Source: an uncultured bacterium (lineage in GTDB: Bacteria; Schekmanbacteria; GWA2-38-11; J061). From it: a stretch of 64,000 bases of DNA. The position numbers and the translations under genes were made by a program. This document shows, in pieces, positions 1 through 64,000 of this stretch (its first letter is position 1; each line of letters opens with the position of its first letter). The stretch is taken from positions 31,380-95,379 of the forward strand of contig CAZJVM010000003.1 in NCBI GenBank assembly GCA_964549305.1, read 5' to 3'. Under the pieces are notes generated by a model. That model was not told the DNA's origin, searched no databases, and was given only the letters and a program-made list of their open reading frames with translations.

Positions 1-1032
1 ATAGGAAGCGTCGATGAATATGAGAAAGGGCGAAAAAAGCGGCAGTATGAGCATTAACGATGAACTGTTGCCGTCAGTGTTTTCTTTTAAAAAGAGATAA
101 AAAAGGAAAACGGCAATTGCGCCAAGCAATGGATTTATCAGCCATGGCACGTTGAAGAGTATTCCCGCAGCAAGAAGCAGTGATGAGCCTGCAAAGTATT
201 TTCCATACCATTTAGCTCCGTCGGTTACTATGAATTCATAATCGAAAAACTTGGGTATGGGGGGAGACTGGGCGTAAAGTTTTCCCGATGCAAACACCTT
301 TGCCTGAAAAAGGTAGGCGACTTCATCCTGTATATGGGGCATTGCGTCAAGGGCGGTAAAAAATATTACAACAGGTATGAAAATATAAAGAATCACGAGA
401 ATAATTTTTATTCCTCTGCCTGAAAGTATTCGCCTGAATGATTCAGAAAGATTGATTTTTCCCGCTGAAAGAGCAGATGCAAGGAAGAGCGAAACCGAAA
501 GGATTGCAAGAATGATTATCCCCTCGTCAACGCGGTTTCTCAAAAAAGTTGATTCGAGTTTTCCTATAAATCTCGCCGAAAGAGCGAATAGCGCTTCTGA
601 AAGAAGAAGAATGATGCAGGGAAAATAGGCGGTTTTTCTCTTGCTCTTCTCTTTTTCGCCTTTCCCGGAAAAAATGACGGATGCCGCGAGAGATATAAAC
701 AAAAATATTATGAAATAGGAAAGGCACAGGGAAATCGGAATGTAGATTTTAAAGAAATAGAGAATCAGGGGTGAGAAAGAAAGAGGCGCTGAAATAAACA
801 ATATGTTCTTGATTTTTAAAATTTCTGAGAGAGAGGAATATACGTTTAAAAACAATGCCGCTATTATTGGATAAAGAAAAACAAGAAGGGAGAATATGAA
901 AGCAGCGGAATGTCCAGGCGGATTCAGCCTTATTTTCTCTGAAATCAAAAAGCTTAAATAGAGGATGGGAATGTTAATTAAAAAAAATATGATTGATCCC
1001 GAAGGCAAAGATATCCGGTTTGTATTTTTCAT
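1..1032 (-). CDS. GT-C fold glycosyltransferase, ArnT/PMT-like (GT83/GT39-like). 3' end lies beyond the window edge. Not in the ORF track because no stop codon occurs inside the window.
   Basis: Manual reverse-complement translation from the ATG at 1032-1030 (MKNTNRISLPSGSIIFFLINIPIL...) stays open to position 1 (>340 codons). It is a multi-TM hydrophobic protein. The first extracytoplasmic loop carries the D-E-x-x-Y motif (ALDAMPHIQDEVAYLFQAKVF) typical of ArnT/PMT polyprenol-P-sugar dependent transferases. The start sits 5 nt after the stop of the upstream rSAM gene. Confidence 0.55.
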   Translation of the reverse strand, partial: MKNTNRISLPSGSIIFFLINIPILYLSFLISEKIRLNPPGHSAAFIFSLLVFLYPIIAALFLNVYSSLSEILKIKNILFISAPLSFSPLILYFFKIYIPISLCLSYFIIFLFISLAASVIFSGKGEKEKSKRKTAYFPCIILLLSEALFALSARFIGKLESTFLRNRVDEGIIILAILSVSLFLASALSAGKINLSESFRRILSGRGIKIILVILYIFIPVVIFFTALDAMPHIQDEVAYLFQAKVFASGKLYAQSPPIPKFFDYEFIVTDGAKWYGKYFAGSSLLLAAGILFNVPWLINPLLGAIAVFLFYLFLKENTDGNSSSLMLILPLFSPFLIFIDASY

Positions 1033-1037
1033 ATTTA

Positions 1038-2150
1038 TCAATACTCCCTCAGACAACACCTGAGGCAGTCATTAAAAAGTCCCTTTTTCTTAATTTTGTT
1101 TCTGAAGTTTTTGTATTGCATTGAATTCCACAATTGATGGAAAGGCGTACTGTTTATATTGCCGAGAGGAAAATGCACGCAGGGACCTATATCACCGGAA
1201 GGCGTTATCATCAATTTTTGCCACGGTGTATAACAGCGTTTTTCAAAAGGATATGAAATATCGTTGTAGTATTCATCAATCCTGTCTTCTGGCACAGAAG
1301 GATAAAAATATACTTTAAGCGGAGATTTGATTCTTTTTATTTCTTTCATCTCTGATATTACCGATTCCGCGGAGATGTCACCCTGAAACACATATCCGAG
1401 TATGTCTATGGACTTGTTATCTTCCTTTTTTATTTCATTGTTCCCTTTCTCTGTAGAAAACATGGGATGTTGAAATGAAAGCGCATCTGCGCCTATCTCC
1501 TCTGCCACGGGAACGACATCCTTTAAATTAGCGTAGTTGAAGGGGGTTATGAGGCAATTCACTCTGATAAGCGGAAAGACCGTATTCATCGATTTCTTTA
1601 TTTCGTTGAGCTTTTTCACACCGTTAATAATCTTCTGGTAAGTGTTGCCCCTGTTGCGGTTATGAATTTCTTCGGGTCCGTCAAGAGATATTACTAACCT
1701 GTCTGTGCCCGCCCTGACGGTTTCTTCGGCGAATTTTTCAAGTAGCGCGCCGTTTGTATTTACAAGAGAGTAAAGTTTGTTTTCCCGAAGAAAGGATAAA
1801 AGCTCTGTTATTCTGCTATATAAGAAAGGTTCTCCGCCTGAAAGATATATTGTCGGAGAAAAATACTTTATATGGGAAAGAAACTGTTTTAGATTATCAA
1901 AATCTAGTTCCTCATTTTGTTTTGACCGGGAAAGTTCATCCGAACTTTTCCCGAATTCGAAACATAGCTTACAGCGAAGATTGCACTTGTATGTAAGGTC
2001 AATTCTTACCGTGTCGGGAAGAAAACTAAAGCCCTTTAGGAGGCGATAATCAAGTTTTGCTTTATCCTTTACGCGCGCAAGAAAACTCCGCAATCCGTAA
2101 CGGGGATTTTTCAAAAGACTTCTGATGCGGTTTTCACTATTATTTGCCAT
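1038..2150 (-). CDS. Radical SAM enzyme with a C-terminal SPASM/twitch-like Cys cluster (anSME-like subfamily).
   Basis: CNLRCKLC (CxxxCxxC) after a 55-aa N-terminal extension. GGEP and ISLDGPEEIHN motifs are present. The C-terminus reads C-x17-C...C-x2-C-C and ends at the last residues. Confidence 0.8.
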   Translation of the reverse strand: MANNSENRIRSLLKNPRYGLRSFLARVKDKAKLDYRLLKGFSFLPDTVRIDLTYKCNLRCKLCFEFGKSSDELSRSKQNEELDFDNLKQFLSHIKYFSPTIYLSGGEPFLYSRITELLSFLRENKLYSLVNTNGALLEKFAEETVRAGTDRLVISLDGPEEIHNRNRGNTYQKIINGVKKLNEIKKSMNTVFPLIRVNCLITPFNYANLKDVVPVAEEIGADALSFQHPMFSTEKGNNEIKKEDNKSIDILGYVFQGDISAESVISEMKEIKRIKSPLKVYFYPSVPEDRIDEYYNDISYPFEKRCYTPWQKLMITPSGDIGPCVHFPLGNINSTPFHQLWNSMQYKNFRNKIKKKGLFNDCLRCCLREY

Positions 2151-2291
2151 GGAAAAATATTCGGCCTTTTTTGTCTGTCTTTACAAAATAGAATATTATA
2201 CCTGTTTTTATTAAGTTAATTAAAAAAAACCTTTTTGTCTGAAATATTTTCGGGAAATTGTGCGGGATAAATATATAAAAACTGAATTTCT

Positions 2292-4256
2292 CTATTTTAT
2301 ATAGCCGAGTGCCTTGAGCTTTTCCTGCATTTCGCTGTCCAATTTTGGCCTGCTTCCCGGTATTACGGTTTTTTGGATATTGATTTTTTTATCCAAAAGA
2401 GCTTTTAACTTTTCCGCTTTTTCTTTTTCACTTGAAATAATATTTAGATTTTCTTCGGGGTCGTTTCTTCTGTTGTACAATTCCGAATCACCCTTTGATG
2501 AGGTTATCAGGGTGTTTTTGGAATTTCTCAGGGAAAAAAGATCCCGTTCGAATTTCAAAATATTTTGCGCATAGAGAGAATCTTCGTATATTTCACTGAG
2601 AGCATATTCCTTTCCCGATTCGACATTTTCACCGGTGGTAAAGAGTTTAAGACTGCGGTCGGGAATGTTGTCTCTATATTCAATTCCCGCGAAATCGAGT
2701 ATAGTTTGATAAATGTCTGTTGACCCCACAATGGAATTCACAGTCAAACCTTTTTGTGTTTTTCCCGTAAAATGAATGATAAGCGGTATATGTGTCTGCT
2801 CTGTATAAAGACTATGTCCGTGATCCCACAGTCCGTGTTCACCAATACTTTCTCCATGATCTGAAGTTACTATTACAAGTGTATTATTCCATAAGCGCAA
2901 CTCTTTCATTTTTTCAAAGAGCACTCCAATATAGTTGTCGAGGAAAAGGATTTCACCATCATAAAGATCGTTCAGATGTTGAAAATATTCCGGTGATATG
3001 TTCAGTTTTCCCGTTACGGAGTCTCTTCTTCCCGCAAGGTCTTTGAATTCCACTCTTTGAGGAAAATCGATTTTATTGTCTGAAAAAATGTTGAACCTGT
3101 CAGGAGGTTCATAAGGCGAATGAACGTCATTGAAGTTTATAAATAGAAAAAATGGTTTGTCCTTTCTTATTTTTTCCAATTTTTTGGTTATCAGAGGTAT
3201 TAACTCATCTGCTTTTCTGTAACCGTTGGGAAAGACGAAGCGTTTGTAGGGTATGTAATTATCGTAACCCTTCTCGAGTATTTTTTTTGAAAGATTTAGG
3301 AATAAAAGAGGTGTTGTATTGTCGATAAATCCTAAACTGTCAACGTTTTCATCAAAGAATGAAAATCCCTGCGTAATTCCGACTTTTTTTGATAACCAGG
3401 CATTACCCGTAAAGCCAATTGTTTCCCATCCTTTTTCAGAAAGAATTTCCGCGATTGTTTGATTCGATTCATCAAGGTAGAGATGTTTGTATGTAGCACC
3501 GTGTGAAGAAGGATACAACCCCGTGAATATGGAAGAATGACTCGGGAAAGTCCACGATGACGCAGAAAAACAATTTGTGAATAAAACTCCCTTTGAGGCG
3601 AGTTTGTCGAGGTTTGGTGATGTTTTCCTTGGATATCCGTAACAGGATAAATGGTCTGCCCTTGCTGTGTCCATTACGATTAAGATTATATTAGGTTTAT
3701 CTGTTGTTCCCGGTGAAGTATCTCCGGTGTCAAAAATTGGTTTAATGAACATGATTATTAAACCTGCAATGATGAAAAGTAATGCAGTTGCGGAAATTAT
3801 TTTTTTATTTTTCCAAAATAAATTTAGTATTTTAGAAAATGCCCAAGACAGTATAACCGTGCAGAGAATGATGCCCGCAAAAACAGCAAGTCTAACAATC
3901 AAGTTTTTTTCAAGAGGATTAATGGATAGTGCAAAAAGTTTTATGTAGAAATAAACAATGAAAATTGCAGGCAGGAAGTTTTTAACATAATTTCTGATAT
4001 TTTTTGGAAATACTTTAAAAATGAGAAGAGAAAAAAAGGTTGATAACATTCCTGCGAAGAACCCGGTAATTCCGTAAAGGATGCCGGCATATGCGATTAA
4101 AGAATTGCCTGTCTGAAGGTTTGGGCTAATTAAAGAATTGCTTTTAGAGAGAAAGTAGAGTGATTCCGTTACTCCCGTTAGAAACGCAGTCAGGAATCCT
4201 GCAAAGCAATATATTATTAAAAAATCAAAATTTACGTATACTGATTTTTGTTTCAT
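2292..4256 (-). CDS. Membrane-anchored sulfatase-fold (alkaline phosphatase superfamily) transferase/hydrolase, with LtaS/EptA/MdoB-like architecture.
   Basis: About five N-terminal TM helices are followed by IILIVMDTARADHLSCYGYPRKTSPNLDKLASKG (the sulfatase N-terminal metal-binding signature). TFPSHSSIFTG sits where sulfatases have C/S-x-P-x-R, so the FGly motif is absent. Confidence 0.7.
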   Translation of the reverse strand: MKQKSVYVNFDFLIIYCFAGFLTAFLTGVTESLYFLSKSNSLISPNLQTGNSLIAYAGILYGITGFFAGMLSTFFSLLIFKVFPKNIRNYVKNFLPAIFIVYFYIKLFALSINPLEKNLIVRLAVFAGIILCTVILSWAFSKILNLFWKNKKIISATALLFIIAGLIIMFIKPIFDTGDTSPGTTDKPNIILIVMDTARADHLSCYGYPRKTSPNLDKLASKGVLFTNCFSASSWTFPSHSSIFTGLYPSSHGATYKHLYLDESNQTIAEILSEKGWETIGFTGNAWLSKKVGITQGFSFFDENVDSLGFIDNTTPLLFLNLSKKILEKGYDNYIPYKRFVFPNGYRKADELIPLITKKLEKIRKDKPFFLFINFNDVHSPYEPPDRFNIFSDNKIDFPQRVEFKDLAGRRDSVTGKLNISPEYFQHLNDLYDGEILFLDNYIGVLFEKMKELRLWNNTLVIVTSDHGESIGEHGLWDHGHSLYTEQTHIPLIIHFTGKTQKGLTVNSIVGSTDIYQTILDFAGIEYRDNIPDRSLKLFTTGENVESGKEYALSEIYEDSLYAQNILKFERDLFSLRNSKNTLITSSKGDSELYNRRNDPEENLNIISSEKEKAEKLKALLDKKINIQKTVIPGSRPKLDSEMQEKLKALGYIK

Positions 4257-4294
4257 AAAGATGAGATCAAAGAGTGATTGAAAACTGATTCAGA

Positions 4295-5677
4295 TTAATT
4301 TATATAACCGAGAGTTTTTAAACGTTGTTCCAGTTTTTTGGCTATATTATCTCTTAGTTTTTGCAGTGATTTGGGAACTTCTTTGCTGTAATCTTTTTCC
4401 ATGTCTTTGTTCCATGAATAATTTTTTTCCCAATTTAGTATTTTTTCTCTAAGATTATTTGACACTTCCGGATTAACCTTAGCGATATTTAAAGATTCAT
4501 TTGGGTCTTCTTTTATATTATAAAGTTCTTCCTTTTCATAAAAATACTCTAATTCTTTAAGAGGTTTTGGATGATAACCTGTGGGATTATAAATATATTT
4601 AAAATTATCTGTTCTTACAGAAACTATTTTATTTTGCCATTCGGAATAGGCATCATTTAATTTAATATCTTTACCTTCAATGAGAGGATACAAACTGGTC
4701 CCTTCAAAATTGCTTTGAGGAGAAATTTCCAACAAGTTTAATATAGTGGGGGCAATATCAATGCTTTCAACTGTTTTATCTATTTTTTTCCCCGATGAAA
4801 TTATTCCGGGCATTTTAAATAACAGGGGAATTTTAAGAGTGCTGTCGTGAATTGAGGCGCCATGTTGAAAATAAAAATTGTGTTGATATAAATCCTCGCC
4901 ATGGTCAGCAGTAAAAACAATTAATGTTTTATCTTCCAGTTTTAATTGCCTGAGAACATTAATCAGTTTTTTAATTTCATTATCAATGCTTGCTATTTCA
5001 CCGTCATATAGTGAAATGATATGGTTTAAATCATTTTTCCGTAGTCCAATTTTATTAAGTGTGATTTTATACAATTGTTCTCTGCTTCCATTTATGTTTC
5101 CTTTATAATCAGGATCAAAGAGAGTTTTGTATGGTTCAGGCGGGTCATATGGGTCATGTGGTGCAATATAGTGTATCCAGAGAAAGATTTTCTTTTTAGA
5201 ATTATTTTTCAGCCACTTGATTGCCATAGTGGTAATTTCATTATCTCTTCCATGTTCCTGATGTTCAAAACCTCTCCACTTTGCATAATAGGAATTTGCC
5301 AAAAATGAAGCGCATGAATATCCGTTATCTCTCAATATTTCAGCCAAACTGATTTTGCCTTCAGCTAACATCATTCCGTTTTCTCTAACCCCATGGGAAA
5401 CGGGGTATAAAGAAGTCATTATTGATGTAAGTGAAGGCCATGTTTGTCCTCTTTGTGCGATTACATTAGTAAATAAGGAACCTTTACTGGCAATTTCGTC
5501 TATTGTGGGGGAAGTGTTTCTTGCATATCCGTAGCAACCCAGATGATCCGGTCTTAAAGTATCAACAGATATAAACACTACATTGTATCCACTTGTTTTT
5601 TGATTATAGAGAGTTAAGGAAATAATAACGAATATTAATAAAAGGACGGGGAAAATAATAATAAATTTTTTTTGCAT
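4295..5677 (-). CDS. Sulfatase-family protein with a signal anchor, paralog of the previous gene.
   Basis: N-terminal hydrophobic signal/anchor, then VVFISVDTLRPDHLGCYGYARNTSPTIDEIASKG. TWPSLTSIMTSLYP occupies the position of the FGly motif. Confidence 0.7.
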   Translation of the reverse strand: MQKKFIIIFPVLLLIFVIISLTLYNQKTSGYNVVFISVDTLRPDHLGCYGYARNTSPTIDEIASKGSLFTNVIAQRGQTWPSLTSIMTSLYPVSHGVRENGMMLAEGKISLAEILRDNGYSCASFLANSYYAKWRGFEHQEHGRDNEITTMAIKWLKNNSKKKIFLWIHYIAPHDPYDPPEPYKTLFDPDYKGNINGSREQLYKITLNKIGLRKNDLNHIISLYDGEIASIDNEIKKLINVLRQLKLEDKTLIVFTADHGEDLYQHNFYFQHGASIHDSTLKIPLLFKMPGIISSGKKIDKTVESIDIAPTILNLLEISPQSNFEGTSLYPLIEGKDIKLNDAYSEWQNKIVSVRTDNFKYIYNPTGYHPKPLKELEYFYEKEELYNIKEDPNESLNIAKVNPEVSNNLREKILNWEKNYSWNKDMEKDYSKEVPKSLQKLRDNIAKKLEQRLKTLGYIN

Positions 5678-5985
5678 TAAACTAACCTGCCGGAGAAAAT
5701 TAAAACGCTATCTATTTTACAAACCAATAATATTATTATCTTTTGTCGCATTAAATTATTACTATAACAATAAACATTGTAAAGCTTATTTAGAAATATC
5801 AGATTTTTATAGAGGTAAAATTTCTTAATAAAAAGAATTATTGAGAAAATCGGTTATTTGCCAAACTCACAAATGTATACTTTAATAAAGTGTACACAGA
5901 AATTTATCGATGATGAATTTTCCGAAAATCAGCTAAGTTGCATTTTATATATTCCTTTAATTAGTGGCAAATATTTTGAGACAAA

Positions 5986-7422
5986 ATGTTATTTAACTCA
6001 ATAGAATTTGCAATATTCCTTCCTGTGGTGTTCATCATCTACTGGTTTATCCTAAAAAAGAATTTTAAAGCTCAAAACTTCTTTCTCCTTGTTTCAAGTT
6101 ACATATTCTACGGATGGTGGGACTGGAGATTTTTATCATTGATAATATTCAGTTCATCTGTGGATTACTTTGTAGGAATTGCGTTGTCGCGTGAGGAGAA
6201 GGAAGCAAAACGGAAACTTTTTTTACTTATCAGCATTTTAGTGAACTTGGGGTTGCTCGGATTTTTTAAATACTGGAATTTTTTCGTGGAGAGTTTTTCC
6301 GAAGCATTTACGCTTTTCGGAAAACATATAGAACCGGACAGACTGAATATCATACTTCCTGTGGGAATAAGTTTTTACACATTTCAAACTCTGAGTTATT
6401 CGATAGACGTCTACAGAAAAAAGTTTCGTCCCACCAAAGATGTTCTGGCATTTTTTGCCTTTGTGAGTTTTTTCCCTCAATTGGTTGCCGGTCCAATAGA
6501 AAGGGCAGTAAATCTTTTGCCGCAATTCTCCAGGGAGCGTAAATTTGATTACGAAAAATCGGTTGACGGAATGCGTCAGATTCTTTGCGGATTGTTTAAA
6601 AAAATCGTTATAGCGGATAATTGCGCAGTTTTAGTCAATGACATTTTTTTAAATTATGACAAATATTCGGGCAGTACTCTTTTGGCAGGTACGGTTTTTT
6701 TCGCTTTTCAGATATATTGCGATTTTTCGGGCTATTCTGACATCGCAATAGGCACGGCAAGATTGTTTGGTTTTCAACTGATGAGAAATTTCGCGTTTCC
6801 CTATTTTTCAAGGGATATTGCTGAATTCTGGCGAAGATGGCATATTTCCCTTTCAACGTGGTTTCGTGATTATGTCTATATCCCCCTCGGAGGTAGCAGG
6901 GGAAGCACTTGGGAAAAAATACGAAATACCTTTGTAATCTTTCTTGTAAGCGGATTCTGGCACGGGGCGAACTGGACATTTATAGTTTGGGGATTTATCA
7001 ATGCCCTATATTTCCTTCCTCTGCTACTTCTTAAACGAAACAGAAAATTCACTGACAATGCGGCGGAAGGGAAAATATTTCCCGGAATCAGGGAATTTTT
7101 TCAGATTTGCTGCACTTTCGGATTAACGGTTGTGGCGTGGATATTTTTTAGAGCGGAAAACATCAGCCAAGCTTTAAGTTATCTGTCTTCAATGTTTTCC
7201 GCTTCTTTATTTTCTCTTCCGAAAATAAAGTCGGGTAATTTAATTATTATTCTTTTGATCTTTATTTTTGTTGAATGGTTTCAGCGAGACAAGCAGCATG
7301 CCCTTCAGTTTGACAATGTAAAAATACCCGCTTTCATTCGCTGGGGCATTTATTATGCGATTATTCTAATGATTTTCGGATTAGGCGGAAATAAGCAGGA
7401 GTTCATCTATTTTCAGTTTTAG
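5986..7422 (+). CDS. MBOAT family membrane-bound O-acyltransferase (AlgI/DltB-like).
   Basis: Multi-TM protein. It carries the conserved WRRWHISLSTWFRDYVYIPLGGSRG block with the catalytic His. Confidence 0.85.
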   Translation: MLFNSIEFAIFLPVVFIIYWFILKKNFKAQNFFLLVSSYIFYGWWDWRFLSLIIFSSSVDYFVGIALSREEKEAKRKLFLLISILVNLGLLGFFKYWNFFVESFSEAFTLFGKHIEPDRLNIILPVGISFYTFQTLSYSIDVYRKKFRPTKDVLAFFAFVSFFPQLVAGPIERAVNLLPQFSRERKFDYEKSVDGMRQILCGLFKKIVIADNCAVLVNDIFLNYDKYSGSTLLAGTVFFAFQIYCDFSGYSDIAIGTARLFGFQLMRNFAFPYFSRDIAEFWRRWHISLSTWFRDYVYIPLGGSRGSTWEKIRNTFVIFLVSGFWHGANWTFIVWGFINALYFLPLLLLKRNRKFTDNAAEGKIFPGIREFFQICCTFGLTVVAWIFFRAENISQALSYLSSMFSASLFSLPKIKSGNLIIILLIFIFVEWFQRDKQHALQFDNVKIPAFIRWGIYYAIILMIFGLGGNKQEFIYFQF

Positions 7423-7427
7423 GAACG

Positions 7428-8312
7428 ATGAAAAAATTTTTAGAGAAAATATCATTATTTGTGCTTATCTATTGCCTCATTATGACTGTCAATTTTCTTT
7501 TAAACTCCTACTTCATTCAAACCAACAGTCCAAAAATAAATGCAGGGACTCTCGTGACAGGTGATTCATATACCGCCCTTGCAATCAATCCTGAAATAAT
7601 GAGAGATTCGGCAAACATCAGCATATTTGCCGAACCGTATATCATCACTTATTTTAAAATGAGAAAAATACTTAAAACGAATTCATTAAGAACAATACTG
7701 ATCGGTTATTCCTATCACAACATTTCCGCATTCAATGATACGAAATTCAAGGACCCCGTCTGGTCACACAGGTTTTTCGAGAAAAGTTATCCCATTTTAT
7801 CTCTTTCGGATTTGGAAGGTCTGGATGTCAATTATCTGGAATATATTAAAGTAATAAACAAATATATGTGTTCATATCCTTCCTCGCGTCATTACAGTTA
7901 TATAGGTTCTTTCCAAAGGGATTTTGACAGGTCTGAAGAATTTAACAGTGAGGAAGCAATCGAGAGACATTTCTTTATTGATAGCGAAAATGCGGGAATA
8001 TCGAAAATCTCGGAAAATTATTTGGATATGCTGTTGGGACTGGCGAATGAACGGAATATAAAGGTAATTCTGCTTTCCACTCCCCTGCATAAATCTTATC
8101 TTGATAAAGTTCCCGTAAATTTCAAGGAAGAATATGATGAATTCAGAAAAAAAATATTGAAAAAATATGCAAATACGGCCTTTTGGGATTACAGCAAATT
8201 GTTTTCGGAAAATAAATATTTTAAAAACACCGACCATTTAAACATCGATGGGGCGAATAAATTTTCACAACTTCTGAGAGAACGCCTCCAGAAAAAAATA
8301 GACTTTAAATAG
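7428..8312 (+). CDS. SGNH/DltD-AlgJ-like partner protein of the MBOAT acyltransferase.
   Basis: N-terminal signal anchor, a GDSYT block and a C-terminal DHLNIDGANKF (D-x-x-H) block. Starts 6 nt after the MBOAT stop. Confidence 0.5.
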   Translation: MKKFLEKISLFVLIYCLIMTVNFLLNSYFIQTNSPKINAGTLVTGDSYTALAINPEIMRDSANISIFAEPYIITYFKMRKILKTNSLRTILIGYSYHNISAFNDTKFKDPVWSHRFFEKSYPILSLSDLEGLDVNYLEYIKVINKYMCSYPSSRHYSYIGSFQRDFDRSEEFNSEEAIERHFFIDSENAGISKISENYLDMLLGLANERNIKVILLSTPLHKSYLDKVPVNFKEEYDEFRKKILKKYANTAFWDYSKLFSENKYFKNTDHLNIDGANKFSQLLRERLQKKIDFK

Positions 8313-8530
8313 CATTAATAAAAAATGCTTTGCGCCGTTATAATTGCTTTCTGTCCGCATATGTTATCTTAAAGGAGTTTTTGAGTTACTTTTGAGTGTG
8401 TTCGATTTACAATAAGAAAATGTTTTCTCCGGGTCTCTGTACCCTTTGTGAGAAATGATTTAGTTTCATTTGTTTTTGAATATTCCTGTCATGCAGGAAG
8501 ATAAAATGATGAACCGGAGGTTTTTCAAAT

Positions 8531-10462
8531 TTGAAATTTATAGAGAAATATAAACACGTAATATTTCTTTTATTAATTTTCATTATCTGTTTTTCCCTTT
8601 ATGTCCCTGCCCTTTTCTCCGTTGACGATATGGGATATTACCTGATGGGCAAATCCTTTGCCGAAGAACAAACCTTTCGGGTTTGGACGGGATATGAGGA
8701 ATTCAAGACTACTGCATTCGGAATATTTCAACCCGTATATTCACTTTCCGGTGATTCTCTTTATGTAAAGTATCCGCCCTTTTACGCATTCATATCAGCG
8801 CCTTTCTACAAACTCTTTCATCTGCGGGGTCTTTTTATACTTAATATTCTGTCATTTGCAGGAACAATATATTTTCTCTATCTCCTGTCGCTATCTCTCT
8901 TTGACAGCAAAAAGATGGGCGAAAGAGTTGTGCTGGTTTATGTTTTTGCCACATTTTCCGTCGAATACGCGATTGGATTATGGCCACATATGCTGTCGGT
9001 CTTTTTAGTGGTTTCGGGCGCCTACTTCTTTATAAAATACTTAAAGAGCGAAGATGCAGGCATTTTCAATATTTCGGCAGCCATTGCTCTCTTTGGCCTG
9101 TCAATAGGTGTTCGTCTTCAGAATATAGTCTTTTTGGGAATCGCTTTCGCGGCGATGATATTGTTAAAAAAGGATCTTAAAGCTGTATTTACCGCAGCAG
9201 TTGCGGGAGGTTCTTTTTTAATTATTGAGGGGGCAATAAACAAGGAGCGATTCGGATCCTTCGACCCTTTCAGCTACGGTCATTATAAGGGTAAAAATCT
9301 CGGATATTATTTGCAGTATCCGGAATACTTCGTGCTTTTTGGACTATTCGCGCTGTTATTCTTTTTATTCGCAAGAAAGAGAAAATTGTCTCCGAAAATC
9401 AAATATTCCATTATTGGGGTATCTTTTCTGATTCTTGTCACTGCGTTTCTAAGCAACCGGGTAATCAGGGGAATATTTTATTATTGGGCATATACGCTTT
9501 ACTGCAACCTTGTTGACCTTTCGGCGTTTTATAAAAAGAGCGGATTAATCATAGGAGATAGCGGCGCGATACTATATGGAGGAGTCGTGAAGAAATCTCT
9601 TTTGCAATCCTGTCCATATCTCATTTTGAGTTTTTTATCTCCCTTCATAATATTTAAAGAAAAGGGGAACAGAAGTGTTTCAATATTCCTGTCTTCTCTT
9701 TTGGTAATTCCCCTTGCATTTATTTCGAGTTTTTTCTTTCACGGAGGTTACGCCTTCAATATCAGGTATGCTTTGGAATTTTTGCCATTTGCAGTTATTC
9801 TTTTTTGTTGGTTAATCAGAAATATAAATTTTCAATTGAAAGAATTCCTCATTGCGGGACTTCTTTCATCTCCTTTTCCTTTTATTTTTTATTATCAGAG
9901 AGACGCAGGGTTGATAAAGGAAATGTTTATCCTGTATTGCCCTCTTCTTATGGCATCTCTGCTTCTGGTTGTTTTTGTCGTAAAAACCTTTAAAGGCAGA
10001 AGTATTTCAGTAGGAAGTTCATCATTTGTAAATATCCTGATATTGATTTCACTTTTCTATTCCTTTTCCGCGGGATGGGCAGGTGACCTTACGGCATCGA
10101 GGAGATTGAGGTTGAATAACTATTATTCCTATTCTTCCCTTTCCAAAGAGATAAAATCCGATTCACTTTTGATAATGCTTGAAGATATAGGTGTGGAGAT
10201 TCTCCCTTTAAAGGAGTACGCGAAAATACGAATTGCTTATGTGCCGGTTGAAAAAATTGAAACTTATCTCGGAATGATAGGTTATTATCTCGAAAAGAAT
10301 ATTCCGGTGTCTTTCATTTCTACAAAAACAAGCGCTGATGATATGAGGGGGGTATTGAGGGGATATTTTTCAATAAAAGAGAAAAAAATAGGAAAATTTG
10401 CTTTATTTGAAATAGTAAAAAGAAAAATCGATATGGATGTTTTTGAAAAGAAAGATGCGTAA
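8531..10462 (+). CDS. Integral membrane protein, GT-C-like glycosyltransferase candidate.
   Basis: About 12 or more TM segments. VDDMGYY(x9)G follows TM1, matching the first-loop motif of PMT/ArnT families. The start is a TTG, 13 nt downstream of a GGAGG. Confidence 0.45.
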   Translation: MKFIEKYKHVIFLLLIFIICFSLYVPALFSVDDMGYYLMGKSFAEEQTFRVWTGYEEFKTTAFGIFQPVYSLSGDSLYVKYPPFYAFISAPFYKLFHLRGLFILNILSFAGTIYFLYLLSLSLFDSKKMGERVVLVYVFATFSVEYAIGLWPHMLSVFLVVSGAYFFIKYLKSEDAGIFNISAAIALFGLSIGVRLQNIVFLGIAFAAMILLKKDLKAVFTAAVAGGSFLIIEGAINKERFGSFDPFSYGHYKGKNLGYYLQYPEYFVLFGLFALLFFLFARKRKLSPKIKYSIIGVSFLILVTAFLSNRVIRGIFYYWAYTLYCNLVDLSAFYKKSGLIIGDSGAILYGGVVKKSLLQSCPYLILSFLSPFIIFKEKGNRSVSIFLSSLLVIPLAFISSFFFHGGYAFNIRYALEFLPFAVILFCWLIRNINFQLKEFLIAGLLSSPFPFIFYYQRDAGLIKEMFILYCPLLMASLLLVVFVVKTFKGRSISVGSSSFVNILILISLFYSFSAGWAGDLTASRRLRLNNYYSYSSLSKEIKSDSLLIMLEDIGVEILPLKEYAKIRIAYVPVEKIETYLGMIGYYLEKNIPVSFISTKTSADDMRGVLRGYFSIKEKKIGKFALFEIVKRKIDMDVFEKKDA

Positions 10463-10464
10463 AC

Positions 10465-11982
10465 ATGACGCGTGAACAACCTTCCTGCATTGACAGATTT
10501 GATTTTAAAAAAAGAAATCATCTCCTGCTTTTTGTTTTCATTATTATCGCGTCGAGAATCCCTTTGCTCAATCTCGGTTTCGGTTATGACATTGACGGGT
10601 GGGTGGAAGCAAATTTTGGATTCAATACCATAAAAAACCTTGTCTATCTTCCCTCGAGAGGATTGGGTCATCCTCTTTATGAACTCTTTTTGTCGGGCCT
10701 TATAAAAATTGCGGAATTATTGTCGCTTCAAACATGGATTGTAACGAATACATTTTCCTTATTTTACCTGTTCATCTCATTATTCCTTTTTTACAGAATT
10801 CTTTCTTTATGGAATGTGGAAGGAAAGAATATTATCATTCTGTTTTACCCCTTTATACCGGTAATCTGGAAAAACAGCGCTATGACGGTGGATTTCAGCT
10901 TTTCTCTGATGTTTATTCTTATGGCCCATTACCTTTTGCTCAAGGGAAAATATGATTTGTCGGCTCTTATTCTTGGACTTGCCGCAGGATCAAGATTTCA
11001 GAATGGAATCATAATAGTTCCTTTTCTTTTCCTGATTTTTCAAAAATTCAATGGGCAATGGAAAAAAGCGGCGAGGTATATTGTCATATTCGGATTTGTA
11101 ACATTCCTTTTTCTTATTCCCTTCTTGCTCAATTACGGCACATCAATTGCGGAGAGATATCATTCCGTTGCAAACCTGGAATCAACTCCTCTTATGTATT
11201 TTCTTAAAGCGGGTTTCAGGGGGATTTACCGTTTCATAGGGATAGATGCAGCGATAATTTTATGCGTTCTCCTTCTCTTTTCAAAGGAGGGGTTCAAAAA
11301 AGTAACTTCATTTGTCAAATCGAGGGATGAATCAACTGTTTTTTCACTTCTCACGGTATTGCTTTTTTTAGCCCTTTTTGCGAAATTCCCCTACAAGCAG
11401 GAGTATATGTTTCCCGTTGTACCGTATTCTTTGATATTGTTTTATAACCTGCTCGGCAGAAGATTATTCCCCGTTATTGCCCTTATAGTAATTATAAACG
11501 GATTTGTGGTTCTACCTTCCGTAACTGTTGAATATACTCCCGAAGGAAAAATTTATCCCGTGATAAAGCCTGTGGGGAAGGGGACTCTTTTATCGGATAT
11601 TGACAAAAGAAAAGCGCTTTTGAAAGTAGATGATTTCGTGAAATCAGGAAAGATTCAAAAACACTCCATAGTCATATGGCACAGATTTCAGATGCCTTAT
11701 GTATTTTTAAACAGGCATAAAATTTACGATGAGGGAAACTTCAGAATAGAGGATAAAAAACTTCTTCCACTGGAATCCGTTTATGACAAAGAGCAGGATA
11801 TATATTTTACCGGAGGAGGGTTGATTAACGGAAAGAATGACGAGGAATTAAAACAGCTATATTCCGAAAGGAATGTTTATTACATACCATGCACTCTTAA
11901 AATAGTGTATAACAATACCGGAATCAATCTTCCCGATTACAATCCTATTCTTATAAAGGGTTTGAAACCTCACGAGTATTAG
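10465..11982 (+). CDS. Integral membrane protein, probable GT-C-like glycosyltransferase.
   Basis: Multi-TM N-terminal two-thirds plus a soluble C-terminal domain. Translationally coupled to the preceding membrane protein (3-nt gap). Confidence 0.4.
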   Translation: MTREQPSCIDRFDFKKRNHLLLFVFIIIASRIPLLNLGFGYDIDGWVEANFGFNTIKNLVYLPSRGLGHPLYELFLSGLIKIAELLSLQTWIVTNTFSLFYLFISLFLFYRILSLWNVEGKNIIILFYPFIPVIWKNSAMTVDFSFSLMFILMAHYLLLKGKYDLSALILGLAAGSRFQNGIIIVPFLFLIFQKFNGQWKKAARYIVIFGFVTFLFLIPFLLNYGTSIAERYHSVANLESTPLMYFLKAGFRGIYRFIGIDAAIILCVLLLFSKEGFKKVTSFVKSRDESTVFSLLTVLLFLALFAKFPYKQEYMFPVVPYSLILFYNLLGRRLFPVIALIVIINGFVVLPSVTVEYTPEGKIYPVIKPVGKGTLLSDIDKRKALLKVDDFVKSGKIQKHSIVIWHRFQMPYVFLNRHKIYDEGNFRIEDKKLLPLESVYDKEQDIYFTGGGLINGKNDEELKQLYSERNVYYIPCTLKIVYNNTGINLPDYNPILIKGLKPHEY

Positions 11983-12009
11983 GCAGGCAAGGAAGTTTCA
12001 GAACAACTC

Positions 12010-13191
12010 TCAGAATGGCGGCAGGTAAGTCCAGATTCTTTCATTCAACGCGCAACAACGGCTGCATTTGGGAAAGAGCCTGTTTTTTTTAAGATTGACC
12101 CTGAACTGCCGGTATTTTTCATTGTTCCAGATTTTTGCAAGTGTTTCAGTGCGAATATTGCCCATAGGCATATTCAGCGAGCAGGGATTTACCTCTCCGT
12201 AGGGATTTACTCTTACGTGGTACCACGGATACAGACATTTGTCGGTGAATGTAAAATCTGAATCGTTAAAATAGGAATTAACTTCGCGTTTTTTCAGCGG
12301 CGGGCTCGATTTAACCTCTATGCCGTATTTTCTACCTGTTTTCTTTGCCTCTGCAAGTTCCTTTATCAGCTCATCTGTATTTACATTCTTAAGTTGCTCG
12401 TCTATGTCCATATCACTGAATTCCGATTTTCCCCCGGAAAAGATTCTGTCCGTTTTCTCGAGCATTTCTTCCGTAATGTAACTTACAAAGGTAAAAACGA
12501 TATCCGTACCGATTTTTCCCGCAGTTTTGGCAACTTCGTTCAGATAACCTGCGTTTGCGCCTGAAACGGTGCAGTTAAAGCTCATATTCGGAAGATAAGT
12601 TCCTTTTTTTTCTTTTGCTCTTTGTATGAGTTGAACCGCATCGAGGAGCTTTTTGAATGCGTTTTTTTCATTTCTGATTTCGTTATGTATCTTTTCCGGA
12701 CCGTCCAGGGAGAAGACTATGGAATCAACTCTCTTTTCCACGATTAGAGATGCTGTTTGCTCGTTTATGAGGGTCCCGTTGCTTCTGAGGGCAACAGTAA
12801 GTCCCTTACCCTTAACGGCGCTTATTATATCGAAGATGTCCTTCCTTAAAAAAGGCTCACCTCCGGAAATGGTGAATATATTAACTCCCAGACTTTTTGC
12901 CTGCGTCGCGAGTTTTTCAATTTCCTCCAGTGAAAGTTCTCCTTTTTCTTTCCATTTTTCCCTGAGCTTAGAGTCCTTGTTTTTCAAATCACTCGCAAAT
13001 GAGCACATAGCGCAACTTTGATTGCAAAAAAATGTCGTCTCATAAACGAGTCTGTCAGGAGAGGGCGCGATGCCTTTTGAGAAACAATAATAAAACCAGT
13101 ATGGAAGATAGAATTTTATCTTAAAAATAAATCTCAAAAAAGGGAGAATCCCTTTGGGAAGTTTTTCCTTTATTAAAAATCTGATATTCAT
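12010..13191 (-). CDS. Radical SAM/SPASM-twitch enzyme, paralog of 1038..2150.
   Basis: CNQSCAMC motif, GGEPF, FSLDGPEKIHN. The C-terminal layout C-x18-C...C-x2-C-C matches the other two paralogs. Confidence 0.8.
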   Translation of the reverse strand: MNIRFLIKEKLPKGILPFLRFIFKIKFYLPYWFYYCFSKGIAPSPDRLVYETTFFCNQSCAMCSFASDLKNKDSKLREKWKEKGELSLEEIEKLATQAKSLGVNIFTISGGEPFLRKDIFDIISAVKGKGLTVALRSNGTLINEQTASLIVEKRVDSIVFSLDGPEKIHNEIRNEKNAFKKLLDAVQLIQRAKEKKGTYLPNMSFNCTVSGANAGYLNEVAKTAGKIGTDIVFTFVSYITEEMLEKTDRIFSGGKSEFSDMDIDEQLKNVNTDELIKELAEAKKTGRKYGIEVKSSPPLKKREVNSYFNDSDFTFTDKCLYPWYHVRVNPYGEVNPCSLNMPMGNIRTETLAKIWNNEKYRQFRVNLKKNRLFPKCSRCCALNERIWTYLPPF

Positions 13192-13227
13192 AAATCTGAA
13201 TTCGTCCTCAGAAACACTTAAAACTTT

Positions 13228-14640
13228 TTAAAAGTGAATAAGTTCCTTTATTTTGTCAAAATCCTCTTTGCCCAGCTCTTTTGTTACAAAAAGGATTATA
13301 AAATATATGAGAAGAAGCAAAGGGCATTTTATAAAAATATAAAAGCCGGAAGGTGAAACATAGCTTGTCAGCAGGAAGAGAATCCCGCCGGCAAAAATAA
13401 TTTTTATGAATGAGTTTATTTTGAGCGATACATGAAATTTTCGCTGAAGATAGATTAACATAATGATAATACCTATTAGAAATGTTGAGGTGGTTGCCAT
13501 TGCCGCGCCTGAAATTCCAAAGGATTTGATGAATAATAAATTAAAAATAATATCAATGGGAAGAATTAAAAGCGCAATATACATCGATGCTTTTGGATTT
13601 CCGCTGCCAACTATTATTGCCGAAAGCAAGGCGAGTATGGATGAAAAAGCGAGTCCGAAACTTAGAAACATCAACGGAAGATAAGCGTCGGTATATTGGT
13701 TCGTATAGAGCAATTCCAGTATTCCCGTTGCCGATGCGCTCATAATGACTGCAAGGGGAATGAGAAATATGAGCATATATCTCAGCGATTCGTTGAAGTA
13801 CTTTTCTATCTTGTAAAAATTCTTTTCCGCGACTGCCTTTGAAATCGATGGCAGGACTACAGTTGGAAAGCTTACGAATAAAATTGCGGGGACCTTGGCA
13901 ATGTTAACTGCCGCGGTATAAAGTCCCGTTTCCCTGTTGCTTCCGATAAGTGATTTTACGAAAAGAAGATCGATGCTCGAAATTGCCGTGATGCAAAAAA
14001 CATATAGAATGACCGTTGACGCGAAAGATAATATTTTTTTTAATTCGAAATTTTCATCTGACTCGGGATGTTTGCAGATTGACCTTGACAAAAAAAGCTC
14101 GGCAATTGCCGCGAATATAAGAGCAATGACAATTCCTTTAATTTTATAGCCGCCATATATAGCTATGAATACGAAAATAATTTTTGTCACTCCCTGAAAG
14201 GTGATAGAAACCGAAAGTCTTCCGAATTCCCTGATGCCGTTCATTGATGCCTGATAAATACCATTAATCGCGGTGGGAAGAATAATGAGAGTTGTAAGAA
14301 CGAGAAGGGGTGTAAGGGTCGTATCTTTCAGGAGGCGGGCTATTTGCGAACTGAATATTATTGCCGCTATTGTTACCACTCCCGCAAGAAGTGCCTGAAC
14401 TTTCAACCCTGTTTTGAGAATGGATTTTCCTATATTTGCAAACTCGGCGGTATACTTGGTTACTGCGGCATGCATCCCGGGCTGATAGGTCATATAGGTA
14501 ATATTCAGAAAGGACATCAAAACCCCGTATAAGCCATATTGTTCCACGCCGGCAAGTCTTGCAATGGCAATGTGTATTACGAAACTGCTCAATGCCAGAA
14601 AAATTCGGCTTACAGTGAGATATACTATTCCGCTTCCCAT
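13228..14640 (-). CDS. Polysaccharide/oligosaccharide flippase (Wzx/MOP superfamily).
   Basis: About 12-14 TM helices across 470 aa, with the typical MOP flippase hydrophobicity pattern. It sits inside the glycosyltransferase operon. Confidence 0.65.
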   Translation of the reverse strand: MGSGIVYLTVSRIFLALSSFVIHIAIARLAGVEQYGLYGVLMSFLNITYMTYQPGMHAAVTKYTAEFANIGKSILKTGLKVQALLAGVVTIAAIIFSSQIARLLKDTTLTPLLVLTTLIILPTAINGIYQASMNGIREFGRLSVSITFQGVTKIIFVFIAIYGGYKIKGIVIALIFAAIAELFLSRSICKHPESDENFELKKILSFASTVILYVFCITAISSIDLLFVKSLIGSNRETGLYTAAVNIAKVPAILFVSFPTVVLPSISKAVAEKNFYKIEKYFNESLRYMLIFLIPLAVIMSASATGILELLYTNQYTDAYLPLMFLSFGLAFSSILALLSAIIVGSGNPKASMYIALLILPIDIIFNLLFIKSFGISGAAMATTSTFLIGIIIMLIYLQRKFHVSLKINSFIKIIFAGGILFLLTSYVSPSGFYIFIKCPLLLLIYFIILFVTKELGKEDFDKIKELIHF

Positions 14641-14656
14641 TTTTAATTGATTGCTT

Positions 14657-15646
14657 TCAGTTTGAACAGTATTTGCAAAGATCTATATTCTTCCTTCTCA
14701 TTTTTTTCATTTCGTTTATTATCTTCAGCCTTTCGGGAGAATTGTAAATTTCATATATACTGCACTCGTTAACATTTCCTATTGTCCCTCTTTGATTCAA
14801 ATCCATACAACAGGGGCTTACATTTCCGTTCCAGTGTACGGCAAGTTGTCTTGTCACCGTATAACACAATCCTTTCCGCGCTTCTCCTTTTTCTGAAACT
14901 TCGATTTCTTCGCTTCCGTCCCACGAATGGAAACCGCGGGGAAGATATTTATCGGTTTTCCTGATTAATTGTTTGAAATCATCGGAAATGTTCTCGGGAT
15001 CTTCTATTATGGATACGAGACCTGTTTTTATATTCAGCCCTCGTTCCTTTATTTTATCAACAGTGTTATTTACATTCTGCAGAATATTTTCCCAGTTTGC
15101 CCCTCTTCTCCAATATTCAAAGGAATCCCTCGTTCCGCCGTCTATGCTCACAAGGACCATGTCGACAGCATTGCTTTCCAATATGGCATCGAGTTTTTTG
15201 CCTTTCAAAGAAACACCGTTTGTAAGGAGAGTTACATAGGGAAAAAGAATCTTTCTTTTTTTAAAGGAACCTATCATGGCGAGAAAATTTTCGAAATCGG
15301 GATGCAGAAGTGTTTCGCCTCCGTACCAAAGGGCGATATTGCTTACAGTAAGAAGTTTTGAGGAGACAATTTCATCCAATATTTTTTCAAGGGTCTTTTT
15401 TTCCATAAAACCCTGTGGCGCGTTTTGGTCAAGGGAGCACATCCTGCATTTAATGTTGCATAAGGAAGTGAACTCAATGTTAAGCCAGAGAAGACGAGCT
15501 TTTTTGGAGAATAACGATGAGAACTTAATGTAAGGAGAGCTGAAGAAAAACTTTTTATAAAGAGAACTGTTTAGAAATCTGCGGTATCGGTTTGTGAGAG
15601 TGTCGCTTTCTTTCCCTCTTTCATTTTTGCCGGTGCTTGAGCTCAT
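14657..15646 (-). CDS. Radical SAM/SPASM-twitch enzyme, third paralog.
   Basis: CNIKCRMC, YGGE, VSIDGGTRD. C-terminal cluster C...CC...C...CKYC. Confidence 0.8.
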   Translation of the reverse strand: MSSSTGKNERGKESDTLTNRYRRFLNSSLYKKFFFSSPYIKFSSLFSKKARLLWLNIEFTSLCNIKCRMCSLDQNAPQGFMEKKTLEKILDEIVSSKLLTVSNIALWYGGETLLHPDFENFLAMIGSFKKRKILFPYVTLLTNGVSLKGKKLDAILESNAVDMVLVSIDGGTRDSFEYWRRGANWENILQNVNNTVDKIKERGLNIKTGLVSIIEDPENISDDFKQLIRKTDKYLPRGFHSWDGSEEIEVSEKGEARKGLCYTVTRQLAVHWNGNVSPCCMDLNQRGTIGNVNECSIYEIYNSPERLKIINEMKKMRRKNIDLCKYCSN

Positions 15647-16325
15647 AGATGCTTATAACCTCTGTTAAGGTGTCTTTATTCTCTACATTGACAATTTCGA
15701 GCTTATTCTCATCAATTTCTTCTTCAAGGCCGGGATAATCTGCTATCGTTGACCAAAGGAGATAGATTCTTCCCTTTTCGGAAAGATGTTTGGGTGCTTC
15801 TCTCAGAAATGTGTGGCACACGTGGTCTTCGTAATCTCCGCCTCTGAATGCCCTTTCGTGCCAGCTTCTTGGGTTTCCGAGATAGAAAGGCGGGGTATAA
15901 AAAATCACGTCGAAAGTTTCACCCTCTACCGGTTCGAACATACTTCCTTCTTTTACCGTGAGTCTGTCCTGCAAACCGTTAATCAATCCGTTAATAGTTG
16001 CGCATCTTACCGCACTGGGATTGATGTCAGTTGCAGTCACGTTTTTTGAATACTGTGATGCAAAAACTCCTCCTATGCCCGAACCTGTGCCCAGGTCAAG
16101 CACGCGGTCAGTTTCCTTTATGCCAAGCTTATTGATGGTGTCGGCAAAATGAGGGCTGGTGGTGTAAAGTCCGGGATGAAAAACATTGGGAAGAACCACA
16201 ATGTACAGTCCCCGTATCATATTCAGACTTGGTTTATTTTTTCTGAAATAAAGAAGTTTAAGAATCCTGTATTTTATGAACTTGTATATGCGTCTTACAA
16301 AACTGAGCTTCTTTCCTCCCTCCAT
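15621..16325 (-). CDS. Class I SAM-dependent methyltransferase (MTS/HemK-like small domain).
   Basis: VLDLGTGSGIGG (motif I) and DVIFYTPPFY (NPPY-like motif IV). Confidence 0.6.
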   Translation of the reverse strand: MEGGKKLSFVRRIYKFIKYRILKLLYFRKNKPSLNMIRGLYIVVLPNVFHPGLYTTSPHFADTINKLGIKETDRVLDLGTGSGIGGVFASQYSKNVTATDINPSAVRCATINGLINGLQDRLTVKEGSMFEPVEGETFDVIFYTPPFYLGNPRSWHERAFRGGDYEDHVCHTFLREAPKHLSEKGRIYLLWSTIADYPGLEEEIDENKLEIVNVENKDTLTEVISIYELKHRQK

Positions 16326-17471
16326 CTAATTCTCCCTGTTTAAGTTCATTTGTAAAAAATTTTCAAGTTCCCGTGAAAATGCATCCAAAGAGAGGTTTTT
16401 ATTACTTTTTTTAATGTTTTCGGTGAATACTCCTTCGAGTTTTTCAGAGTAAAATTTAAGTATCTTTGAGGCAAGTTCTTCCGAATCTCCGGCTTCCGTA
16501 ATAAAGCCATTTTCACCTTCTTTTATTATATCAGGAAAACAACCTTTGTTTGAAGCAATTATCGGTTTGTTGCACGATAATGCCACCTGAAGCGCTCCAC
16601 TTCCCGTTGCGGAAAGATAAGGAAAAACGGCTATATCTGACGCAGACATATAAATGCCAATGCGGTTGCTCGATACAAATTTATCAACTATGATGACATT
16701 TTCTTTTAATCTCAGAGAGTCTATTTTTTGTTGTGCCGTTTCTCTTTCGTGCCAGAATTCTCCCACTATTAAAAGTTTGATATTGATTTTTTCCTTTATT
16801 GTCGCAAGGGCGTCGAGGAGATTATTCAATCCTTTATAGTACCTGACAATTCCGAAAAAAATTATAATGTTTTCATTTTCTTCAATACCGAGGATTTTTC
16901 TTGCTTTTTTCTTTTCAACATTCCATCCGTCATATTTGAAAACCGGAAGCCAGAGTTTTGCGGTTTTTGCCCTCGGTGAGATAGAAAGGAGTTTTTTCAT
17001 CTCTTCTTCCGAATGGACTACGATAAAATCCGCTTTTCTGAGGATTATTTTTGAAAGCAATTTTTTAAAAAAGTTTCTTTCGTGTTCAAATACATTGTGA
17101 CAGACAATCAGGACTTTTATGGATGAAAAGATATGAATCAGTGAAATAACCGTATAGAAATGAGGAAACCAAAACACTACCCACCATGGAATTACCACCA
17201 CATCAGCTTTAAAGCGTATGCACTTCCATATACAATTAATCCATGAGAAAGGATTGATTGAATCAAATGCCGAGAGTGCCTCCTTTTCATAGATAAAGGT
17301 AAAATCCGGCTCTTTGTCGGATTTGCCGGGAAAAAAAAGTTTCGGATATTGGCGTTTAAAGGTCAGAAAGAGTGTCTTGTTATTTTTTTTGAGCGCTTTG
17401 TAAAGGAGCGTTGTATTTAGTGAAATACCGCCTCTGTAAGGATAAGAGGGACCGATGAGCGCAATTCTCAT
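16326..17471 (-). CDS. Glycosyltransferase family 4.
   Basis: GT-B fold with the GT4 C-terminal signature region (...GFITEAGDSEELASKI). Confidence 0.75.
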   Translation of the reverse strand: MRIALIGPSYPYRGGISLNTTLLYKALKKNNKTLFLTFKRQYPKLFFPGKSDKEPDFTFIYEKEALSAFDSINPFSWINCIWKCIRFKADVVVIPWWVVFWFPHFYTVISLIHIFSSIKVLIVCHNVFEHERNFFKKLLSKIILRKADFIVVHSEEEMKKLLSISPRAKTAKLWLPVFKYDGWNVEKKKARKILGIEENENIIIFFGIVRYYKGLNNLLDALATIKEKINIKLLIVGEFWHERETAQQKIDSLRLKENVIIVDKFVSSNRIGIYMSASDIAVFPYLSATGSGALQVALSCNKPIIASNKGCFPDIIKEGENGFITEAGDSEELASKILKFYSEKLEGVFTENIKKSNKNLSLDAFSRELENFLQMNLNREN

Positions 17472-18445
17472 TTATCGGTCTCCGGACCTTTGTTTTTGTC
17501 GTTTTCCTTTAGCTCGATTTTTTTAACTCTGTATAGGGCTTCTTCGACAAGCTTTCTGTTTGCCGCTATGAGGTCGGCAATTACGCCTATTGTAACTATT
17601 ATAAATCCGATTATAAGAAGCACTGCCGAAATGATGAGGGACTGGATATGACCGTAAGGGCGGATGTTGAAAATGTAAAAATAGAGAAAGCGTATGAGCA
17701 GCAGAGAACCTACAAAGAAGACGGTGCTTCCCGCATAAACAAAAATTTTAAGGGGTTCATAAACCGTGTATATTCGCAATATGGTGGACATCGATTTTTT
17801 CAGATAACTCCAAATGCTTCTGAAAAGCCGTGAATCCCGTGTAGCGGGATTGGTTCTGACTGGCACGTGATGCACAGCGAGATTTTTCTTCCCTGCCTGA
17901 ATTATCGTTTCCAGTGTGTAGGTGAATCTCGATATAACATTGAGTTTTAAGGCAGATTCGCGGGAGAAAGCTCTGAATCCGCTTGTTGTATCAGGTACCG
18001 ATGTGCCGGAAAGCTGACGCACTGTCCAACTGCCCAGTCTTTGAAGAATTTTTTTGAGAAAAGAAAAATGTTCTATCTTCATTATTTCCCTGTCGCCAAT
18101 GACAATGTCGGCTTTTCCCTCAAGAATGGGCGCTACTAACTTTTCTATATCTTCGGCGCAATATTGGTTGTCGGCATCGGTATTGACGATGATATGAGCG
18201 CCTTTTCTCAACGCCTCGTCTAATCCCGCCATAAAAGCCTCCGCAAGGCCCTTATGTTTTGTAAATCTTACTATGTGATGGGCCCCGCATTTTTTTGCGA
18301 CTTGCGAAGTGTTATCACTGCTTCCGTCATCGACTATGAGAACCTCGATTTCGTCTATCCCTTCAATTTTCTTCGGAAGAGATTCAATAGTAGAGGGCAG
18401 TGTTTCCTCTTCGTTCAAGCAGGGTATCTGAATAATTAGTTTCAT
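17468..18445 (-). CDS. GT2 polyprenol-phosphate sugar synthase (DPM1/GtrB/ArnC-like).
   Basis: N-terminal GT-A domain (LIVDDGSSDNT; DAD/DxD) plus two C-terminal TM helices. This enzyme type supplies lipid-linked sugar donors for GT-C transferases. Confidence 0.75.
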   Translation of the reverse strand: MKLIIQIPCLNEEETLPSTIESLPKKIEGIDEIEVLIVDDGSSDNTSQVAKKCGAHHIVRFTKHKGLAEAFMAGLDEALRKGAHIIVNTDADNQYCAEDIEKLVAPILEGKADIVIGDREIMKIEHFSFLKKILQRLGSWTVRQLSGTSVPDTTSGFRAFSRESALKLNVISRFTYTLETIIQAGKKNLAVHHVPVRTNPATRDSRLFRSIWSYLKKSMSTILRIYTVYEPLKIFVYAGSTVFFVGSLLLIRFLYFYIFNIRPYGHIQSLIISAVLLIIGFIIVTIGVIADLIAANRKLVEEALYRVKKIELKENDKNKGPETDK

Positions 18446-18449
18446 TTGT

Positions 18450-18620
18450 TTATTTTTCCGAATCGTAACTTTTGTCAGACAGTTTATTTTCGACTATCAC
18501 ATTGAAATAATTTTTTGCCACCGTTGAAGTTCCCAAATCGGTAAAATGCACCGAATCAGTAAAATAATTTACCGTTGTTTTATCCACTTTCTTCGAATAT
18601 TCAAATTTAATGTAAGTCAT
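18450..18620 (-). CDS. Small hypothetical ORF (56 aa). Not in the ORF track.
   Basis: ATG at 18620-18618 and stop at 18452-18450. Sequence MTYIKFEYSKKVDKTTVNYFTDSVHFTDLGTSTVAKNYFNVIVENKLSDKSYDSEK. It ends 5 nt before the GT2 start. Only a weak RBS, no Cys. Confidence 0.2.
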   Translation of the reverse strand: MTYIKFEYSKKVDKTTVNYFTDSVHFTDLGTSTVAKNYFNVIVENKLSDKSYDSEK

Positions 18621-18868
18621 CTGAATTATTCCCGTAAAACCCTTTAACTTATTATACTGTATAAGAAACTATTATAAAGACTGTCAGGCAATAAATCGAA
18701 TAAAGTTTCTTTTAATTCAAGATCATGCCTGTCCAAAACAGATTTTTCATAACTTATATTTAACAGAGTCCCCTGATAAAAATACTGCTTAACTACGGAA
18801 AACAATACCTACACGGACAAAAGAACTTTGTGATGATTAGATATTTTTTTTAAAGACAACCTCTTTTA

Positions 18869-19999
18869 TTAATTTGTTTCCATTGTTTTTCTGAAAACAT
18901 TCAGAGTTTCTATGGCAGTCCTTCGCCACGAAAACTGTTTTACATGTTCAAGTCCCCCGGAAATCATTTTTTCCCTTAGCGGTTTGTCCTTCATAAGTGC
19001 CTTCATTTTTTCCGCAATGTCGGACACATTGTAAGGGTCCGCAAGCAGTGCGCACCCTCCGGCAACTTCGGGAAGCGCTGAGACCGTTGAAGTTACTACG
19101 GGTGCGCCGCAGGACATTGCTTCTATTACGGGTATTCCGAAAGACTCGTATTTTGACGCGAAAACAAAAAGGTCGGCATTGCGGTAAAGAGGCGGAAGTT
19201 CGTTGTTTGGAATAAATCCGGTAAATATAATGTCTTTTTCCCAGCGGGAAAATTGTGTGCCGAACCAGTCATTTTTTAAAAGAGGCCTTTTGTCTCCTAC
19301 CAAAACAAGCTGATGCTCGATTTTTTCGTTTTCTTTCAGCACCGCGAATGCCTCCACAAGGCCTTTTACATTTTTATGGCTTTTGGTACTTGCCACGGAA
19401 AGCACGAATTTTCCCCTGATTCCGTATTTTTTTCTGATGTCCTCCTTGTGGGGAGTTGATATATTGAAATTTTCCCCCACAGAATAAGGTATTACATCTA
19501 TAAGAGAAGAGTCAGCTTTGAAATAGTCGATTAGCTCTTTCCTGGTATATTGGGAAACAGTGATAATTCTGTCGCTCTTTCTCGAACTTCTCGGAATGAA
19601 AAAGTCGAGAGTCTTCAGGGTTAAATTGTCAAAGTCCCGCGGATGATGAATATATTTTATGCAGTGGATTGTTGTGACGGTTTTACATTTAATATTAAGC
19701 GGAGTGATATAGGCGGGAGAGAAAAGCAAGTCAACTGCTCTTTTTTTTGCCTGAAGCGGCAGAATAAATTGTTCCCAAAGCGTTTTTGAGATGCTTAAAC
19801 CTGATGATACAGGACATTGTATTTTTTCAGCTTTCCAGTTTTTAGAAAGAAATATTTCAAAGTTTTCTTTGTTGCAGAAAATAAAATATTCGTTTTCATT
19901 ATCGATGCGCAAAAGCTCTTCGAGGAGGTTTTCAAGATAAACCTGCATCCCTCCGTATCCTCCGCTCATTGAATATAGCGCGTTGATTCCAATTTTCAT
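18869..19999 (-). CDS. Glycosyltransferase family 4.
   Basis: Classic GT4 block ESFGIPVIEAMSCGAPVVTS. Confidence 0.8.
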   Translation of the reverse strand: MKIGINALYSMSGGYGGMQVYLENLLEELLRIDNENEYFIFCNKENFEIFLSKNWKAEKIQCPVSSGLSISKTLWEQFILPLQAKKRAVDLLFSPAYITPLNIKCKTVTTIHCIKYIHHPRDFDNLTLKTLDFFIPRSSRKSDRIITVSQYTRKELIDYFKADSSLIDVIPYSVGENFNISTPHKEDIRKKYGIRGKFVLSVASTKSHKNVKGLVEAFAVLKENEKIEHQLVLVGDKRPLLKNDWFGTQFSRWEKDIIFTGFIPNNELPPLYRNADLFVFASKYESFGIPVIEAMSCGAPVVTSTVSALPEVAGGCALLADPYNVSDIAEKMKALMKDKPLREKMISGGLEHVKQFSWRRTAIETLNVFRKTMETN

Positions 20000-20133
20000 A
20001 AACTTAAAAGTTCTTCCTCATTAATGTTGAAGTTACTGAATTTTTTTATAATTAGTCCGATTAGCCCTGTTCGAAATTTAAATTTTTTAAAAATTGAGTA
20101 TTCGACATAAATTTTAAATAAAATTATCCACAA

Positions 20134-21564
20134 ATGAAAATACTATTTATAAGCAATCAGCTTCTGGAGTTTACCAATTATGAACCACTGGGAATACTTT
20201 ATCTTTCATCATATCTGAAAAAACACGGACATTTGACGGCTTTTGCAAATTCCCGAATCAAGGAAGTCATTTCCGTAATGGACACTTTCCAGCCCGACAT
20301 AGTCGCCTACAGCGTGACAACGGGAATGCACGGCGATTTGATTTCCTTTAACAGAGAGCTCAAGAAAAGATATGATTTCTTGTCCCTTTTCGGAGGACCG
20401 CACGCGACTTTTTTCCCTCAAATGATAGAAGAAGAAGGAGTTGATGCTGTCTGCGTAGGGGAAGGCGAAGAGGCGATTGGCGAACTTGCCGACAAGATGT
20501 CCCGCAAGGAGGACATATCATCGGTTGAAAATCTTCTCGTAAAAACGTCTTTGGGTATAAAGAAAAACGATGTACGCCATCTCGTTGATGACCTTGATGT
20601 CTATCCATTTCCCGACAGAGAACTGATTTATTCGAAAAACAGCGAAATGAGGGATTCAAAAATAAAATTTTTTATTACAAACCGGGGATGCCCTTTCAAA
20701 TGCACATACTGTTTTAACCACTATTTTCATAAGATTTACGAAGGAAAGGGTAAAATTGTCAGATTAAGGTCCGTTGACAATGTAATAACGGAGATAGAAG
20801 AAGTGAGAGGAAAGTATCCCCTCGACTTTTTGAAGTTTGTGAACGATATTTTTGCCTTTACCGATGAATGGTTAGATGAATTTGCGGATAAGTACAGCAG
20901 AAAAATAGGACTTCCCTTTTACAGCATAGTAAGGGCGAATATGATGACTCCTTACAGGGCGAAGAAACTTCGCGAAGCAGGGTGTGTATCAGTGGCAATG
21001 GGAGTGGAAAGCGGGAATGATTCCATAAGAAACGACATTCTTAAAAGGTCGATGAAAAGAGAGGAAATAACCGAAGCGTGCAGGATGATCAAGGGAGAAG
21101 GGATAAAAATATTTACACAGAATATACTGGGACTTCCCGGTGAAACTTATGACAATGTCCTCGAAACTCTAAAGCTCAATATTGAATGCGCGCCGGACTA
21201 TGCCTGGGTGAGTCTTTACACACCATATCCGAATACGGAACTTGGTGAGAAGGCGCGCGAGATGGGGTTTTTTGACGGAAATATAGATGACTTTCCTGCT
21301 ACATACCATATCGGGTCACCGATGAAGATACCCGATAAAAAGAGAATCGAGAGACTGCAGAAACTCTTTGCCGTGGCAGTTGAGTTTAAAACATTCCGAC
21401 CTCTACTTCCCTATCTTGTTAAAATGCCCGGCGGAAAAATTTATGAATTCATCAGGAAGGTGTGGAAAGGGTATGCATTCAAGAGCAGGATTTATCCCGT
21501 GAAAATGTCTTTTCCGGAACTTTTCAAACAGGCGATAATTTTTATCTTCAGCAAGGGTGGATAA
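20134..21564 (+). CDS. B12-binding radical SAM protein (class B rSAM).
   Basis: N-terminal Rossmann-like B12-binding domain (MKILFISNQ...). CPFKCTYC motif. Confidence 0.8.
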   Translation: MKILFISNQLLEFTNYEPLGILYLSSYLKKHGHLTAFANSRIKEVISVMDTFQPDIVAYSVTTGMHGDLISFNRELKKRYDFLSLFGGPHATFFPQMIEEEGVDAVCVGEGEEAIGELADKMSRKEDISSVENLLVKTSLGIKKNDVRHLVDDLDVYPFPDRELIYSKNSEMRDSKIKFFITNRGCPFKCTYCFNHYFHKIYEGKGKIVRLRSVDNVITEIEEVRGKYPLDFLKFVNDIFAFTDEWLDEFADKYSRKIGLPFYSIVRANMMTPYRAKKLREAGCVSVAMGVESGNDSIRNDILKRSMKREEITEACRMIKGEGIKIFTQNILGLPGETYDNVLETLKLNIECAPDYAWVSLYTPYPNTELGEKAREMGFFDGNIDDFPATYHIGSPMKIPDKKRIERLQKLFAVAVEFKTFRPLLPYLVKMPGGKIYEFIRKVWKGYAFKSRIYPVKMSFPELFKQAIIFIFSKGG

Positions 21565-21570
21565 AACAGA

Positions 21571-22974
21571 TTATCCGAACCACTTTTTTTCCGTTGCCGT
21601 TCGAAGGTCTGATTTTTTTCCCTTGATTATATCCTCTGCCACATTGAGTCCCATTTCAACGGAATGGTCCATATTGTTGTATCTGAAAAGTGCGTTTCTT
21701 CCGAAATAGTGAAGATTGTCAAATCCCTCGAGATAGTCTTTTATTACCGTTACGTGTTGACGGTAGTATATGTCATAAATGGGATAGGCGTGTTTAAGCT
21801 TGCAGAGAAAATAGCTTTCCACATCATTTTCACCTATCAGACCCATTTGCACAAGGTCTTCCGTTACTCTGTCAACGATTCTCTCATCATTCATATTCCA
21901 GATTCTGTCTCCGAAAAAGCAGGTGACTTCGGCGCATATAATTGTCTTTCTCGGGGGCGCGGAGTTTTCGTTGAAATTTTTGAACTCAGAAAACCGGTTG
22001 CTTATAAATTTTCTCTCGGGCATATAAATCCAGTGATTTGCACTCAAACGCGGTCTGTTAACAACAAGATAGACAAAAACGATTGAGCGGAAAAAAAGCT
22101 CTGAGCAGGACTGTTTGATTTTCCCTTCGGGTTCGGGTGTTATGAGAGAAACAAGGTCTGTAAGGGGGATAGTTGAACAGAAATAATCGTATTCTTCCTT
22201 TTTAGGCGATGAGCCGTTTTCATAAGAAATTGAGAGAATTCTATTCTTGTCTGTTTCAATCTCTTTCACTTCAGCGCCCGTAATAACCTTGTTTCCCATA
22301 GCAAGTATTTTCTCTCTGTATTTTTCGCATATCGTCCCTATCCCGCCGTTTTCAGGATAGGAAAATTCAGAGACATAGGTGCGGGGAATATTTTTGGGTC
22401 TAAAAAGCGTTTTCATTATCACATCTGTGAGATTGAGCAGAGTTATCCTCTGTGAGGCATAATCCGCGGATATTTCCGTACAGGCGAGTCCCCAGGTTTT
22501 TTCCGTATATTCCTTGAAAAAAATTTCATAAAGCTTGTTGCCGAATCTCTTGCTTACCCAGTTTTCAAATGAATTGTCGGGAATGGACTGTAATATTATT
22601 TTGGCATAAACATAGTCATAGAAAATTTTAAGAAGTGTAAAGAAGGGCATCTTGGAAATGACATCCATTGCGCTTAAAGGGTAGATGAAATATCTGTTTT
22701 TAAGATATATTTCACTTTTTCTGATTTTCTTGACGGTTTTGTCGTCAAGGACTTCTCTTATATGGTCAACAAGCTCTTTTTTTTCTGAATGAAACCTGTG
22801 GGGTCCAAGGTCGCAGGTGAATTCGCCCTTTTTGAAACTTCGCGCGAGACCTCCCACATAATCTTCTTTTTCGATGACAGTAACGTCAAACCCCGCTTTG
22901 GAAAGTTCATACGCGCAGGTCAATCCCGCGAGCCCGGCGCCTAAAACAGCAACTTTTCTGTTTCTTTTATCCAT
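21571..22974 (-). CDS. FAD-dependent oxidoreductase, UDP-galactopyranose mutase (Glf)-like.
   Basis: N-terminal dinucleotide fold VAVLGAGLAGLTCAYEL...VIEKEDYVGG. LYEIFFKEYTEKTWGL resembles Glf LYEAFFKGYTIKQWGM, and the C-terminal FGRNALFRYNNMD block also matches. It is about 70-100 aa longer than classical Glf. Confidence 0.5.
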   Translation of the reverse strand: MDKRNRKVAVLGAGLAGLTCAYELSKAGFDVTVIEKEDYVGGLARSFKKGEFTCDLGPHRFHSEKKELVDHIREVLDDKTVKKIRKSEIYLKNRYFIYPLSAMDVISKMPFFTLLKIFYDYVYAKIILQSIPDNSFENWVSKRFGNKLYEIFFKEYTEKTWGLACTEISADYASQRITLLNLTDVIMKTLFRPKNIPRTYVSEFSYPENGGIGTICEKYREKILAMGNKVITGAEVKEIETDKNRILSISYENGSSPKKEEYDYFCSTIPLTDLVSLITPEPEGKIKQSCSELFFRSIVFVYLVVNRPRLSANHWIYMPERKFISNRFSEFKNFNENSAPPRKTIICAEVTCFFGDRIWNMNDERIVDRVTEDLVQMGLIGENDVESYFLCKLKHAYPIYDIYYRQHVTVIKDYLEGFDNLHYFGRNALFRYNNMDHSVEMGLNVAEDIIKGKKSDLRTATEKKWFG

Positions 22975-23110
22975 TTTGAGTTAATATAACAGATATAATA
23001 ACTTCAGCAAAACTTTACTTTTAGAAAAATTATTTCGACAATAATCACTAATTTTTCAATGATATTTTTAGTTTGCCGATTGTGTTGTTTTTTAAAAAGG
23101 TAAAATCCCA

Positions 23111-23863
23111 ATGGAAAAAGATGTTTATTCCGAGTTTCTGAATCTCGAAAAAAATCACTGGTGGTTTCTTGGAAGAAGAAGCATTTTCTTTAGCCTTTTG
23201 GATAAATTTTTGGACGGCAGAAAAGATTTGAATATAATCGACGTGGGATGCGGTCCGGGGGAGATGATTGAACCCCTTGAAAAATACGGTAATGTAACTG
23301 CCTGTGATATCACATTCGATGCCCTTGATTTTTGTTCGGAAAGGGGTTTCAACCTGCTTATGCTTGCAGACGGAAGCAGACTTCCCGTTAAGGATGAAAG
23401 TTATGACCTTCTCTCCCTCTTCGATACACTTGAGCATATCGACGATGATGTGTCAGTCCTCAGGGACTCATACCGTGTGCTCAAAGACGGTGCATTCGTG
23501 ATTATAACGCTTCCCGCGTATAATTTTCTTTTCAGCAATAACGACCGCGCGGCACATCATAAAAGGCGTTACAGCGCCGGCGAGATAAGCAGAAAGGCGC
23601 AGGTTGCCGGATTTAATGTAAGAAAGGTTACCTATATCAATACATTTCTTTTCCCGGTGATTTTTTCTGCGCTAATTTTGATAAAAATAAAGGAAGCTAT
23701 TTTTCCTGTTGCAAATCCGGATAAAACGAATATTTCTTTTTCGGTTCCCCAAATAATTAACAGCATACTGGCATCTATTTTTTGTTTTGAAAGCAGGATT
23801 CTCAAGAATATATCATTTCCATTCGGACATTCTCTCGTATGCATAGCGCAAAAGAAAAAATAA
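23111..23863 (+). CDS. Class I SAM-dependent methyltransferase.
   Basis: IIDVGCGPGEM motif I and a LFDTLEHI region, with a hydrophobic C-terminus. Confidence 0.7.
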   Translation: MEKDVYSEFLNLEKNHWWFLGRRSIFFSLLDKFLDGRKDLNIIDVGCGPGEMIEPLEKYGNVTACDITFDALDFCSERGFNLLMLADGSRLPVKDESYDLLSLFDTLEHIDDDVSVLRDSYRVLKDGAFVIITLPAYNFLFSNNDRAAHHKRRYSAGEISRKAQVAGFNVRKVTYINTFLFPVIFSALILIKIKEAIFPVANPDKTNISFSVPQIINSILASIFCFESRILKNISFPFGHSLVCIAQKKK

Positions 23864-25350
23864 TACTTTTTCATCCTCGAACCGCTTTTTCCTCCACCGG
23901 TTCCATCGTGCCTCTTCATCTTCTTGCGGTGTGCAGGCATTTGGACAGCCAAAAATTCGATGTGCTCATAATAAACGGTGAAATGGAGCACGACTACAGG
24001 GAAAAGCTCAAAGAGCATTGCAAGGATGCCCTGTGCATCGGCATCGGATTTATGACCGGATATCAGATTAAACAGGCAATCGAGGCATCTAAGATTGCCC
24101 GTGATGTTAACCCGGGCATAAGGGTTATATGGGGCGGATGGCATCCCTCTGTTTCAACTGAGCAGACTCTCGAACATCCCCTCGCTGACATATTAGTGCG
24201 TGGACAGGGAGATGTTGTTTTCTCCGAACTTGTAAACGCGATTTCCGAAGGAAGGGATATTTCCGCCATAAAGGGACTTGCTTTCAGGAAAAACGGTGCG
24301 ATAACAATAACCGATGATAATTATCTCGAAGATTTAAAATCGTTCGATTCTCTGCCTTTCCAACTTCTTCCTCTCAACGATTATATCAGGGGGACGCGCC
24401 TCGGACTTAGAAATATTCATTACTACTCAAGTCAGGGGTGTCCGTTCAGATGTTCGTTCTGTGCCGATTCCCTTGTTAACAAAAGAAGGTGGGTAAGCAT
24501 CTCAAATGAACAGTTTATCGAAGATGTGAAATTTCTCAGGAAAGAATGCAATATAGATTCGGCAACGGTCATAGACAGTAATTTTTTCGTTGATATGAAA
24601 AGAATCAGAGGGCTTGCAGACCTTCTTGTGAAAGAAAATCTTGGCGTAAAGTATGGCGGTTTGAACGGTCGCGCGGCACAGTTGAAAAAAATTGAAACTT
24701 CCGAATGGAAGCATTTTTCAGAAGCGGGATTCAAAGAACTTTTCGTCGGTGTGGAATCCGCTCTTCAGGAACAGCTGAATTTCATAAAAAAGGATACGAA
24801 GGCGACTGATGTACTCGAACTGGCAGACAACTTAAAGGGTGTTGATATAAGTCTCACTTTTTCTCTTATAATGGGACTGCCAGGGTCTTCAGAGAGAATG
24901 AATGATATATCCGCCGACCTTGACAGGGAACTTGAAAGCGCTTTATCTCTTACGAAAAAGGTATTCGAGGCAAACCCAGGCGCAACTGCCTGGTTTTTCC
25001 TCTATACTCCCTATCCCGGGACTCCGCTTTTTGACAGAAGTGTTGAAAACGGTTTCAAAAAGCCCGTAAGTCTCGAAGAATGGGAGGGGATGGACCTTGG
25101 AAACATAAACATACCGTGGATTTCAAAGACATTCGCAAACAAAGTTTCCTTCTTCACGGAATTCATTTTCTATTTTTTGCTGGAGGAAAGGTTGAATAAT
25201 TTTCTGAAAAGCAAAGGTTCCGTCATGAAAAAAGTTATTTATATCATTTTGCATAACCTTGCCAGATTCAGATGGAAAACCGGTTTTTTCTCATTGCGAT
25301 TTGAGAATTCCCTTGTTAAATTCCTTAGAAAGTTGTCAGGGGGAGTTTAA
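23839..25350 (+). CDS. B12-binding radical SAM protein (class B rSAM), second copy.
   Basis: N-terminal B12-binding domain. CPFRCSFC motif. Overlaps the preceding MTase by 25 nt. Confidence 0.8.
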   Translation: MHSAKEKIILFHPRTAFSSTGSIVPLHLLAVCRHLDSQKFDVLIINGEMEHDYREKLKEHCKDALCIGIGFMTGYQIKQAIEASKIARDVNPGIRVIWGGWHPSVSTEQTLEHPLADILVRGQGDVVFSELVNAISEGRDISAIKGLAFRKNGAITITDDNYLEDLKSFDSLPFQLLPLNDYIRGTRLGLRNIHYYSSQGCPFRCSFCADSLVNKRRWVSISNEQFIEDVKFLRKECNIDSATVIDSNFFVDMKRIRGLADLLVKENLGVKYGGLNGRAAQLKKIETSEWKHFSEAGFKELFVGVESALQEQLNFIKKDTKATDVLELADNLKGVDISLTFSLIMGLPGSSERMNDISADLDRELESALSLTKKVFEANPGATAWFFLYTPYPGTPLFDRSVENGFKKPVSLEEWEGMDLGNINIPWISKTFANKVSFFTEFIFYFLLEERLNNFLKSKGSVMKKVIYIILHNLARFRWKTGFFSLRFENSLVKFLRKLSGGV

Positions 25351-25382
25351 AGGTTTCCGTTAAGAAAAGACATTTTTTTGTC

Positions 25383-26438
25383 TTACGCTTTATGCAAATA
25401 GCTTTTGTCGTATTCCATAAGAATATGAGCGGATGTTTTGATTTTTTCCGACAACGACATTTCCTCAGGTATGGACTTGCCCGTAAGTTTTCTCAGAAGT
25501 TTCGATGCTCTTTTCATCTCATCACCGCCTTTTACGCAGTTTTTAAGGATTTCTTCTGCAGTTTCAAAAAAAAGCGATGTTGAATTAACGGCAAGATTTG
25601 CTCTTTTGCGGGTTTTTAAATTGTAACTTACATACCTGATATAATCATTCACTTTAAAACCACGATTAATTTTTCCCGAGAGTAAATCAAGAAATTTTTC
25701 AGTTGTCTCTTTTGCTTCAGAAATCGGGTAATGCCCCGCGTAATCCCCTTCAAATCTTGAAGCAATTGCGTCGCGGAGAAATCGAGAAAATTCTGAGCTT
25801 ATTTCCCTTTCATACTCTAATGCCTTTTCAGAACATTTTTTAAGACTGTAAAAGTTTTTCCACTCTCCGTAGGAGGCATTGTTTTCTTTAAAGAATAAAA
25901 ATGCCTGAAATGCCTGAATTGCCGATTTTTCAAAATAGGGCATTCCGGAGTCGCCTTCGCTTATTCCCTTGATTAAAAATTTATAGGCCCGTTTCAGGTT
26001 ATTTACCGGTTCCGGAGTCTTCATCTTATCAAGCGTTCTGTCGAGACCGTTCTCTTTTTTTAAAGTTTTTCCCGCAAGTGTGGTGAGATGAAATTTCAGA
26101 GCTTTATCCCAAACAATGATAAATTCGATATCTCTGATAACATTTATCCTTGATTTTAATTGGGCAAGGAGATGGTTTTTCCGCGCGGAAATGCTTTGCC
26201 ATAAGGAATCGAAGACAAGAAAGATATCTACATCGCTTGAAACTTCGCTTTTCCGGTTTTTCTCGATGGTTTTTCCCTCTGCGTAACAAAGACTTCCTCC
26301 GAGAATAATCGAGCATTTAGGGAATTCAGAGGATATTGATTCAACTAATGATTCAATTTCTTTCTTAATTTCATTGTTTAAGGGATTTTCTTTATCAATG
26401 AGAAATGTTTCGGATTGAATCAATTTGCTTTCAGTCAT
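25383..26438 (-). CDS. Hypothetical protein with a Pol-beta-like nucleotidyltransferase-fold motif.
   Basis: GGSLCYAEG...SDVDIFLVF (G[GS]...DxD) near the N-terminus, with a helical C-terminal region. Confidence 0.3.
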   Translation of the reverse strand: MTESKLIQSETFLIDKENPLNNEIKKEIESLVESISSEFPKCSIILGGSLCYAEGKTIEKNRKSEVSSDVDIFLVFDSLWQSISARKNHLLAQLKSRINVIRDIEFIIVWDKALKFHLTTLAGKTLKKENGLDRTLDKMKTPEPVNNLKRAYKFLIKGISEGDSGMPYFEKSAIQAFQAFLFFKENNASYGEWKNFYSLKKCSEKALEYEREISSEFSRFLRDAIASRFEGDYAGHYPISEAKETTEKFLDLLSGKINRGFKVNDYIRYVSYNLKTRKRANLAVNSTSLFFETAEEILKNCVKGGDEMKRASKLLRKLTGKSIPEEMSLSEKIKTSAHILMEYDKSYLHKA

Positions 26439-26538
26439 AAGGTAAATGCCTTGATAAAATATTATGCCTTTATTATAGAAATTATACCGTGTTAATGAAA
26501 TAATAATGACAATAATAAATTAAAAAAGAGAGATAATT

Positions 26539-27687
26539 ATGTCTTCGAAAGTATCCCTTGTATCGTGTGCCGAATATGAAAAGGAAAAAGTTGATTCAGC
26601 GGTAAAGGAAGCAGTAGGCCTTTTAGGCGGAATCGAAAAATTCGTATCAGGCGGAAACAGGGTGCTTATCAAGCCGAATCTCCTTTCGGGAAAACCTCCG
26701 GAAAAAGCCGTAACAACCCATCCTATGGTGCTTGCCGCGGTAATTGATTTGGTAAGGGAGGCGGGAGGCATTCCCGTAGTTGGAGACAGTCCGGCAACGG
26801 AAGGCAAGGGAAGTCTCGAGAAATTCAAAAAGGTTTGCGAAATCACCGGCATTCTCGATGTCGTTGAAAAGAAAGAGGTCGAACTTGCCCATTTCAGCTC
26901 ATCGAGAATCGAAATCGAAAACCCCGAAGGGAAAATATTTAAGAAATTTACTGTTACCGAAGAGATTAAAAAATGTGATGTCCTTATTAATCTTTGTAAG
27001 CTCAAGACGCACGGACTGACGCTTCTCACGGGGGCGGTGAAGAACCTTTTCGGATGCGTGCCGGGGCTTTTAAAGGGACAGCTTCATATGCGCGCCCCCC
27101 ACAGGCCCGAGTTTTCACAGATGCTCGTTGACCTTTATCAGGTTGTAAAGCCCTCGATTAATATAATGGACGCCGTTGTGGGAATGGACGGCAACGGTCC
27201 CGGAAACGGAAACCCGAGAAAAGTGGGGGCAGTCATAGCAAGTATCGATGCAGTCGCGCTGGATTCCGTTGCCTGCCAGATAATCGGAAAAAGCCCCTAT
27301 GCCCTCGACACATGCAAAATTGGGGAATCACAGGGAATAGGTGTCGCGAATCCCCATGAGATAGAAGTGCTTGGAGACGATGTGGGAAAATTTTTAGTAT
27401 CGGACTATGAAGTGCTTGTAGATGATGTTACGGACAAACCACTTATGAGGTTTATTATCGCGCTTATGCGTGAGAGGACAACGGCTAAACCGGTAGTTGA
27501 CAAGAAGAAATGTACAGGGTGTAAAACCTGCCACGTTGCCTGCGTGCCGGAGGCGATAACTATGGCCGATGGCTATCCGGTGATGGATTACGATAAATGT
27601 ATAAAATGTTACTGTTGTCACGAAGTTTGTCCCGAAGGAGCAATCAACCTTAAAAAAGGGCTTCTTTACAGGCTGCTTTCAAGATAA
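26539..27687 (+). CDS. DUF362-family protein with a C-terminal 2x[4Fe-4S] ferredoxin domain.
   Basis: CTGCKTCHVACVPEAI and CIKCYCCHEVCPEGAI ferredoxin motifs after a DUF362-like body. Confidence 0.65.
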   Translation: MSSKVSLVSCAEYEKEKVDSAVKEAVGLLGGIEKFVSGGNRVLIKPNLLSGKPPEKAVTTHPMVLAAVIDLVREAGGIPVVGDSPATEGKGSLEKFKKVCEITGILDVVEKKEVELAHFSSSRIEIENPEGKIFKKFTVTEEIKKCDVLINLCKLKTHGLTLLTGAVKNLFGCVPGLLKGQLHMRAPHRPEFSQMLVDLYQVVKPSINIMDAVVGMDGNGPGNGNPRKVGAVIASIDAVALDSVACQIIGKSPYALDTCKIGESQGIGVANPHEIEVLGDDVGKFLVSDYEVLVDDVTDKPLMRFIIALMRERTTAKPVVDKKKCTGCKTCHVACVPEAITMADGYPVMDYDKCIKCYCCHEVCPEGAINLKKGLLYRLLSR

Positions 27688-27702
27688 AGAGAGAGAAAAG
27701 AA

Positions 27703-29616
27703 TTGTCGTCTAAAGACAGCAGAGCGTATCTTGCCGCAATATTCCTCATCTTTGTTTTTCATTTTGTCTGTGCCGCCGGATTTTTTTCCAATGTGGATAT
27801 AGATTCAGGATTTCCCGTATTGAATGACGATTACTCCATTCATTTCGGCCACGTGGACCCTGTAAAGGAATTCTTCAGGGACAGTTTCAGGTTGTGGGGA
27901 TATGACCCTTTTTATATGGCGGGATTGCCTAAGTCCACGGTTTTTGACGCAGACGCAAAGTCGCCGGAAATAATAGGTGTTATCTTTTCTTTTGCCGATT
28001 CGGCAACGGTTTACAATATCTATATCTTTCTGAATTACATTCTTGCTCCTCTGCTTTTTCTCTGGTCGATTTTCAATTTCGGATTAAGAAGATGGGGGCT
28101 TGCCACGGGATTTGCCGCAGGCGTATTTTACTGGTGGGCATATCCGGCATTCAGGTTCAATCTCGCGGGACAATTCGCATTCATCTTCGTATCTCATATT
28201 ACATTGCTTATATTTTCTCTCTTTTACCGTTATGTGGATTCCGGTAAATTCCGCTTCATAGCGCTTTGCGGTGTAATCGGAGCTATTGCCCTTTCGGTAC
28301 ACATCCTTGCGCCCATAAACATCGCGGTGGGGTCGCTCATCCTTTATGCAGTTGCCTTTAAAAAAATGAGCGGGAAACAACACGCGGGGCTTTTTGCCTG
28401 CCTTGCTTTTATTCTCATTGCGAACAGCCCCTGGGTGATACCTTTTATACGTTTCTACGGAATGAATAATCTTGCTGATATCGACTGGTTTTTCGGCGCC
28501 ACCAATCCTTTCTTTTTTCTCGAAGCGTATTTTCCCGGAGGGGCAATCTACAGATATCTTCGCCTCGCTATTTTGATTGCCTCGATTGGCGGTTTTATGA
28601 AATGGAAAAAAGAAAAAAATATCCTCTTTTATCCCGTGCTCGGCAACGCGCTCATACTTTTTATCTATTCATACTTCGGCGCCTATTCAACGCTTACATT
28701 TCTGCAAAATCCATGGCGCTACGAATTTGAACTGAATCTTTTTCTCCTTGCCCCGGCGGCAGTTTATCTGAATTCACTTTTTGAAAAGAACGGTTTCAGC
28801 AGAAAAATTTTACCTCTTGCCGTTTCCCTCTTCCTCATTGTCTGCCTTTTTCCGCTAAATGCTTTTAAGTCAGCAAAACGTCTCATTCCCCGTTACAGAA
28901 ATGAAAGAATTGTAAAATATGACCGTCTCACCCCTTTGAAAAACGGAGAGGTGGAGTATTCATACGAGGAACTTCCTCACTCATCGCTTCCTCCTGCGGG
29001 GTATGAGTTTATTGAATGGATTAAACGGAATACCACAAAAGATGCGCGGATAATGCTTGAAGATTCCTGCTGGCAGTCTCGTCACGCCTATTGGGGTTCG
29101 CATCTTCCGGCAATGCTTCCAACGCTCACCGGAAGGGAATATATCGGCGGGCCAATCCCACAGTATTTTATGGTGCACCATTATGCGAGTTTTCAGGACG
29201 GTTTTTTCTGCGGCAAGTATCTCGATGAATACGACGAAGAAGAATTCCTTGAAAAGACAGATCTCTATAACATCAAGTGGATAGTTGCCTTTACGCCCTA
29301 CTCGAGAAATTTTCTGGAAAAAATTCCGGAAAGAGTTCACCTTATTGACAGGGTTGATAAATTCTATCTTTACGAGATTACGCGAAAGCAGGATTTTTTC
29401 CTCGAGGGAAGGGGAGAGATAAAATCCGCTTACAATCACCTTTATCTTTCAGGGCTTTCCGAAGGCGAGGATATAATAATCAAATATCACTGGATAAAAA
29501 CGCTTAAAACATCGCCTCCGAGAAAGTTAAGCGAATTTAAAATAAAGGATGACCCTGTGGGCTTTATAAAGGTTGAGAATGTTCCCTCTGAGATTGAAAT
29601 CTATAACGGATATTAA
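27703..29616 (+). CDS. Large polytopic membrane protein with a C-terminal soluble domain (GT-C-like architecture).
   Basis: About 11 TM helices followed by a roughly 230-aa hydrophilic domain. Coupled to the DUF362 gene (15-nt gap). Confidence 0.35.
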   Translation: MSSKDSRAYLAAIFLIFVFHFVCAAGFFSNVDIDSGFPVLNDDYSIHFGHVDPVKEFFRDSFRLWGYDPFYMAGLPKSTVFDADAKSPEIIGVIFSFADSATVYNIYIFLNYILAPLLFLWSIFNFGLRRWGLATGFAAGVFYWWAYPAFRFNLAGQFAFIFVSHITLLIFSLFYRYVDSGKFRFIALCGVIGAIALSVHILAPINIAVGSLILYAVAFKKMSGKQHAGLFACLAFILIANSPWVIPFIRFYGMNNLADIDWFFGATNPFFFLEAYFPGGAIYRYLRLAILIASIGGFMKWKKEKNILFYPVLGNALILFIYSYFGAYSTLTFLQNPWRYEFELNLFLLAPAAVYLNSLFEKNGFSRKILPLAVSLFLIVCLFPLNAFKSAKRLIPRYRNERIVKYDRLTPLKNGEVEYSYEELPHSSLPPAGYEFIEWIKRNTTKDARIMLEDSCWQSRHAYWGSHLPAMLPTLTGREYIGGPIPQYFMVHHYASFQDGFFCGKYLDEYDEEEFLEKTDLYNIKWIVAFTPYSRNFLEKIPERVHLIDRVDKFYLYEITRKQDFFLEGRGEIKSAYNHLYLSGLSEGEDIIIKYHWIKTLKTSPPRKLSEFKIKDDPVGFIKVENVPSEIEIYNGY

Positions 29617-29631
29617 AGTATTTTAAAGGAG

Positions 29632-30915
29632 ATGCCTGTGAATATTTTTGAAGAAGCGAGCAAACGTCTCGATAAGGCGCTTCAACATATCGATGTAAGC
29701 GATGATGTATTCGAAAAGCTGAGGCACCCCAAGGCATCCCTCGAGGTTTCCGTGCCTGTGAGAATGGATAACGGAGAGCTCAGGACATTCAGCGGTTTCA
29801 GGGTAATTTATGACGATACGCGAGGCCCCGCAAAAGGCGGAATCCGCTACCATCCTTCCGCGTCACTCGATGAGGTAAAGGCGCTTGCATTCTGGATGAC
29901 ATTCAAATGCGCCGCGGCAAACATTCCTTATGGCGGCGCTAAGGGCGGTGTGGTAGTTGACCCTAAGAAACTTTCAAAGTTTGAACTTGAAAGACTCAGC
30001 CGGGGATATATCGACGCGATTGCCGATTTCATAGGTCCCAACAGGGACATTCCCGCCCCTGACGTTTATACCAATGCAATGATAATGGGCTGGATGGCTG
30101 ACCAGTACAATATCATAAGGCGCGCAAAGGTGCCCTGTGTAATCACGGGAAAACCCCTCGAGCTGGGCGGAAGTTTAGGCAGGGATGAGGCAACGGGACG
30201 GGGCGCTTATTATATTACGAGAGAAATGATTAAAGATTCAGGCAGGACGCCTTCCGATGTAACGGTTGCAGTGCAGGGATTCGGCAACGCGGGATATAAT
30301 GTGGCGCGTCTTCTGCATAATGACGGATTCAGGATTGTTGCAATAAGTGATTCTCAGGGAGGAATTTTTTCAGGCGACGGACTTATTCCCGACGACATTA
30401 AAAGATTCAAGAATGAAACAAGAAAGCTTGAAGCGGTGTATTGTGAGGGTTCGGTTTGCCATATTCAAAAGCACGACAAGATAACAAACGAAGAATTGCT
30501 TTCTCTCAACGTGGATGTGCTTATCCCCGCGGCGCTTGAAAACCAGATTGATGCCGGAAATGCAGGCAATGTGAAGGCAAAGACAATAGTCGAGGTTGCA
30601 AACGGTCCTGTGACAAATGAAGCCGATAAAATTTTAAATGAAAAAGGTATTCCTGTTGTGCCCGATATTATCGCAAACTCCGGCGGAGTGATTGTAAGCT
30701 ATTTTGAGTGGGTGCAGAACAGAAACGGCTACTACTGGACTTTGGATAAGGTAAACGCCACGCTTGAAGAGATGATAACTTCGGAATATAAAAAAATCGT
30801 CGATGTTTCCATATCAAAGAAAATAGATATCCGCACTGCCGCCTATGTTCACGCTCTCTCACGAATCGCCGGCGCCATAGAAGCAAAAGGAACCAAGGAT
30901 TTCTTCAGGAAATAG
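29632..30915 (+). CDS. gdhA: Glutamate dehydrogenase (Glu/Leu/Phe/Val dehydrogenase family).
   Basis: K-rich catalytic GGAKGGV block and a dinucleotide-binding GFGNAGY block. 427 aa. AGGAG RBS 8 nt upstream. Confidence 0.9.
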   Translation: MPVNIFEEASKRLDKALQHIDVSDDVFEKLRHPKASLEVSVPVRMDNGELRTFSGFRVIYDDTRGPAKGGIRYHPSASLDEVKALAFWMTFKCAAANIPYGGAKGGVVVDPKKLSKFELERLSRGYIDAIADFIGPNRDIPAPDVYTNAMIMGWMADQYNIIRRAKVPCVITGKPLELGGSLGRDEATGRGAYYITREMIKDSGRTPSDVTVAVQGFGNAGYNVARLLHNDGFRIVAISDSQGGIFSGDGLIPDDIKRFKNETRKLEAVYCEGSVCHIQKHDKITNEELLSLNVDVLIPAALENQIDAGNAGNVKAKTIVEVANGPVTNEADKILNEKGIPVVPDIIANSGGVIVSYFEWVQNRNGYYWTLDKVNATLEEMITSEYKKIVDVSISKKIDIRTAAYVHALSRIAGAIEAKGTKDFFRK

Positions 30916-30955
30916 CCTGACTTGTTGTTTGCTTTAGCGCAAGCTGACTGAAGAA

Positions 30956-32272
30956 TTATTTCCTTCCTCCTGCCGGCTTTTTACTGTGGACTTTATCTGC
31001 AGGTTTTCTTCTTTTTCTGGAAAAATTCCCTTTTCCCTGCGGCTTTCTTCTTGATCCCGTGTTGTGTGAAGTTTTTCCGCGAAAGGCGTGGGTTTTTTTA
31101 AATGCAGGTCTGGGCGGAATTTTGTAGTCGGTTTCTATAATATCATCGGTTACGGGGACTACTTCGATTTTAAGCTTTATATAATCTTCTATATCGGGAA
31201 GCGTATGAACATATTTTTCGCAGGCAAGAGTTATTGCCCGTCCTTCCGCGCCTGCCCTCGCAGTCCTTCCGATTCTGTGCACATAGTATTCCGGATCACC
31301 TGGAAGATCATAATTTATCACGTGCGTCACACCATCAATATGAATTCCCCTGCTTGCAACATCTGTTGCAATGAGAATGTTTAGAGTGCCGTCTTTAAAA
31401 TCAGAGAGGACTTTCATCCTTTTTTTCTGATTAAGGTCCCCGGTGATGGCGGCGGTTTTATGACCGTTAAAATTGAGAAGGCGGTCCAGTCTTTCCGCCG
31501 CGGCTTTTGTGTTGCAGAAAACAAGAAATTTTCCATTCTCTTCCGATTTTATTATTCCTAAAAGCAATCCCGTTTTTTCCGAAAGTCCCACGTGATAGAC
31601 TTCCTGTTTAATCTTTTCTACCGTTACCTGTTCAGGTGAGAGAGAGATTTTTTTCTTTATATCCATATGCTCGTAACATAACTCAAGTACGCGTCTTGAA
31701 AGCGTTGCGGAAAAGAGCATTGACTGCCTTTTGTCATAAGGTGGCATCCGTCGAAGAATGAAACGAATGTCCTTTATAAATCCCATATCGAAAAGACGGT
31801 CTGCTTCATCGATAATAAGAAACTGGGTTTTCGCGAGACTGTACACTCTCTGCTTGAGGTAATCTATAAGCCGTCCCGGTGTGCCTATTAGCATATCGAC
31901 ACCTTTTTCTATCTCTTTGCGCTGTTTGATGTAATCAATTCCCCCGTATACGGGAAGAATTTTAAAGTCCGTATGGCTTGCAAGAATTTTTGCCTCTGCG
32001 TCGATTTGTACTGCAAGCTCGCGAGTGGGCGCAATTATGAGCGAGCGCGGAGAAGGTCCCCGTCCCGGCGAGGGGATTTCAAGCATACGGGAGAATACGG
32101 CTATTAGAAAAGCGGCGGTTTTACCGGTGCCTGTCTGCGCCTGCGCGGCAATATCATTGCCCTGAAGCGCTTCAGGGAGGGTTTCCTCCTGTACGGGAGT
32201 GCATTCCTTAAAGCCTGCCGATTTGATTCCTTCAAGTATCTGGGGCTGTATATTAAGTTCGTCGAATTTCAT
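30956..32272 (-). CDS. DEAD-box ATP-dependent RNA helicase.
   Basis: Q-motif region, AQTGTGKT (motif I), DEAD, SAT, HRIGRTARAG. Basic R/K-rich C-terminal tail. Confidence 0.9.
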   Translation of the reverse strand: MKFDELNIQPQILEGIKSAGFKECTPVQEETLPEALQGNDIAAQAQTGTGKTAAFLIAVFSRMLEIPSPGRGPSPRSLIIAPTRELAVQIDAEAKILASHTDFKILPVYGGIDYIKQRKEIEKGVDMLIGTPGRLIDYLKQRVYSLAKTQFLIIDEADRLFDMGFIKDIRFILRRMPPYDKRQSMLFSATLSRRVLELCYEHMDIKKKISLSPEQVTVEKIKQEVYHVGLSEKTGLLLGIIKSEENGKFLVFCNTKAAAERLDRLLNFNGHKTAAITGDLNQKKRMKVLSDFKDGTLNILIATDVASRGIHIDGVTHVINYDLPGDPEYYVHRIGRTARAGAEGRAITLACEKYVHTLPDIEDYIKLKIEVVPVTDDIIETDYKIPPRPAFKKTHAFRGKTSHNTGSRRKPQGKGNFSRKRRKPADKVHSKKPAGGRK

Positions 32273-32471
32273 TTATTATTATCTTATACTATAAATAAGG
32301 GGGGAAAGGCAAACCTATTGAAGCGTTCCGTAATTTGACAATTTTACCCGGATATCTTTTTTAATTTATCTCGTTATATTTCATGTGAGACCATTGCTTT
32401 CCGGGATATTGGGAAAAGAGGTTTTGATACATCTTAACACGCTGATTATGACCGTCAGAATCGACCTATTC

Positions 32472-33233
32472 TTAAAACATCACAATCGGCGGAAGTGTCT
32501 GAAGAATCATCGCTTCAGGGGGAATGCCGATTTTAATTCCGGCAACGAATCCCTTATCCTCCACGAGGTTGAATTCAACCCATTGTCCGCGCGCAACAAG
32601 CATTGCCTCGCGGGCCTTTTTGTTAAGTTTTTTTCCTTTGGTACTCTCGATTATCTTTTTGTACGTCCTGATAAAAGTATTTCCTGTTTCCATTAAAAAA
32701 GGCATATCCTTCTCCGCCAAGTCAAAGGCAATTCCGAGTCCTCCTCCCCTCTGCTTGTTGCGGTAGATGGAATGGAAGAGATTTTTCAGATTTTCATTGA
32801 GGGCGCCGTAATTTTTTCCGTATTTTTTGCATAGCGCTTTCATCGATTTGATAAAAATTTCCCTTTCATCTTCTGATTCGAGAAATGGCGAAAGGTCGGT
32901 ATGCCCCATTAAGCGGCATTGTTTTTTTCTTTTCAACATTCTCAGACTAAGGGTGCCTACGGGCACTTCAGGATTAAAGGTGTGCGAGCATATTTCAAAT
33001 ACCCTAACGGAAGTTTTTTCATTATAACGGGGAATTACCATTGAAAAGCGCGTATCACTGATTGCCATCTTCTCGAGGACTTTTCCTCTTAATGTGTTTA
33101 CCTCCATAAAACCGTCTGCGATATCCCAACTTTTTGAATCGAATTTGGCTCTATCGTCCGCTTTTTTAAATGTGCTGATTGCCTTTTTCTTCGCCTTCTC
33201 CATAAACTTGTCAAAATCGGATATTGCAGTCAT
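32472..33233 (-). CDS. Oxygen-dependent coproporphyrinogen III oxidase (HemF family)-like.
   Basis: IYRNKQRGGGLGIAFDL and ARGQWVEFNLVEDKGFVAGIKIG...LPP align with HemF YLKHRNEQRGIGGLFFDDL and [24 protein letters not shown]...MPPL. It is about 45 aa shorter than E. coli HemF. Confidence 0.55.
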   Translation of the reverse strand: MTAISDFDKFMEKAKKKAISTFKKADDRAKFDSKSWDIADGFMEVNTLRGKVLEKMAISDTRFSMVIPRYNEKTSVRVFEICSHTFNPEVPVGTLSLRMLKRKKQCRLMGHTDLSPFLESEDEREIFIKSMKALCKKYGKNYGALNENLKNLFHSIYRNKQRGGGLGIAFDLAEKDMPFLMETGNTFIRTYKKIIESTKGKKLNKKAREAMLVARGQWVEFNLVEDKGFVAGIKIGIPPEAMILQTLPPIVMF

Positions 33234-33298
33234 TTGTCCTTCTCCCCCTTTTAATTTCAGTAAGCTAACAATAAATATTAACTGCTTTCAGGAAAGCT

Positions 33299-34213
33299 TT
33301 AAACATTGTTGCCTATGATTTCAAATACTTTTTCAGCACCAAGACCTTCAAGGCAATCCTTCTCTCTTCCTGCGTCAATAATATAAACATTTTCAACGGG
33401 AGGCGCCCATATTTCAGGCGCAGTGGGTCCGAATATTATAAAACTCTTAACTCTCAAACATCCCGCAAGATGGCTGATACCGGAATCATTGCCTATGTAA
33501 AACTTTGCCCCTTTAATGACAGAAGCAATCTTTAGCAGGGTTTCATTGTGAAGATGAATAAATCTTTCGGGAACCATTGCCCTAAGATATCCATCTGCCT
33601 CACCTGTTAAAAAAACAGGCGAAAGCGAATATTCCTTTTCAATAGTCTCTGCAAGGGCAATAAATTTTCCCATATTCCAGTTTTTCTTTTTTGAGCCGCT
33701 TCCCGGATGAATGCAAAAGTAATTCTCCGCAGGTTTCCATTCTTCGGCATAAGAAATGTTGATTTCGTATTCGGTATTTCTCCTGCCAATGCCAATTAAC
33801 TCAAGGGAATTAAGGTAGTGCTCATATATGTTAATTTTAAGTCCGTCTCTTATATTTCCCTTCCATGAAATTACTTTCCCGGTGGTATTTTTTCGCAGGT
33901 TTTTCGAAAACGTCCCTTTTGTGTCATCTATGTAGCTTACTATCAAATCTCTGCTTTCAAGATAATCTCTTGTCCTTCCCGTGCACGCCGAAGGCGAAGC
34001 AAAAAGCCCTGACAGGGCGAAGGAAATCCGCTCGATGACATTTGCTACATAAGGTTTTGCTTCCACAAGGCAGGCATAGGCGCTTTTGCAGGCGATATCG
34101 ATATTCGCCTCCTGATATTCCTTTCGAATGAGTTTAAGCGCGGGGAGAAAGGCGATGAAATCTCCCAATGAACCGGGAAAGATAATCAGGATTTTTTCTG
34201 TCTTCACCTGCAT
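33299..34213 (-). CDS. Glycosyltransferase family 9 (LPS heptosyltransferase-like).
   Basis: N-terminal KILIIFPGSLGDFIAFLPAL and C-terminal IGNDSGISHLAG motifs. Confidence 0.7.
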   Translation of the reverse strand: MQVKTEKILIIFPGSLGDFIAFLPALKLIRKEYQEANIDIACKSAYACLVEAKPYVANVIERISFALSGLFASPSACTGRTRDYLESRDLIVSYIDDTKGTFSKNLRKNTTGKVISWKGNIRDGLKINIYEHYLNSLELIGIGRRNTEYEINISYAEEWKPAENYFCIHPGSGSKKKNWNMGKFIALAETIEKEYSLSPVFLTGEADGYLRAMVPERFIHLHNETLLKIASVIKGAKFYIGNDSGISHLAGCLRVKSFIIFGPTAPEIWAPPVENVYIIDAGREKDCLEGLGAEKVFEIIGNNV

Positions 34214-34238
34214 CCGTCATTTGGATTGTAAAGCGAAT

Positions 34239-35351
34239 CTAAAACACAAGGGACTCAAGAGTTGCCGAGCAACCGTTGCACTTGGAACATCCCGAGTTTG
34301 TCCTTTCGGGATTAAGCCCGTATTTTTTAAGCAGGCCGGGCAATGCTCTGTATACCTTTATCACATCATCGGTTGCAGGCGGTTTTCTGTTTTCAAGCTC
34401 TGTGCCCGAAAGAGGCCTGAATACTGTTAGGTGGGGAATTGCTCCCGCGTTCGCGGTTGCTTCGATTCCCGCAATGGTGCTCTCAGGCGCCTCAAGCCCA
34501 ACGATAAGCCACGAGCTTGTCTGGTCTTTTCCGAATATTTCCGATGCCTGTGAAAGCGCAGTAAGATAACTGCTCAGCGGTATTTCGCCTTTGCCCGGGC
34601 ATATTTCCCTTCGTATCTTCTCATCATAGATTTCAATATTGAAACTTACCGAATCGAGTCCCGCATCTTTAAGGCGCAGAATTGTTTCCTTGTCCACGGG
34701 GCAAAGCTGAGCATAAACGGGCAATGAGCACGCTTCCTTAACCGCCCTGATGGTTTCCATATATTCGTCAGCCGATGTTGTCTCATTTTCGATTACGCCG
34801 GAATTGATGTTGATTTCCGTAATTTCGGAACCCAATATTCCCTTTTCATCTAAAAGTGTGAGTACTTCCTTAATCTCCTGCGGTTTCTTGATTGCGTAGT
34901 TGTCTCCGCCGTCAAGTGCGCAGAACTTGCATCCTTTCCCCTCCACCTTGTATGAACAGTAATTTGAAAGCGCAGTGCCCAAAATCGACGTGCTGTGCTG
35001 CTGCATTATATTTATAAGTTTCTGCCCGTTCGGAAGTTCGAAATCCGCCCATCGCGGAGGAGGCACCGGGTCTGCTCCGATTTTTATTCCCTTGCCCACA
35101 ATAAATCCTTTTCCATCTTCCTCTATGTATTTATAGGGGGAGTCCCCGGCGAATGATTCGCGCACGGCAAGGTTTGCCACGGTGCTGTAACCGTTAATGT
35201 CCAATCTGAAGCACTTGCCGTTTGAAAGGGATGCCCGTTTGTTTCTGTAGACTCTTGTGGGCAGTATGGACTTCATCGACTCGTTGCTGATATTCGGGTC
35301 GACTCCGATTCCGTTGCAGAAAAGTTCTATTTTAGTTCTCAGAGGGTCCAT
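34239..35351 (-). CDS. Putative radical SAM-like Fe-S enzyme with non-canonical cysteine spacing.
   Basis: CSYKVEGKGCKFCALDGG gives C-x8-C-x2-C rather than CxxxCxxC. A TIM-barrel-like middle region and a C-terminal CSKCNGC. About 130 aa of N-terminal extension. Confidence 0.35.
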   Translation of the reverse strand: MDPLRTKIELFCNGIGVDPNISNESMKSILPTRVYRNKRASLSNGKCFRLDINGYSTVANLAVRESFAGDSPYKYIEEDGKGFIVGKGIKIGADPVPPPRWADFELPNGQKLINIMQQHSTSILGTALSNYCSYKVEGKGCKFCALDGGDNYAIKKPQEIKEVLTLLDEKGILGSEITEININSGVIENETTSADEYMETIRAVKEACSLPVYAQLCPVDKETILRLKDAGLDSVSFNIEIYDEKIRREICPGKGEIPLSSYLTALSQASEIFGKDQTSSWLIVGLEAPESTIAGIEATANAGAIPHLTVFRPLSGTELENRKPPATDDVIKVYRALPGLLKKYGLNPERTNSGCSKCNGCSATLESLVF

Positions 35352-35525
35352 TCTGTTCCATTTCTATATGTCAAAATAAGCTTAGAAAAATAATGTTTCC
35401 ATAGATTCCGAAATATGCTTATACTGAAGCGGTCTTCTTTAAAGTTTGCGTGCCTTATACCTTATAGATTTTTTTGAATCAACAATCAATAAGGTGTTGC
35501 CTTCAAAAAGGGAGAGTGAATAAGT

Positions 35526-35792
35526 TTGCAGGGGAAAAATGTTTTTCTGATTCTGCTTTTTATAATCCTGGGAATGCTCGCGGGAAATGTTTTATCGGAA
35601 TTGTGCCTTCTTATTCCCGCAAAGGCGGTGCGAAATATATTCTCGGCGGGTTTTGACATCGGTTTTTCTCCCACCACATTGAAACTTCGCTTCATTACGC
35701 TGACTTTGGGCGGAAAACTTTTTTTCAATGCGGGTACGGTACTCGGAATAGTCTTTGCGGTTTTACTTTACAGATGGAGCAGTGGTAAATAA
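35526..35792 (+). CDS. Small membrane protein (DUF4321-like).
   Basis: 88 aa with two hydrophobic helices. Sits immediately upstream of the HD-domain gene. Confidence 0.3.
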   Translation: MQGKNVFLILLFIILGMLAGNVLSELCLLIPAKAVRNIFSAGFDIGFSPTTLKLRFITLTLGGKLFFNAGTVLGIVFAVLLYRWSSGK

Positions 35793-35794
35793 AA

Positions 35795-36754
35795 ATGTCT
35801 GAACAGAGAGTAAGCAGTTTAAAGGAAGGAGATTCGGTAGAAAGCAGTTATGCCGTAAAATGGATTCAGCTTTATCACAAGAAAAACGGCGAACCTTATC
35901 TTCGCCTTGTCTTCACTGACAAAACAGGCGAAGTCACGGGCATTTGCTGGAATTTCAGAAGCGAGTACGAAAACATCAAAGTCGATTCCGTATGCAGTAT
36001 TAAGGGTACCGTGGGAAAATATAAAGATAAACTGCAGATTACTATTTCTTCGATGAGCGTCGTAGATGATGAGGATGTGGACTTCGGGCTTTTTGTAAAA
36101 ACTTCGGATATGGATACCGAAACACTGGGAAGAGGATTAGATGAGGTCATTTCCCTCGTAAAAGAAGATTTTTTGAGGAAACTCATTTCCTCGTTCTTCG
36201 ACGATTCTGCCTTCAGAAGAAAGTTTTTAACCCATCCCGCGGCAAAATCCATTCATCATTCCTGGTCAGGCGGACTCGCCGAGCATACCATCGGAGTTTG
36301 CAGAATATGCTCTTCTCTTGCAGGGCAATATGAGCTTAACGGCGACCTGCTCATTACAAGCGCTCTCCTTCACGATATAGGAAAGGTTCGCGAGCTTAAA
36401 AACGGATTGACCGCAAACTATACCGATGAGGGTCGCCTCGTTGGACATATTACCCTTGGAGTCAATATGATTGGTGAGAAGATTGCAGAGATAGGGGATT
36501 TTCCAGCGGATATTTCAAACGAGCTGAAACACGCTGTTTTAAGCCATCACGGCGAGCTTGAATTCGGGTCGCCCATCAGACCTATGACTATTGAAGCGTT
36601 AGCCCTTCACTATGCCGACAATACGGATTCCAAGATTTCAGCTTTCAAAGGGTGGATTAAGGAAAAGCCCGATATGAGTGACCCCAAGTGGACTCAGTTC
36701 TGGCCTGTAATGGACAGATTCATTTACCGGAATTCAGAATCAGATACCGAATAG
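35795..36754 (+). CDS. OB-fold plus HD-domain phosphohydrolase (YhaM-like 3'-5' exoribonuclease family).
   Basis: N-terminal OB-fold-like region. HD motifs HHSWSGGLAEHT and LLHDIGK. Confidence 0.65.
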   Translation: MSEQRVSSLKEGDSVESSYAVKWIQLYHKKNGEPYLRLVFTDKTGEVTGICWNFRSEYENIKVDSVCSIKGTVGKYKDKLQITISSMSVVDDEDVDFGLFVKTSDMDTETLGRGLDEVISLVKEDFLRKLISSFFDDSAFRRKFLTHPAAKSIHHSWSGGLAEHTIGVCRICSSLAGQYELNGDLLITSALLHDIGKVRELKNGLTANYTDEGRLVGHITLGVNMIGEKIAEIGDFPADISNELKHAVLSHHGELEFGSPIRPMTIEALALHYADNTDSKISAFKGWIKEKPDMSDPKWTQFWPVMDRFIYRNSESDTE

Positions 36755-36768
36755 ATTCGGGCTGATAG

Positions 36769-38160
36769 TTACTCATTAAAATCAGACGGGAATATCTTTC
36801 CCGGATTCATTATTCCCTGAGGGTCGAATGCCTTTTTGATTCTTGCCATAAGACTTAATTCTTCCCTGTTGATTTCAAGGGTGATATAGGGGGACTTCGT
36901 AATGCCTATTCCGTGCTCGCCTGATATGCTTCCTCCCATATTCACAGTTTCCCTGAAGATTTCCCCCACTGCCTTTTCAACACGCGACATCTCTTCGCTG
37001 TTTCCTCTGTCAGTCATAATATTCGTGTGAATGTTACCGTCGCCCGCGTGTCCGAAGCAGATGATTTTTAAATTATAAAGTTTTGCAATCTCATAGATTT
37101 TTTTTAGGATTTCAGGAATCTTTGTGCGTGGTACGGTGATATCTTCGTTGATTTTTGTGGGGGATAATTGCCCGAGAGAAGGAGAGACGCTTCGCCGTAT
37201 TTTCCATAAATCTTCGATTTCATCCTTCCCTGACGCGGTTTTTATTTCGAGAATATCTTTTTCCCTGCATATTTTCGCGATAACATCCGCTTTCTTTTTT
37301 ACTTCCTCTTCACCGCCGTCAATTTCCATTATAAGAAGCGCTCCGCATTCTTCAGAAATGTCAAATCCCATATATTTGTTTACTGTCCCGATACATTCCT
37401 TATCCATAAACTCGATTGTGGATGGGATGATTTTTGATGAGATAATGCGCGTTACCGTCTGTGCCGTATCTTCCACGCTTCTAAACATCGCAAGGAGGCA
37501 TTTTCTTGACTCAGGCAGGGGAATGAGTTTCAAAGTCGCTTTTGTGATTATGCCGAAAGTCCCTTCTGAGCCGGCAATGAGGCGCGTAAGGTCATATCCG
37601 ACTACGCTTTTTGCAGTTTTCACTCCCGTTTTGATTACCTTCCCCGGCGGTATTATAAGATTGAGTCCAAGTATATAATCTCTTGTAACCCCGTATTTCA
37701 CCGCGCGCGGACCTCCGGAGCATTCTGCGATATTTCCGCCTATTGTTGAGAATTTAAGGGATGCCGGGTCAGGCGGATAAAAAAGCCCGCGGGCTTCGGC
37801 TTCCTTCTGAAATTGTTCCGTTACAACTCCCGGTTCCACTTCCGCAATTAGGTTTTGGGTATCGATATTTATTATTTTGTCCATCTTTGAAAGGCATACG
37901 ACGATTCCTCCCTTCACAGGGACACTTCCTCCGGTAAATCCTGAACCGGCACCTCGGGGAAGTACGGGAATGGAATATCTGCTTGCCGCTTTTAAGATTT
38001 CGATTACTTCGTTTTCTGTTTCGGGAAAGATTACGGCATCGGGCATATAGCTTATATCTGCCGCGTCATAGGAATATGTGAGCAGGTCTTCTTTGTCAGT
38101 TGAAAATCTTTCTTCTCCTGCAATACTTTTGAATTTATTTATAGCTTCACTATTAATCAT
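36769..38160 (-). CDS. FAD-linked oxidase (GlcD/D-lactate dehydrogenase family).
   Basis: FAD-binding PCMH-type domain (PRGAGSGFTGGSVP) with a C-terminal FAD-oxidase domain. Confidence 0.8.
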   Translation of the reverse strand: MINSEAINKFKSIAGEERFSTDKEDLLTYSYDAADISYMPDAVIFPETENEVIEILKAASRYSIPVLPRGAGSGFTGGSVPVKGGIVVCLSKMDKIINIDTQNLIAEVEPGVVTEQFQKEAEARGLFYPPDPASLKFSTIGGNIAECSGGPRAVKYGVTRDYILGLNLIIPPGKVIKTGVKTAKSVVGYDLTRLIAGSEGTFGIITKATLKLIPLPESRKCLLAMFRSVEDTAQTVTRIISSKIIPSTIEFMDKECIGTVNKYMGFDISEECGALLIMEIDGGEEEVKKKADVIAKICREKDILEIKTASGKDEIEDLWKIRRSVSPSLGQLSPTKINEDITVPRTKIPEILKKIYEIAKLYNLKIICFGHAGDGNIHTNIMTDRGNSEEMSRVEKAVGEIFRETVNMGGSISGEHGIGITKSPYITLEINREELSLMARIKKAFDPQGIMNPGKIFPSDFNE

Positions 38161-38211
38161 TTTTAGAAAATTGAATAATTTTATTATTGTTGATGCAATC
38201 TCTCTTTCTTG

Positions 38212-38439
38212 TCAGTCATCATTTGTCATATCTGAATTATCAGTTTTTTCAATTTTAAGCGCAGGACTGTCTTTAAAGAATTTTCTTATTCCGTAGTTGA
38301 TAAAGCTTATCACAAGCAGGGTGTCATTTCCTTTTTTTTCAAATTTCAGCACTCTGCCTCTGCCGTACTTTTCGTGCCTTACAAATGTACCGGGGGTGTA
38401 ATCATCATTTTTTGCCATAACAGTTTCAATATTACGCAA
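38212..38439 (-). CDS. Small hypothetical protein with a UvrD-C-terminal-like (Tudor-like) motif.
   Basis: GTFVRHEKYGRGRVLKFEKKGNDTLLVISF resembles the G-x-V-x-H-x-x-F/Y-G-x-G-x-V C-terminal domain of UvrD/PcrA. Confidence 0.3.
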   Translation of the reverse strand: MRNIETVMAKNDDYTPGTFVRHEKYGRGRVLKFEKKGNDTLLVISFINYGIRKFFKDSPALKIEKTDNSDMTNDD

Positions 38440-38593
38440 AAGAAATAATGCTGTCCAAAGATATTCTTGTTTAACTCCGGCAAAGGGAAATGATGTGTCC
38501 GGTTGATACAGGGCAATGATAATTTGTTATACCGTGGAATGACAAAGTATTTTGCCGGGCAATAATGATGGTAAAAGTACTGAATCTTAAAGA

Positions 38594-38899
38594 TTATTTT
38601 GCCGCTGAGGCGGCGGGTTTTTTTACTTCCGTTTTTTTCGTTCCGGTTTTTTTGGAATTGTCAGGAGAGGAAGCAGTTGACGATGTTTTCTCGGCTTGCA
38701 TTCCCTTCTTTCTTGACTCGGAAGGATAATCGGTTACATACCATCCTGAACCCTTCAGTATAAATCCGCCTGAAGATATGAGACGTTTTACCTTTTCGGA
38801 ACTGCAGTGGGGGCATTTTTCATTGTCTTTTTCGGATATTTTTTTGAAGACTTCGAATTTAGACCCGCAGTCGTCACATTGATATTCATAAATTGGCAT
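38594..38899 (-). CDS. FmdB-family zinc-ribbon protein.
   Basis: MPIYEYQCDDCGSKFE...CPHCSS, two CxxC pairs. Confidence 0.65.
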   Translation of the reverse strand: MPIYEYQCDDCGSKFEVFKKISEKDNEKCPHCSSEKVKRLISSGGFILKGSGWYVTDYPSESRKKGMQAEKTSSTASSPDNSKKTGTKKTEVKKPAASAAK

Positions 38900-38920
38900 T
38901 TTGTTAATCCTCCTTACTTC

Positions 38921-39832
38921 TTAAATCAGGGTCAGCCATTTTGAGAAATGACTGTTACTGCCCTTTACTGTTTCAAAAAACAGTTTCTGAAGTTTTTTCG
39001 TGATGATTCCCGCTTTCCCGTTGCCTATATGCCGTCTATCTATTTCCCTGATAGGAGTAAGTTCTGCGGCAGTGCCTGTGAAAAATGCTTCATCAGCTGT
39101 ATAGACATCGTCTCTTGTAAGATTCACCTCTTTAACTGTATACTTTTTGTATTCTGCAATCTTGATTACGCTGTCTCTCGTAATTCCGCTTAGGATGCAG
39201 AGGGTAGGCGGTGTTAAAATAATACCGTCTCTGATGATAAAAATATTTTCGCCCGACCCTTCCGATACTCTGCCTTCCGTGTCCAAAAGAAGGGCTTCGT
39301 CATATCCGTTTTCGATTGCCTCTATTTTTGCAAGCTGTGAATTGACATAATTTCCGCATATCTTTGCTTTTGTCATCGATGAATTTATAAATGGGCGCTG
39401 GAAAGAAGAAACCTTTACCCTGATTCCGTTGTTAAGCCCTTCCTTGCCCAGATAAGCACCCCACGGATATACGGATATGGCGGAACTTACAGGATTGTCT
39501 TTCGGATAAAGCCCGATTTCACCGTATCCGTAATAGATGATGGGTTTGATGTAACATTCCTTGAGCTTGTTTGATTTGATGGTTTTTATGATTGCTTTTC
39601 TCATCCCATCTTTTGAGAAATTCGGCTCGATAGATGCAATCTTCGCGGAATTGTAAAGACGGTCAAGATGCTCTTCAAGACGAAATATGGCGGGACCTTT
39701 TTTGGTGTTGTAACAGCGGATTCCTTCGAAAACACCAAGTCCGTAATTGAAAGCATTGGTGAGCAGATGAATTTTCGCATCATCCCAGTCAACAAGCTTT
39801 CCGTCCATCCAGATTTTCTTCGCCTTTTCCAT
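38921..39832 (-). CDS. ilvE: Branched-chain amino acid aminotransferase (class IV aminotransferase).
   Basis: N-terminal [35 protein letters not shown] and a class IV PLP fold. Confidence 0.85.
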
Positions 39833-39975
39833 TTTTTTAACTCTCAGGTTAAATGTGAGCTTTGAGCATCAATATATCGGAAATATCACATTAAATAAAA
39901 AATAGAATTTTATAAATAAAGAATAGGGGAAATGTCAATAATTTTTTTATTTTCAATGACTTTGTCTGTTTGCAT

Positions 39976-41913
39976 TTATTTCTTTTCCTTAAAGCTGTAT
40001 GATATGAGGCGTGCCGAGTTTGCCACTACCACGATTGACCCGATATTGTGGACAATCGCGCCTCCGATTGGTCCGAGAAGCCCTGAAGAGGCGAAATAAA
40101 GTGCAAAAGCGTTTATAATTATTGATATGGAAAGACTCTGCTTGATTATCGTTATGGTCTTCTTGCCGATTGCTATTCCTTCGGGTACCTTTGAAATATC
40201 GTCGGAGACAAGGGCAATGTCCGCAGATTCTATTGCTATGTCGGTGCCTCCCGCGCCCATTGCTATTCCCACATCGGCAAGGGCAAGGGCAGGAGCGTCG
40301 TTTATGCCGTCGCCAATCATTGCCACTATTTCCCCTGAATCCTTGATTTTAGATATATGTGCCACTTTGTCCTCTGGAAGCAATTCCGCCTCCACTGAGT
40401 CAAAGCCTATTCCGTGGGCAACCTTTTGTGCCGATTCCCTGCGGTCTCCCGTGAGCATAACAATATTTTTTGCGCCGAGCTTTTTAAGGTCTTCTATGGT
40501 TTCCGAAACTTCCTCCCTTATAGTGTCGGAAATGCTTATCATCCCCGCGAATTCCCCGTTTAAAGCCACGCTTATTACCGTATTTCCTTCTTTTGATTTA
40601 TCCCCGATATAGGAAAGCGATTCACTGCTCATATCAATATTTTCTTCCCTGAACATAAGCGGATTTCCGATTACGATTTTATCTCCTCCGCTTATGACTT
40701 TTACGCCCTTGCCTACGAGGGTTTCGCTCTCATCGGGTGCCATAATAATCATTCCCTTCTCATCCGCCTTTGCAAGCACCGCCTTTGCAAGTGAATGAGT
40801 GGAATGCTTTTCCGCCATCGCTGCAAGCTCGAGCACAGCGTCTTCGCTGAATCTTCCCACGGATTTCACTTCGCTCACCATCGCTTCGCCGAGAGTGACA
40901 GTTCCCGTTTTATCAAAAACAAAAGATGTGAGTTTTCCCATAGATTCAAGAATTGCGCCGCCTTTAATGAGTATCCCCTTTCTTGCGGCATTTCCGATTC
41001 CCGCAACTACTGCCGTGGGAGTGGCAATTACAAGGGCGCAGGGACAGGCAACGACAAGTATGGAAACAGCCCTTATGATTTCTCCCGTTACGAGATAAAC
41101 AGCGGCGCTGAAAAGAAGTATGGCAGGAGTAAACCATCCCGAGAAACGGTCCGCAATTCTCTCGATAGGCGGTTTTTCCGCCTGCGCTTCCTTTACCATA
41201 TCGATTATCTTCGCGAGCGTTGTCTGTCCTCCTACTCTTGTCGCTCTTATTATGAGAACTCCGTTTTTGTTGATGGTGCCGCTGAAAACTTCACCACCTT
41301 CCTCTTTGTTTACCGGAAGGGGTTCTCCCGTGATTGCCGATTCGTCCACTTCTGCAAACCCTCTCTCAACAATGCCGTCAACGGGTATTTTTCCACCCGC
41401 TTTTGCAATGATGAGTTCTCCTCTTCTTACATCTTCCACCGGAACAGTCATTTCCCTTCCGGTCCTGATTACCGTTGCGAAATCGGGAGTGATTTCGATG
41501 AGTTTTCTTATGGCATCTCCGGTTTTTGCAATCGTAAGATCTTCGAGAAGTTCGCCTACATTCATCATTAGTACAACTATTGCGCCGGCCATATATTCTC
41601 CCACCCATATTGAAGCGAAGAGGGCGAGGGTGACCAAAAGTTCGGCATTAAGCCGTTTATCTTCGAAGATTGCCCTGATTGAATTTTTTATGATTGGAAA
41701 TCCGCTCAACACGCAGGCGGCAAGAGAAAGCTTTATTCCGGGCGCGGTTTTGTCTCCGCCTAAGAAAAAGGATAAAGCGATAAGAACAATTGAAAGGACG
41801 GGGGAGAAGAAGGGCTCAATCCGTTCGGTTTCCATAAGCCATGAATTTTCACCGCACTTCTCCCGCTCTTTTATGTTGCTTTCAATGACTGCTTCTCTGC
41901 TAATGTCGTGCAT
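39976..41913 (-). CDS. P1B-type heavy-metal translocating ATPase with no fused N-terminal metal-binding domain.
   Basis: TM6 CPCALVIATP, DKTGTVT phosphorylation site, GDGINDAP hinge, TGEP actuator motif. Confidence 0.85.
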   Translation of the reverse strand: MHDISREAVIESNIKEREKCGENSWLMETERIEPFFSPVLSIVLIALSFFLGGDKTAPGIKLSLAACVLSGFPIIKNSIRAIFEDKRLNAELLVTLALFASIWVGEYMAGAIVVLMMNVGELLEDLTIAKTGDAIRKLIEITPDFATVIRTGREMTVPVEDVRRGELIIAKAGGKIPVDGIVERGFAEVDESAITGEPLPVNKEEGGEVFSGTINKNGVLIIRATRVGGQTTLAKIIDMVKEAQAEKPPIERIADRFSGWFTPAILLFSAAVYLVTGEIIRAVSILVVACPCALVIATPTAVVAGIGNAARKGILIKGGAILESMGKLTSFVFDKTGTVTLGEAMVSEVKSVGRFSEDAVLELAAMAEKHSTHSLAKAVLAKADEKGMIIMAPDESETLVGKGVKVISGGDKIVIGNPLMFREENIDMSSESLSYIGDKSKEGNTVISVALNGEFAGMISISDTIREEVSETIEDLKKLGAKNIVMLTGDRRESAQKVAHGIGFDSVEAELLPEDKVAHISKIKDSGEIVAMIGDGINDAPALALADVGIAMGAGGTDIAIESADIALVSDDISKVPEGIAIGKKTITIIKQSLSISIIINAFALYFASSGLLGPIGGAIVHNIGSIVVVANSARLISYSFKEKK

Positions 41914-41922
41914 TCTAATTCC

Positions 41923-42594
41923 CTATTTCCACGAGAAATCAAGTTTAAGAAAGCTTCCAAGGAAGATGAATATGGTCATTATTGCCGCAGTCAATGCTTC
42001 GCCTGCAAATATCAACCCAAAGAGAAAGATTGCTGCCAAAAGTTCGGGCAAAATCTTTTTTTTCAGGATTCCTTCAAAAATCGCGTTTTTAAGCAGAGGG
42101 AAAAGCCCCATCACCGTAATTACGATTAAAAATCCTTCATCAAGATTATCATTCATCGGTACTGTCTGATTTATAAGCAAAAGGACGCTCATAAAGATAA
42201 GCGCAAACCAATCCTGCAGAGGGTTGTTGAATATTCTGTGGACAAGAGTGTTTTCATCGGAACTGTGCTCGTGATGGTGTGCGTGGTGAACTTTGTGGGA
42301 GTGTTCGTGCACGTGATGATATGCCCTTGATTCAAAACGGCTCTCTTTGTGGCTATGGTCAGAATGAAAATGCTCGTCTAAGGTGTCGTGGTTGTGGTCG
42401 TGTCCGGTGAATGATTCTTCATCATTGTGGTTATGTTCGTCATGGCGGTCGTGTTCATCGTTATGTTCGTGGTGGTTGTGCCCTTCGTGTCCGTGACTGT
42501 GCTCTTCACCCGAACCGTGAGAATGGGAAGATTTCTTAACCTTTTGTCCCGATGAGGTTTTCTTGAAGATATCGTCTCTGTTTATATCGTGCAT
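41923..42594 (-). CDS. His-rich metal-binding membrane protein, homologous to the N-terminal TM helices of the adjacent P1B ATPase.
   Basis: Residues 20-120 are very rich in H/E/D (HSHGSGEEHSHGHEGHNHHEHNDEHDRHDEHNH...). The C-terminal roughly 90 aa (FPLLKNAIFEGILKKKILPELLAAIFLFGLIFAGEALTAAIMTIFIFLG) align with the ATPase N-terminus (FPIIKNSIRAIFEDKRLNAELLVTLALFASIWVGEYMAGAIVVLMM). The 3' end overlaps the ATPase start by 11 nt. Confidence 0.6.
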   Translation of the reverse strand: MHDINRDDIFKKTSSGQKVKKSSHSHGSGEEHSHGHEGHNHHEHNDEHDRHDEHNHNDEESFTGHDHNHDTLDEHFHSDHSHKESRFESRAYHHVHEHSHKVHHAHHHEHSSDENTLVHRIFNNPLQDWFALIFMSVLLLINQTVPMNDNLDEGFLIVITVMGLFPLLKNAIFEGILKKKILPELLAAIFLFGLIFAGEALTAAIMTIFIFLGSFLKLDFSWK

Positions 42595-42630
42595 CTTTTC
42601 TACTCCCGATTAATTCTTAATTTATCATAG

Positions 42631-43782
42631 TCAGGCAGTTGCACTGCCGGGTTTTTGTGTTTTCTTTTTTGCTTTCTTTGCAGGTTGTTTAGCTTTTTCC
42701 TCCATCTGTTTCGCATAATCGAGAACCTGCTGAAACTTTCCTTTTGAAAGTTCTGCATCCTCAAAGGGAGTTCTTCTCATTCTGAATCCGAGAGTAAGCT
42801 CGCTTGCAAGGCGTACATCTTCCTCTGTGACTTCCTTTCTTCCGTCGTAGGCGGCTTTTGTCTTGGCGCCTCTCGTTATGATAATATCAGGCCTGTGCCC
42901 GTCAACGTCAAGCTCAATGCACATACGGGCGATGATACGCAGAAAATATTTTGAAATTTCCACTTTTTCAAGATTCTTTTTTGCCTGAGCTATCTTTTTG
43001 GTTATTTCTTTGTTCTGCTTATCGTATCTTGATTTGAAAAGAATCGGGTCCTCTTCGAATTCGCGGATTCGTTTTGCGATGAGCATTCTTGAATTTATGT
43101 CGGAAAGCCCTTTCACTTCAACGTGGAAAGCGAGGCGGTCATGAAGCTGGGGGCGAAGCTCGCCTTCTTCGGGATTCATCGTGCCGGCAAGAATGAAGTT
43201 TGCCGGATGGGAAAGTGAAACTCCCTCGCGCTCAACGATATTTACTCCCATTGCCGCTGAATCGAGAAGCACATCCATTATGTGGTCGTCAAGAAGGTTG
43301 ATGTTGTCAATATAAAGAATACCGCGGTTCGCTTCCGCGAGAATTCCCGTCTCAAGGGCTTTGATTCCTTCCTTTATTGCGCGCTCGATGTTAAGGGTGC
43401 CAACGACTCTGTCTTCTGTTGCGCCTACGGGGAGTTCCGCTATGTGCATTTTTTGTTTGACGCCATTGAGCTTTCCGCCCTTATCGACAGTTTCCCTGCA
43501 TATGGAGCACATCTTGGCGGTTTCATTGGGATTGCAGTGAAAACGGCAGTCTTTGACTGCGGCAATTTCCGGCAGTACATCTGAAAGACCTCTTACGGCA
43601 ACGGTTTTTCCCGTGCCTCTTTCACCTCTTATTAGTACTCCTCCTATCTGAGGATTTATGGCATTTAGCAGAAGCGCCATCTTCATCTTTTCCTGTCCCA
43701 CTATTGCCGAGAAGGGGAAATTGGTTCTTGCCGAGGAAAAAGCGCCGGTAGTTGATTCCTTCTTTTTCTTTTTATCCTTCAT
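42631..43782 (-). CDS. Class I chelatase AAA+ subunit (ChlI/BchI-like), copy 2.
   Basis: [13 protein letters not shown], Walker [56 protein letters not shown]. Confidence 0.8.
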
Positions 43783-43801
43783 TTATAATCTCCGTAAAAA
43801 T

Positions 43802-45847
43802 TTATCTTACAGTTTGAGTTCCCTGAATTTCAACCTGCTCAAAAGCCATTTTCTTTTCAAGAGTTATGAGTGAGCCGAGACTCTGATAATTTAACTGGTC
43901 AATTCGGTAGTATTTTGCCGACAAGGAGTCCGCTATGTCCTTTGCAAAACCGTAGGAGAAGTTGATGAAGCTCATCTTCTTCGTTACTTCCGTATCGATT
44001 ACCACTGAAAATACGCCTTCGGAATATACCATTTCGGCCAGTTTTTTTATCTCTTCCATGGGGTCCGATTCAGGTACTATGGGAACATTTGCTCTGCCGT
44101 CTGTAAGAAGCACGAGAAGGGGAATTATGGTAGGGTCTTTCTTCATTTCGTTTTTAATGAGATTCATTGCCTTCATAAGTCCGAGCCCAAGAGGAGTCTT
44201 TCCGCCTGTCGGCAGAGTGGTAAGCATTTTTTTTGCAAGCTCCACTCCGTTTGTGGGAGGCAGGATAACCTGCGCGTCGTTGCCCCTGAAGGCAACCATC
44301 GCAATCCTGTCCCTGCTCTGGTAGGCATCCATCAGAAGGGAAAAGACAGTTCCCTTGGCACATTCCATTCTGTCCATCGCGCCCATTGTGCCGCTTGCAT
44401 CCACAAGAAGCACAATCAGCGAAGACACCTTGCTCTGCCTTACTTTTTTGCGGATGTCCTCTTTGCGAATGAGAAGAGCGTGAGCGGATTCGTTCTTTTC
44501 CCTTCTTCTTTTTTGATGAGGCGCTGCCGAGCGCACCGTTGCGTCAAAAGCGATGTCATTGATGTCGTCTCTCGGGATGGAATGTTTGATATATCTTCCC
44601 TTGCGCCCCGATGTTATTGATTTTATCCTTTTCCCCGAACCGGAACGTGTTTTTCGGTCGGCTTTTTTTCTCGTCATCTGCTTCGGGATTTCAACGGCAG
44701 TGCCTATTCGGTGAATCTGTCCTTCGATGGCGTCCTCCTGCTCATCGGATGCTTCCATCTCGGTGTCCGAATCTGAGGGAGGCATAATATCCTCCATCTC
44801 CTGTGAAAGTTCATCTATAAGCTGGTCCATCATTTCATCGTTTGCAGTGTCTTCTCCGTAAGGCAGCGCTCGTATTCTGAAGGGAAGTATAAGCTCTCCC
44901 GCTTTTTTAATGTGGTTGTTGTTAAGCTCTGCTTCTTCGTCAAAGGCAGCAAGCGTCGCGGCGGTTTTTAAAATCATAGTTTCGGGTCTGTGCCCTTCCA
45001 CATCGAGTTCCTTGCACATCTTACACACGAGAAGCATCGTTCGGTCTGAGGTATCTATGTTTTTAAGCGCTTTCTGGGCACGTAAAATATGCTTTCTGAG
45101 AGCTGAACTCTTTCTTTCGTATTTTTTCCTGAATGCTTCGGGTCTGTTTTCGAAGTTGTTTCTGAGGTTCGTAATGTCAACCCTTTCCTCAACGCTTTCA
45201 AGGGCTTTCACTTCCACGTGAAGCGCTATTCTGTCAAGAAGCTGAGGACGAAGCTCGCCTTCTTCAGGATTCATTGTGCCGATGAGAATGAAGCGCGAAG
45301 GATGGGAGAAGGAGATACCCTCCCTTTCTACGGTGTTTACGCCCGATGCCGCAGCATCGAGAAGCACATCCACAACGTGGTCATCGAGGAGGTTGATTTC
45401 GTCTACATAAAGAATTCCCTGATTTGCCTCGGCGAGCATTCCCGGTTCGATTACTTTTTTGCCGAATTTTACCGCCTGCTCGATGTCGAGGCTTCCCACG
45501 AGACGGTCTTCCGTAAGCCCCAGTGGAAGGTCGATTACCCGAATCTGCCTTTTTGCTATTTTCAGTTTTTCCCCTTCCATTACATCCTTTTTGCAGTTTG
45601 GGCAAAGGTCGGTGAAAATATGCGGGTTGCAGTTGAAGGGGCATCCTTGCACAACATCCACCGGTGGCAGGATTTCGGCAAGAGCCCTTACGAATGTTGA
45701 TTTTCCCGTACCCTTTTCCCCCCTTATGAGGACGCCGCCTATTTTTGGGTTGATGGCATTGAGCGTGAGAGCAAGCTTCATATTTTCCTGTCCTACCATT
45801 GCGGTGAAAGGATAAAGAAGTCTTTTAGCCGTTATTCTTTTTCCCAT
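43802..45847 (-). CDS. Class I chelatase D subunit (ChlD/BchD-like: AAA+ plus acidic linker plus vWA/MIDAS).
   Basis: N-terminal ChlI-like AAA+ module with an intact Walker A (GEKGTGKS). Acidic/Pro linker ([32 protein letters not shown]). C-terminal vWA with [15 protein letters not shown]. Confidence 0.8.
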
Positions 45848-45848
45848 T

Positions 45849-46922
45849 TTATTTAAGTTCCATTCCTTTTTCTTTTGAAAGCCGGTTGAGAACTTCGTCT
45901 ATGAGATTTATGTGATGGTCTTCAGGTTTGAAAGGTATGCGCTTTACCCTGAAGGTAAGTATGAACTTTGCGGCGGTTTTTATGTCTGCCATTAAGAGCT
46001 TTTTCCTTCCCCTCATTGCGGCTAGAGTGAGCGCAGTTTTAATTACCATCGTGTCCGCCCTGTGCCCTTCCACTTCGAGCTCCTGGCAGAGACGGCAGAC
46101 AAGTTTCAGTGCCTTTTCGGAGAATGTTACCGAGCTGAAATTCTTTCCCGCCTTCATTATTTTTTTTCTCAAAGCATCGCTTTGTCTGGAAGACTTTTCA
46201 TTAAAGGCAGTCGGGTCGGATTCGAATTCGTTTCGAAGCAGAGTTATGTTGACGCGGTCATCTACATTCTTAAGTCCTTCCACATCCACGTGTATGGCAA
46301 TTCTGTCAAGAAGCTGTGGTCGAAGTTCGCCTTCTTCTGGATTCATTGTGCCGACAAGAATGAAGCGCGAAGGATGGACAAAGGATATGCCTTCCCTCTC
46401 TACGACATTTATTGCTGAAGTTGCCGCGTCGAGAAGCACATCGACGACGTGGTCGTCGAGAAGGTTTATTTCATCTACATATAAAATTCCGCCGTTCACT
46501 TCGGCAAGTATTCCCGGTTCAAGTTCACGTTTGCCTTCCTTTATTGCCCTTTCAATGTCGAGACTTCCTATGAGACGGTCTTCAGTAACTCCCAGGGGAA
46601 GGTCAACGACTTTCATCTTGCGTTTTTCAAGGGGAAGCTTTTCGCCTTTTTCAATTGCAGACGCGCAGGACGGACATAGCGCGGAATCAGATCCCGGTGA
46701 GCAGTTAAAGGGGCATCCTTTGACTACTGTTACCTCAGGAAGTATTTCAGCAAGCGCCCTTACCGCAGTGGACTTTCCCGTGCCCTTTTCCCCTCTGATT
46801 AAAACTCCGCCGATGGAAGGATTTGCGGCATTAAGCGTCAGGGCAAGTTTCATATCTTCCTGTCCTACGATTGAAACAAATGGGTAAAGTGTCCTTTTGA
46901 CCTTTTCTGTTTTTTTCTCCAT
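45849..46922 (-). CDS. Class I chelatase AAA+ subunit (ChlI/BchI-like), copy 1.
   Basis: [68 protein letters not shown]. Confidence 0.8.
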
Positions 46923-46937
46923 TGAGTAACTCCGTTT

Positions 46938-49900
46938 TTATTCTTCCTGTTCTTCTATCTCAGATTCTATCTCGAGATAGATTTTCTTCAGCTTTTCTAT
47001 TTCTTCTTCTGTAGCATCCCATATTCCCCTGTTGAATGCTTCCATAAGCCGGTTAAGCTGATGCTCCACAGCCCAGACATTCTCCTTCATCATGCTTTTT
47101 CTGACATTTTCATCGAAGAGGTATTTTTCCGCAACCTGGCTCCATACCCAGTTGTCAACAGATTCCGATGTTGCCGACCACCCGATGAGATGCTCGACTC
47201 TTTGGCTGATGTTTTTCACTCCCCTGTATCCGCTCGATACCTGTCCCTCTATCCATTTGGGGTTGAAGAGTTTTGTCTTCGCTTCGTATTCCAGCGTGGA
47301 TTTAATGTTCTTCGTGCTTATGCGGTCTTTTGTGGTGTCAGCAACGAGAATGGAAGGTTTCGATTTTTTCTGCTTACCGCTTTTCCTTTTTACCGTTTCA
47401 ACGGATTTTGCCATACCGCCGAGAAACTCGTAGTAGTGGTCAAGGTCTGCCATTCCGTATTCGTCACTGCTTCTTACCTGCGCAACCACATCCACCTTGT
47501 CGAGCACTTCCCTGAATGTGTCCGTATTCGATACGGCGTGAAATGAATCTCCGTAGATGTGGGACATCTTTGCAATATGAAGGTTTGCTATATCTTCACT
47601 TTCCTCCCAACCCGATGTTTCGATTAGCTGAGTGACATCGGTGCCGTAGTTTGATGCCGAGGGACCGAATATCCTTGCGCGGGAGAGGGCCTCTGCCTGA
47701 TTTTTCGGTACTCCTTTATCAGTGAGCACCTTGCGTATTTCGTCTGAATGTTTTTTAACGAAATTTTTATCGTGCGGTTCATCCAAATCAGCGACAATGT
47801 TAAAGGCACGGTCTATGATTTTCAGCAGCACGGGGAAGGTGTCCCTGAATATGCCGCATATTTCCACTGCCACATCGAGGCGGGGCCTTCCTAATTTTTC
47901 AGGAGGTATCGCTTTTACGCCGACGAATTCGCCCGTGCCCGCCCATTTCGGCTCGACTCCGAGATAGTGAAAAATCTCTGCGACGGTTTCGCCCTGAGTT
48001 TTCATCGTTTCGAAACCCCAGAGAATGACTCCCACCGTTTCGGGAAATTTTCCTTCGTTTTCTTCCTTGTATCCTTCTATTACCTGTTTTCCGATGAGAA
48101 GTCCCCTTTCAACTGCCGTGCGTGTGGGTATGAGGTCGGGATTGAACTGATAAATATTTCTTCCCGTGGGAATAACGGCAGGGCTTCGCACAGGGTCGCC
48201 TCCCACTCCCGGCTTTATGTATTTGCCGGAAAAAGTTGCGAGCAGACTGTCTATTTCAAAATTGTTCGAAAGGTTTGATGCAATCTCACCGGCAAAGCCC
48301 AGAGTCTTTTCGAACTCGTTTATCTGTTTGGAGTTGGGTTTATTACTGATAAACTTTTTAATTGTTTTTTTAACAGACGGTGATTTTGCTTTGAGATAGT
48401 CAAGAAGAATCTTTTTGGATTTTTCTTCCACTTCTTCAAGCACTATGCCCATAGGCCTTCCGTCGGGGCCGATTTTCGATGGTTTGTCGCGGGCATCTTC
48501 CCAGTCGATTCCTTCCGCCTCAGACACGAGTCTGTGAAGCGAAAGAGTTTCTCCTTTGTCAAATCTAACTATGCCCATTACATAATCGGCCAATTCTTCG
48601 TCCTTGAAGGAGTTGCCGAGGACGTGTACTCCCTTTGTCATAAGCGTGCCCTTCATTTCGGTAAGGGAGTCGTAAAGCTCGTTTATGTCAATATCCGCGG
48701 CTTCAATGTCGGCAAGGTTTTCTTCTTTTGCCATTTCAAGGATTTTTTCCTTTATCGCCTTTGCCTGAGCGGGGCTTTGTTCCTTCTGCTGGAAATAATT
48801 ATGTATTTCCGTTTCCATTTCAAAAAGCCGCCCGTAGAGATTTGAAACAATCATCGGAGGCGTCATATAATCCACAGTCGTCGCGTGGCTTCTTCTGCGC
48901 GCAATGGAAGATTCCGAGGGATTTGAGCAGGTGTAGTAATAGGCGTGAGGGATATCGCCTATAAGAAGGTCGGGATAGCAGTTTTCAGAAAGGGCAACCT
49001 GTTTTCCCGGTAAAAATTCCAATGTGCCGTGGGTGCCGAAATGAACGAGAAGGTCAGCCTGAAATTCCTTCTGAAGCCAGAGATAGTATGCAAGATACTG
49101 ATGATGAGGCGCTATTCCCGTATCGTGATAAGTCTTCGAAGGGTCTTCGAAATATCCCCTGGGCGGCTGAAATCCTAAAAATATCTTCCCAAAAGTAATT
49201 CCCGGTATGAGGACATCTTCATCGTCGGCGAGAATGTTTCCCGGAGATTCACCCCATTGCTCGATGATGTCCTTCCTGTTATGTTCGGGAATTTCGTTAA
49301 GCCATTCATTATAAGCGCTTACGGGCACCTTGAAGGCATTTTCCTTGATTTTTTGCAATCCTGTCCAGTTGCTCAGGTTCACGAGATTTTTCTTTACCAT
49401 AAGGCGGATGAACTCCTGACGTGTTTTCGGGTATCCCGAAACATCGTAACCCTCTTTTTTCATCCTGTCGAAAAGTCTTATCAAACTGTCGAAGGTGTCG
49501 AGGTTTCCCGCGTTTCCTATGTTGTCTTTTCCGGGAGGATAATTGAAAAGAACAAAAGCCACTTTCTTTTCACTGTTTTTAAGGTTTCTGAGCTTAACCC
49601 ATCTTGCCGTTCTTTCCACTGCCCTGTCCACCCGGTCTTCGATTGCCTGCATTACGCGGATGGTCTTCCCGTTTTCCGAAAGGTCCTTGTGACCTGATAT
49701 AAGGACGCCTTCAATCAGTCCGTCAAGCTCGGGAAGTATTGCCGTAATCGTTGTCTCAAGAGGCGCCATTCCTTCACTCTTTTCCCTCCACTCGTCAACG
49801 GTTGTGTATCCCATATTAAGATACTTCATAATCGGGACATTCAGTCTTGCGGCAAGATCTATGAATGCTTCGTAATCGCCGCCGAGCGGTCCTCCTTCGA

Positions 49901-50840
49901 TTCTGAAAAAGAGAAAGCTTATGATTGCTTCAACTATTGATTTGCCCTTTGACATAAACTGGCGTTCCATATTTTTCATATTTTCAGAACCTGATGTGAG
50001 GATTGTAATCGCGCCGAGTCCACGTTTCTCGAGAGCTTCTATGACTGCTTCAAGGTCGCCTGTGTCCTGTGTCTGATAGCGTTGAGTGTAGAAGAGGATA
50101 CCCACATAAGGATTTTTGACTGTTTTAGTGAGTTCGGTCTTTTGAATGAGTCCGGATTTTTTGTACCAGCTGAGATATTCATCGACGGTGGCGTATATTT
50201 TCTCCGATTTCGGATGATAAAGCGCGCCCTGCTTGATTTCTTCGGGAGGTTTGTATTCGACCTTGTATCCGTAATATTCGGAGAGGATGAACATAAAAAA
50301 TTGCGTAATGTTGTCTCTGCCTCCTGCAAAGAAATATTTCCATGCCCTGATGTAATTCGCGGCATCCTTCCATTTTCCGAATCTCATAACCTTGAGAATC
50401 GCGTCTGCCATTACAAGAAGTTTGCGCACTTCCATAGTGCTCTTGCTTGAATTCATTAATCCTCTGAGGATTCCAACGGCTTTTCCGAGCATTGAGTCGC
50501 TTTTTTCCATAGACATCTTGGGAAGCTGAAATTTTCCAATCTTCGTAAGGCTCATTCCGCGGGGCATTGAAGCGAGGACAATATAATTCTTTTTTTCGCT
50601 TTTGTGTTTTTCGAGTATGTCGAGAATTTCATCGTCAAACACCATATTGACGATTACCGTATCGGCTTCCTTTATGCTTTTTTCGATTTTTGAAAGATGT
50701 TCTTTCTGAAACTTCTGGTGGCGAAGGCAGAAGAAATAATCGAGTTTTACTTCACCCTTGAATTTCTTTTCAAGTTCATTTGATGCCTCGGCAAGAGACT
50801 TACTGAAGGTATAGTCTCCAATTATGGCAGTAAAATGCAT
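46938..50840 (-). CDS. Class I chelatase large subunit (CobN/ChlH family), 1300 aa.
   Basis: CobN/ChlH-family blocks throughout, including LLVHFGTHGTLEFLPGK, PNLYGRLFE and VKLRNLKNSEKKVAFVLFNYPPG. Confidence 0.85.
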   Translation of the reverse strand: MHFTAIIGDYTFSKSLAEASNELEKKFKGEVKLDYFFCLRHQKFQKEHLSKIEKSIKEADTVIVNMVFDDEILDILEKHKSEKKNYIVLASMPRGMSLTKIGKFQLPKMSMEKSDSMLGKAVGILRGLMNSSKSTMEVRKLLVMADAILKVMRFGKWKDAANYIRAWKYFFAGGRDNITQFFMFILSEYYGYKVEYKPPEEIKQGALYHPKSEKIYATVDEYLSWYKKSGLIQKTELTKTVKNPYVGILFYTQRYQTQDTGDLEAVIEALEKRGLGAITILTSGSENMKNMERQFMSKGKSIVEAIISFLFFRIEGGPLGGDYEAFIDLAARLNVPIMKYLNMGYTTVDEWREKSEGMAPLETTITAILPELDGLIEGVLISGHKDLSENGKTIRVMQAIEDRVDRAVERTARWVKLRNLKNSEKKVAFVLFNYPPGKDNIGNAGNLDTFDSLIRLFDRMKKEGYDVSGYPKTRQEFIRLMVKKNLVNLSNWTGLQKIKENAFKVPVSAYNEWLNEIPEHNRKDIIEQWGESPGNILADDEDVLIPGITFGKIFLGFQPPRGYFEDPSKTYHDTGIAPHHQYLAYYLWLQKEFQADLLVHFGTHGTLEFLPGKQVALSENCYPDLLIGDIPHAYYYTCSNPSESSIARRRSHATTVDYMTPPMIVSNLYGRLFEMETEIHNYFQQKEQSPAQAKAIKEKILEMAKEENLADIEAADIDINELYDSLTEMKGTLMTKGVHVLGNSFKDEELADYVMGIVRFDKGETLSLHRLVSEAEGIDWEDARDKPSKIGPDGRPMGIVLEEVEEKSKKILLDYLKAKSPSVKKTIKKFISNKPNSKQINEFEKTLGFAGEIASNLSNNFEIDSLLATFSGKYIKPGVGGDPVRSPAVIPTGRNIYQFNPDLIPTRTAVERGLLIGKQVIEGYKEENEGKFPETVGVILWGFETMKTQGETVAEIFHYLGVEPKWAGTGEFVGVKAIPPEKLGRPRLDVAVEICGIFRDTFPVLLKIIDRAFNIVADLDEPHDKNFVKKHSDEIRKVLTDKGVPKNQAEALSRARIFGPSASNYGTDVTQLIETSGWEESEDIANLHIAKMSHIYGDSFHAVSNTDTFREVLDKVDVVAQVRSSDEYGMADLDHYYEFLGGMAKSVETVKRKSGKQKKSKPSILVADTTKDRISTKNIKSTLEYEAKTKLFNPKWIEGQVSSGYRGVKNISQRVEHLIGWSATSESVDNWVWSQVAEKYLFDENVRKSMMKENVWAVEHQLNRLMEAFNRGIWDATEEEIEKLKKIYLEIESEIEEQEE

Positions 50841-50858
50841 ATTAATCTCCTTACGGGG

Positions 50859-51308
50859 TTAAATGCTCAGTTTTTCAAGAATTTTCCTGACTTTATCAAG
50901 TGAGTTTCCAAGCTCGCTTACTTCTTCATCTGTGAGGCGGCTAAAAATATTGAGAAGTTCTTCACGGCGCTTCATCATAAATTCCATCCTCATTTCCACG
51001 CCTTTCTCTGTAAGATTCACCTTTACCACTCTGCGGTCATTTTTATCTCTTTCTCTTTCTACGATGCCTTCCTTAACCAGTTTGTCGATTGCTTCTGTCA
51101 TGCTTGGAAGGGTTACGCCCGCGTTTTTAGCCAATTCACCCATTGTGAAGGGGCGGGATTCGGTAAAGGCGGAAAGGGCTTTGATTTTGGAGAGACTTAG
51201 GTCATAGCTTAATTTTACGCCGTTTAGAGAAACAACCTTTTTTGTAAACTCAATAAAGAAATCTTTTACCTTGAGGATATTTTCTTCAAGATTTTTCGCT
51301 CTCTGCAT
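50859..51308 (-). CDS. MarR-family transcriptional regulator.
   Basis: Winged HTH: MGELAKNAGVTLPSMTEAIDKLVKEGIVERERDKNDRRVVKVNLTEKG. It is the first gene of the chelatase operon. Confidence 0.8.
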   Translation of the reverse strand: MQRAKNLEENILKVKDFFIEFTKKVVSLNGVKLSYDLSLSKIKALSAFTESRPFTMGELAKNAGVTLPSMTEAIDKLVKEGIVERERDKNDRRVVKVNLTEKGVEMRMEFMMKRREELLNIFSRLTDEEVSELGNSLDKVRKILEKLSI

Positions 51309-51325
51309 TTATTTTACCTCTTTTT

Positions 51326-51356
51326 ATTTAGATAAATAATATTTCAGTATCTAAAT
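51326..51356. promoter_or_regulatory. Perfect 9-bp inverted repeat ATTTAGATA-N13-TATCTAAAT in the divergent MarR/GGDEF promoter region; candidate MarR operator.
   Basis: Read directly from the sequence. Left arm at 51326-51334 and right arm at 51348-51356, 18-48 nt upstream of the marR start. Confidence 0.4.
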
Positions 51357-51463
51357 ATTAATTAAATAAATATTATTGTCAAGAGAAAGAAATAAGATAT
51401 TTAAACTTTTTTCCCCTTTTGCATTAGAAATTAATATTGAAGCGATAAAAAACGATACTAAGA

Positions 51464-53104
51464 ATGAAAAAAAAATTATTTTCCGGATTAAGAACAATTC
51501 ATTTATATTTGCTTTTGGAAACATCGCCTATGAAAGATATCAAAGTATTTTTTTCGTTTAAGGCAAGGCTGGCATTTGCGGTTTTTCTTACAGCGCTTCT
51601 TTTTATCCATACCCCGGTAAAGAACTTCTTTGCAGTTGCAATCGTTGTGGAATTTATCTGTTACGGAATGTTTTGGGGATTTCTTTTAAAGAAGACCTTT
51701 TTGTCGAAAATCAAATGGTCTCTTTATATCGCCGCGTCAACTGATATTCTCATTGTGATTGCTCTAATCATTGCCGGCGGAGGCAATGCGGGCGCGCTGT
51801 TTCCACTCTTGTGCTGCTTTACGGGTTTTTATGCGTACTTTGCGGGATTGAGAGTGTCTCTTGCCGTGGCATTTCTCTCGACTCTCTTTTATCTCGGCGC
51901 GGGAAGTTTTTTCGGGGAAAGCGGTAAAACGATTTCCGAGCTATTTGTAAGAATCGGACTTTTTTATCTTGTTTCATTTTTTATAGGACTGCCTGTTGAT
52001 AAGACGGAAAAGGAAAAAGAAAATGTAAAATTCCTGAGAAGGCGGCTCGATGGCGAGATTGATAAGAGCGAGAAGTTGAAGGATAAGATTAAAAAGCAGG
52101 CAAAAGAAATTGTCGTTATGCATGAGCTTGGAAGAATAATGAATTCCGAAAACAGCTCATTGAAGGAAATATGCGATAAAGTCGCGTTCATTCTCGCGCG
52201 CCATCTTCAACTTAAGAGTTTCTGCATCTTTGTGCTTAATGAAGAAACTTCACAGCTTGAAATAAAATCCTCCATAGGCCTTCCAAAGGGAATCGAAAGA
52301 AAGGTCATTATCAATATAGGCGAAGGTATTACGGGAAAAGTCGCCAAGACGGGCGATCCAATGCTAATCAATGATGTTACGAAGGATGAAAGATTTACCT
52401 ATTTCGGCGGATTGTGCAGGAATATAAAATCTTATCTCTGCGTGCCTATGACAGTGGACAGAAAGGTTGTAGGAGTAATCAGTGCCACAGAAGATTCGCC
52501 GGGATATTTCACAGTTCCCGATATGAATCTCCTTGCCGATGTGGCAAGCCATTTGTCTGTTGCAATGCAGAACATCAAATATATGGATAAACTGAAGAGT
52601 ATGTCTTCAATGGACGGTTTGACGGGATTGTGCAACCATCGATTCTTTTATCAGAGACTGAAACAGGAGATATCTGCCGCGGGCAGATTCAAGGACAAGA
52701 TAAGCATTGTAATGCTCGACATAGACTTCTTCAAGAAAGTCAACGATACATACGGACATAAAGCGGGAGACCGCATATTGGTGGGAGTTGCTTCCATTCT
52801 AAAAAATGCCTGCAGGGAATCAGACCTTGTCGCACGATACGGAGGTGAGGAATTTGCCCTTATTCTTCCCCGTACTTCAAAGGAAAGGGCAATGGCAATC
52901 GCGGAACGAATAAGGGAGAGAATCAGGAAAAGAAGTTTTTCAATAAGCAATGATGGTGCGAAAATTGCCGTAACCTTGAGCGCCGGTATTTCGGAATATC
53001 CCGCTGACGGTAAAAGTTCGAACGAGATTGTGCAGAAGTCCGATGAAGCGCTCTATAGCGCGAAGCACTCGGGAAGAAACAGAGTCGAACTTTACGCCGG
53101 ATAG
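51464..53104 (+). CDS. Membrane-anchored GAF-GGDEF diguanylate cyclase.
   Basis: N-terminal TM segments, a coiled-coil, a GAF-like region, and a GGDEF domain with RYGGEEF and the KxxND/D-x-L-T-G-L blocks. The true start is possibly the MKDIKV Met at 51530. Confidence 0.85.
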   Translation: MKKKLFSGLRTIHLYLLLETSPMKDIKVFFSFKARLAFAVFLTALLFIHTPVKNFFAVAIVVEFICYGMFWGFLLKKTFLSKIKWSLYIAASTDILIVIALIIAGGGNAGALFPLLCCFTGFYAYFAGLRVSLAVAFLSTLFYLGAGSFFGESGKTISELFVRIGLFYLVSFFIGLPVDKTEKEKENVKFLRRRLDGEIDKSEKLKDKIKKQAKEIVVMHELGRIMNSENSSLKEICDKVAFILARHLQLKSFCIFVLNEETSQLEIKSSIGLPKGIERKVIINIGEGITGKVAKTGDPMLINDVTKDERFTYFGGLCRNIKSYLCVPMTVDRKVVGVISATEDSPGYFTVPDMNLLADVASHLSVAMQNIKYMDKLKSMSSMDGLTGLCNHRFFYQRLKQEISAAGRFKDKISIVMLDIDFFKKVNDTYGHKAGDRILVGVASILKNACRESDLVARYGGEEFALILPRTSKERAMAIAERIRERIRKRSFSISNDGAKIAVTLSAGISEYPADGKSSNEIVQKSDEALYSAKHSGRNRVELYAG

Positions 53105-53128
53105 AAGTTTGGTGTATAAGCCTTACCT

Positions 53129-53989
53129 ATGAAAGTAAAACCCCAATGTTTTGAATGCATAAAGCAATTGATATACCGTACCTGCGCGTTGTCCACGGAC
53201 AATGCTGAATTGCGGGAAAAGGCGCAGAGAGCGGCGATAAAAATTCTTTTGGACAATTACGGACGCGATTCCGTTCCGGCCAAAATATCTACCATATTTC
53301 ATAAGAAAATCCGCGAGATTACCGGAAATGACGACCCCTATAAAAAACAGAAAGAAAAGGAAATGGAAAATTCCCGCAGTTGCATTGAGATAGCGCGTAA
53401 AAATGCAGGTGAAGATATGTATGGCGCAATACGTCTTTCCGCGATTGGTAACTCGATTGATTATTTCAGAGATTTTGAAGAAGTAAAAAAGGACCTTACG
53501 GGAGATTTTTCTTTTGCCGTGGATGACATATCAAAAGCCCTTCCGATTATAGACGAACTCGCCTCGAAGAGGGACACGGTGCTTTTTCTTTCCGATAACG
53601 CAGGGGAATTCTTTTTTGATATGCCACTTATTTCGCTTATGGAAGAAAGAGACATCAAGGTTTTTTATTCCATAAAGAGCGCCCCCGTTCAAAATGATTT
53701 GTCTCTGTCCGATTTCGGGAAATTCGGGGATTTAAGAAAACCCGCGAATGTGCTCTTGAGCGGGAATGCATCTGTGGGATTTTCTCTTGAAGAGGCAAGC
53801 GATGAATTTAGGGAAGTATTCAGGCAGTCCGCGTTGATAATAGCCAAGGGTATGGGGCACTATGAAACTCTCACTGAAATCAAATGCGGAAAGCCTGTGT
53901 TATATCTTCTTAAGGCAAAATGCGCTCCTGTAGCCGGATCATTGAATGTCAAAGAGGGAAGTTTCGCTGCAAAACTTTTGTTTCAGTAG
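53129..53989 (+). CDS. DUF89-family protein (ARMT1-like metal-dependent phosphatase/damage-control family).
   Basis: N-terminal CFECIKQ, the LSDNAGE motif and a KGMGHYE block. Confidence 0.65.
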   Translation: MKVKPQCFECIKQLIYRTCALSTDNAELREKAQRAAIKILLDNYGRDSVPAKISTIFHKKIREITGNDDPYKKQKEKEMENSRSCIEIARKNAGEDMYGAIRLSAIGNSIDYFRDFEEVKKDLTGDFSFAVDDISKALPIIDELASKRDTVLFLSDNAGEFFFDMPLISLMEERDIKVFYSIKSAPVQNDLSLSDFGKFGDLRKPANVLLSGNASVGFSLEEASDEFREVFRQSALIIAKGMGHYETLTEIKCGKPVLYLLKAKCAPVAGSLNVKEGSFAAKLLFQ

Positions 53990-54004
53990 GTTAAGCGCGG
54001 GAGG

Positions 54005-54652
54005 TTATTTTTTTTTAAAGACCATTAACGAGTGAAGTGCCGTTATGCTTTCCTTGTTTTCCAATTTAAAGCCTTCTCTGCCAAGAAGCCATTCAAGGTC
54101 GTCTTCGCCGTATTTGCCGTGCTCGGAAAACATTTCAAATGCCGCATCCTCAGGCATATTCCTTCCCATCAGCTTGTGAAATTCCACATAATCTTCAAGA
54201 GATGTCCTTACCCAATCGTAAATAATAAAATAACCATTTTTCGAAAGAAGATTATGCTTCAGATTGTCAAGAAGCGAAAGGGGAGAGGGAAGGTGATGAA
54301 AGACAAAATTCATTGTTATGAAATCAAAAGGCCTGTCTTTTAAATTCGTTTTTCCTGATGAGATATCCCTCTTGTATATCTTTGCTCTTGCCCGCGGAAG
54401 TTTCATTTGTTTCGCGTATGAAACCATTGCTTCAGATTCGTCTACGCCCGTAGCCGTAAGATTCGGGTAGGCGGAAATGATGTCGCGCACGAAAAGTCCC
54501 GGACCCGTGCCCAGATCAAGAAGGGTTCCTTTCTTTGTCGTTTTTAAAGGGACAAAAGCCTCTAATGTTTGCCAGTAAAAAAGGGGAAAGCGAAAATCAT
54601 GGGTTTCAACCATTATTGATGTGAGATCCGGTTTTCTTTTTTTTACTCTCAT
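54005..54652 (-). CDS. Class I SAM-dependent methyltransferase.
   Basis: LLDLGTGPGLF motif I and an ITMNFVFHHL motif. Confidence 0.65.
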   Translation of the reverse strand: MRVKKRKPDLTSIMVETHDFRFPLFYWQTLEAFVPLKTTKKGTLLDLGTGPGLFVRDIISAYPNLTATGVDESEAMVSYAKQMKLPRARAKIYKRDISSGKTNLKDRPFDFITMNFVFHHLPSPLSLLDNLKHNLLSKNGYFIIYDWVRTSLEDYVEFHKLMGRNMPEDAAFEMFSEHGKYGEDDLEWLLGREGFKLENKESITALHSLMVFKKK

Positions 54653-54698
54653 TTCATTTTTCCTTTGTCAAAGTTGTTTCCTATGCCCATCGCTATTG

Positions 54699-55403
54699 CT
54701 ATGTATAGGCATTCAGATACAAGAGAATTACGGCATTAGTTGCAAGGTTCGCAGTTGTGACAACCCAAAAAACTCCGCTTTCTTTTTCCCTTGAAACAAA
54801 CATTCCCCAAAGAGCTCCGAGAGAAAACAGTATGATTATTATCGTAAAGGACCAGGAACCGACACTGTAAAGTTCAAAAAGGAAAGTGCCCAGCCTAAAG
54901 ATATCTTTTGCAAACCACCACGAACAAAATGTCCAGAATAAAATGCGGGGAGTAAAAGCTCTTCTGCGTGAAAAAGAAAATTTAAAGTCCAACAATCCCC
55001 AAAAAATAAAAATCAGTAATGCGGGAAGATAAATGTCCTGAGGTTTTACGAAAAAGGCCGCTCCTAATGTGCCTTCGGGCCACATTGCGCTATCTGTGCT
55101 CACCACAAGCATCTTTTCGAGCATTAGCATAATGACTATGATTAACGAGCAGGGGAGAAATGAAATAAGTATCCCTGAGAATTTTTTTTCATAAGCTCTT
55201 TCAATCTGAGTTGCAAAAGCCGTTGAAAGGATTACGGCGATTGTCAGAAAGAAAATCTTAAATCCCCAAAAGCTCAATGTCTGAGAGCGCGCTAACAAAA
55301 CTTCAAATAGTGTGGTGATTGAAAGAAAGAGCATTAGATAAATCAGCGAAAACGCTCTTGTGTTTAAATCGCGCAATTTACATTCGTAATACTCAAAATT
55401 CAT
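54699..55403 (-). CDS. Hypothetical polytopic membrane protein.
   Basis: 234 aa with about six hydrophobic helices. No recognisable catalytic motif. Confidence 0.35.
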   Translation of the reverse strand: MNFEYYECKLRDLNTRAFSLIYLMLFLSITTLFEVLLARSQTLSFWGFKIFFLTIAVILSTAFATQIERAYEKKFSGILISFLPCSLIIVIMLMLEKMLVVSTDSAMWPEGTLGAAFFVKPQDIYLPALLIFIFWGLLDFKFSFSRRRAFTPRILFWTFCSWWFAKDIFRLGTFLFELYSVGSWSFTIIIILFSLGALWGMFVSREKESGVFWVVTTANLATNAVILLYLNAYT

Positions 55404-55856
55404 AATAAATAAATTATATCAGACATTTTACAATTTTAAAATCTGAATTTTAAATAACTCTAATAAATATGAGTTAGAGGCGTTAGTTAAATATCGAAAT
55501 CAGAATATGGATTTTTATTAAGGGAATAAATATCATAATATCAGTATGTTATGTTTAAATATGTCGATATTTTGACAATATCTATGTCAGATGAATGACA
55601 TTGTTTATTTAGGTTAAGTTGTTGAAATAATTAACTATAAAATATTATATCTTTTTTTTGATATTTTTTTTTGTTGAAAAATCCTCATAAAATACTTTTT
55701 TTTGTTCTTTGCAATTTCTTCCTATAATAATATCGTAAGTTAATTCAATACGTTATGCCTTAAAAGACTCTCTTTTAAAAATAATGGTATGATTTTTGCA
55801 ATGTTCACAATGTTTGAAAATTTTTTTTCATTTAACTTTTAGAGAGGGAGGTTTCC

Positions 55857-56015
55857 ATGAGGTGTCCTAAATGCAGCGGTATCATGGTTCTCCAGAGGTT
55901 TTTTGACAGGTATTACAGTTTTGAAGGTTGGCGTTGCGTTAACTGCGGTTCGATTATTGACGGTATCATTCTTGAAAACAGAAAGAAATCAAGTTCAAAA
56001 TCAGCAGCAGCTTAG
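55857..56015 (+). CDS. Small zinc-ribbon protein (52 aa). Not in the ORF track.
   Basis: ATG preceded by AGAGAGGGAGG at an 8-nt spacer. MRCPKCSGIMVLQRFFDRYYSFEGWRCVNCGSIIDGIILENRKKSSSKSAAA, with two CxxC pairs. A TGgTATGAT extended -10 lies about 60 nt upstream. Confidence 0.45.
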   Translation: MRCPKCSGIMVLQRFFDRYYSFEGWRCVNCGSIIDGIILENRKKSSSKSAAA

Positions 56016-56026
56016 GATATTTTAGT

Positions 56027-56728
56027 TCATTTATTTTTCAGAAGCAGGGTTATTTCTCCCTTCAGGTTGTCTAAAGCGCCTGAGAGGAGTAAAGACTGTA
56101 CGGTGTCCGTAACTACTTCCTCGTGAATTTTTGTCAACTCACGACAAATACAAATTTCTCTATTACCTGCAATGTTGGAAATTTCTTCAATAAGCCGTTT
56201 CACTCTTTTCGGTGATTCAAATATAATTACGGTTTCTTTGCGGGAGGCCAAATCCATAAGCACCTTTTCTCTTTTTCCTTTTTTTCGTGGCAGAAATCCT
56301 TCAAAGTAAAACCTCGACGTATCAAATCCCGAAACGGAAAGAGCGGTTATGGGCGCCGATATGCCTCCTATTGGGGAAACCTTGATTTCTTCCTTTATGG
56401 CATCGATTATGAGGGATGTGCCCGGGTCTGAAATTCCGGGCATTCCCGCCTCGGAAACAAGAGCTACATTCTTTCCCGATTTTAATTCTTCGATAATCTT
56501 TTTACCCTTATATCTGCTATTGGCGCTGTAATAACTGGTGAGGCGTTTTTTTATTTTGTAGCGGTTTAACAGCTTTAGCGTTTTTCGTGTATCCTCCGCC
56601 GCGATAATGTCGCAGGTCCTGAGGGTTTTAATCGCTCTTATGGTAATGTCTTCGAGATTTCCGATGGGCGTGGAAACTATATAAAGAGTTCCTGCCGATG
56701 GATTTACGACACTGTTTCCGCCGTTCAT
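56027..56728 (-). CDS. rsmI: 16S rRNA (cytidine1402-2'-O)-methyltransferase.
   Basis: Tetrapyrrole-methylase fold: LYIVSTPIGNLEDITIRAIKTL..IAAEDTR, EAGMPGISDPG. Confidence 0.85.
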   Translation of the reverse strand: MNGGNSVVNPSAGTLYIVSTPIGNLEDITIRAIKTLRTCDIIAAEDTRKTLKLLNRYKIKKRLTSYYSANSRYKGKKIIEELKSGKNVALVSEAGMPGISDPGTSLIIDAIKEEIKVSPIGGISAPITALSVSGFDTSRFYFEGFLPRKKGKREKVLMDLASRKETVIIFESPKRVKRLIEEISNIAGNREICICRELTKIHEEVVTDTVQSLLLSGALDNLKGEITLLLKNK

Positions 56729-57648
56729 TTAAATTTATCCGGCACTTCGAAATGAGTAAGGTCTTTCAGAGTATGAAACTGTTTTTTTATTTCTTCTTTA
56801 TTGAGGTTTGCAGTTTTCTCTATGCTGAAATCCTGTACGGCGAATGATGCCATTACAGTGCCTGCTACTACTGCTTCATTCAGGGTTTTATTGTCTATCT
56901 TATCCTTTGATGCGATGTAACCGACAAATCCTCCCGCAAAACTGTCTCCCGCGCCTGTTGGATCGGAAACTTTTTTTAAGGGAACCGCGGGAACAAAAAA
57001 TTGCTTGTCTTTTGAGAAAAGAAGCGCGCCATATTCTCCTCTTTTTATGACAACATATTGCGGACCCATATTAATAATGCTTTCCGCCGCATCGGTGATA
57101 TTGTTTTTCCCTGAAAGCATTTTTGATTCCGTATCGTTAATGAGCAGAGCATTGATTTTTCCTATTACTTTTTTGAGCATATCGTTTTTACCGGTAATCC
57201 AGAAATTCATTGTGTCAAGAGCGATAAATTTACCATTTCCGGTTTTCTCGAGCACCCGGAGTTGAAGTTCGGGGTCTATATTGCCGAGGAAAAGGCAATT
57301 GCAGTCCGAATAGGATTCCGGTATTGATGGAACGAACTCTTCGAAAACATTGAGATGAGTTTCAAGGGTAATCGCCTCGTTGAGATTTTCTCCGTATTCG
57401 CCCTTCCATCTGAAAGTGTTGCCGTCGCTTTTAATTTCAAGACCTTCGAGGTCGATGTTCTTCGATTTTAAAAGTTCGATATGCTCCTGCGGAAAATCAC
57501 TTCCTGCAACTGCCACAAGTTTTACTTTGGTAAAGTAAGATGCCGCAACGGAAAAATAAACCGCGCTTCCTCCAAGAGCGTTTTCCACGCTTCTTTCCGG
57601 TGTTTTGACCGAATCAAGTGCTACTGACCCCACTGTTACTATGCTCAA
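56725..57648 (-). CDS. PfkB-family carbohydrate/nucleoside kinase.
   Basis: DPTGAGDSFAGGFVGY and an N-terminal GG motif. Overlaps rsmI by 4 nt. Confidence 0.8.
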   Translation of the reverse strand: MSIVTVGSVALDSVKTPERSVENALGGSAVYFSVAASYFTKVKLVAVAGSDFPQEHIELLKSKNIDLEGLEIKSDGNTFRWKGEYGENLNEAITLETHLNVFEEFVPSIPESYSDCNCLFLGNIDPELQLRVLEKTGNGKFIALDTMNFWITGKNDMLKKVIGKINALLINDTESKMLSGKNNITDAAESIINMGPQYVVIKRGEYGALLFSKDKQFFVPAVPLKKVSDPTGAGDSFAGGFVGYIASKDKIDNKTLNEAVVAGTVMASFAVQDFSIEKTANLNKEEIKKQFHTLKDLTHFEVPDKFK

Positions 57649-57658
57649 TTTTCTGTCC

Positions 57659-58228
57659 TCACATTTGAATGGTTATCGTTGCAAGCTGATAAAAAACCAG
57701 AATTATAAATGATATGATTAGGAAAAAAAAGAGGAAAAATATGAGTATGATAGGGGAGAAAGCCAGCAACAACGCGATCAGTTTCGATATGGAGTAGTAT
57801 TTGCTTAAAACGATTACCTGAATAACTATTATCCAGATTAGAGTTAGGAAATATACCAGAGGATAAAGACCGGTACTGTCCGTCAACAGGAGAATAGTGG
57901 CGAAAGGAGTGAGGAAGATATTCGGTATCAAACTGCAGTACATCAGTTTTATGACAGTGACAGAGTAACCTTTTATACCTCCCACTTCCGCAATAAAGTT
58001 TATGATTACAGACGTGATACCTATCAACAGTGCGGTGAAAACAAAGGGGGATATCACGGTAAGAAAAATGCTGCTTCCATAATAATTGGAATTGATAAGG
58101 TTCTTTGAAACAGAATAGCTTGCAACGGAAAGAAGGAGAAGAAAAAACAAAGCAATGTTGTTACCCTTTTCCTTTATCAAATCCACCGCTTCCGAGGGAT
58201 GAAAAATGAAATTGTAAAAAATTTCCAC
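57659..58228 (-). CDS. Yip1-like small polytopic membrane protein.
   Basis: 189 aa with five hydrophobic helices and an N-terminal FYNFIFHPSEAVDLIKE resembling Yip1-domain proteins. Confidence 0.35.
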   Translation of the reverse strand: MEIFYNFIFHPSEAVDLIKEKGNNIALFFLLLLSVASYSVSKNLINSNYYGSSIFLTVISPFVFTALLIGITSVIINFIAEVGGIKGYSVTVIKLMYCSLIPNIFLTPFATILLLTDSTGLYPLVYFLTLIWIIVIQVIVLSKYYSISKLIALLLAFSPIILIFFLFFFLIISFIILVFYQLATITIQM

Positions 58229-58238
58229 AGGCAGTCCG

Positions 58239-59228
58239 TTAATTTTGAAAAGGAATTAAACTGTTTTTAAACCCTATGCTTTCCGAATATAGGTATTTAA
58301 CCGGTGATGAATTGAGGTTCAGGTATTTATTGAAACTGTTTCCCGAATCGCGGTCCAGAAATCTGAATATTTGCTCGATAGGCAGGGTAATATCGCTGAT
58401 TATATGAAGTTCGCCTTTTATACCCGCAAGTTCGGCTGCAACGGTTTTTGCCTTGTCAAATCCTCCCAGTTCATCTACAAGACCTGCTTCCATTGCCTCT
58501 TCGCCGCTGAAAATTCTTCCGTCGGCAATCTTCCTGAGTTTGGAAACCTCGATGTTTCTTCCGCCTGAAACTGCAAAGAGAAATTGTTCATAGACATTGT
58601 TTACTGTATTTTGAAGAAGGTTCCTTTCCTTGTCGGAAAGATCCCGCCAGAATGCCAGGGTATCCTTGAAAGCTCCGCTTTTTATCACGTTATATTTGAT
58701 CCCGTATTTTTCAAAAAGGCGGTTTAAATTGGGAGAAGTTATAATGACTCCTATGCTTCCCGTAATCGTTCCTTTGTTGGACACGATTTTATCGCAGGCA
58801 CTGGCGACATAGTATCCGCCCGACGCGGCAATATCACCCAATGAGGCGACTACTTTTATCCCTTTCTGTTTTGCCCTTATTATGGCATCGAATATTTCCT
58901 GCGTCGCCCCTACCGTGCCTCCCGGGCTGTTTATCCTGATAATAATTGCTTTTACCCGGGAATCTTTGGAAAAGCGGTCAATTTTGTCAACTACAGAATC
59001 TGCTCCCCTCATCATACTCAGCGGTAGGGAAACAGGGGATAAATTGATTTCTCCGTAAATATTAACGACCGCAATGGATTCGGTTTTAACGGGAAAAAGC
59101 GATTTCAAAGCCGAAGTGTCAAAGGTGGTCTTTTCCGGTTCTTTTTTTGATAAGAGAATTATTCCCGCAATAACCGAAAAGGTGCAAAGTATTATAATTA
59201 AAATTGAAAATACGCGCTCTTTATTCAT
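58239..59228 (-). CDS. sppA: Signal peptide peptidase SppA (36K type).
   Basis: N-terminal anchor, RINSPGGTVGATQEI and ASGGYYVA (Ser/Lys dyad region). Confidence 0.8.
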   Translation of the reverse strand: MNKERVFSILIIILCTFSVIAGIILLSKKEPEKTTFDTSALKSLFPVKTESIAVVNIYGEINLSPVSLPLSMMRGADSVVDKIDRFSKDSRVKAIIIRINSPGGTVGATQEIFDAIIRAKQKGIKVVASLGDIAASGGYYVASACDKIVSNKGTITGSIGVIITSPNLNRLFEKYGIKYNVIKSGAFKDTLAFWRDLSDKERNLLQNTVNNVYEQFLFAVSGGRNIEVSKLRKIADGRIFSGEEAMEAGLVDELGGFDKAKTVAAELAGIKGELHIISDITLPIEQIFRFLDRDSGNSFNKYLNLNSSPVKYLYSESIGFKNSLIPFQN

Positions 59229-59501
59229 TAATCCTGATAATCCTTACCTTAATTTATAATTTCAATTTACCGTCTATAACAACCTTATGTCAAATGCAAA
59301 GAGAGAGAAAAGTGCCTTAAAAGGAAGCCGGCTCTTTGCCCTGACAAAAAATTAATTTTCATTTGACTAAAAAAAAACTGTAAGTTAGTTTATTTTTCGT
59401 TGTAGCCAATTTTGTGTTATGGAGTCAGGAACCATTTTGGACTACAGACAATAACAGTTTCCTATCACTTTATAACTATTTAATTTAATAGGGGGAGTGT
59501 A

Positions 59502-61445
59502 ATGAATGATAAGCCTATTGAGGCATTGCTTGAGGAAGATCGTCTTTTTGCGCCTTCAGAAGAGTTTGTAAAGAATGCAAATGCAAATGATGAAAAAATA
59601 TACGAAGAAGGCAAAGATATAGAAAAATTCTGGGCTAAGGCGGCAGAAAACATCGATTGGTTCAAAAAATGGGACAAAGTTCTTGAATGGGATCCTCCCT
59701 GGGCAAAATGGTTTGTCGGCGGGAAACTTAATATTTCCCATAATTGTCTTGACCGCCACGTGAACAGCCACCGCAAGAATAAAGCGGCGATTATCTGGGA
59801 AGGCGAACCGGGAGACGAAAAGGTTTATACATATTGGGATCTCTACAGGGAAGTCTGTAAGTTTTCCAATGTATTGAAGCAGTTTGGTGTTAAAAAGGGC
59901 GACAGGGTAACAATCTATATGCCAATGATACCTGAACTTCCCATTGCAATGCTTGCATGCTGCAGAATAGGCGCTGTCCATAGCGTAATCTTCGGAGGAT
60001 TCAGCCCTGATTCCATTATTGAAAGAGTAAATGACTCCGATTCAAAACTCATTATAACCGCTGATGGAGGTTACAGAAGGGGAACGGTTATTCCATTAAA
60101 GAAAAATGTTGAGGAAGCAGTTGAGAAATGTCCCTGTGTTGAGAATGTTATTGTTGTCAAAAGAGTGGGCGATGAAGCGAGAACTCATATGAAGGAGGGA
60201 CGGGACCATTGGTGGAAGGATCTGATGGATGAAGCAAAACCCGATTGCCCGCCTGAAGAAATGGACAGCGAAGATATGCTCTACATTCTTTATACAAGCG
60301 GGACTACAGGGAAGCCAAAAGGAATTGTTCATACAACCGGAGGCTATCTTGTGGGGACGACTATGACATCGAAACTCATCTTTGACCTGAAAGAGGAAGA
60401 TACATATTGGTGTACTGCCGATATAGGATGGGTTACGGGGCACAGCTATATTATTTACGGCATACTCTCAAATGGTGCTACTACGTTAATGTATGAAGGA
60501 TCTCCTGATTATCCGGAAAAGGACAGATTCTGGGAAATAGTCGAGAAGTATAATGTGAACATTCTCTATACCGCACCGACTGCTATCAGGACATTTATGA
60601 AATGGGGTGAACAATGGCCTGAAAAAAGAGACCTGTCATCATTGAGACTTTTGGGAACAGTAGGAGAACCTATTAATCCTGAAGCATGGATTTGGTATAA
60701 TAAAAATATCGGCAAAGAGAGATGCCCAATTGTAGATACATGGTGGCAGACTGAAACAGGAATGATACTTATTTCATCACTGCCAGGAATTGTTAAAACA
60801 AAACCGGGCTCTGCAACGAAACCCTTCCCCGGAATTGAAGCCAAGGTTTTGGATGATGCCGGGAATGAAGTTCCTCCGGGTTCAGGCGGATTTCTTGTTT
60901 TAACCAAACCCTGGCCGTCAATGCTGAGAACGATTTATAAGGACCCTGAGAGATTTAAGGAGCAATACTGGTCAAAGTATAAAAACATATATTTTACAGG
61001 AGACGGGGCAAATAAGGACAAGGATGGTTATTTCTGGGTTATGGGAAGAGTTGATGATGTATTAAATGTATCAGGACATCGTTTAAGCACAATGGAAATT
61101 GAAAGTGCCCTTGTTGATCATAATGCTGTTGCGGAATCTGCGGTTATAGGTAAATCTCACGAAGTTAAGGGACAGGCAGTTGTCGCTTTTGTAACTTTAA
61201 AAGAAAGTTTTGAGGCAAACAGGGAAATGGAAGGGGATTTGAAAGAGCATGTTGCAAAAAAAATAGGTGCTATGGCAAGGCCCGAAGACATCTTTTTTAC
61301 CCATGAACTTCCCAAAACAAGAAGCGGCAAGATAATGCGAAGACTCCTGCGCGACATTGCCGAAAAACGGGCATTGGGAGATGTGACGACACTTGCAGAC
61401 CCGGCAATAATCGAAAGTCTGAAGCAAAAGTATGAGGAAGATTAA
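59502..61445 (+). CDS. acs: Acetyl-CoA synthetase (AMP-forming).
   Basis: Near-collinear with E. coli Acs: [50 protein letters not shown]. Confidence 0.92.
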
Positions 61446-61463
61446 AGAGCGGTAAGAATACAG

Positions 61464-61494
61464 GGGAAGCCGGTTATTTCGGCTTCCCTTTTTT
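61464..61494. terminator. Bidirectional Rho-independent terminator between acs (+) and the NtrC-like gene (-).
   Basis: GGGAAGCCG-gttattt-CGGCTTCCC stem-loop followed by TTTTTT on the + strand. The A-run on the other side serves the converging minus-strand gene. Confidence 0.6.
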
Positions 61495-61496
61495 AT

Positions 61497-62885
61497 TTAG
61501 TTGATGTTGTACTTGTTAAGGAGATATCTGAATGAGCGAAAGCTGATATTTAAAAGCTCGGCGGCTTTCGTCTTTTTCCCCCCTGTTTTATCGAGAGCTT
61601 TTAAGAGATAGTTTTTTTCGATATTCATCATTATTTTTTCAATATTGATACCTTCGGAATTGATCTCAGGAAGGGTTTTGGCGCGATCAAGATACATTTC
61701 ATTTTCGTTCCCCGGGTTTTTAATTTCTTCGGGAAGATATTTTGGAGAAATCGCATTTTCGCTGCAGAGTATCAAAAGCCGTTCAATGACATTTTCAAGT
61801 TCTCTGATATTTCCGGGCCAAGAATATTTTTTCATAAGCTCAAGACTTCCCTTATCCATTTGAGGCGGTTTCCTGCCGGTTTTTTTCGAATATTTTTCAA
61901 CAAAGTGTTTAACGAGTCCTGGTATATCATCAATGCGCTCCCTTAATGGCGGGACACGAATGGGAAAGACGTTTACCCTGTAAAACAGGTCTTCTCTGAA
62001 TAATCCTTCGTTTACAAGCGTTTTTAAATCCTTGTTCGTTGCGGAAACGATTCTCACGTCCACATTGATTATTTTTGAACCTCCCACTCTTTTAATTTCC
62101 ATTTCCTGAAGGACTCTCAGAAGTTTTACCTGTGTGGATGGCGATGTTTCGGCTATTTCATCGAGAAATAACGTTCCTCCGTTTGCCATTTCAAAAAGCC
62201 CCTGCTGTGTTTTTACGGCATCGGTAAATGCTCCTTTTTCATGTCCGAAAAGTTCGCTTTCAAGGAGAGTTTCCGTAAGGGCGCCGCAGTTTATGGATTC
62301 GAATGGCAGTCCGTTTCTCGAGCTGTTTGCGTGAATCGCTCTTGCAACCAATTCCTTGCCCGTTCCGCTTTCACCGTATATGAGAACAGAGCTATCGGTG
62401 GCGGAAACTTTCTTGATTAGATCGAGAACATTTTTGATTTCATGGGATTTTCCTATGATTCTTTTTTTAAGGCTGTCTTCTCTTTCGATGCGCCGTCTGA
62501 GCCTGATATTTTCTTTTTTAAGATTATGCTTTTCGAGGGCTTTTCTGATAACGAGTTTTATCTGCTCATTGTTGAATGGTTTGCTGATGTAATCATAGGC
62601 GCCTTCTTTCATTGCCTCCACTGCAGTTTCGTGTGATGCAAATGCAGTAATCATTATGACATCCGTTTCCGGAGAAGTGCTTTTTATATATTTTAGAATG
62701 TCAATTCCGCTTACGCGCGGCATTTTTATATCGGTGATAACAATATCGAATATTTTTCCCTTCAATAATTCGATGGCACTTTCTCCGTTTGGGCAGGTTG
62801 TCACGTTGAATCCTTCCTGCTCGAGCATTATTTTCATGAATTCGAGCAGATTTTTTTCATCGTCTACAACAAGTATTTTCGACAT
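61497..62885 (-). CDS. Sigma-54-dependent response regulator (NtrC family).
   Basis: Receiver domain (VVDDE...D), AAA+ sigma-54 activator (GESGTGKE, GAFTDA, ESELFGHEKGAF) and a C-terminal HTH. Confidence 0.85.
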   Translation of the reverse strand: MSKILVVDDEKNLLEFMKIMLEQEGFNVTTCPNGESAIELLKGKIFDIVITDIKMPRVSGIDILKYIKSTSPETDVIMITAFASHETAVEAMKEGAYDYISKPFNNEQIKLVIRKALEKHNLKKENIRLRRRIEREDSLKKRIIGKSHEIKNVLDLIKKVSATDSSVLIYGESGTGKELVARAIHANSSRNGLPFESINCGALTETLLESELFGHEKGAFTDAVKTQQGLFEMANGGTLFLDEIAETSPSTQVKLLRVLQEMEIKRVGGSKIINVDVRIVSATNKDLKTLVNEGLFREDLFYRVNVFPIRVPPLRERIDDIPGLVKHFVEKYSKKTGRKPPQMDKGSLELMKKYSWPGNIRELENVIERLLILCSENAISPKYLPEEIKNPGNENEMYLDRAKTLPEINSEGINIEKIMMNIEKNYLLKALDKTGGKKTKAAELLNISFRSFRYLLNKYNIN

Positions 62886-62910
62886 ATTTCTTTTCCGTTA
62901 TCCTATTTGG

Positions 62911-64000
62911 TCAGATGGGAAGATAGATAACAAACCTAGTTCCTCTGTCTTCATTTTTTTCAACTTCAATAATTCCCGAATGTTCTTCTATGATTCTGTA
63001 TACAATGGCAAGTCCGAGTCCCGTGCCGCCTTCTTTTGTGGTGTAAAAAGGGGAAAATATCTTATCAATATCTGTGTTTTTTATACCCAATCCGTTATCG
63101 GAAAATGTTATTTTAACAAAACTTTTGCTGATTATATCAAAATTCCCTTTTATTTGTTCTTCTGCTATTTTTTCAATTTTTATTTCAATCTTTCCGGAGT
63201 TTTCGAATGCCTCTATTGCGTTTATGGAAAGATTCCAAAAGACTTGTTCAAGCTGTCTGCTGTCGCCTGAAACGACAATGTTTTTATCGTGAGACGTAAC
63301 CAAAATATCGATATCTTTATTTTCGCACTTGGGGCTGTTTTTAACGAGTACAACTACATCATCGAGTATTTTTTTCACATCACAATCGGAGAATTTCGCG
63401 TGCCCCGGTCGCGCGTATTGAAGAAAGTTATTTATCAGGTGATCGAGACGTTCAGATTCCTTAATGCTAATGTCCATCAGTTTTTTGTTTTTACCGTCGG
63501 TTTCTATCGTGCCTTTCAGCATTTGAATAGAACCGCTAATGGAGGCAAGCGGATTTCTTATTTCGTGTGCCATTCCCGCCGCGACTTCTCCGATTGCCGC
63601 AAGGCGGTCTGCCCGTTTGAGCTTCTGCTCCATCTTTTTTACATCAGACAAATCCTGAAAATTGCCTATCATTCCTGTCGTTTTCCCTTCCTCGTCCTTA
63701 AGAGAGATTAGTGTTATTTCTATATGCTTCATAACTCCTTTGATATTTATCTCTGATTCGCTTGAAATAAGTCCCGATGAAATTCCGCTGAGCTTTTGCA
63801 TACAATCTTCATAAGGTATGTCGGGAAAGATATCGTTCCATTTTTTGCCGATTGTATCTTGCGCGCTTCTTGAAAAAATTGATTCTGCCGCGCTGTTAAA
63901 GGATATGATATTCCCTTCAAGGTCAGTGGTTACAAGGCCGTTACTGAGACTTTGCAGAATATTTTCGTTCAATCTTTCAAGTCGTTTGAGTGTTCCTGAT
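62911..64000 (-). CDS. PAS-domain sensor histidine kinase; its 5' end lies beyond the right edge of the window.
   Basis: H-box HEIRNPLASI and an HATPase_c (GLGLAIV). The frame stays open upstream of the TTG at 63972 to position 64000 (…SGTLKRLERLNENIL), so the true start is outside the window. Confidence 0.8.
   Translation of the reverse strand, partial: SGTLKRLERLNENILQSLSNGLVTTDLEGNIISFNSAAESIFSRSAQDTIGKKWNDIFPDIPYEDCMQKLSGISSGLISSESEINIKGVMKHIEITLISLKDEEGKTTGMIGNFQDLSDVKKMEQKLKRADRLAAIGEVAAGMAHEIRNPLASISGSIQMLKGTIETDGKNKKLMDISIKESERLDHLINNFLQYARPGHAKFSDCDVKKILDDVVVLVKNSPKCENKDIDILVTSHDKNIVVSGDSRQLEQVFWNLSINAIEAFENSGKIEIKIEKIAEEQIKGNFDIISKSFVKITFSDNGLGIKNTDIDKIFSPFYTTKEGGTGLGLAIVYRIIEEHSGIIEVEKNEDRGTRFVIYLPI

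Follow-up and report, generated by a model that had tools for sequence, protein, structure and literature searches.

The seven-gene minus-strand operon described here lies in a 64-kb window (the whole stretch of DNA analysed) from a Candidatus Schekmanbacteria metagenome-assembled genome (MAG) and links a class I chelatase to a membrane metal-transport module. We propose, with moderate confidence, that this MarR-repressed operon encodes a class I chelatase, driven by ATP, whose ChlH-like lineage had not been characterized before. The enzyme would load a porphyrin-type tetrapyrrole with a divalent transition metal rather than Mg, and would be co-expressed with a membrane module controlling the cytosolic pool of that metal. 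The chelatase–transporter link is real, and its occurrence in three phyla points to a metal-containing ring cofactor. The evidence is genomic throughout and derives from MAGs and metagenome contigs. The features of the locus are as follows.

51355..51382, minus strand: sigma-70-like operon promoter; -35 box TTGACA at 51382-51377, spacer of 16-17 nt, -10 box TAATAT/AATATT ending at 51355/51354
51325..51357, no strand assigned: probable MarR operator; perfect inverted repeat TATTTAGATA-N13-TATCTAAATA over the -10 box and predicted transcription start
50859-51308, minus strand: MarR-family repressor, first operon gene, 149 aa; PF01047, E 6e-13
46938-50840, minus strand: ChlH/BchH-like large chelatase subunit, porphyrin-binding, 1300 aa; DUF3479 head and CobN-Mg_chel body
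45849-46922, minus strand: ChlI-1, AAA+ subunit, 357 aa; Walker A GEKGTGKST and Walker B DE intact; Cys4 insert
43802-45847, minus strand: ChlD, 681 aa; AAA+ module (Walker A, Walker B DE, Cys4 insert), acidic linker, vWA domain with intact MIDAS
42631-43782, minus strand: ChlI-2, 383 aa; Walker A GERGTGKT; Walker B D-N, not D-E; Cys4 insert; Lys-rich tails
41923-42594, minus strand: His-rich four-helix membrane protein (HisTM), 223 aa; N-terminal MHDINRD, about 100 His/Asp/Glu-rich residues, four TM helices, C-terminal ...DFSWK
39976-41913, minus strand: P1B-type heavy-metal ATPase, CtpC/P1B-6-like, 645 aa; TIGR01525, 591.8 bits against a cutoff of 346

The seven-gene operon outlined in the first-pass annotation was borne out: all of its open reading frames are present at these coordinates behind one sigma-70-like promoter. 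Pfam and NCBIfam back every family assignment except that of HisTM, which matches neither. The claim of a complete class I chelatase gene set is upheld. The genes are tightly packed, with intergenic gaps of 18, 15, 1, 19, 36 and 9 nt from marR to the ATPase gene, but the overlaps also mentioned in that annotation do not occur. A GGAG/GAGG-like ribosome-binding site precedes each of the seven start codons, and no terminator-like hairpin lies in any intergenic gap of the operon. A single transcript is likely because the gaps span only 1-36 nt and no internal promoter stronger than that of marR was found within the operon.

The operon promoter is the top minus-strand match between positions 39600 and 51600, agreeing at 10 of 12 positions, and a CTTGACA box occupies the equivalent position 5' of every orthologous marR examined. 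The perfect inverted repeat previously noted in the marR promoter is present, with 10-nt arms (TATTTAGATA at 51325-51334 and TATCTAAATA at 51348-51357) separated by 13 nt. By itself it is weak evidence, because the AT content around it is very high and 14 further imperfect repeats lie there; it gains weight from its placement across the -10 box and the start site predicted for the highest-scoring promoter on the minus strand. Its two arms are the only exact copies of the 10-mer in the 64 kb, and one-mismatch copies occur at the chance rate (seven found, 7.4 expected). Directly 3' of the -10 box, the half-site ATTTAG/CTAAAT recurs in orthologous marR promoters, including those of other phyla; it is present in L001, L004 and L016, and the marR promoters of L017 and L014 carry related TATCTAA repeats. 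The repeat is probably the MarR operator. The repressor had been described as metal-responsive; direct metal sensing is unsupported, since the window MarR contains neither His nor Cys. An organic ligand is more likely, because in the alignment of orthologous MarRs no His or Cys is conserved either.

Profile searches, which had been suggested for placing the large subunit, separate it from CobN. It matches PF02514 (1177 bits) and PF11965, passes the BchH model TIGR02025 (1038, cutoff 829) and falls below the cutoff of every CobN model (for example TIGR02257, 733 against 822). Among PDB entries it matches Synechocystis ChlH best (670 bits), with CobN (473) and HmuS (443) behind, and in a simple neighbour-joining tree, which carries no support values, it is placed in a third lineage outside the CobN and BchH clades. 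The motifs HFGTHG, GTLEF, NPSE and DLDHYYEFLGG are present, the equivalents of E625 and E660 and the DH..E motif are kept, so that all superfamily catalytic residues are represented, and the protein has no signal peptide or membrane anchor. By profile, tree and motif, ChlH is neither a CobN nor a true BchH but a member of a third lineage marked by DLDHYYEFLGG, a motif like that of HmuS; the earlier assignment to the CobN type, with cobalt as the economical guess, is not sustained. DLDHxxEFxGG has been reported to be strictly conserved in the heme dechelatase HmuS family. It is probably ancestral and not diagnostic, because it runs through a large archaeal and clostridial sister group of the ChlH clade.

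Both ChlI genes exist beside the single ChlD, as had been noted, but the two-to-one stoichiometry read from them needs correcting. ChlI-1 is 62% identical to ChlD AAA+ modules, against 51-54% to ChlI-2-type proteins. Outside the Schekmanbacteria loci (the window, L001 and L090) it occurs only in L094, a locus whose ChlH shares about 66% identity with the window protein. On these identities ChlI-1 is a duplicate, specific to Schekmanbacteria, of the AAA+ module in ChlD. ChlI-2 is 69-74% identical to the single ChlI of the Thermodesulfobacteriota and Spirochaetota loci and by this comparison is the universal ChlI of the clade. Its D-N Walker B is kept in all ten clade members examined, whereas distant relatives have D-E. 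In CobS, an E-to-Q change in Walker B abolishes ATPase activity, and ChlI-2 probably binds ATP without hydrolysing it. ChlD scores 726.7 bits with TIGR02442 and 491.9 bits with TIGR02031, both slightly below cutoff, and its MIDAS reads D-A-S-G-T ... PTGGKT ... TDG. The Cys4 inserts, which had been thought to set the operon apart, occur as well in ChlI proteins from distant relatives of clostridial, Dehalococcoidia and Asgard origin. With the large-subunit scores and catalytic residues, the MIDAS and the AAA+ motifs of ChlD and ChlI-1, the chelatase is apparently complete and competent.

HisTM had been considered chaperone-like. It aligns instead with the N-terminus of the adjacent ATPase (hhalign probability 98.2%, E 5.7e-14, 94 columns; BLASTP 36% identity, E 1e-6) and by homology is a paralogue of the first four helices of that pump, MA-MB-M1-M2. 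Its family is small, with about ten clusters among 1.84 billion representatives, all sharing one architecture, and in every locus with visible neighbours (L001, L005, L090, L091, L092 and L098) an ATPase of this type follows it immediately downstream. The pump starts with MHDISRE, contains DKTGT and has only the Pfam domains E1-E2_ATPase and Hydrolase, with no HMA domain. Compared with published signatures, it shows CPC in TM4, T-x5-QS-x7-N in TM5 and HNIGS-x5-NS in TM6, and homologues at 46-48% identity are named manganese/zinc-exporting ATPases by NCBI. P1B ATPases export metal from the cytosol, so the pump alone would not provide a cytosolic chelatase with metal.

The linkage was compared among 32 non-redundant relatives from Schekmanbacteria, Thermodesulfobacteriota and Spirochaetota, screened for a fixed reference set that held no cob/cbi queries. 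MarR is encoded in 22 of these loci, DsbD_2 in ten, the ATPase in six, HisTM and FeoB in five each and a NicO-like protein in two; a MarR orthologue adjoins ChlH in 22 of the 27 loci whose upstream sequence extends for 1 kb or more. The ChlH clade is accompanied by one or more metal transporters in eight of 11 well-covered loci, in at least five arrangements, and transporter families interchange at the same position. The order is MarR-ChlH-I-D-I-HisTM-ATPase(-DsbD_2) in Schekmanbacteria, MarR-HisTM-ATPase-ChlH-I-D in a Thermodesulfobacteriota MAG and MarR-NicO-like-ChlH-I-D, adjoining two P1B ATPases, in a Spirochaetota SAG; MarR-DsbD_2-ChlH-I-D-FeoB also occurs, and one locus (L098) unites all components as MarR-DsbD_2-ChlH-ChlI-ChlD-HisTM-ATPase-FeoB-DtxR/FeoA. 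Two sub-lineages (L007/L108 and L093) have no adjacent ChlI and ChlD. More distant ChlH homologues (33-40% identity) are accompanied by ChlD and sometimes ChlI, but by no transporters and no MarR. The neighbourhood is thus conserved, which favours the linkage of chelatase, metal-transport module and MarR first noticed in the window. MarR-HisTM-ATPase also forms a free-standing three-gene unit, in which the MarR is orthologous and the promoter is laid out in the same way. The pump module therefore does not need a chelatase, and the idea of channelled metal insertion is unsupported.

No enzyme of tetrapyrrole synthesis or modification is encoded anywhere in the 64-kb window (a nearby TP_methylase gene was rejected as such an enzyme, being RsmI), so the link to a substrate rests on sister loci. 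HemD and HemE adjoin a 48%-identical ChlH in one, DPOR-like NifH/BchN/BchB-type genes with a PCP_red domain adjoin 54-58%-identical ChlH in two, and FrhB/BciB-family and class II chelatase-like genes lie near ChlH in others. The DPOR-like reductases or HemD/HemE implicate a porphyrin-type substrate. As hints of a transition metal, relatives' loci also carry FeoB, Fur and DtxR-FeoA, DsbD_2 proteins with His-rich loops that match RcnA and NicO weakly, an HX4DH motif (in L006) and, in a Desulfobulbus MAG, a CbiM/CbiQ/CbiO importer adjoining a HisTM-ATPase pair. The co-encoded transporters are all for transition metals, with no Mg transporter in any locus, but they disagree on the metal: FeoB suggests Fe, RcnA/NicO/CbiMQO suggest Ni or Co, and the CtpC-like pump suggests Zn or Mn. 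Fe(II) is a tentative first candidate for the metal inserted; Ni, Co and Zn are each somewhat less likely, to a similar degree, and any other metal is unlikely.

In the proposed working of the system, a MarR dimer would occupy the inverted repeat that overlaps the -10 box and start site and be released by an organic ligand, proposed because the protein lacks His and Cys with which to sense metal, and most plausibly a metal-free or metallated tetrapyrrole. The macrocycle would be held in the body cavity of ChlH, onto which the vWA/MIDAS domain of ChlD would dock. ATP would be hydrolysed by the ChlD-type AAA+ modules, namely ChlD and its stand-alone copy ChlI-1, with ChlI-2 as a nucleotide-binding, non-hydrolysing ring partner, and the reaction would run in the direction of metal insertion. 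The CtpC-like ATPase would expel excess metal, HisTM may serve as a membrane-anchored metal buffer or hand-over partner of the pump, and in relatives RcnA/NicO-like permeases and FeoB may supply metal.

The same genes could also work in reverse, stripping wrongly inserted or scavenged metal from a metalloporphyrin (for example Zn-, Co-, Ni- or Fe-porphyrin), with MarR sensing the metallated ring and the pump and its His-rich partner discarding the metal. The HmuS-family motif, the exporter-type pump as conserved partner, the absence of metal ligands in MarR and a reported functional link between CobN-like proteins and FeoB in Bacteroides heme-iron use (PMC6460266) all fit. We nevertheless regard this as unlikely: HmuS is membrane-anchored, NADH-dependent and needs no AAA+ partners, whereas here ChlH is unanchored and ChlD/ChlI are almost always present; the motif is probably ancestral; FeoB and NicO-like importers suit supply better than disposal; and no genes for outer-membrane or periplasmic uptake of porphyrins were seen. 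Slightly less likely still is an ordinary cobaltochelatase of the CobN plus ChlI/ChlD type, acting in cobalamin synthesis next to genes for cobalt/nickel homeostasis. For ChlD and both ChlI the top-scoring model is TIGR02442, 'putative cobaltochelatase', with scores under its cutoff; the Desulfobulbus CbiM/CbiQ/CbiO transporter, an Asgard homologue near B12-dependent methyltransferase genes and the B12-binding radical SAM proteins encoded in the window also point towards cobalt. Against it, ChlH fails every CobN model and falls outside the CobN lineage, no cob/cbi biosynthetic genes were seen in the annotated neighbourhoods (the 32 loci being screened without a cob/cbi query), and the HemE and DPOR-like genes of sister loci indicate porphyrin, not corrin, chemistry. 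In addition, the late-insertion CobN route is aerobic, whereas the host lineages are anaerobic, and such lineages normally use CbiK or CbiX.

It is also improbable that the chelatase genes were merely inserted in or next to a self-contained MarR-HisTM-ATPase efflux cassette with which they share neither metal nor function. Metal-homeostasis islands often gather unrelated genes, the cassette exists alone and the ATPase family far exceeds the ChlH clade in size; however, the recurrent adjacency of the same MarR to ChlH, the varied arrangements with transporters substituted at one position and the likely single transcript argue otherwise, and the association is never seen in relatives outside the ChlH clade. 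A genuine Mg-chelatase for a chlorophyll-like pigment in non-phototrophs, as a vestige or precursor of (bacterio)chlorophyll synthesis, is very improbable. The BchH equivalog model is passed and ChlH is the nearest solved relative, and among the genes of sister loci are DPOR-like L/N/B genes, in which the BchB-specific PCP_red domain occurs, a member of the geranylgeranyl-reductase family and an FrhB-like gene of the BciB family; paralogues of BchH and DPOR found in non-phototrophs have been interpreted as vestiges of phototrophy (PMC11194577), and RCCR/FDBR-like genes occur in Schekmanbacteria (PMC10151467). Yet the window ChlH lies outside the BchH clade, the co-encoded transporters are for transition metals and none for Mg, no bchM, bchE, bchG or reaction-centre genes were seen in the window or annotated loci, and the two B12-binding radical SAM proteins of the window reach 104 and 126 bits with the BchE model, whose cutoff is 481.

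True BchH has HYFD(S/T)LGG where the window ChlH has HYYEF, a further point against a Mg-chelatase; the active-site motif DLDHYYEFLGG of the window protein matches the dechelatase HmuS family instead, which counts against the proposed insertion. Relative to Mg-chelatase, the proposed division of labour among the AAA+ subunits would be reversed. CtpC, a Zn-exporting CPC pump in which a P1B-6-like H-N-x-(S/T) motif is present, requires PacL1, a membrane protein that bears His; by analogy, HisTM, next to its CtpC-like pump, is proposed to be functionally similar to PacL1.

All seven minus-strand open reading frames proposed in the first-pass annotation, encoding MarR, the ChlH-like large subunit, ChlI-1, ChlD, ChlI-2, a four-helix His-rich membrane protein (HisTM) and a P1B-type ATPase (the pump), were found at the coordinates proposed for them. 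They are separated by gaps of 18, 15, 1, 19, 36 and 9 nt, and each is preceded by a GGAG/GAGG-type ribosome-binding site. Pfam and NCBIfam recognize a MarR protein, a CobN/Mg-chelatase subunit with a DUF3479 head, two ChlI-type AAA+ proteins, a ChlD and a P1B ATPase, and a terminator-like hairpin is found in none of the intergenic gaps of the operon. The marR promoter and the perfect inverted repeat described within it are both present.

Promoter, TTGACA-N16/17-TAATAT: 51382–51355, minus strand, the top minus-strand match of the region
Inverted repeat, TATTTAGATA-N13-TATCTAAATA: 51325–51357, with perfect arms, covering the −10 box and the expected start site

The 10-mer of the repeat has two exact copies in the whole window, both within the inverted repeat. 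Since reading frames, families, promoter and repeat were all verified, the original observation is confirmed.

The regulator matches PF01047 and belongs to the winged-helix MarR family, and its predicted operator is a palindrome in its own promoter. The proposal that this repressor is metal-responsive is unsupported because the protein contains no His and no Cys residue; an alignment shows none conserved among its orthologues, the AdcR model gives 34 bits against a cutoff of 175 and an AdcR/ZitR-type metal site is absent. All marR orthologues are preceded by a CTTGACA promoter followed by repeats, and the half-site ATTTAG/CTAAAT occurs after the −10 box in Schekmanbacteria and in several Thermodesulfobacteriota loci. 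A search of the window with Rfam returned no riboswitch or RNA of any kind, cobalamin and NiCo riboswitches included. A GAF-GGDEF diguanylate cyclase gene (51464–53104) is divergent from marR and shares with it a 155-nt AT-rich intergenic region bearing the operator-like repeat; this neighbour is not kept in relatives. The G+C fraction of the operon region (40000–50000) is 0.44–0.475, compared with about 0.36–0.41 over most of the window, a difference that could reflect transfer or merely coding constraints.

The large subunit (1300 amino acids) matches PF02514 with 1177.5 bits over residues 167–1280 and carries the PF11965 head domain. It passes the BchH equivalog model TIGR02025 (1037.9 bits; cutoff 829) and fails all CobN models, namely TIGR02257 (733 against 822), NF004646 (791 against 1468) and six further ones. 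Among its relatives of solved structure, Synechocystis ChlH scores highest (670 bits), followed by CobN (473 bits) and the heme dechelatase HmuS (443 bits). The identity is approximately 29–30% to phototroph BchH, approximately 30% to CobN and 33–40% to a wide range of proteins from archaea, Dehalococcoidia and clostridia, rising to 48–89% in a tight clade known from MAGs and metagenomes only. NCBI holds a protein that is 100% identical, and the nearest named relatives, with identities of 86 and 63%, are from Candidatus Schekmanbacteria. A midpoint-rooted neighbour-joining tree without support values separates three lineages, CobN, BchH and a third formed by the archaeal/clostridial group and the window clade, and places the protein outside the BchH/ChlH clade. 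The homologues of 33–40% identity are frequent in archaea that by name are alkane- or methane-metabolizing lineages (Alkanophaga, Methanolliviera, Methanoliparum, Methanodesulfokora and Archaeoglobi), which presumably carry MCR/ACR, and in Asgard archaea (loci L023, L025, L026, L030, L051, L058 and L117), often with two ChlH paralogues per contig and sometimes near a NifH-like gene.

The HFGTHGTLEF and NPSE segments of the large subunit align with Synechocystis ChlH residues 599–701, and the equivalents of ChlH Glu625 and Glu660, located through the mutated residues of PDB entries 6ytj, 6yt0 and 6ytn, are intact. Seven aligned BchH proteins mostly read (I/V)(E/D)HYFD(T/S)LGG, with Gln in place of the His in one of the seven, P0102. 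This H-Y-F-D motif, which we take to be His1174/Asp1177 of Synechocystis ChlH, is missing from the large subunit, the C-terminal active-site motif of which is DLDHYYEFLGG; its segment ADLDHYYEFLGG matches the LSLDHxxEFMGG motif that is reported to be strictly conserved in the HmuS family (PMC12583661). The motif occurs throughout the third lineage and so is probably ancestral. The N-terminus (MHFTAIIGDYTF...) contains no hydrophobic anchor. Membership of the BchH/ChlH equivalog was rejected, since the cutoff is passed yet the protein lies outside the clade, reads HYYEF rather than HYFD and has no chlorophyll-pathway context in the window, DPOR-like genes being confined to two sister loci. As judged from models, tree and motifs, the large subunit is neither a CobN nor a true BchH, and belongs to a third lineage.

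The motor subunits complete what is, from its gene content, a predicted class I chelatase, with a large subunit, active-site residues, an AAA+ motor and a vWA/MIDAS adaptor. In ChlD the AAA+ module is complete (GEKGTGKST, VDE), the linker acidic and the MIDAS intact; its vWA domain matches VWA_2 (E = 2.9e-11) and the D-x-S-x-T…T…D residues are kept across the clade. ChlI-1, the upstream ChlI, has intact Walker A (GEKGTGKST) and Walker B (VDE) motifs, shares 62% identity with the AAA+ modules of ChlD and is confined to Schekmanbacteria loci and one close relative (L094). The downstream ChlI differs.

ChlI-2: 42631–43782, minus strand, the orthologue (69–74% identity) of the single ChlI of other phyla

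ChlI-2 has a variant Walker A (GERGTGKT) and a Walker B that reads ID-N (around YIDNINLL) instead of D-E. The D-N was found in all ten clade members examined, and relatives outside the clade have D-E. Since the equivalent Walker B Glu-to-Gln change in CobS abolishes hydrolysis, ChlI-2 probably binds ATP without hydrolysing it, and its pairing with a fully intact ChlD would be the reverse of the division of labour in Mg-chelatase. Both ChlI genes of the proposed set of two ChlI and one ChlD are present, but ChlI-1 is, by its sequence, a stand-alone copy of the active ChlD-type module and ChlI-2 is the ChlI of the clade. A Cys4 insert (CxxC-x9/10-CxxC) in ChlI-1, ChlD and ChlI-2 had been thought to set the operon apart; the ChlI of distant relatives carries such an insert too, so it is no distinguishing mark.

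Gene neighbourhoods were taken from exact protein-sequence matches (n = 11) and from scans of species-representative genomes and of metagenome contigs, and the close-clade set comprised 32 loci after removal of duplicates. Of the 27 loci for which 1 kb or more of upstream sequence is available, 22 have an orthologous MarR adjoining ChlH. Twenty of the 32 loci encode ChlI-2 and about 15 encode ChlD, many contigs being incomplete; 16 ChlD matches were counted, and that of locus L093 was discarded as a housekeeping YifB/ComM-type protein, which is no chelatase subunit. Metal transporters occur in eight of the 11 well covered loci. The linkage of chelatase and transporter genes seen in the window holds in relatives, with varied gene orders.

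Gene orders in close-clade loci
MarR-ChlH-I-D-I-HisTM-ATPase(-DsbD_2): Schekmanbacteria, once with a gene for a His-tagged MATE protein inserted
MarR-HisTM-ATPase-ChlH-I-D: one arrangement among the clade loci
MarR-NicO-like(HX4DH)-ChlH-I-D: adjacent to two P1B pumps
MarR-DsbD_2-ChlH-I-D-FeoB: in some cases joined by Fur and DtxR-FeoA
L098: all components together

Loops rich in His are found in the DsbD_2 proteins, which match RcnA and NicO weakly. Homologues outside the clade are accompanied by ChlD, with or without ChlI, and never by MarR or the transporters. The inserted MATE efflux gene (L090:3342–4769, from another Schekmanbacterium) lies between ChlH and ChlI-1, and encodes a protein with a His-rich N-terminus (…HGHSHSHGHPHG…) that may serve to export the chelatase product or a metal complex. 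An orphan ChlH of the 48% sub-lineage (L108) has no informative neighbours.

The pump scores 591.8 bits against TIGR01525 (cutoff 346.25) and contains FDKTGT and ACPCAL, as expected of a P1B heavy-metal ATPase, and is without an HMA domain. Its motifs are CPC in TM4, T-x5-QS-x7-N in TM5 and HNIGS-x5-NS in TM6. Assignment to P1B-1 (Cu+; YN-x4-P and MxxSS) or to P1B-2 (Zn/Cd/Pb; QN-x7-K and DxG-x7-N) was rejected, the TM5 and TM6 motifs differing from both signatures (PMC4932525). The published P1B-6 signatures are D(Y/F)SCA in TM4 and N-x18-H-N-x-(S/T). Against these and CtpC, the pump has CPC as in CtpC and HN followed by I-G-S, with a counted N…HN spacing of 20, not 18; ATPase1 of locus L006 reads HNMSS. 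The motifs resemble, at the level of sequence, the H-N-x-(S/T) of P1B-6 and the CPC-bearing Zn exporter CtpC, and NCBI gives a CtpC-type name to pump homologues of 46–48% identity. The pump is not a member of the ferrosome FezB (P1B-6) group, having CPC rather than D(Y/F)SCA in TM4 and no Arg-rich N-terminus. The ATPase of locus L014 was rejected as part of the system; it scores lower, is encoded on the other strand and precedes a small protein whose C…H-x3-C pattern, inspected by eye, suggests a CsoR-type Cu sensor. This ATPase is probably an unrelated CopA.

The gene for the partner of the pump lies directly upstream of this pump type wherever neighbours are visible (L001, L005, L090, L091, L092 and L098).

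His-rich membrane protein, 223 residues: 41923–42594, minus strand, with relatives P0242–P0251, L091:9283–9993 and L092:9503–9997

No family match was found for this protein in Pfam and NCBIfam. Exact look-up in the assembly index gave no match and a word-indexed search with the membrane part gave one; the family was recovered only by a full HMMER scan, as approximately ten clusters at 50% identity among 1.84 billion representatives. Its constant plan consists of an MHD(V/I)xRD N-terminus, a His/Asp/Glu-rich stretch, four helices and a C-terminal ...FSW. The membrane part is homologous to residues 29–123 of the pump (MA-MB-M1-M2; profile–profile comparison, 98.2%, E = 5.7e-14). The pump itself begins with MHD(V/I)xRE, MHDxxR(D/E) being common to pump and partner, and a homologous pump, P0204, bears the His-rich extension as an N-terminal fusion. 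In HypA the Ni site is an N-terminal Met-His-acidic motif, which offers only a lead for the MHD motif. Such a His-rich four-helix paralogue of the pump would represent a new kind of P1B-ATPase partner. The pair is also found elsewhere: in L091 (8773–11938) MarR, the His-rich protein and the ATPase form a three-gene unit alone, with an orthologous MarR, the same promoter layout and no chelatase within 10 kb, and in a Desulfobulbus MAG (L092:4994–11956) HisTM-ATPase directly follows DUF4198-CbiM-x-CbiQ-ABC ATPase, with no chelatase. The Ni/Co ECF-type importer beside the latter pair is a hint to the metal of the pump.

Clues to the substrate come from sister loci, the 64 kb window containing no other tetrapyrrole gene, none of the accessory genes of the relatives and no nitrogenase-like (NFL) genes. 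A TP_methylase gene followed by a PfkB kinase gene (56027–57648) had appeared as a tetrapyrrole link; the methylase scores 228 bits against TIGR00096 (cutoff 168) and is the 16S rRNA methyltransferase RsmI, so the link was rejected. The RsmI-PfkB pair is syntenic in another Schekmanbacterium and unrelated to tetrapyrroles. The B12-binding radical SAM genes, which are of a generic kind and lie among glycosyltransferases, were rejected as BchE (104 and 126 bits; cutoff 481). They occupy 20134–21564 and 23839–25350 in a block (12010–25350) of glycosyltransferases, a flippase-like protein and radical SAM/SPASM proteins, and their top matches are weak HpnJ/BchE ones, far under the cutoff.

Among the relatives, one ChlH of 48% identity follows HemD and HemE and precedes a MamH-like MFS gene. 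In L093 (10001–20966) a ChlH of 54% identity heads the cluster ChlH-MarR-NifH-like ×2-BchN-like-BchB-like(PCP_red)-FeoB, and in L017 (237–12413) a ChlH of 58% identity follows two NifH-like genes, a fused N/B-like gene (PCP_red), a geranylgeranyl-reductase-family gene and a CbiX/ferrochelatase-like gene. In both loci ChlH, its MarR, the NifH-like pair and the BchN/BchB-like genes are co-directional in one cluster, and PCP_red is BchB-specific; the arrangement is reminiscent of chlorophyll synthesis, with a chelatase and a DPOR-like set side by side in anaerobes that are not phototrophic. Three Thermodesulfobacteriota-type loci (L004:1878–3317, L010:4518–5930 and L014:22436–23878) encode a protein of 471–481 amino acids that has a hydrophobic anchor at its N-terminus and matches a ferrochelatase domain weakly. 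Its gene adjoins those for one to three flavodoxin-like proteins with a hydrophobic signal-like start and, in L004 and L010, also an AFOR and a membrane Fe–S protein. One sister locus has an FrhB/BciB-family gene. Together, the sister loci point to a porphyrin-type ring that is reduced further in some lineages. As to the metal, the transporters point in different directions: Fe is indicated by FeoB, Fur and DtxR, Ni or Co by the RcnA/NicO-like proteins and CbiMQO, and Zn, Ni or Co by the CtpC-like pump and the His-rich stretches.

The account that we favour, to which we give an even chance of being right, is that the operon encodes an ATP-driven chelatase which, under MarR repression, would insert a transition metal into a porphyrin-type ring. 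The ChlD-type modules would hydrolyse ATP with ChlI-2 as the non-hydrolysing partner, and the pump and its His-rich partner would buffer the metal of the chelatase itself. All the evidence, including that on metal, ring and reaction direction, is genomic. The same parts could be read backwards, as a dechelatase or repair enzyme, given the HmuS-like motif in the large subunit and the linkage of an exporter to chelatase genes; the AAA+ motor is, however, ever-present, and we consider this reading unlikely. An ordinary cobaltochelatase, in line with the first guess of cobalt and with the CbiM/Q/O importer beside a HisTM-ATPase pair, seems decidedly unlikely: the large subunit lies below every CobN cutoff and the annotated neighbourhoods contain no cob or cbi gene, the fixed reference set of the 32-locus screen holding no cob/cbi queries and being blind to them.

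Coincidence of neighbours would suit the occurrence of MarR-HisTM-ATPase alone, which, like that of HisTM-ATPase by CbiM/Q/O without a chelatase, argues against strict dependence on the chelatase; with the recurrence of MarR and transporters in the clade, it appears quite improbable. A true Mg-chelatase, suggested by the TIGR02025 score, is highly improbable, as no Mg transporter was seen in the loci and the window holds no chlorophyll-pathway gene context. Beyond the favoured account of transition-metal insertion, we put forward tentatively, as a possible though doubtful extension, that the operon provides the chelation step of an unrecognized tetrapyrrole cofactor branch in non-phototrophic anaerobes, in which Fe, Ni, Co or Zn would enter a porphyrin that is then reduced, in some lineages and in a DPOR-like manner, to a chlorin-type metallocofactor, with metal supply set by the dedicated pump, His-rich partner and permease.

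To our knowledge, class I chelatases have only two biosynthetic reactions, the insertion of Mg into protoporphyrin IX and of Co into hydrogenobyrinic acid diamide, besides the reverse reaction of HmuS. If true, the proposed branch would be the first in which a class I chelatase handles a metal besides Mg and Co, and it would have an extant relative of the set of enzymes out of which the chlorophyll pathway was built. The operon is of interest because the question of the orphan class I chelatases of anaerobes becomes directly testable. The clade is a suitable test case, with a compact operon, its own regulator and predicted operator, and transporters that narrow the metal to a few candidates; the natural Walker B variant speaks to the division of labour in the ChlI/ChlD motor, and the sister loci tie the clade to DPOR-like reductases. 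Identification of metal and ring would reveal either a new metallo-tetrapyrrole or the way in which anaerobes repair or re-metallate porphyrins, and would also be relevant to how chlorophyll synthesis arose.

The literature search found no paper on this clade or on its MarR/metal-pump link, and the authors of the HmuS study state that annotation is impossible for most of the CobN/ChlH/HmuS superfamily in bacteria and archaea (PMC12583661). Mg-chelatase (ChlH/ChlI/ChlD; BchHID) shares with the window the DUF3479 and CobN-Mg_chel subunit, the AAA+ ChlI, the ChlD with AAA+ module, acidic linker and vWA-MIDAS, the TIGR02025 match, Synechocystis ChlH as the top solved relative and the equivalents of Glu625, Glu660 and HFGTHG. 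The window system differs in its separate lineage (approximately 30% identity to BchH), HYYEFLGG in place of HYFD(S/T)LGG, the Walker B D-N of ChlI beside an intact ChlD, Cys4 inserts in all AAA+ modules, MarR regulation, transition-metal transporters and the missing chlorophyll context.

CobNST and the systems that combine CobN with a ChlI/ChlD-type motor are likewise class I chelatases outside phototrophs, and the top model for the window ChlI and ChlD is TIGR02442, 'putative cobaltochelatase', but with scores under the cutoff. Linkage with genes for cobalt transport has a precedent in cobaltochelatases with a ChlI/ChlD-type motor, as described for the NCBIfam family. By HMM and tree, however, the window large subunit is not CobN-like; there are no cob genes in the annotated loci and the hosts are of the anaerobe type.

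HmuS of Bacteroidota shares the superfamily, HFGTHG, the D-H-x-x-E-F-x-G-G motif, in which His and Glu face the active-site cation (PMC12583661), and a functional connection with FeoB-type iron transport. HmuS is membrane-anchored, has no ChlI/ChlD, uses NADH, carries a Met-rich insertion and a head/neck heme site and is encoded in an hmuYRSTUV operon (PMC12583661), whereas the window protein has no anchor and adjacent ChlI and ChlD, the window has no hmuY/hmuR-like genes and the HmuS chain scores below ChlH. The likeness to nitrogenase-like tetrapyrrole reductases, namely the Group VI NFL of Elusimicrobia and the DPOR-related proteins of non-phototrophs, lies in the two sister loci where ChlH adjoins paired NifH-like and BchN/BchB-like genes. 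For clusters of that kind a 'novel tetrapyrrole cofactor' has been proposed, with no chelatase, MarR or metal pumps mentioned, and Terrabacteria that are not phototrophs are also known to have paralogues of BchH and DPOR (PMC11194577).

The transport module finds its closest parallel in the CtpC-PacL1 'effluxosome' of Mycobacterium tuberculosis (PMC13460109), where a CPC-bearing P1B pump with a P1B-6-like H-N-x-(S/T) and no CxxC domain has its gene immediately behind that for a small membrane protein whose His-rich metal-binding stretch supports the pump. The window pump departs from CtpC in reading HNIGS rather than H-N-x-S/T and in the counted spacing of 20 rather than 18. PacL1, a DUF1490 protein, has a single helix and a short DLHDHDH motif at the C-terminus (PMC13460109), whereas the window partner has four helices homologous to MA-MB-M1-M2 of its pump, approximately 100 His-rich residues and the shared MHDxxR(D/E); the HisTM-pump pair thus recalls PacL1-CtpC by functional analogy, the proteins themselves being unrelated.

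What the first reader, a model, noticed from the sequence alone, without database searches (positions are those of the whole stretch)
41913..42594. His-rich membrane protein is a partial duplicate of the ATPase N-terminus: a split-off metal-binding domain plus the first TM helices.
The 223-aa ORF is an extreme His/Asp/Glu-rich segment (H-x-H and HEH repeats over about 100 aa) followed by 2-3 TM helices. Those helices align residue-for-residue with TM-A/TM-B of the downstream ATPase (FPLLKNAIFEGILKKKILPELLAAIFLFGLIFAGEALTAAIMTIFIFLG against FPIIKNSIRAIFEDKRLNAELLVTLALFASIWVGEYMAGAIVVLMM). The ATPase itself has no N-terminal metal-binding domain. This looks like an ancestral fused MBD-ATPase whose N-terminal module was duplicated and is now encoded separately, or else a degraded earlier copy. 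The 11-nt overlap with the ATPase start suggests translational coupling. It may serve as a membrane-tethered metallochaperone or sink.
Basis: seen in the sequence. Interest (0 to 1): 0.6.

Follow-up and report, generated by a model that had tools for sequence, protein, structure and literature searches.

The report
Pump-derived histidine-rich partner of a metal pump
The 223-residue gene is a conserved, unnamed small membrane protein: a histidine-rich metal-binding head on a copy of the first four membrane helices of the neighbouring metal pump. It almost always sits directly upstream of that pump, so it most likely acts as the pump's detachable metal-binding subunit, probably for nickel or cobalt.

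Summary
The ORF is real: window 41923-42594, minus strand, 223 aa. It has an N-terminal MHD motif, a head of about 95 aa that is 33% His, and four TM helices. These helices are homologous to MA, MB, M1 and M2 of the downstream P1B-ATPase (BLASTP E 2e-6; shuffle z 10.5; profile-profile E 4e-13).

It is not a pseudogene, a frameshift or an assembly artefact. About 80 sequence clusters exist, all 270 aa or shorter, and all end at the same point in M2 (...GSF.L.FSW). dN/dS is about 0.15-0.19. In 52 of 53 assessable metagenome loci, an ATPase of this clade has the small gene directly upstream. The one exception is a fused ATPase that carries the small protein's head in frame and has no small gene.

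The fused forms sit inside the ATPase clade, so they look derived. The claimed 11-nt overlap is wrong: there is a 9-nt spacer after a TAG stop.

Both proteins start with MHD, which resembles the Met1-His2 Ni/Co sites of HypA and NikM/CbiM. The recurrent upstream neighbours are MarR, a CbiM/Q/O importer and a class I chelatase.

Best reading: a trans-acting, membrane-docked metal-binding subunit of a Ni/Co-type pump. It has no Pfam family, and I found no description in the literature.

The parts
41923..42594 (-). Small His-rich membrane protein, 223 aa plus TAG stop. Member of an unnamed family that partners the MHD-clade P1B-ATPases.
   Evidence: ORF. Orthologues at 58-63% identity with the same synteny. 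About 80 clusters at 90% identity, all 270 aa or shorter, none with a Pfam domain. dN/dS 0.15-0.19.
42586..42594 (-). N-terminal Met1-His2-Asp3 (MHD) motif of the small protein.
   Evidence: 60 of 63 full-length family members start with MHD. It resembles the HypA MHE motif and the NikM/CbiM Met1-His2 Ni/Co sites. Metal binding is inferred, not tested.
42250..42534 (-). His/Asp/Glu-rich cytoplasmic head, residues 21-115. Predicted disordered.
   Evidence: 31 of 95 residues are His and H+D+E make up 57%. pLDDT is about 45-55. Length varies across the family.
42265..42327 (-). Conserved ordered His array next to the membrane, residues 90-110 (RAYHHVHEHSHKVHHAHHHEH).
   Evidence: H94, H96, H98, H100, H104, H106, H108 and H110 are invariant across 59 sequences. 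This is position-specific conservation, not just composition.
41947..42225 (-). Four-helix TM module, residues 124-216, paralogous to MA, MB (with the G-x-x-P kink and K/R-rich MB'), M1 and M2 of P1B-ATPases.
   Evidence: hhalign E 4e-13 against ATPase residues 30-123. Family profile matches ZntA 4umv residues 133-215, E 0.0035. AF2 pLDDT is 84-96. The top Foldseek PDB hits are 7qbz and 4umw, rmsd 2.1 and 1.7 A, probability 1.00.
41926..41958 (-). Family-specific C-terminal motif GSFLKLDFSWK. Every family member ends here, inside or just after M2.
   Evidence: G213, S214, F220 and W222 are invariant. All members end FSW plus 0-6 residues.
41914..41922 (-). 9-nt spacer (GGAATTAGA) between the TAG of the small gene and the ATG of the ATPase. 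The two ORFs are in the same frame here.
   Evidence: Across 60 loci the spacers are 3, 6, 7, 4, -1, 9, 16, 130 and 168 nt, in mixed frames.
39976..41913 (-). P1B-type ATPase, 645 aa, with no HMA domain. Member of the 'MHD clade': N-terminal MHD, M4 ACPCALVIATP, M5 ..IN.., M6 GAIxHNIGS.
   Evidence: Pfam E1-E2_ATPase and Hydrolase. TIGR01525 scores 592 bits. Clade N-termini. Signature.
41545..41826 (-). MA-MB-M1-M2 of the ATPase (residues 30-123), the region paralogous to the small protein.
42631..43782 (-). ChlI-like AAA+ chelatase subunit, second copy, directly upstream of the small gene (36-nt gap).
   Evidence: Pfam Mg_chelatase and AAA_lid_2. NCBIfam.
43802..45847 (-). ChlD-like chelatase subunit (AAA+ plus VWA).
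45849..46922 (-). ChlI-like chelatase subunit.
46938..50840 (-). Large class I chelatase subunit (CobN/BchH family, 1300 aa).
   Evidence: PF02514. TIGR02025 BchH scores 1038 bits against a cut-off of 829.
50859..51308 (-). MarR-family regulator at the head of the same-strand gene string. A promoter-like site lies at 51382-51355.
   Evidence: ORF. Promoter scan. The same MarR type sits directly upstream of the small gene in 17 of 36 loci.

Best explanation
The 223-aa protein is the dedicated accessory subunit of the downstream P1B-type ATPase.

Origin (shown by homology). It arose from a partial duplication of the 5' part of the pump gene, covering the start motif MHD..R and helices MA, MB, M1 and M2. 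It has since been kept as a separate gene.

Mechanism (inferred).
- The four-helix module inserts with both ends in the cytoplasm and docks beside the pump. It keeps the MB kink and the basic MB' 'platform' that marks the metal-entry side in P1B-ATPases.
- The cytoplasmic head has three parts: the N-terminal Met1-His2-Asp3, a disordered His/Asp/Glu-rich stretch, and an ordered HxHxHxH...HxHxHxH array right at the membrane. It captures a divalent metal, most likely Ni(II) and/or Co(II).
- The head then hands the metal to the pump's entry site or reports its level. It would act in trans as the N-terminal metal-binding domain that this pump lacks.
- The two genes are co-expressed from a tightly coupled pair within a MarR-headed operon. 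In this organism the operon also encodes a class I (CobN/BchH-ChlI-ChlD) chelatase.

What rests on what. The shown steps are homology, conservation, obligate adjacency, and the existence of fused forms in which the head is attached directly to the pump. The inferred steps are physical docking, the metal's identity, and transfer versus regulation.
For: 1. Homology to the pump's MA-M2.
- BLASTP E 2e-6 and shuffle z 10.5.
- hhalign probability 97.9%, E 4e-13, 91 columns.
- ZntA 4umv residues 133-215 in register.
- The AF2 TM module (pLDDT 84-96) superposes on 7qbz and 4umw at 2.1 and 1.7 A, ahead of all other PDB chains.
- The family TM HMM scores the partner clade at a mean of 38.7 bits, against 17-25 for the neighbouring ATPase group (P0104-P0122) and 4-11 for distant ATPases.

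2. It is a real gene under selection.
- An exhaustive HMM search of 1.84 billion representatives finds 10 clusters at E<=1e-10, all 130-253 aa.
- A profile search finds about 80 clusters at 90% identity.
- 60 of 63 full-length members start with MHD, and all end FSW plus 0-6 residues.
- dN/dS is 0.15 in the TM part and 0.19 in the head.

3. Obligate partnership.
- Every MHD-clade ATPase locus fetched with enough upstream sequence has the small gene directly upstream: 52 of 53 in the metagenome sample. Other ATPases have none.
- The spacer is usually -1 to 9 nt.

4. Rosetta-stone fusions.
- P0087/L072 and P0091 carry a small-protein-type head (MHDVDRNSIL.KDW..YG plus His-rich) fused just before MA of the pump. 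They have no small gene upstream.
- Their heads score 86-98 against the small proteins of sister loci and 23-29 against ATPase N-termini.

5. Ni/Co indications.
- MHD on both partners resembles HypA MHE (PMC7055735) and the NikM/CbiM Met1-His2 site (PMC3945884).
- CbiM(MHISEG)-x-CbiQ-CbiO lies directly upstream in 9 of 36 loci and upstream of the fused form. A chelatase subunit is upstream in 8 of 36 and MarR in 17 of 36.
- A weakly RcnA-like His-rich membrane protein lies downstream in 11 of 27 loci.

6. Precedent. PacL proteins are small membrane proteins encoded upstream of P1B-ATPases and needed for their function (PMC9374683, PMC13460109).
Against: - No direct evidence of a physical complex, of metal binding or of metal identity. 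Everything rests on sequence, synteny and predicted structure.
- The Foldseek E-values are weak (0.15 and 0.46) because the module is short. AF2 may also have learned the P1B fold.
- The pump's transmembrane signature (CPC / N in M5 / HNIGS in M6) matches no characterised subclass, so its substrate is open. NCBIfam would name it a Cd/Zn-type pump.
- A Ni/Co importer and an exporter in one operon is unusual. This leaves the transport direction or purpose unclear.
- The His-rich head varies greatly in length, and the ordered His array is lost in the subclade that gave the fusions. Its precise chemistry may therefore not be critical.
- The NJ tree has no support values.
Confidence: 0.6

Rival explanations
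1. A PacL-like scaffold or stability chaperone. The four-helix module binds the pump and is needed for its insertion, stability or clustering. The His-rich head is an optional buffer, not a transfer site.
For: PacL1/2 are required for CtpC/CtpG accumulation, and their metal-binding motif is needed only at high metal levels. The head here is highly variable and partly degenerate in some lineages. The TM module is the better conserved part (dN/dS 0.15 against 0.19).
Against: In the natural fusions the TM module is discarded and the head is kept. That points to the head as the indispensable part. The ordered His array and MHD are invariant in most of the family.
Confidence: 0.2
2. A membrane-tethered metal relay or store serving other partners. 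It would take Ni/Co from the ECF importer (CbiM/NikM-QO) or buffer it for the class I chelatase, with the pump acting only as an overflow valve.
For: The pair recurs next to CbiM-x-Q-O (9 of 36 loci) and chelatase subunits (8 of 36 loci). His-rich storage proteins are well known for Ni (own knowledge).
Against: The importer and the chelatase are each present in only a minority of loci, whereas the ATPase is always present. The TM module derives from the pump, and the fusions join the head to the pump, not to the importer or the chelatase.
Confidence: 0.12
3. A pseudogene remnant of a tandem duplication, or a frameshift or assembly artefact of one longer ATPase gene.
For: In the window the two ORFs happen to be in the same frame, 9 nt apart. 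A Nanopore-derived relative (L007) does carry frameshifts.
Against: The same stop position and C-terminal motif appear in about 80 clusters from independent assemblies. Spacers fall in all three frames, and dN/dS is 0.15-0.19. The downstream ATPase has its own complete MA-M2 and start motif. No 12-TM fusion of about 870 aa was found among the 120 nearest ATPase relatives listed, and every family member found is 270 aa or shorter.
Confidence: 0.02
4. A negative regulator or decoy. As a pump-like fragment it would occupy the pump's dimer or chaperone interface and hold the pump inactive until metal binds the His-rich head.
For: N- and C-terminal metal-binding domains of P1B-ATPases are increasingly seen as regulatory or autoinhibitory (title of PMC11970713; statement in PMC13460109). 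The fragment keeps the MB' platform.
Against: There is no specific evidence. The tight translational coupling and universal co-occurrence fit any kind of subunit.
Confidence: 0.06

Closest known systems
PacL1/2/3 (DUF1490) of Mycobacterium tuberculosis and PacL-like DUF6110 proteins, partners of the P1B-ATPases CtpC, CtpG and CtpV (PMC9374683, PMC13460109)
   Same: A small membrane protein encoded directly upstream of, and in an operon with, a P1B-ATPase. It has a cytoplasmic region with a His-containing metal-binding motif and is proposed as a chaperone or scaffold.
   Different: Not homologous: no Pfam hit even at E<=1. PacL has one TM helix, Glu/Ala repeats and a C-terminal motif. This protein has an N-terminal head and four TM helices that are a paralogue of the pump's own MA-M2. 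PacL binds the pump's MBD, whereas this pump has none.
N-terminal metal-binding extensions of P1B-ATPases (HMA domains, His-rich N-termini) and the MA/MB 'platform' of CopA, ZntA and sCoaT (PDB 3rfu, 4umv/4umw, 7qbz; PMC8880997)
   Same: The same position relative to MA and the same helices. MB has the same kink followed by an amphipathic basic MB'. Fused relatives (P0087, P0091) show the head working in cis.
   Different: Here the head sits on a separate polypeptide that carries a second copy of MA-M2 and stops in M2. It has no A, P or N domains, no CPC motif and no ferredoxin-like HMA fold.
Soluble metallochaperones split from or paired with P1B pumps: CopZ/Atx1, and E. coli CopA(Z) made by programmed frameshifting (own knowledge; cited in papers listed)
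   Same: The pump's metal-binding module is supplied as a separate protein encoded at or next to the pump gene.
   Different: Those are soluble ferredoxin-fold CxxC proteins for Cu(I). This one has no Cys, is rich in His, is an integral membrane protein and has its own gene. A read-through or frameshift product is not conserved.
N-terminal Met1-His2 Ni/Co sites: the HypA MHE motif (PMC7055735) and NikM/CbiM (PMC3945884)
   Same: Invariant Met-His at the very N-terminus, followed by an acidic residue. The motif occurs in a Ni/Co gene neighbourhood, and the adjacent CbiM starts MHISEG.
   Different: There is no homology beyond the tripeptide, and coordination has not been tested. Here the motif is on both the pump and its partner.

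Membership tests
P1B-type (heavy-metal) P-type ATPase (small protein as a member) | P-domain with the DKTGT phosphorylation site, N-domain, and A-domain with TGE | tested here: not met
   The protein ends at residue 223 inside or just after M2. There are no E1-E2_ATPase or Hydrolase Pfam hits. UniRef and JGI names such as 'heavy metal translocating P-type ATPase' for relatives are misleading.
P1B-type (heavy-metal) P-type ATPase (small protein as a member) | P1B-specific helices MA and MB (kinked, with MB' platform), followed by M1 and M2 | tested here: met
   hhalign E 4e-13. ZntA alignment in register. Foldseek to 7qbz and 4umw, rmsd 2.1 and 1.7 A.
P1B-type (heavy-metal) P-type ATPase (small protein as a member) | Transmembrane metal site (CPC/SPC in M4 plus M5/M6 ligands) | tested here: not met
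   M3-M6 are absent and the protein has no Cys.
PacL (DUF1490 / DUF6110) P-ATPase-associated chaperone-like proteins | [quoted passage not shown] | tested here: not met
   No Pfam family at E<=1 apart from a chance 0.14 hit. The protein has four TM helices and an N-terminal head. Definition taken from PMC13460109.
PacL (DUF1490 / DUF6110) P-ATPase-associated chaperone-like proteins | Encoded directly upstream of, and always associated with, a P1B-ATPase | tested here: met
   52 of 53 assessable loci. Spacer mostly -1 to 9 nt.
PacL (DUF1490 / DUF6110) P-ATPase-associated chaperone-like proteins | Required for the pump's stability and clustering; binds the pump | not testable with these tools
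   Needs genetics and biochemistry.
HMA / CopZ-type metallochaperone or metal-binding domain (PF00403) | Ferredoxin-like beta-alpha-beta-beta-alpha-beta fold with a CxxC motif | tested here: not met
   No PF00403 hit. The protein has zero Cys and the head is predicted disordered.
N-terminal Met-His Ni/Co site (HypA MHE, NikM/CbiM type) | Unprocessed Met1 followed by His2, with an acidic or small third residue, invariant in the family | tested here: met
   MHD in 60 of 63 small proteins. Positions 1-3 are conserved at 80-90% or more in 88 ATPases.
N-terminal Met-His Ni/Co site (HypA MHE, NikM/CbiM type) | Ni(II)/Co(II) coordinated by the free amine, the His2 amide and the imidazole | not testable with these tools
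   Needs spectroscopy or ITC on protein with a native N-terminus.
P1B-2 (Zn/Cd/Pb) ATPase (downstream pump) | CPC in M4, Lys in M5, Asp (DxG) in M6 (feature list from own knowledge) | tested here: not met
   CPC is present. My own alignment puts Asn at the M5 Lys position and His-Asn at the M6 Ala-Asp position. Clade consensus is ..IN.. and GAIxHNIGS. Even so, the TIGR01512 subfamily model is passed.
P1B-4 (Co/Zn/broad) ATPase (downstream pump) | SPC in M4 and HEGxT in M6 (PMC8880997) | tested here: not met
   M4 is CPC. M6 reads HNIGS, which keeps the His but has Asn where Glu is expected.
P1B-1 (Cu+) ATPase (downstream pump) | CPC in M4, YN in M5, MxxSS in M6 (feature list from own knowledge) | tested here: not met
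   CPC is present, and the M5 Asn aligns with the Asn of AfCopA 'IYN'. However, M6 lacks MxxSS and there is no HMA domain.

The most novel reading that the evidence does not exclude
A previously unrecognised type of P-type ATPase accessory subunit, made from a duplicated copy of the pump's own first four helices. It would pack against the pump as a pseudo-dimer partner and carry the pump's metal-sensing or donating head in trans. Together with its pump it would define a new Ni/Co-handling P1B subclass, marked by MHD N-termini on both chains and by CPC / N / HN(I)GS in the membrane. This subclass would be wired into ECF Ni/Co import and class I tetrapyrrole chelatase operons in anaerobes. The Ni/Co part rests on weaker evidence than the subunit part.
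Probability: 0.4. Interest if true: 0.8.

Novelty: new variant of a known kind. Interest (0 to 1): 0.66.

Why it matters
Accessory proteins of heavy-metal pumps are few: soluble CopZ-type chaperones and the recently described PacL scaffolds. How pumps without an N-terminal metal-binding domain acquire or sense their metal is still open.

This family gives a natural split and fused pair of architectures, which is a ready-made experiment on the role of N-terminal metal-binding regions and of the MA/MB platform. It also flags a large, misannotated pump clade, currently named 'cadmium-translocating', that probably handles Ni/Co. That clade sits next to NikM/CbiM importers and BchH/CobN-type chelatases in Schekmanbacteria and Thermodesulfobacteriota. 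This bears on metal supply for tetrapyrrole metalation and on nickel homeostasis in sulfate reducers and their relatives. A recent genomic survey of the Desulfobulbales found none of the known periplasmic Ni exporters there, apart from RcnA in cable bacteria (PMC11247825).

Practically, gene callers truncate or miss this gene, for example 107 aa called instead of 211 aa in GCA_003695725.1.

Tried and rejected
- Pfam on the small protein gave nothing. NCBIfam gave only a weak ZntA hit, E 0.001.
- The first word-indexed protein search found only 3 proteins, and the genome-contig scan found only 3 loci. The family looked tiny until the profile searches and the ATPase-anchored metagenome scan.
- The exhaustive search would not accept locus-derived sequences.
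- The first AF2 model, from 3 sequences, was unusable (pLDDT 46). It was repeated with 59 sequences.
- The PDB profile hit to ZnT7 (8j7t) comes from His-rich composition and was disregarded.
- Stop-codon read-through or frameshift fusion: the ORFs are in frame in the window, but across loci the spacers are in frame in 31 and out of frame in 29, so this was rejected as a conserved mechanism.
- No riboswitch (NiCo or cobalamin) or other Rfam family was found in the operon or in 11 related loci.
- Recent gene conversion between the small gene and its own pump was rejected. The window's pump scores no better than foreign pumps against the family HMM (35.6 bits against a mean of 38.7).
- The idea that the small protein belongs to the chelatase was rejected, because most loci have no chelatase.
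- Literature searches found no description of this family.
Full report
**What is at the coordinates.** On the minus strand, an ORF of 223 codons runs from the ATG at 42594 to a TAG at 41925-41923. A 9-nt spacer (GGAATTAGA) follows. The ATG of a 645-aa P-type ATPase then starts at 41913 (39976-41913). The two ORFs happen to be in the same frame but are separated by the stop.

Residues 21-115 of the small protein contain 31 His out of 95, and H+D+E make up 57%. There is no Cys. Hydropathy and AlphaFold2 give four helices (125-144, 149-178, 183-196, 200-215), not two or three.

**Is the similarity to the pump real?** Yes.
- BLASTP aligns residues 160-217 with ATPase residues 67-124: 36% identity, E 2e-6.
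- A Smith-Waterman score of 86 compares with 30 +/- 5.3 for 5000 shuffles (none reach 86; z 10.5). It compares with 27-29 against the pump's M3-M4 and M5-M6, so this is not generic TM composition.
- With 61 family members against 85 pump N-termini, hhalign gives probability 97.9%, E 4e-13, over 91 columns. Small-protein residues 124-216 match pump residues 30-123, which is MA, MB, M1 and M2.
- The family profile also hits Shigella ZntA (4umv) residues 133-215 in register, E 0.0035.
- An AF2 model built on 59 sequences has pLDDT 84-96 in the TM module. Its two best PDB matches are the P1B-ATPases 7qbz and 4umw: 94 and 89 columns, rmsd 2.1 and 1.7 A, probability 1.00. Every other hit has rmsd above 4.5 A and probability of 0.33 or less. 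The Foldseek E-values are weak (0.15 and 0.46) because the module is short.

**Is it a gene, a relic or an artefact?** It is a gene.
- Two independent assemblies carry orthologues (63% and 58% identity, 222 and 211 aa) in the same gene order.
- More divergent copies precede the orthologous pump in other Candidatus Schekmanbacteria MAGs and in Deltaproteobacteria/Thermodesulfobacteriota MAGs.
- HMMER against 1.84 billion cluster representatives finds 10 clusters at E<=1e-10, all 130-253 aa. The only ATPase hit is marginal, at E 6e-4.
- A profile search of the 5.8-billion-protein set finds about 80 clusters at 90% identity. All are 270 aa or shorter, and none has a Pfam domain.
- Sixty of 63 full-length members start with MHD. 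All end ...GSF(L/M)xL(N/D)FSW plus 0-6 residues, which is the same truncation point in M2.
- Eight His in an HxHxHxH...HxHxHxH array next to MA are invariant across 59 sequences.
- For 64 gene pairs with unsaturated dS, dN/dS is 0.15 in the TM part and 0.19 in the head.
- Databases call these proteins 'hypothetical' or, misleadingly, 'heavy metal translocating P-type ATPase'. One GenBank MAG has the gene truncated to 107 aa by the gene caller.

**Partnership with the pump.** The pump belongs to a large clade: more than 85 of the 120 nearest relatives, at 48-82% identity. Nearly all of these begin MHD(V/I)(A/S)R(D/E) and lack any HMA domain. I call this the MHD clade.

I used the pump's N-terminal 140 aa to fetch 80 metagenome loci and scanned them with the small-family HMM. 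Every locus with an MHD-clade pump and enough upstream DNA had the small gene directly upstream: 52 of 53. None of the 17 loci with other ATPases did. Spacers are 3, 6, 7, 4, -1 or 9 nt in most loci and 130-168 nt in a few. They fall in mixed frames, so read-through is not a conserved feature. The small-family TM HMM scores MHD-clade pumps at a mean of 38.7 bits, the neighbouring ATPase group (P0104-P0122) at 17-25 bits and distant ATPases at 4-11 bits. This fits an origin from this clade. The window's own pump scores no better than foreign ones, so the duplication is old and not homogenised.

**Fused forms.** The single exception among the 53 loci is L072 (identical to P0087/L009). This is a 679-aa pump beginning MHDVDRNSILRKDWDERARKYGPHPHKHSH...HEHYH, which runs straight into the pre-MA segment of the pump. 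A second fused pump, P0091 (698 aa), is similar. Neither has a small gene upstream.

In an NJ tree these two fall inside the clade, beside P0084 and P0093. The loci of those two pumps (L066, L067) do have small genes. The fused heads score 86-98 against those small proteins and only 23-29 against pump N-termini. The simplest reading is a secondary fusion: a deletion removed the small protein's four helices and the first 30 or so codons of the pump. It also serves as Rosetta-stone evidence that the head works on this pump, and that the TM module's job is to hold the head at the pump. The caveat is that the tree has no support values.

**Which metal?** This is inferred, not shown.
- The invariant Met1-His2-Asp3 on both partners recalls the HypA MHE nickel site (PMC7055735). 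It also recalls the Met1-His2 Ni/Co site of NikM/CbiM (PMC3945884).
- Among 36 loci with at least 900 nt upstream of the small gene, the preceding gene is a MarR regulator in 17. It is CbiO of a CbiM-x-CbiQ-CbiO ECF importer in 9 (CbiM starts MHISEG), a ChlI/ChlD chelatase subunit in 8, and something else in 2.
- The fused pump L072 also follows CbiQ-CbiO. There, CbiQ scores 144 bits against a cut-off of 111.8.
- A His-rich membrane protein with weak RcnA similarity follows the pump in 11 of 27 loci.
- The pump's membrane signature is conserved across the clade: M4 ACPCALVIATP, M5 ..IN.., M6 GAIxHNIGS. It fits none of three subclasses. The Zn/Cd type has K in M5 and D in M6. The Cu type has MxxSS in M6. 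The P1B-4 type has SPC plus HEGxT (PMC8880997). The M6 His is shared with P1B-4.
- NCBIfam would name it a cadmium-type pump.
- I found no riboswitch.

**The operon in the window.** All genes are on the minus strand:
- MarR (50859-51308), with a promoter-like site at 51382-51355
- a 1300-aa CobN/BchH-type subunit (46938-50840), which passes the BchH equivalog cut-off at 1038 against 829 bits
- ChlI (45849-46922)
- ChlD (43802-45847)
- a second ChlI-like gene (42631-43782)
- the small gene (41923-42594)
- the pump (39976-41913)

The organism is most likely a Candidatus Schekmanbacteria bacterium: the best pump hits, at 82% and 70%, are from such MAGs.

**Mechanism proposed.** The small protein is a dedicated, co-translated subunit of the pump. 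Its four-helix module is a diverged copy of the pump's MA-M2 that keeps the G-x-x-P kink and the basic MB' helix. This module anchors and docks it at the pump. Its cytoplasmic head (Met1-His2-Asp3, a disordered His/Asp/Glu stretch and an ordered His array at the membrane surface) binds Ni/Co. The head then delivers the metal to the pump's entry site or reports its level, acting in trans as the metal-binding domain the pump lacks.

What is shown: homology, selection, obligate adjacency, and fusion of head to pump. What is inferred: physical docking, metal identity, and transfer versus regulation. Transport direction and purpose are unresolved, since co-occurrence with an importer is unusual.

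**Comparison with known systems.** The closest functional analogue is the PacL family of mycobacteria. These are small membrane proteins encoded upstream of P1B-ATPases and needed for their stability and clustering, with an optional His-containing motif (PMC9374683, PMC13460109). This family is not homologous to PacL: there is no Pfam hit, it has four helices rather than one, its head is N-terminal, and its TM part derives from the pump itself. It is also unlike CopZ-type soluble chaperones, having no Cys and no HMA fold. I found no description of a standalone MA-MB-M1-M2 protein in the searchable literature. A genomic survey of nickel homeostasis in Desulfobulbales did not list this pump or its partner.

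**Verdict.** It is wrong on 'degraded copy or artefact' and probably on the direction of the split and fusion. This is a new, conserved and so far unnamed accessory-protein family for a misannotated pump clade. I rate it a new variant of a known kind (P1B-ATPase partner proteins), with interest of about 0.66.

Noticed in passing
window 42631-51308 (minus strand): A MarR-headed operon encodes a class I chelatase in a non-phototroph. The large subunit passes the BchH (Mg-chelatase H) equivalog cut-off (1038 against 829 bits). It comes with two ChlI-like genes and one ChlD-like gene, whose best model is 'putative cobaltochelatase', below its cut-off. Its substrate and metal are unknown.
   Followed up: partly
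window 39976-41913; P0004-P0101: The pump clade has a conserved and unusual membrane signature (M4 CPC, M5 Asn, M6 HN(I)GS) and an invariant MHD N-terminus. It is annotated as 'cadmium-translocating' but fits none of the P1B-1, P1B-2 or P1B-4 signatures.
   Followed up: partly
L054, L061, L066-L069, L073-L075; also L072: A CbiM(MHISEG)-unknown 205-238 aa gene-CbiQ-CbiO ECF-type Ni/Co importer lies directly upstream of the small gene-pump pair, apparently in the same operon. The unknown middle gene has no Pfam family and could be a NikK/NikL-type component. Having an importer and a P1B pump in one operon is odd.
   Followed up: partly
L011 9636-14678, L012 2011-14114, L014 9770-14316: In Thermodesulfobacteriota loci the pair is followed by two FDBR/RCCR-like (Fe_bilin_red, weak) genes, small ferredoxins and a B12-binding radical SAM gene. 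L012 also has two nitrogenase-like Oxidored_nitro genes and DUF169 upstream. This looks like an uncharacterised tetrapyrrole-modifying neighbourhood. Compare the remark on Schekmanbacteria sequences lying between FDBRs and RCCRs in PMC10151467.
   Followed up: no
L007 9381-10340, L011 9636-10595, L012 9637-10560; L005 3440-4198: A membrane protein of about 310 aa with a long His-rich loop follows the pump in 11 of 27 loci. It has no Pfam family and only weak similarity to the RcnA Ni/Co efflux model (E 6e-5). In Schekmanbacteria GWA2_38_11 a DsbD_2 protein with similarly weak RcnA similarity takes that place.
   Followed up: partly
L003 7349-7984 (GCA_003695725.1): The deposited gene calls split this gene into a 107-aa ORF plus a spurious 63-aa ORF on the opposite strand. 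The intact 211-aa ORF is present. The His-rich region seems to mislead gene callers, so the family is under-counted in protein databases.
   Followed up: yes
window 41120-42169 (+), 40795-41571 (+): Long ORFs on the opposite strand (349 and 258 aa) overlap the pump and the small gene. They look like shadow ORFs. I did not search them for families or homologues.
   Followed up: no
window 41913-42594 and 60 related loci: The small gene and the pump are in the same frame in the window (681 nt between the ATGs, with TAG between them). Across loci, 31 of 60 spacers are in frame, somewhat more than the third expected by chance. However, the sequences are not independent, and 29 are out of frame.
   Followed up: partly
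L007 6676-7600: In this MAG both the small gene and the start of the pump are broken by frameshifts. I suspect long-read sequencing errors (my guess from the isolate name MFD04716), and its close relatives are intact.
   Followed up: no
window 32472-33233 (-), 56027-56728 (-): Other tetrapyrrole genes occur in the window: a coproporphyrinogen III oxidase (HemF-type Pfam) homologue and a tetrapyrrole methylase (TP_methylase).
   Followed up: no

Follow-up and report, generated by a model that had tools for sequence, protein, structure and literature searches.

A 64,000-nucleotide stretch of contig CAZJVM010000003.1, from an uncultured Schekmanbacteria bacterium (hereafter the window), carries genes for three chelatase-type AAA+ proteins, two small subunits (I1 and I2) and a D subunit, each with four closely spaced cysteines after its Walker A helix. 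Which chelatase does this locus encode, and what are the cysteines for? The original prediction took them for an insertion unknown in canonical ChlI/BchI, forming a functional Zn-ribbon or Fe-S/redox site that might act as a metal or redox sensor gating the motor.

The genes belong to a minus-strand operon of seven genes separated by gaps of 1 to 36 nt (Table 1). A promoter-like site upstream of its first gene, recognised by its resemblance to consensus, is a possible operon promoter. The MarR gene occupies the equivalent position in the related loci L001/L002 and L083/L084. A homologue of the His-rich membrane protein is found at the equivalent position in L001/L002, where the position of the P1B ATPase is likewise occupied. 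The His-rich protein matched no Pfam or NCBIfam model; its transmembrane helices resemble the first transmembrane pair of the adjoining ATPase (36% identity over 61 aa, ATPase residues 67–124, BLASTP E = 2e-6). The ATPase itself scored higher against the Cd/Zn-type NCBIfam model (TIGR01512, 506 bits) than against the Cu-type one (TIGR01511, 429 bits). A DsbD_2-type membrane protein is encoded in L001/L002 and L083/L084, and FeoB/Fur near the operon in L083/L084. No Fe-S assembly or redox partner gene was found linked to the operon.

Table 1. Features of the chelatase operon, in the order of transcription (positions in the window).
Feature	Position	Strand	Remarks
Promoter-like site TTGACA-16-TAATAT upstream of the MarR gene	51355..51382	-	Consensus scan, 10/12, pattern match only
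MarR-family regulator, first operon gene	50859..51308	-	Pfam MarR, E = 6e-13
Large (H/N) chelatase subunit, ChlH/BchH-like, 1300 aa	46938..50840	-	DUF3479 at N-terminus
I1, ChlI-type AAA+ small subunit, 357 aa	45849..46922	-	Walker A GEKGTGKS, Walker B GILYVDE
i1 insert of I1, aa 62-104	46611..46739	-	Contains Cys4 core
Cys4 core of I1, C70/C74/C83/C86	46665-46715	-	
D subunit, 681 aa: complete AAA+ module, linker and VWA	43802..45847	-	Walker A GEKGTGKS, Walker B GILYVDE
Cys4 core of D, C69/C73/C82/C85	45593-45643	-	
I2, second ChlI-type small subunit, distinct clade, 383 aa	42631..43782	-	Walker A GERGTGKT
Cys4 core of I2, C79/C83/C92/C95	43498-43548	-	
Walker B of I2, GILYIDN	43303..43323	-	Asn replaces catalytic Glu
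His-rich membrane protein, 223 aa	41923..42594	-	Two C-terminal transmembrane helices
P1B-type heavy-metal ATPase, last operon gene	39976..41913	-	CPC motif; TIGR01525, 592 bits

The operon specifies an ATP-driven tetrapyrrole chelatase of class I (ChlH/CobN type). Its large subunit matched Pfam CobN-Mg_chel with 1177 bits, passed the BchH equivalog model TIGR02025 (1038 bits, cut-off 829) and stayed below the CobN equivalog TIGR02257 (733 bits, cut-off 822). Against solved structures it scored 670 bits with ChlH (4zhj), 473 with CobN (7c6o) and 443 with HmuS (9d26). An HmuS-type heme dechelatase was rejected as the primary reading, given that the large subunit is nearer to ChlH than to HmuS; HmuS has not been described with ChlI/ChlD partners (PMC12583661). 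The position of ChlH E660 was considered as a guide to metal specificity and given up: the Glu is kept here (NPSE), yet the position is non-discriminating, because HmuS has Glu too. Pfam Mg_chelatase, AAA_5 and AAA_lid_2 matched I1, D and I2, as expected of ChlI/BchI-type AAA+ proteins (clade 7). The cut-off of the BchI-ChlI equivalog TIGR02030 (466.95 bits) was not reached by I1 (396.3), I2 (410.2) or the AAA+ module of D (399.7); the top NCBIfam model for all three was TIGR02442. With Mg_chelatase, AAA_lid_2 and VWA_2 (residues 478–584), D has the ChlD/BchD domain layout, and it falls just below the cut-offs of TIGR02442 (726.7 versus 779.45 bits) and TIGR02031 (491.9 versus 499.55 bits).

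Chlorophyll-pathway genes (such as bchM or bchE) were absent from the approximately 33 large ORFs scanned between 27.7 and 64 kb of the window, and no cob/cbi genes were found among the window ORFs scanned. No Rfam family matched the window at gathering threshold, hence it contains no cobalamin riboswitch. The only TP_methylase gene found (56027–56728), syntenic in L001/L002, was set aside, being RsmI, a 16S rRNA methyltransferase (TIGR00096, 228 bits, cut-off 168) unrelated to operon function.

The motif C-x3-C-x8-C-x2-C is present in I1, D and I2, and the peptides and positions first given for it are exact for the cores, counted from first to last cysteine. Its four columns are cysteine in all three paralogues, which share 50–62% pairwise identity. 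Under random placement, the probability that four of six cysteines of one protein fall within 17 residues is about 0.004. In an alignment of 66 diverse sequences, C70, C74, P76, C83 and C86 (I1 numbering) were invariant. A second pair in the lid of I1 (C276, C279) was discarded as a site, because the family consensus retains C279 alone and I2 has a single cysteine there.

These cysteines lie in i1, an insert specific to ChlI/BchI that separates the Walker A helix from strand β2 and is one of the three inserts (i1–i3) that the ChlI ring carries on its top face (PMC10653834). In cyanobacterial ChlI, i1 contacts the neighbouring protomer, and a contact with D and H has been proposed (PMC10653834). 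In I1, D and I2, i1 is 43 aa long. The Cys4 region aligns without gaps to the ChlI of Synechocystis and Nostoc (6L8D, 8OSF), which have Asp, Ser, Ser and Val at the four positions; the cyanobacterial sequence quoted beforehand for comparison, VVANDPFNSSPSDPEMMSEEV, was correct and aligns column for column. The stretch from the PE that follows the Walker A helix to DLPLG has 50 residues both here and in Synechocystis ChlI, 19 of them identical. What had been called an insertion absent from canonical ChlI/BchI is therefore the same i1, of equal length, that occurs there without cysteines. In Rhodobacter BchI only the first cysteine is kept, and the loop is shorter by 7 residues. The P-F-N and S/D-P residues of i1 are common to ChlI/BchI and the proteins studied here.

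The similarity extends to the whole chain. With ChlI/BchI (1G8P, 6L8D, 8OSF-H) the proteins share the fold and 43–45% sequence identity, the match spans the H2 and PS1 hairpin regions, and Walker A/B, arginine finger, sensor 2 and lid domain are present in both. An AF2 model of I1 (pLDDT 91.6, and 86–92 through the Cys4 loop) retrieved BchI 1g8p and ChlI 8osg with Foldseek at TM 0.80–0.89. In this model, strand 64–67 leads into a coil carrying C70 and C74, and C83 and C86 start helix 84–91, a predicted secondary structure that fits ligands on a knuckle and on a helix N-terminus. The solved structures in the PDB are Cys-free ChlI/BchI only, with no Cys4-type member, and no mention of the Cys4 cysteines was found in the literature searched, which included work on ChlI cryo-EM, the ChlI filament, CobSTN and the chlD frameshift.

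How widespread the motif is was determined on 369 distinct family segments, the nearest relatives of I1 in a family that comprises 1501 clusters at E <= 1e-30. All four cysteines were present in 324 of them, and these come from over 15 bacterial and archaeal phyla. The Cys-free proteins used for comparison are cyanobacterial and Rhodobacter ones. Most of the sampled I1 relatives, which are non-photosynthetic ChlI/ChlD-type subunits, have Cys4. Since it is common to hundreds of bacterial and archaeal relatives, it is a family feature and not a peculiarity of this genome, and the view that it is unusual at this locus has to be abandoned. The scenario named beforehand as a refutation, a motif universal in ordinary relatives and holding a documented structural zinc, agrees with the data as far as its wide distribution goes; a documented zinc was not found. 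Cys4 is a poorly documented family feature.

The way in which the motif varies is informative about its role. Across the sampled segments it is nearly all-or-none. In separate lineages, His takes the place of one ligand (CCCH, CCHC and HCCC; the Streptomyces bambusae variant, C-x3-C-x8-C-P-x-G-P-H, is of the C3 + H type), and the middle spacer ranges from about 6 to 8 residues. Fifteen segments, nearly all from D subunits, are devoid of i1, with approximately 17 residues in place of about 56, and 13 of these have no Cys. Exchange of Cys and His at ligand positions is typical of mononuclear zinc sites. The single-ligand His variants, together with the D subunits that lack both the cysteines and i1, thus argue for a mononuclear, probably structural, zinc site. 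Taken with the invariance and the AF2 layout, they suggest that the four cysteines most likely form one functional, metal-binding unit; to this extent the prediction of a functional site is supported, but not its description as an insertion. Curated Pfam zinc-finger profiles gave no significant match to the isolated i1 peptides (zf_Rg, E = 0.024; Prok-RING_4, E = 0.11).

The His variants also bear on a reading without metal, in which the cysteines would be regulatory thiols or disulfides of the kind proposed for thioredoxin-regulated plant CHLI. The activity of plant CHLI is redox-regulated via cysteines, and disulfides are conceivable in principle within the two close pairs, CxxxC and CxxC. 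However, the regulatory cysteines of plant CHLI are located elsewhere, His at ligand positions is incompatible with disulfides, the four cysteines are retained or lost jointly, and the proteins are cytoplasmic, most of them belonging to strict anaerobes. We regard this reading as very improbable.

A redox-active iron centre, either rubredoxin-like Fe(Cys)4 or Fe-S, would let oxygen or redox state affect how the motor assembles or works. The ligand sets found here are compatible with it, since Fe or a 2Fe-2S cluster can also be bound by Cys4 and Cys3His sites. Moreover, the carriers in the sample are mostly anaerobes (methanogens, Dehalococcoidia, Thermodesulfobacteriota, Firmicutes), and the Cys-free solved versions come from oxygenic or facultatively aerobic phototrophs. 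Nevertheless, the motif persists in aerobic lineages, as Cys4 in Dormibacterota loci and as C3H in Streptomyces, which fits an oxygen-stable site. The spacing is not that of the classical 4Fe-4S motifs of ferredoxin-type or radical-SAM proteins (CxxCxxCxxxC(P), CxxxCxxC), the ligand replaced by His is the first, third or fourth depending on the lineage, the middle spacer is variable, and the operon has no linked Fe-S assembly or redox partner. An iron centre is accordingly unlikely.

Alternatively, the site might bind the inserted or a competing metal (Co2+, Ni2+, Zn2+) and serve as a sensor or relay that ties assembly of the motor to the availability of metal. Tetrahedral sites rich in thiolates are good binders of Co, Ni and Zn, and the operon and its relatives contain metal-handling genes (His-rich protein, P1B ATPase, DsbD_2-type protein, FeoB/Fur). 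The place of i1, on the face with which the ring is proposed to contact D and H (PMC10653834), would suit such a role. But Cys4 is unchanged across operons of very different contexts, with or without metal-handling neighbours, and in D and I subunits alike. Invariant Cys4 sites are usually tight and non-exchanging, no sequence mark of lability was seen, and metal insertion in class I enzymes takes place in the large subunit (ChlH E660 region), far from the motor. We consider a sensor or relay quite unlikely; with the motif present in aerobes and anaerobes and in differing operon contexts, the proposal that it gates the motor as a metal or redox sensor received no specific support.

The explanation we favour, and hold to be likely, is that the Cys4 of i1 in this class I chelatase binds one metal, most likely Zn2+, as a structural brace and not as a sensor, and that this is the common and probably ancestral arrangement. 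The sequences show the motif, where it sits in i1, how it is distributed and which ligand variants occur; the metal binding, the nature of the metal and its structural role are what we infer. The four thiolates of i1 would hold the ion in a treble-clef-like manner, C70 and C74 coming from a C-P-F-x-C knuckle and C83 and C86 from the first turn of the helix. The bound metal would keep i1 in a fixed fold, and the braced insert would support the motor's contact surface for neighbours and partners. If metal-braced i1 is the ancestral state of ChlI/ChlD-type subunits, the cyanobacterial/plant and Rhodobacter Mg-chelatase subunits would have retained the loop without its ligands (in Synechocystis, Asp, Ser, Ser and Val took the places of the cysteines), and some D subunits would have deleted i1 entirely. 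A parallel can be drawn with the C+ and C- forms of ribosomal protein S4, in which many lineages have a small loop with a Cys4 site and others carry non-ligand residues instead of the cysteines, the fold being kept (PMC3087516); it is an analogy only, between unrelated proteins, with a zinc that is presumptive here.

The Walker motifs revealed another peculiarity, not the one expected. The intact Walker A of D had been singled out on the grounds that the AAA+ module of ChlD is usually degenerate. In Rhodobacter-type Mg-chelatase, BchD is the degenerate module. As a generalisation this does not hold, and there is nothing unusual in the intact Walker A of D, because Synechocystis ChlD has one as well; its Walker A K49, Walker B E152, R208 and R289 were mutated as conserved residues (PMC3789969). 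The more notable oddity is the Walker B of I2, in which D-N stands for D-E. The I2 clade comprises 78 clusters with 64–100% identity, and the change was found in 78 of 78, against 0 of 273 other homologues. In other genomes, an I2-type protein is the only small subunit, beside a fully intact D. The Cys4 motif is kept in all 78 clusters of this clade, which has no Walker B Glu; its role is thus independent of ATP hydrolysis in the same protomer. One could combine the two features, for this ChlH-like chelatase family of non-phototrophs, in a role of the braced i1 beyond the structural one: the Cys4 on the top face of a mixed I2/D (+I1) ring would bind exchangeable Co, Ni, Fe or Zn and make the joining of the ring to the large subunit depend on metal availability, in a motor wired opposite to the Rhodobacter type, where I2 binds ATP without hydrolysing it and D does the work. 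We rate this combination as improbable.

Besides ChlI/BchI, the closest known systems include the CobN-associated ChlD/ChlI proteins (TIGR02442, "putative cobaltochelatase"). The same N/I/D neighbourhoods occur in related loci, which also hold many split "I + VWA" reading frames, fitting the frameshifted chlD described by Kuznetsov and Antonov (PMC9227772), and in this group Cys4 is the rule. In contrast to them, the large subunit here is ChlH/BchH-like by HMM score, and there are two small subunits, one with the D-N Walker B. The CobS/CobT motor of aerobic cobaltochelatase has the same overall role, its AAA+ motor and VWA adaptor powering a large subunit of CobN type. CobS itself is an AAA+ protein of clade 6 that has no pre-sensor-2 insert and shows no domain swap (bioRxiv 10.64898/2026.07.21.739949); it was absent from the sequence matches of the operon proteins among NCBIfam profiles and PDB sequences.

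Neither a Cys4 brace nor the D-N clade changes the basic picture of the operon. The clade could serve as a natural experiment to tell which AAA+ module does the work. The structures and mechanisms of class I chelatase motors have been studied throughout on Cys-free cyanobacterial and Rhodobacter proteins. In these, the nucleotide state decides whether i1–i3 are ordered or disordered, and the architecture of the holoenzyme still awaits resolution (PMC10653834; bioRxiv 10.64898/2026.03.06.710059). If most family members carry the proposed brace, Cys4-type homologues from thermophiles may yield more rigid complexes for cryo-EM, and the heterologous expression and assay of the many uncharacterised "Mg-chelatase-like" systems of archaea and anaerobes would have to take Zn/Fe supply and oxidation into account. 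In that case, too, the proteins on which the field has relied as models would represent a derived, atypical state.

The chelatase genes lie in a run of seven head-to-tail genes, separated by gaps of 1–36 nt, on the minus strand of the window. The nearest database relatives are from Candidatus Schekmanbacteria (84% identity), and the operon is also complete, with its His-rich protein and ATPase, in a 66%-identical Schekmanbacteria genome. The large subunit passed the NCBIfam BchH equivalog (1038 bits, cut-off 829) and failed the CobN one (733 bits, cut-off 822); among solved structures it scored 670 bits with ChlH, 473 with CobN and 443 with the heme dechelatase HmuS. A single nucleotide separates the I1 stop codon from the D start codon.

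Coordinates of the operon, its motifs and related features in the window, in two Schekmanbacteria loci (L001, L002) and in two metagenome contigs carrying an I2-type operon (L083, L084)
Feature	Locus	Coordinates	Strand	Basis
MarR regulator	Window	50859-51308	-	Pfam/NCBIfam
Large chelatase subunit, 1300 aa	Window	46938-50840	-	Pfam/NCBIfam
I1, ChlI-type ATPase	Window	45849-46922	-	Pfam/NCBIfam
D, ChlD-type subunit	Window	43802-45847	-	Pfam/NCBIfam
I2, second ChlI-type ATPase	Window	42631-43782	-	Pfam/NCBIfam
His-rich membrane protein, 223 aa	Window	41923-42594	-	
P1B heavy-metal ATPase, CPC motif	Window	39976-41913	-	Pfam/NCBIfam
His-rich protein and ATPase pair	Window	39976-42594		
Cys4 of I1 (C70/C74/C83/C86)	Window	46665-46715		
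Cys4 of D (C69/C73/C82/C85)	Window	45593-45643		
Cys4 of I2 (C79/C83/C92/C95)	Window	43498-43548		
I1 stop/D start	Window	45847-45851		
I2 Walker B	Window	43303-43323		
HemF homologue	Window	32472-33233		
RsmI	Window	56027-56728		
I2-type subunit	L001	13503-14696		
I2-type subunit	L083	10001-11146		
I2-type subunit	L084	10001-11176		
DsbD_2/Feo entry	L083	5323-6060, 14792-17946		
DsbD_2/Feo entry	L084	5305-6042, 16176-19293		
DsbD_2-type protein	L001/L002	17693-18478		

The three cysteine-rich peptides of the original prediction (Cys4, C-x3-C-x8-C-x2-C) were recovered in I1, D and I2, with coordinates exact for the Cys-to-Cys cores, and the cyanobacterial ChlI sequence to which they had been compared was correct. 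The probability that four of six cysteines fall by chance within 17 residues is about 0.004 for a single protein, and the same columns recur in three paralogues of 50–62% pairwise identity; in an alignment of 66 sequences, the four cysteines and one proline were invariant. The view that this segment is an insertion absent from canonical ChlI did not hold, as HMMER aligned I1 gaplessly here with the ChlI of Synechocystis and of Nostoc. In both I1 and Synechocystis ChlI, the stretch that runs from PE, past the Walker A helix, to DLPLG in strand β2 is 50 residues long; 19 residues are identical, P-F-N and S-P among them. In the cryo-EM work on Nostoc ChlI, this segment is i1, an insert that comes after the Walker A helix and is specific to ChlI/BchI; i1 forms the top of the ring together with i2 (H2 insert) and i3 (PS1 insert), is ordered with ATP and disordered with ADP, and touches α6-α7 of the adjacent protomer; a contact with ChlD or ChlH was proposed (PMC10653834). 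Given the gapless alignment and this published definition, the cysteines are a decoration on an already known insert. Synechocystis ChlI has Asp, Ser, Ser and Val at the four positions, whereas Rhodobacter BchI retains the first Cys alone, in a loop 7 residues shorter.

Nor is the motif an oddity of this locus. The 120 top-ranking homologues of I1 among 90% clusters all carried it (Schekmanbacteria, Dehalococcoidia, Methanocaldococcus, Methanomethylicia, Methanosarcinales, Desulfobacteraceae, Firmicutes and others), as did 127 of the 150 best 50%-cluster representatives. Among 80 loci of GTDB species representatives from more than 15 phyla, 61 small and 37 D subunits matched it, and three more small subunits had four cysteines at another spacing. 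In the pooled, de-duplicated sample, which covers the nearest relatives of I1 within a family of 1501 clusters (E <= 1e-30), all four cysteines were found in 324 of 369 segments. Of the remainder, 30 had a full-length loop in which the canonical pattern was missing, and 15, nearly all D subunits, had no i1 (about 17 residues versus about 56). The motif is probably ancestral, being shared by archaea with bacteria and by the I with the D paralogues.

In some loci, mostly from Anaerolineae/Chloroflexota, a ChlI-like frame is followed directly by a separate VWA frame on the same strand (L018, L024, L027, L033, L035, L037, L039, L043, L044, L046-L048, L058, L059, L065, L066, L068, L080-L082). This arrangement fits the programmed chlD frameshift of Kuznetsov, Milenkin and Antonov (PMC9227772). 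The upstream frame carries Cys4 in every such locus except L081, where it reads H-C-C-C.

Inspection of the 30 long-loop exceptions revealed that 16 retain three cysteines, most with a His at or beside the absent ligand: C..C...C..H (MCDYH, MCPKH), C..C...H..C (LHKEC) and H..C...C..C (DHPFNC). A recurrent variant, C-x3-C-x8-C-P-x-G-P-H, includes Streptomyces bambusae. Because these single-ligand swaps affect three different ligand positions, they argue for a mononuclear metal site. As sequence patterns, such swaps would not be expected of disulfides, and metal-free regulatory thiols are a very improbable reading; they would also be uncommon for cubane clusters. A redox-active Fe or Fe-S centre would likewise use four cysteines, yet the spacing differs from the classical 4Fe-4S motif, and an oxygen-labile centre is disfavoured by the presence of the motif in aerobes (several Dormibacterota loci, Streptomyces); we regard it as unlikely.

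In the AF2 model of I1 (pLDDT 91.6 overall, 86–92 through the loop), C70 and C74 lie in coil past strand 64–67, and C83 and C86 lie at the start of helix 84–91, a layout in which the four sulphurs would probably converge on one site. Treble-clef zinc sites have a knuckle-plus-helix arrangement, which the modelled loop resembles. Isolated i1 peptides gave no match to curated zinc-finger families. An exchangeable site that senses or relays the inserted metal would also place a metal at Cys4, and we consider it quite unlikely; an ordinary structural role is plausible. The reading we favour, and hold to be fairly likely, is that every AAA+ module has its i1 braced by a single metal, most probably Zn2+, which would thereby fix the surface that contacts the adjacent protomer and the partner subunits. 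The cyanobacterial/plant and Rhodobacter Mg-chelatase lines would have lost the probably ancestral site through replacement of its ligands, and some D subunits by dropping i1 altogether. The motif is absent from solved structures, PDB ChlI and BchI being without it, and a full-text literature search returned no description, although older AAA+ classification papers may mention it. The motif is real and widespread, and this form of a known insert, with its probable metal site, has apparently not been described before.

As for the metal, the gene context would suit a transition metal better than Mg: a linked His-rich protein, a P1B ATPase for which the Cd/Zn-type model scores above the Cu-type one, and, in relatives, DsbD_2 and Feo genes. 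The His-rich protein, encoded upstream of the ATPase, ends in two TM helices that share homology (36% over 61 aa) with the first TM pair of the latter, and it resembles an N-terminal metal-binding module that has become a separate protein. This gene pair is kept in L001/L002 and absent in L083/L084. Relatives of the operon encode a six-TM membrane protein of DsbD_2 type (PF13386). In L001/L002 its gene is downstream of that for the ATPase; in L083/L084 it separates MarR from the large subunit, and FeoB, Fur and a FeoA/DtxR gene come no more than a few kilobases after the operon. Such neighbours hint at a connection with the handling of transition metals. Among the window ORFs scanned around the operon (27.7–64 kb), none encoded a DsbD_2 protein; the approximately 33 large ORFs scanned there included neither cob/cbi nor bch genes, and the window has no B12 riboswitch. 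What ChlID-type chelatases do in archaea with the cobalt-early B12 route is named among the open issues (PMC8305020).

The only other tetrapyrrole-related match among the window ORFs scanned is a 253-aa distant homologue of HemF, the oxygen-dependent coproporphyrinogen III oxidase; with 99 bits in Pfam and 122 bits against an NCBIfam equivalog cut-off of 297, it is unlikely to be a genuine HemF. A TP_methylase-fold gene was rejected as a tetrapyrrole enzyme, as it encodes RsmI (16S rRNA 2'-O-methyltransferase); in the Schekmanbacteria relatives, rsmI and the chelatase operon are syntenic. Between RsmI and MarR the window has several genes absent at that position in L001/L002, including a PfkB-adjacent methyltransferase, an ARMT1-like phosphatase and a GGDEF protein.

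The D subunit has a complete AAA+ set: Walker A GEKGTGKS, Walker B GILYVDE, a sensor-1/arginine-finger stretch and sensor-2 VEGHR. Its intact Walker A had been singled out, but it is not unusual, because Synechocystis ChlD is also complete: its K49, E152, R208 and R289 were treated as conserved residues and mutated, with activity abolished by K49A (PMC3789969).

The unusual ATPase site is that of I2, whose Walker B (GILYIDN) carries Asn where the catalytic Glu would be expected. A search with I2 delimited a sharply bounded clade of 78 clusters (64–100% identity) from Schekmanbacteria, Spirochaetota, Deltaproteobacteria and other MAGs. Every one of the 78 had this Asp-Asn ending, a Walker A ending in K-T and Cys4, and none of 273 other homologues had Asp-Asn. 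In L083/L084, which are unrelated contigs, the operon consists of MarR, the DsbD_2-type protein, a ChlH-like subunit (1300 aa), I2 and D; I2 is the sole small subunit, and D has an Asp-Glu Walker B, Cys4 and a complete AAA+ site. Schekmanbacteria have an additional I1 between the large subunit and D. I1 is closer to the AAA+ module of D (62% identity) than to I2 (about 50%), which suggests that I1 arose in this lineage when the 5' part of D was duplicated.

If I2 behaves like Walker B Glu-to-Gln mutants, it would be expected to bind ATP and hydrolyse it poorly, which would leave D (and I1) as the working ATPase. In the usual picture, I is active and D degenerate; an Asp-Asn I2 beside a complete D would be the reverse.
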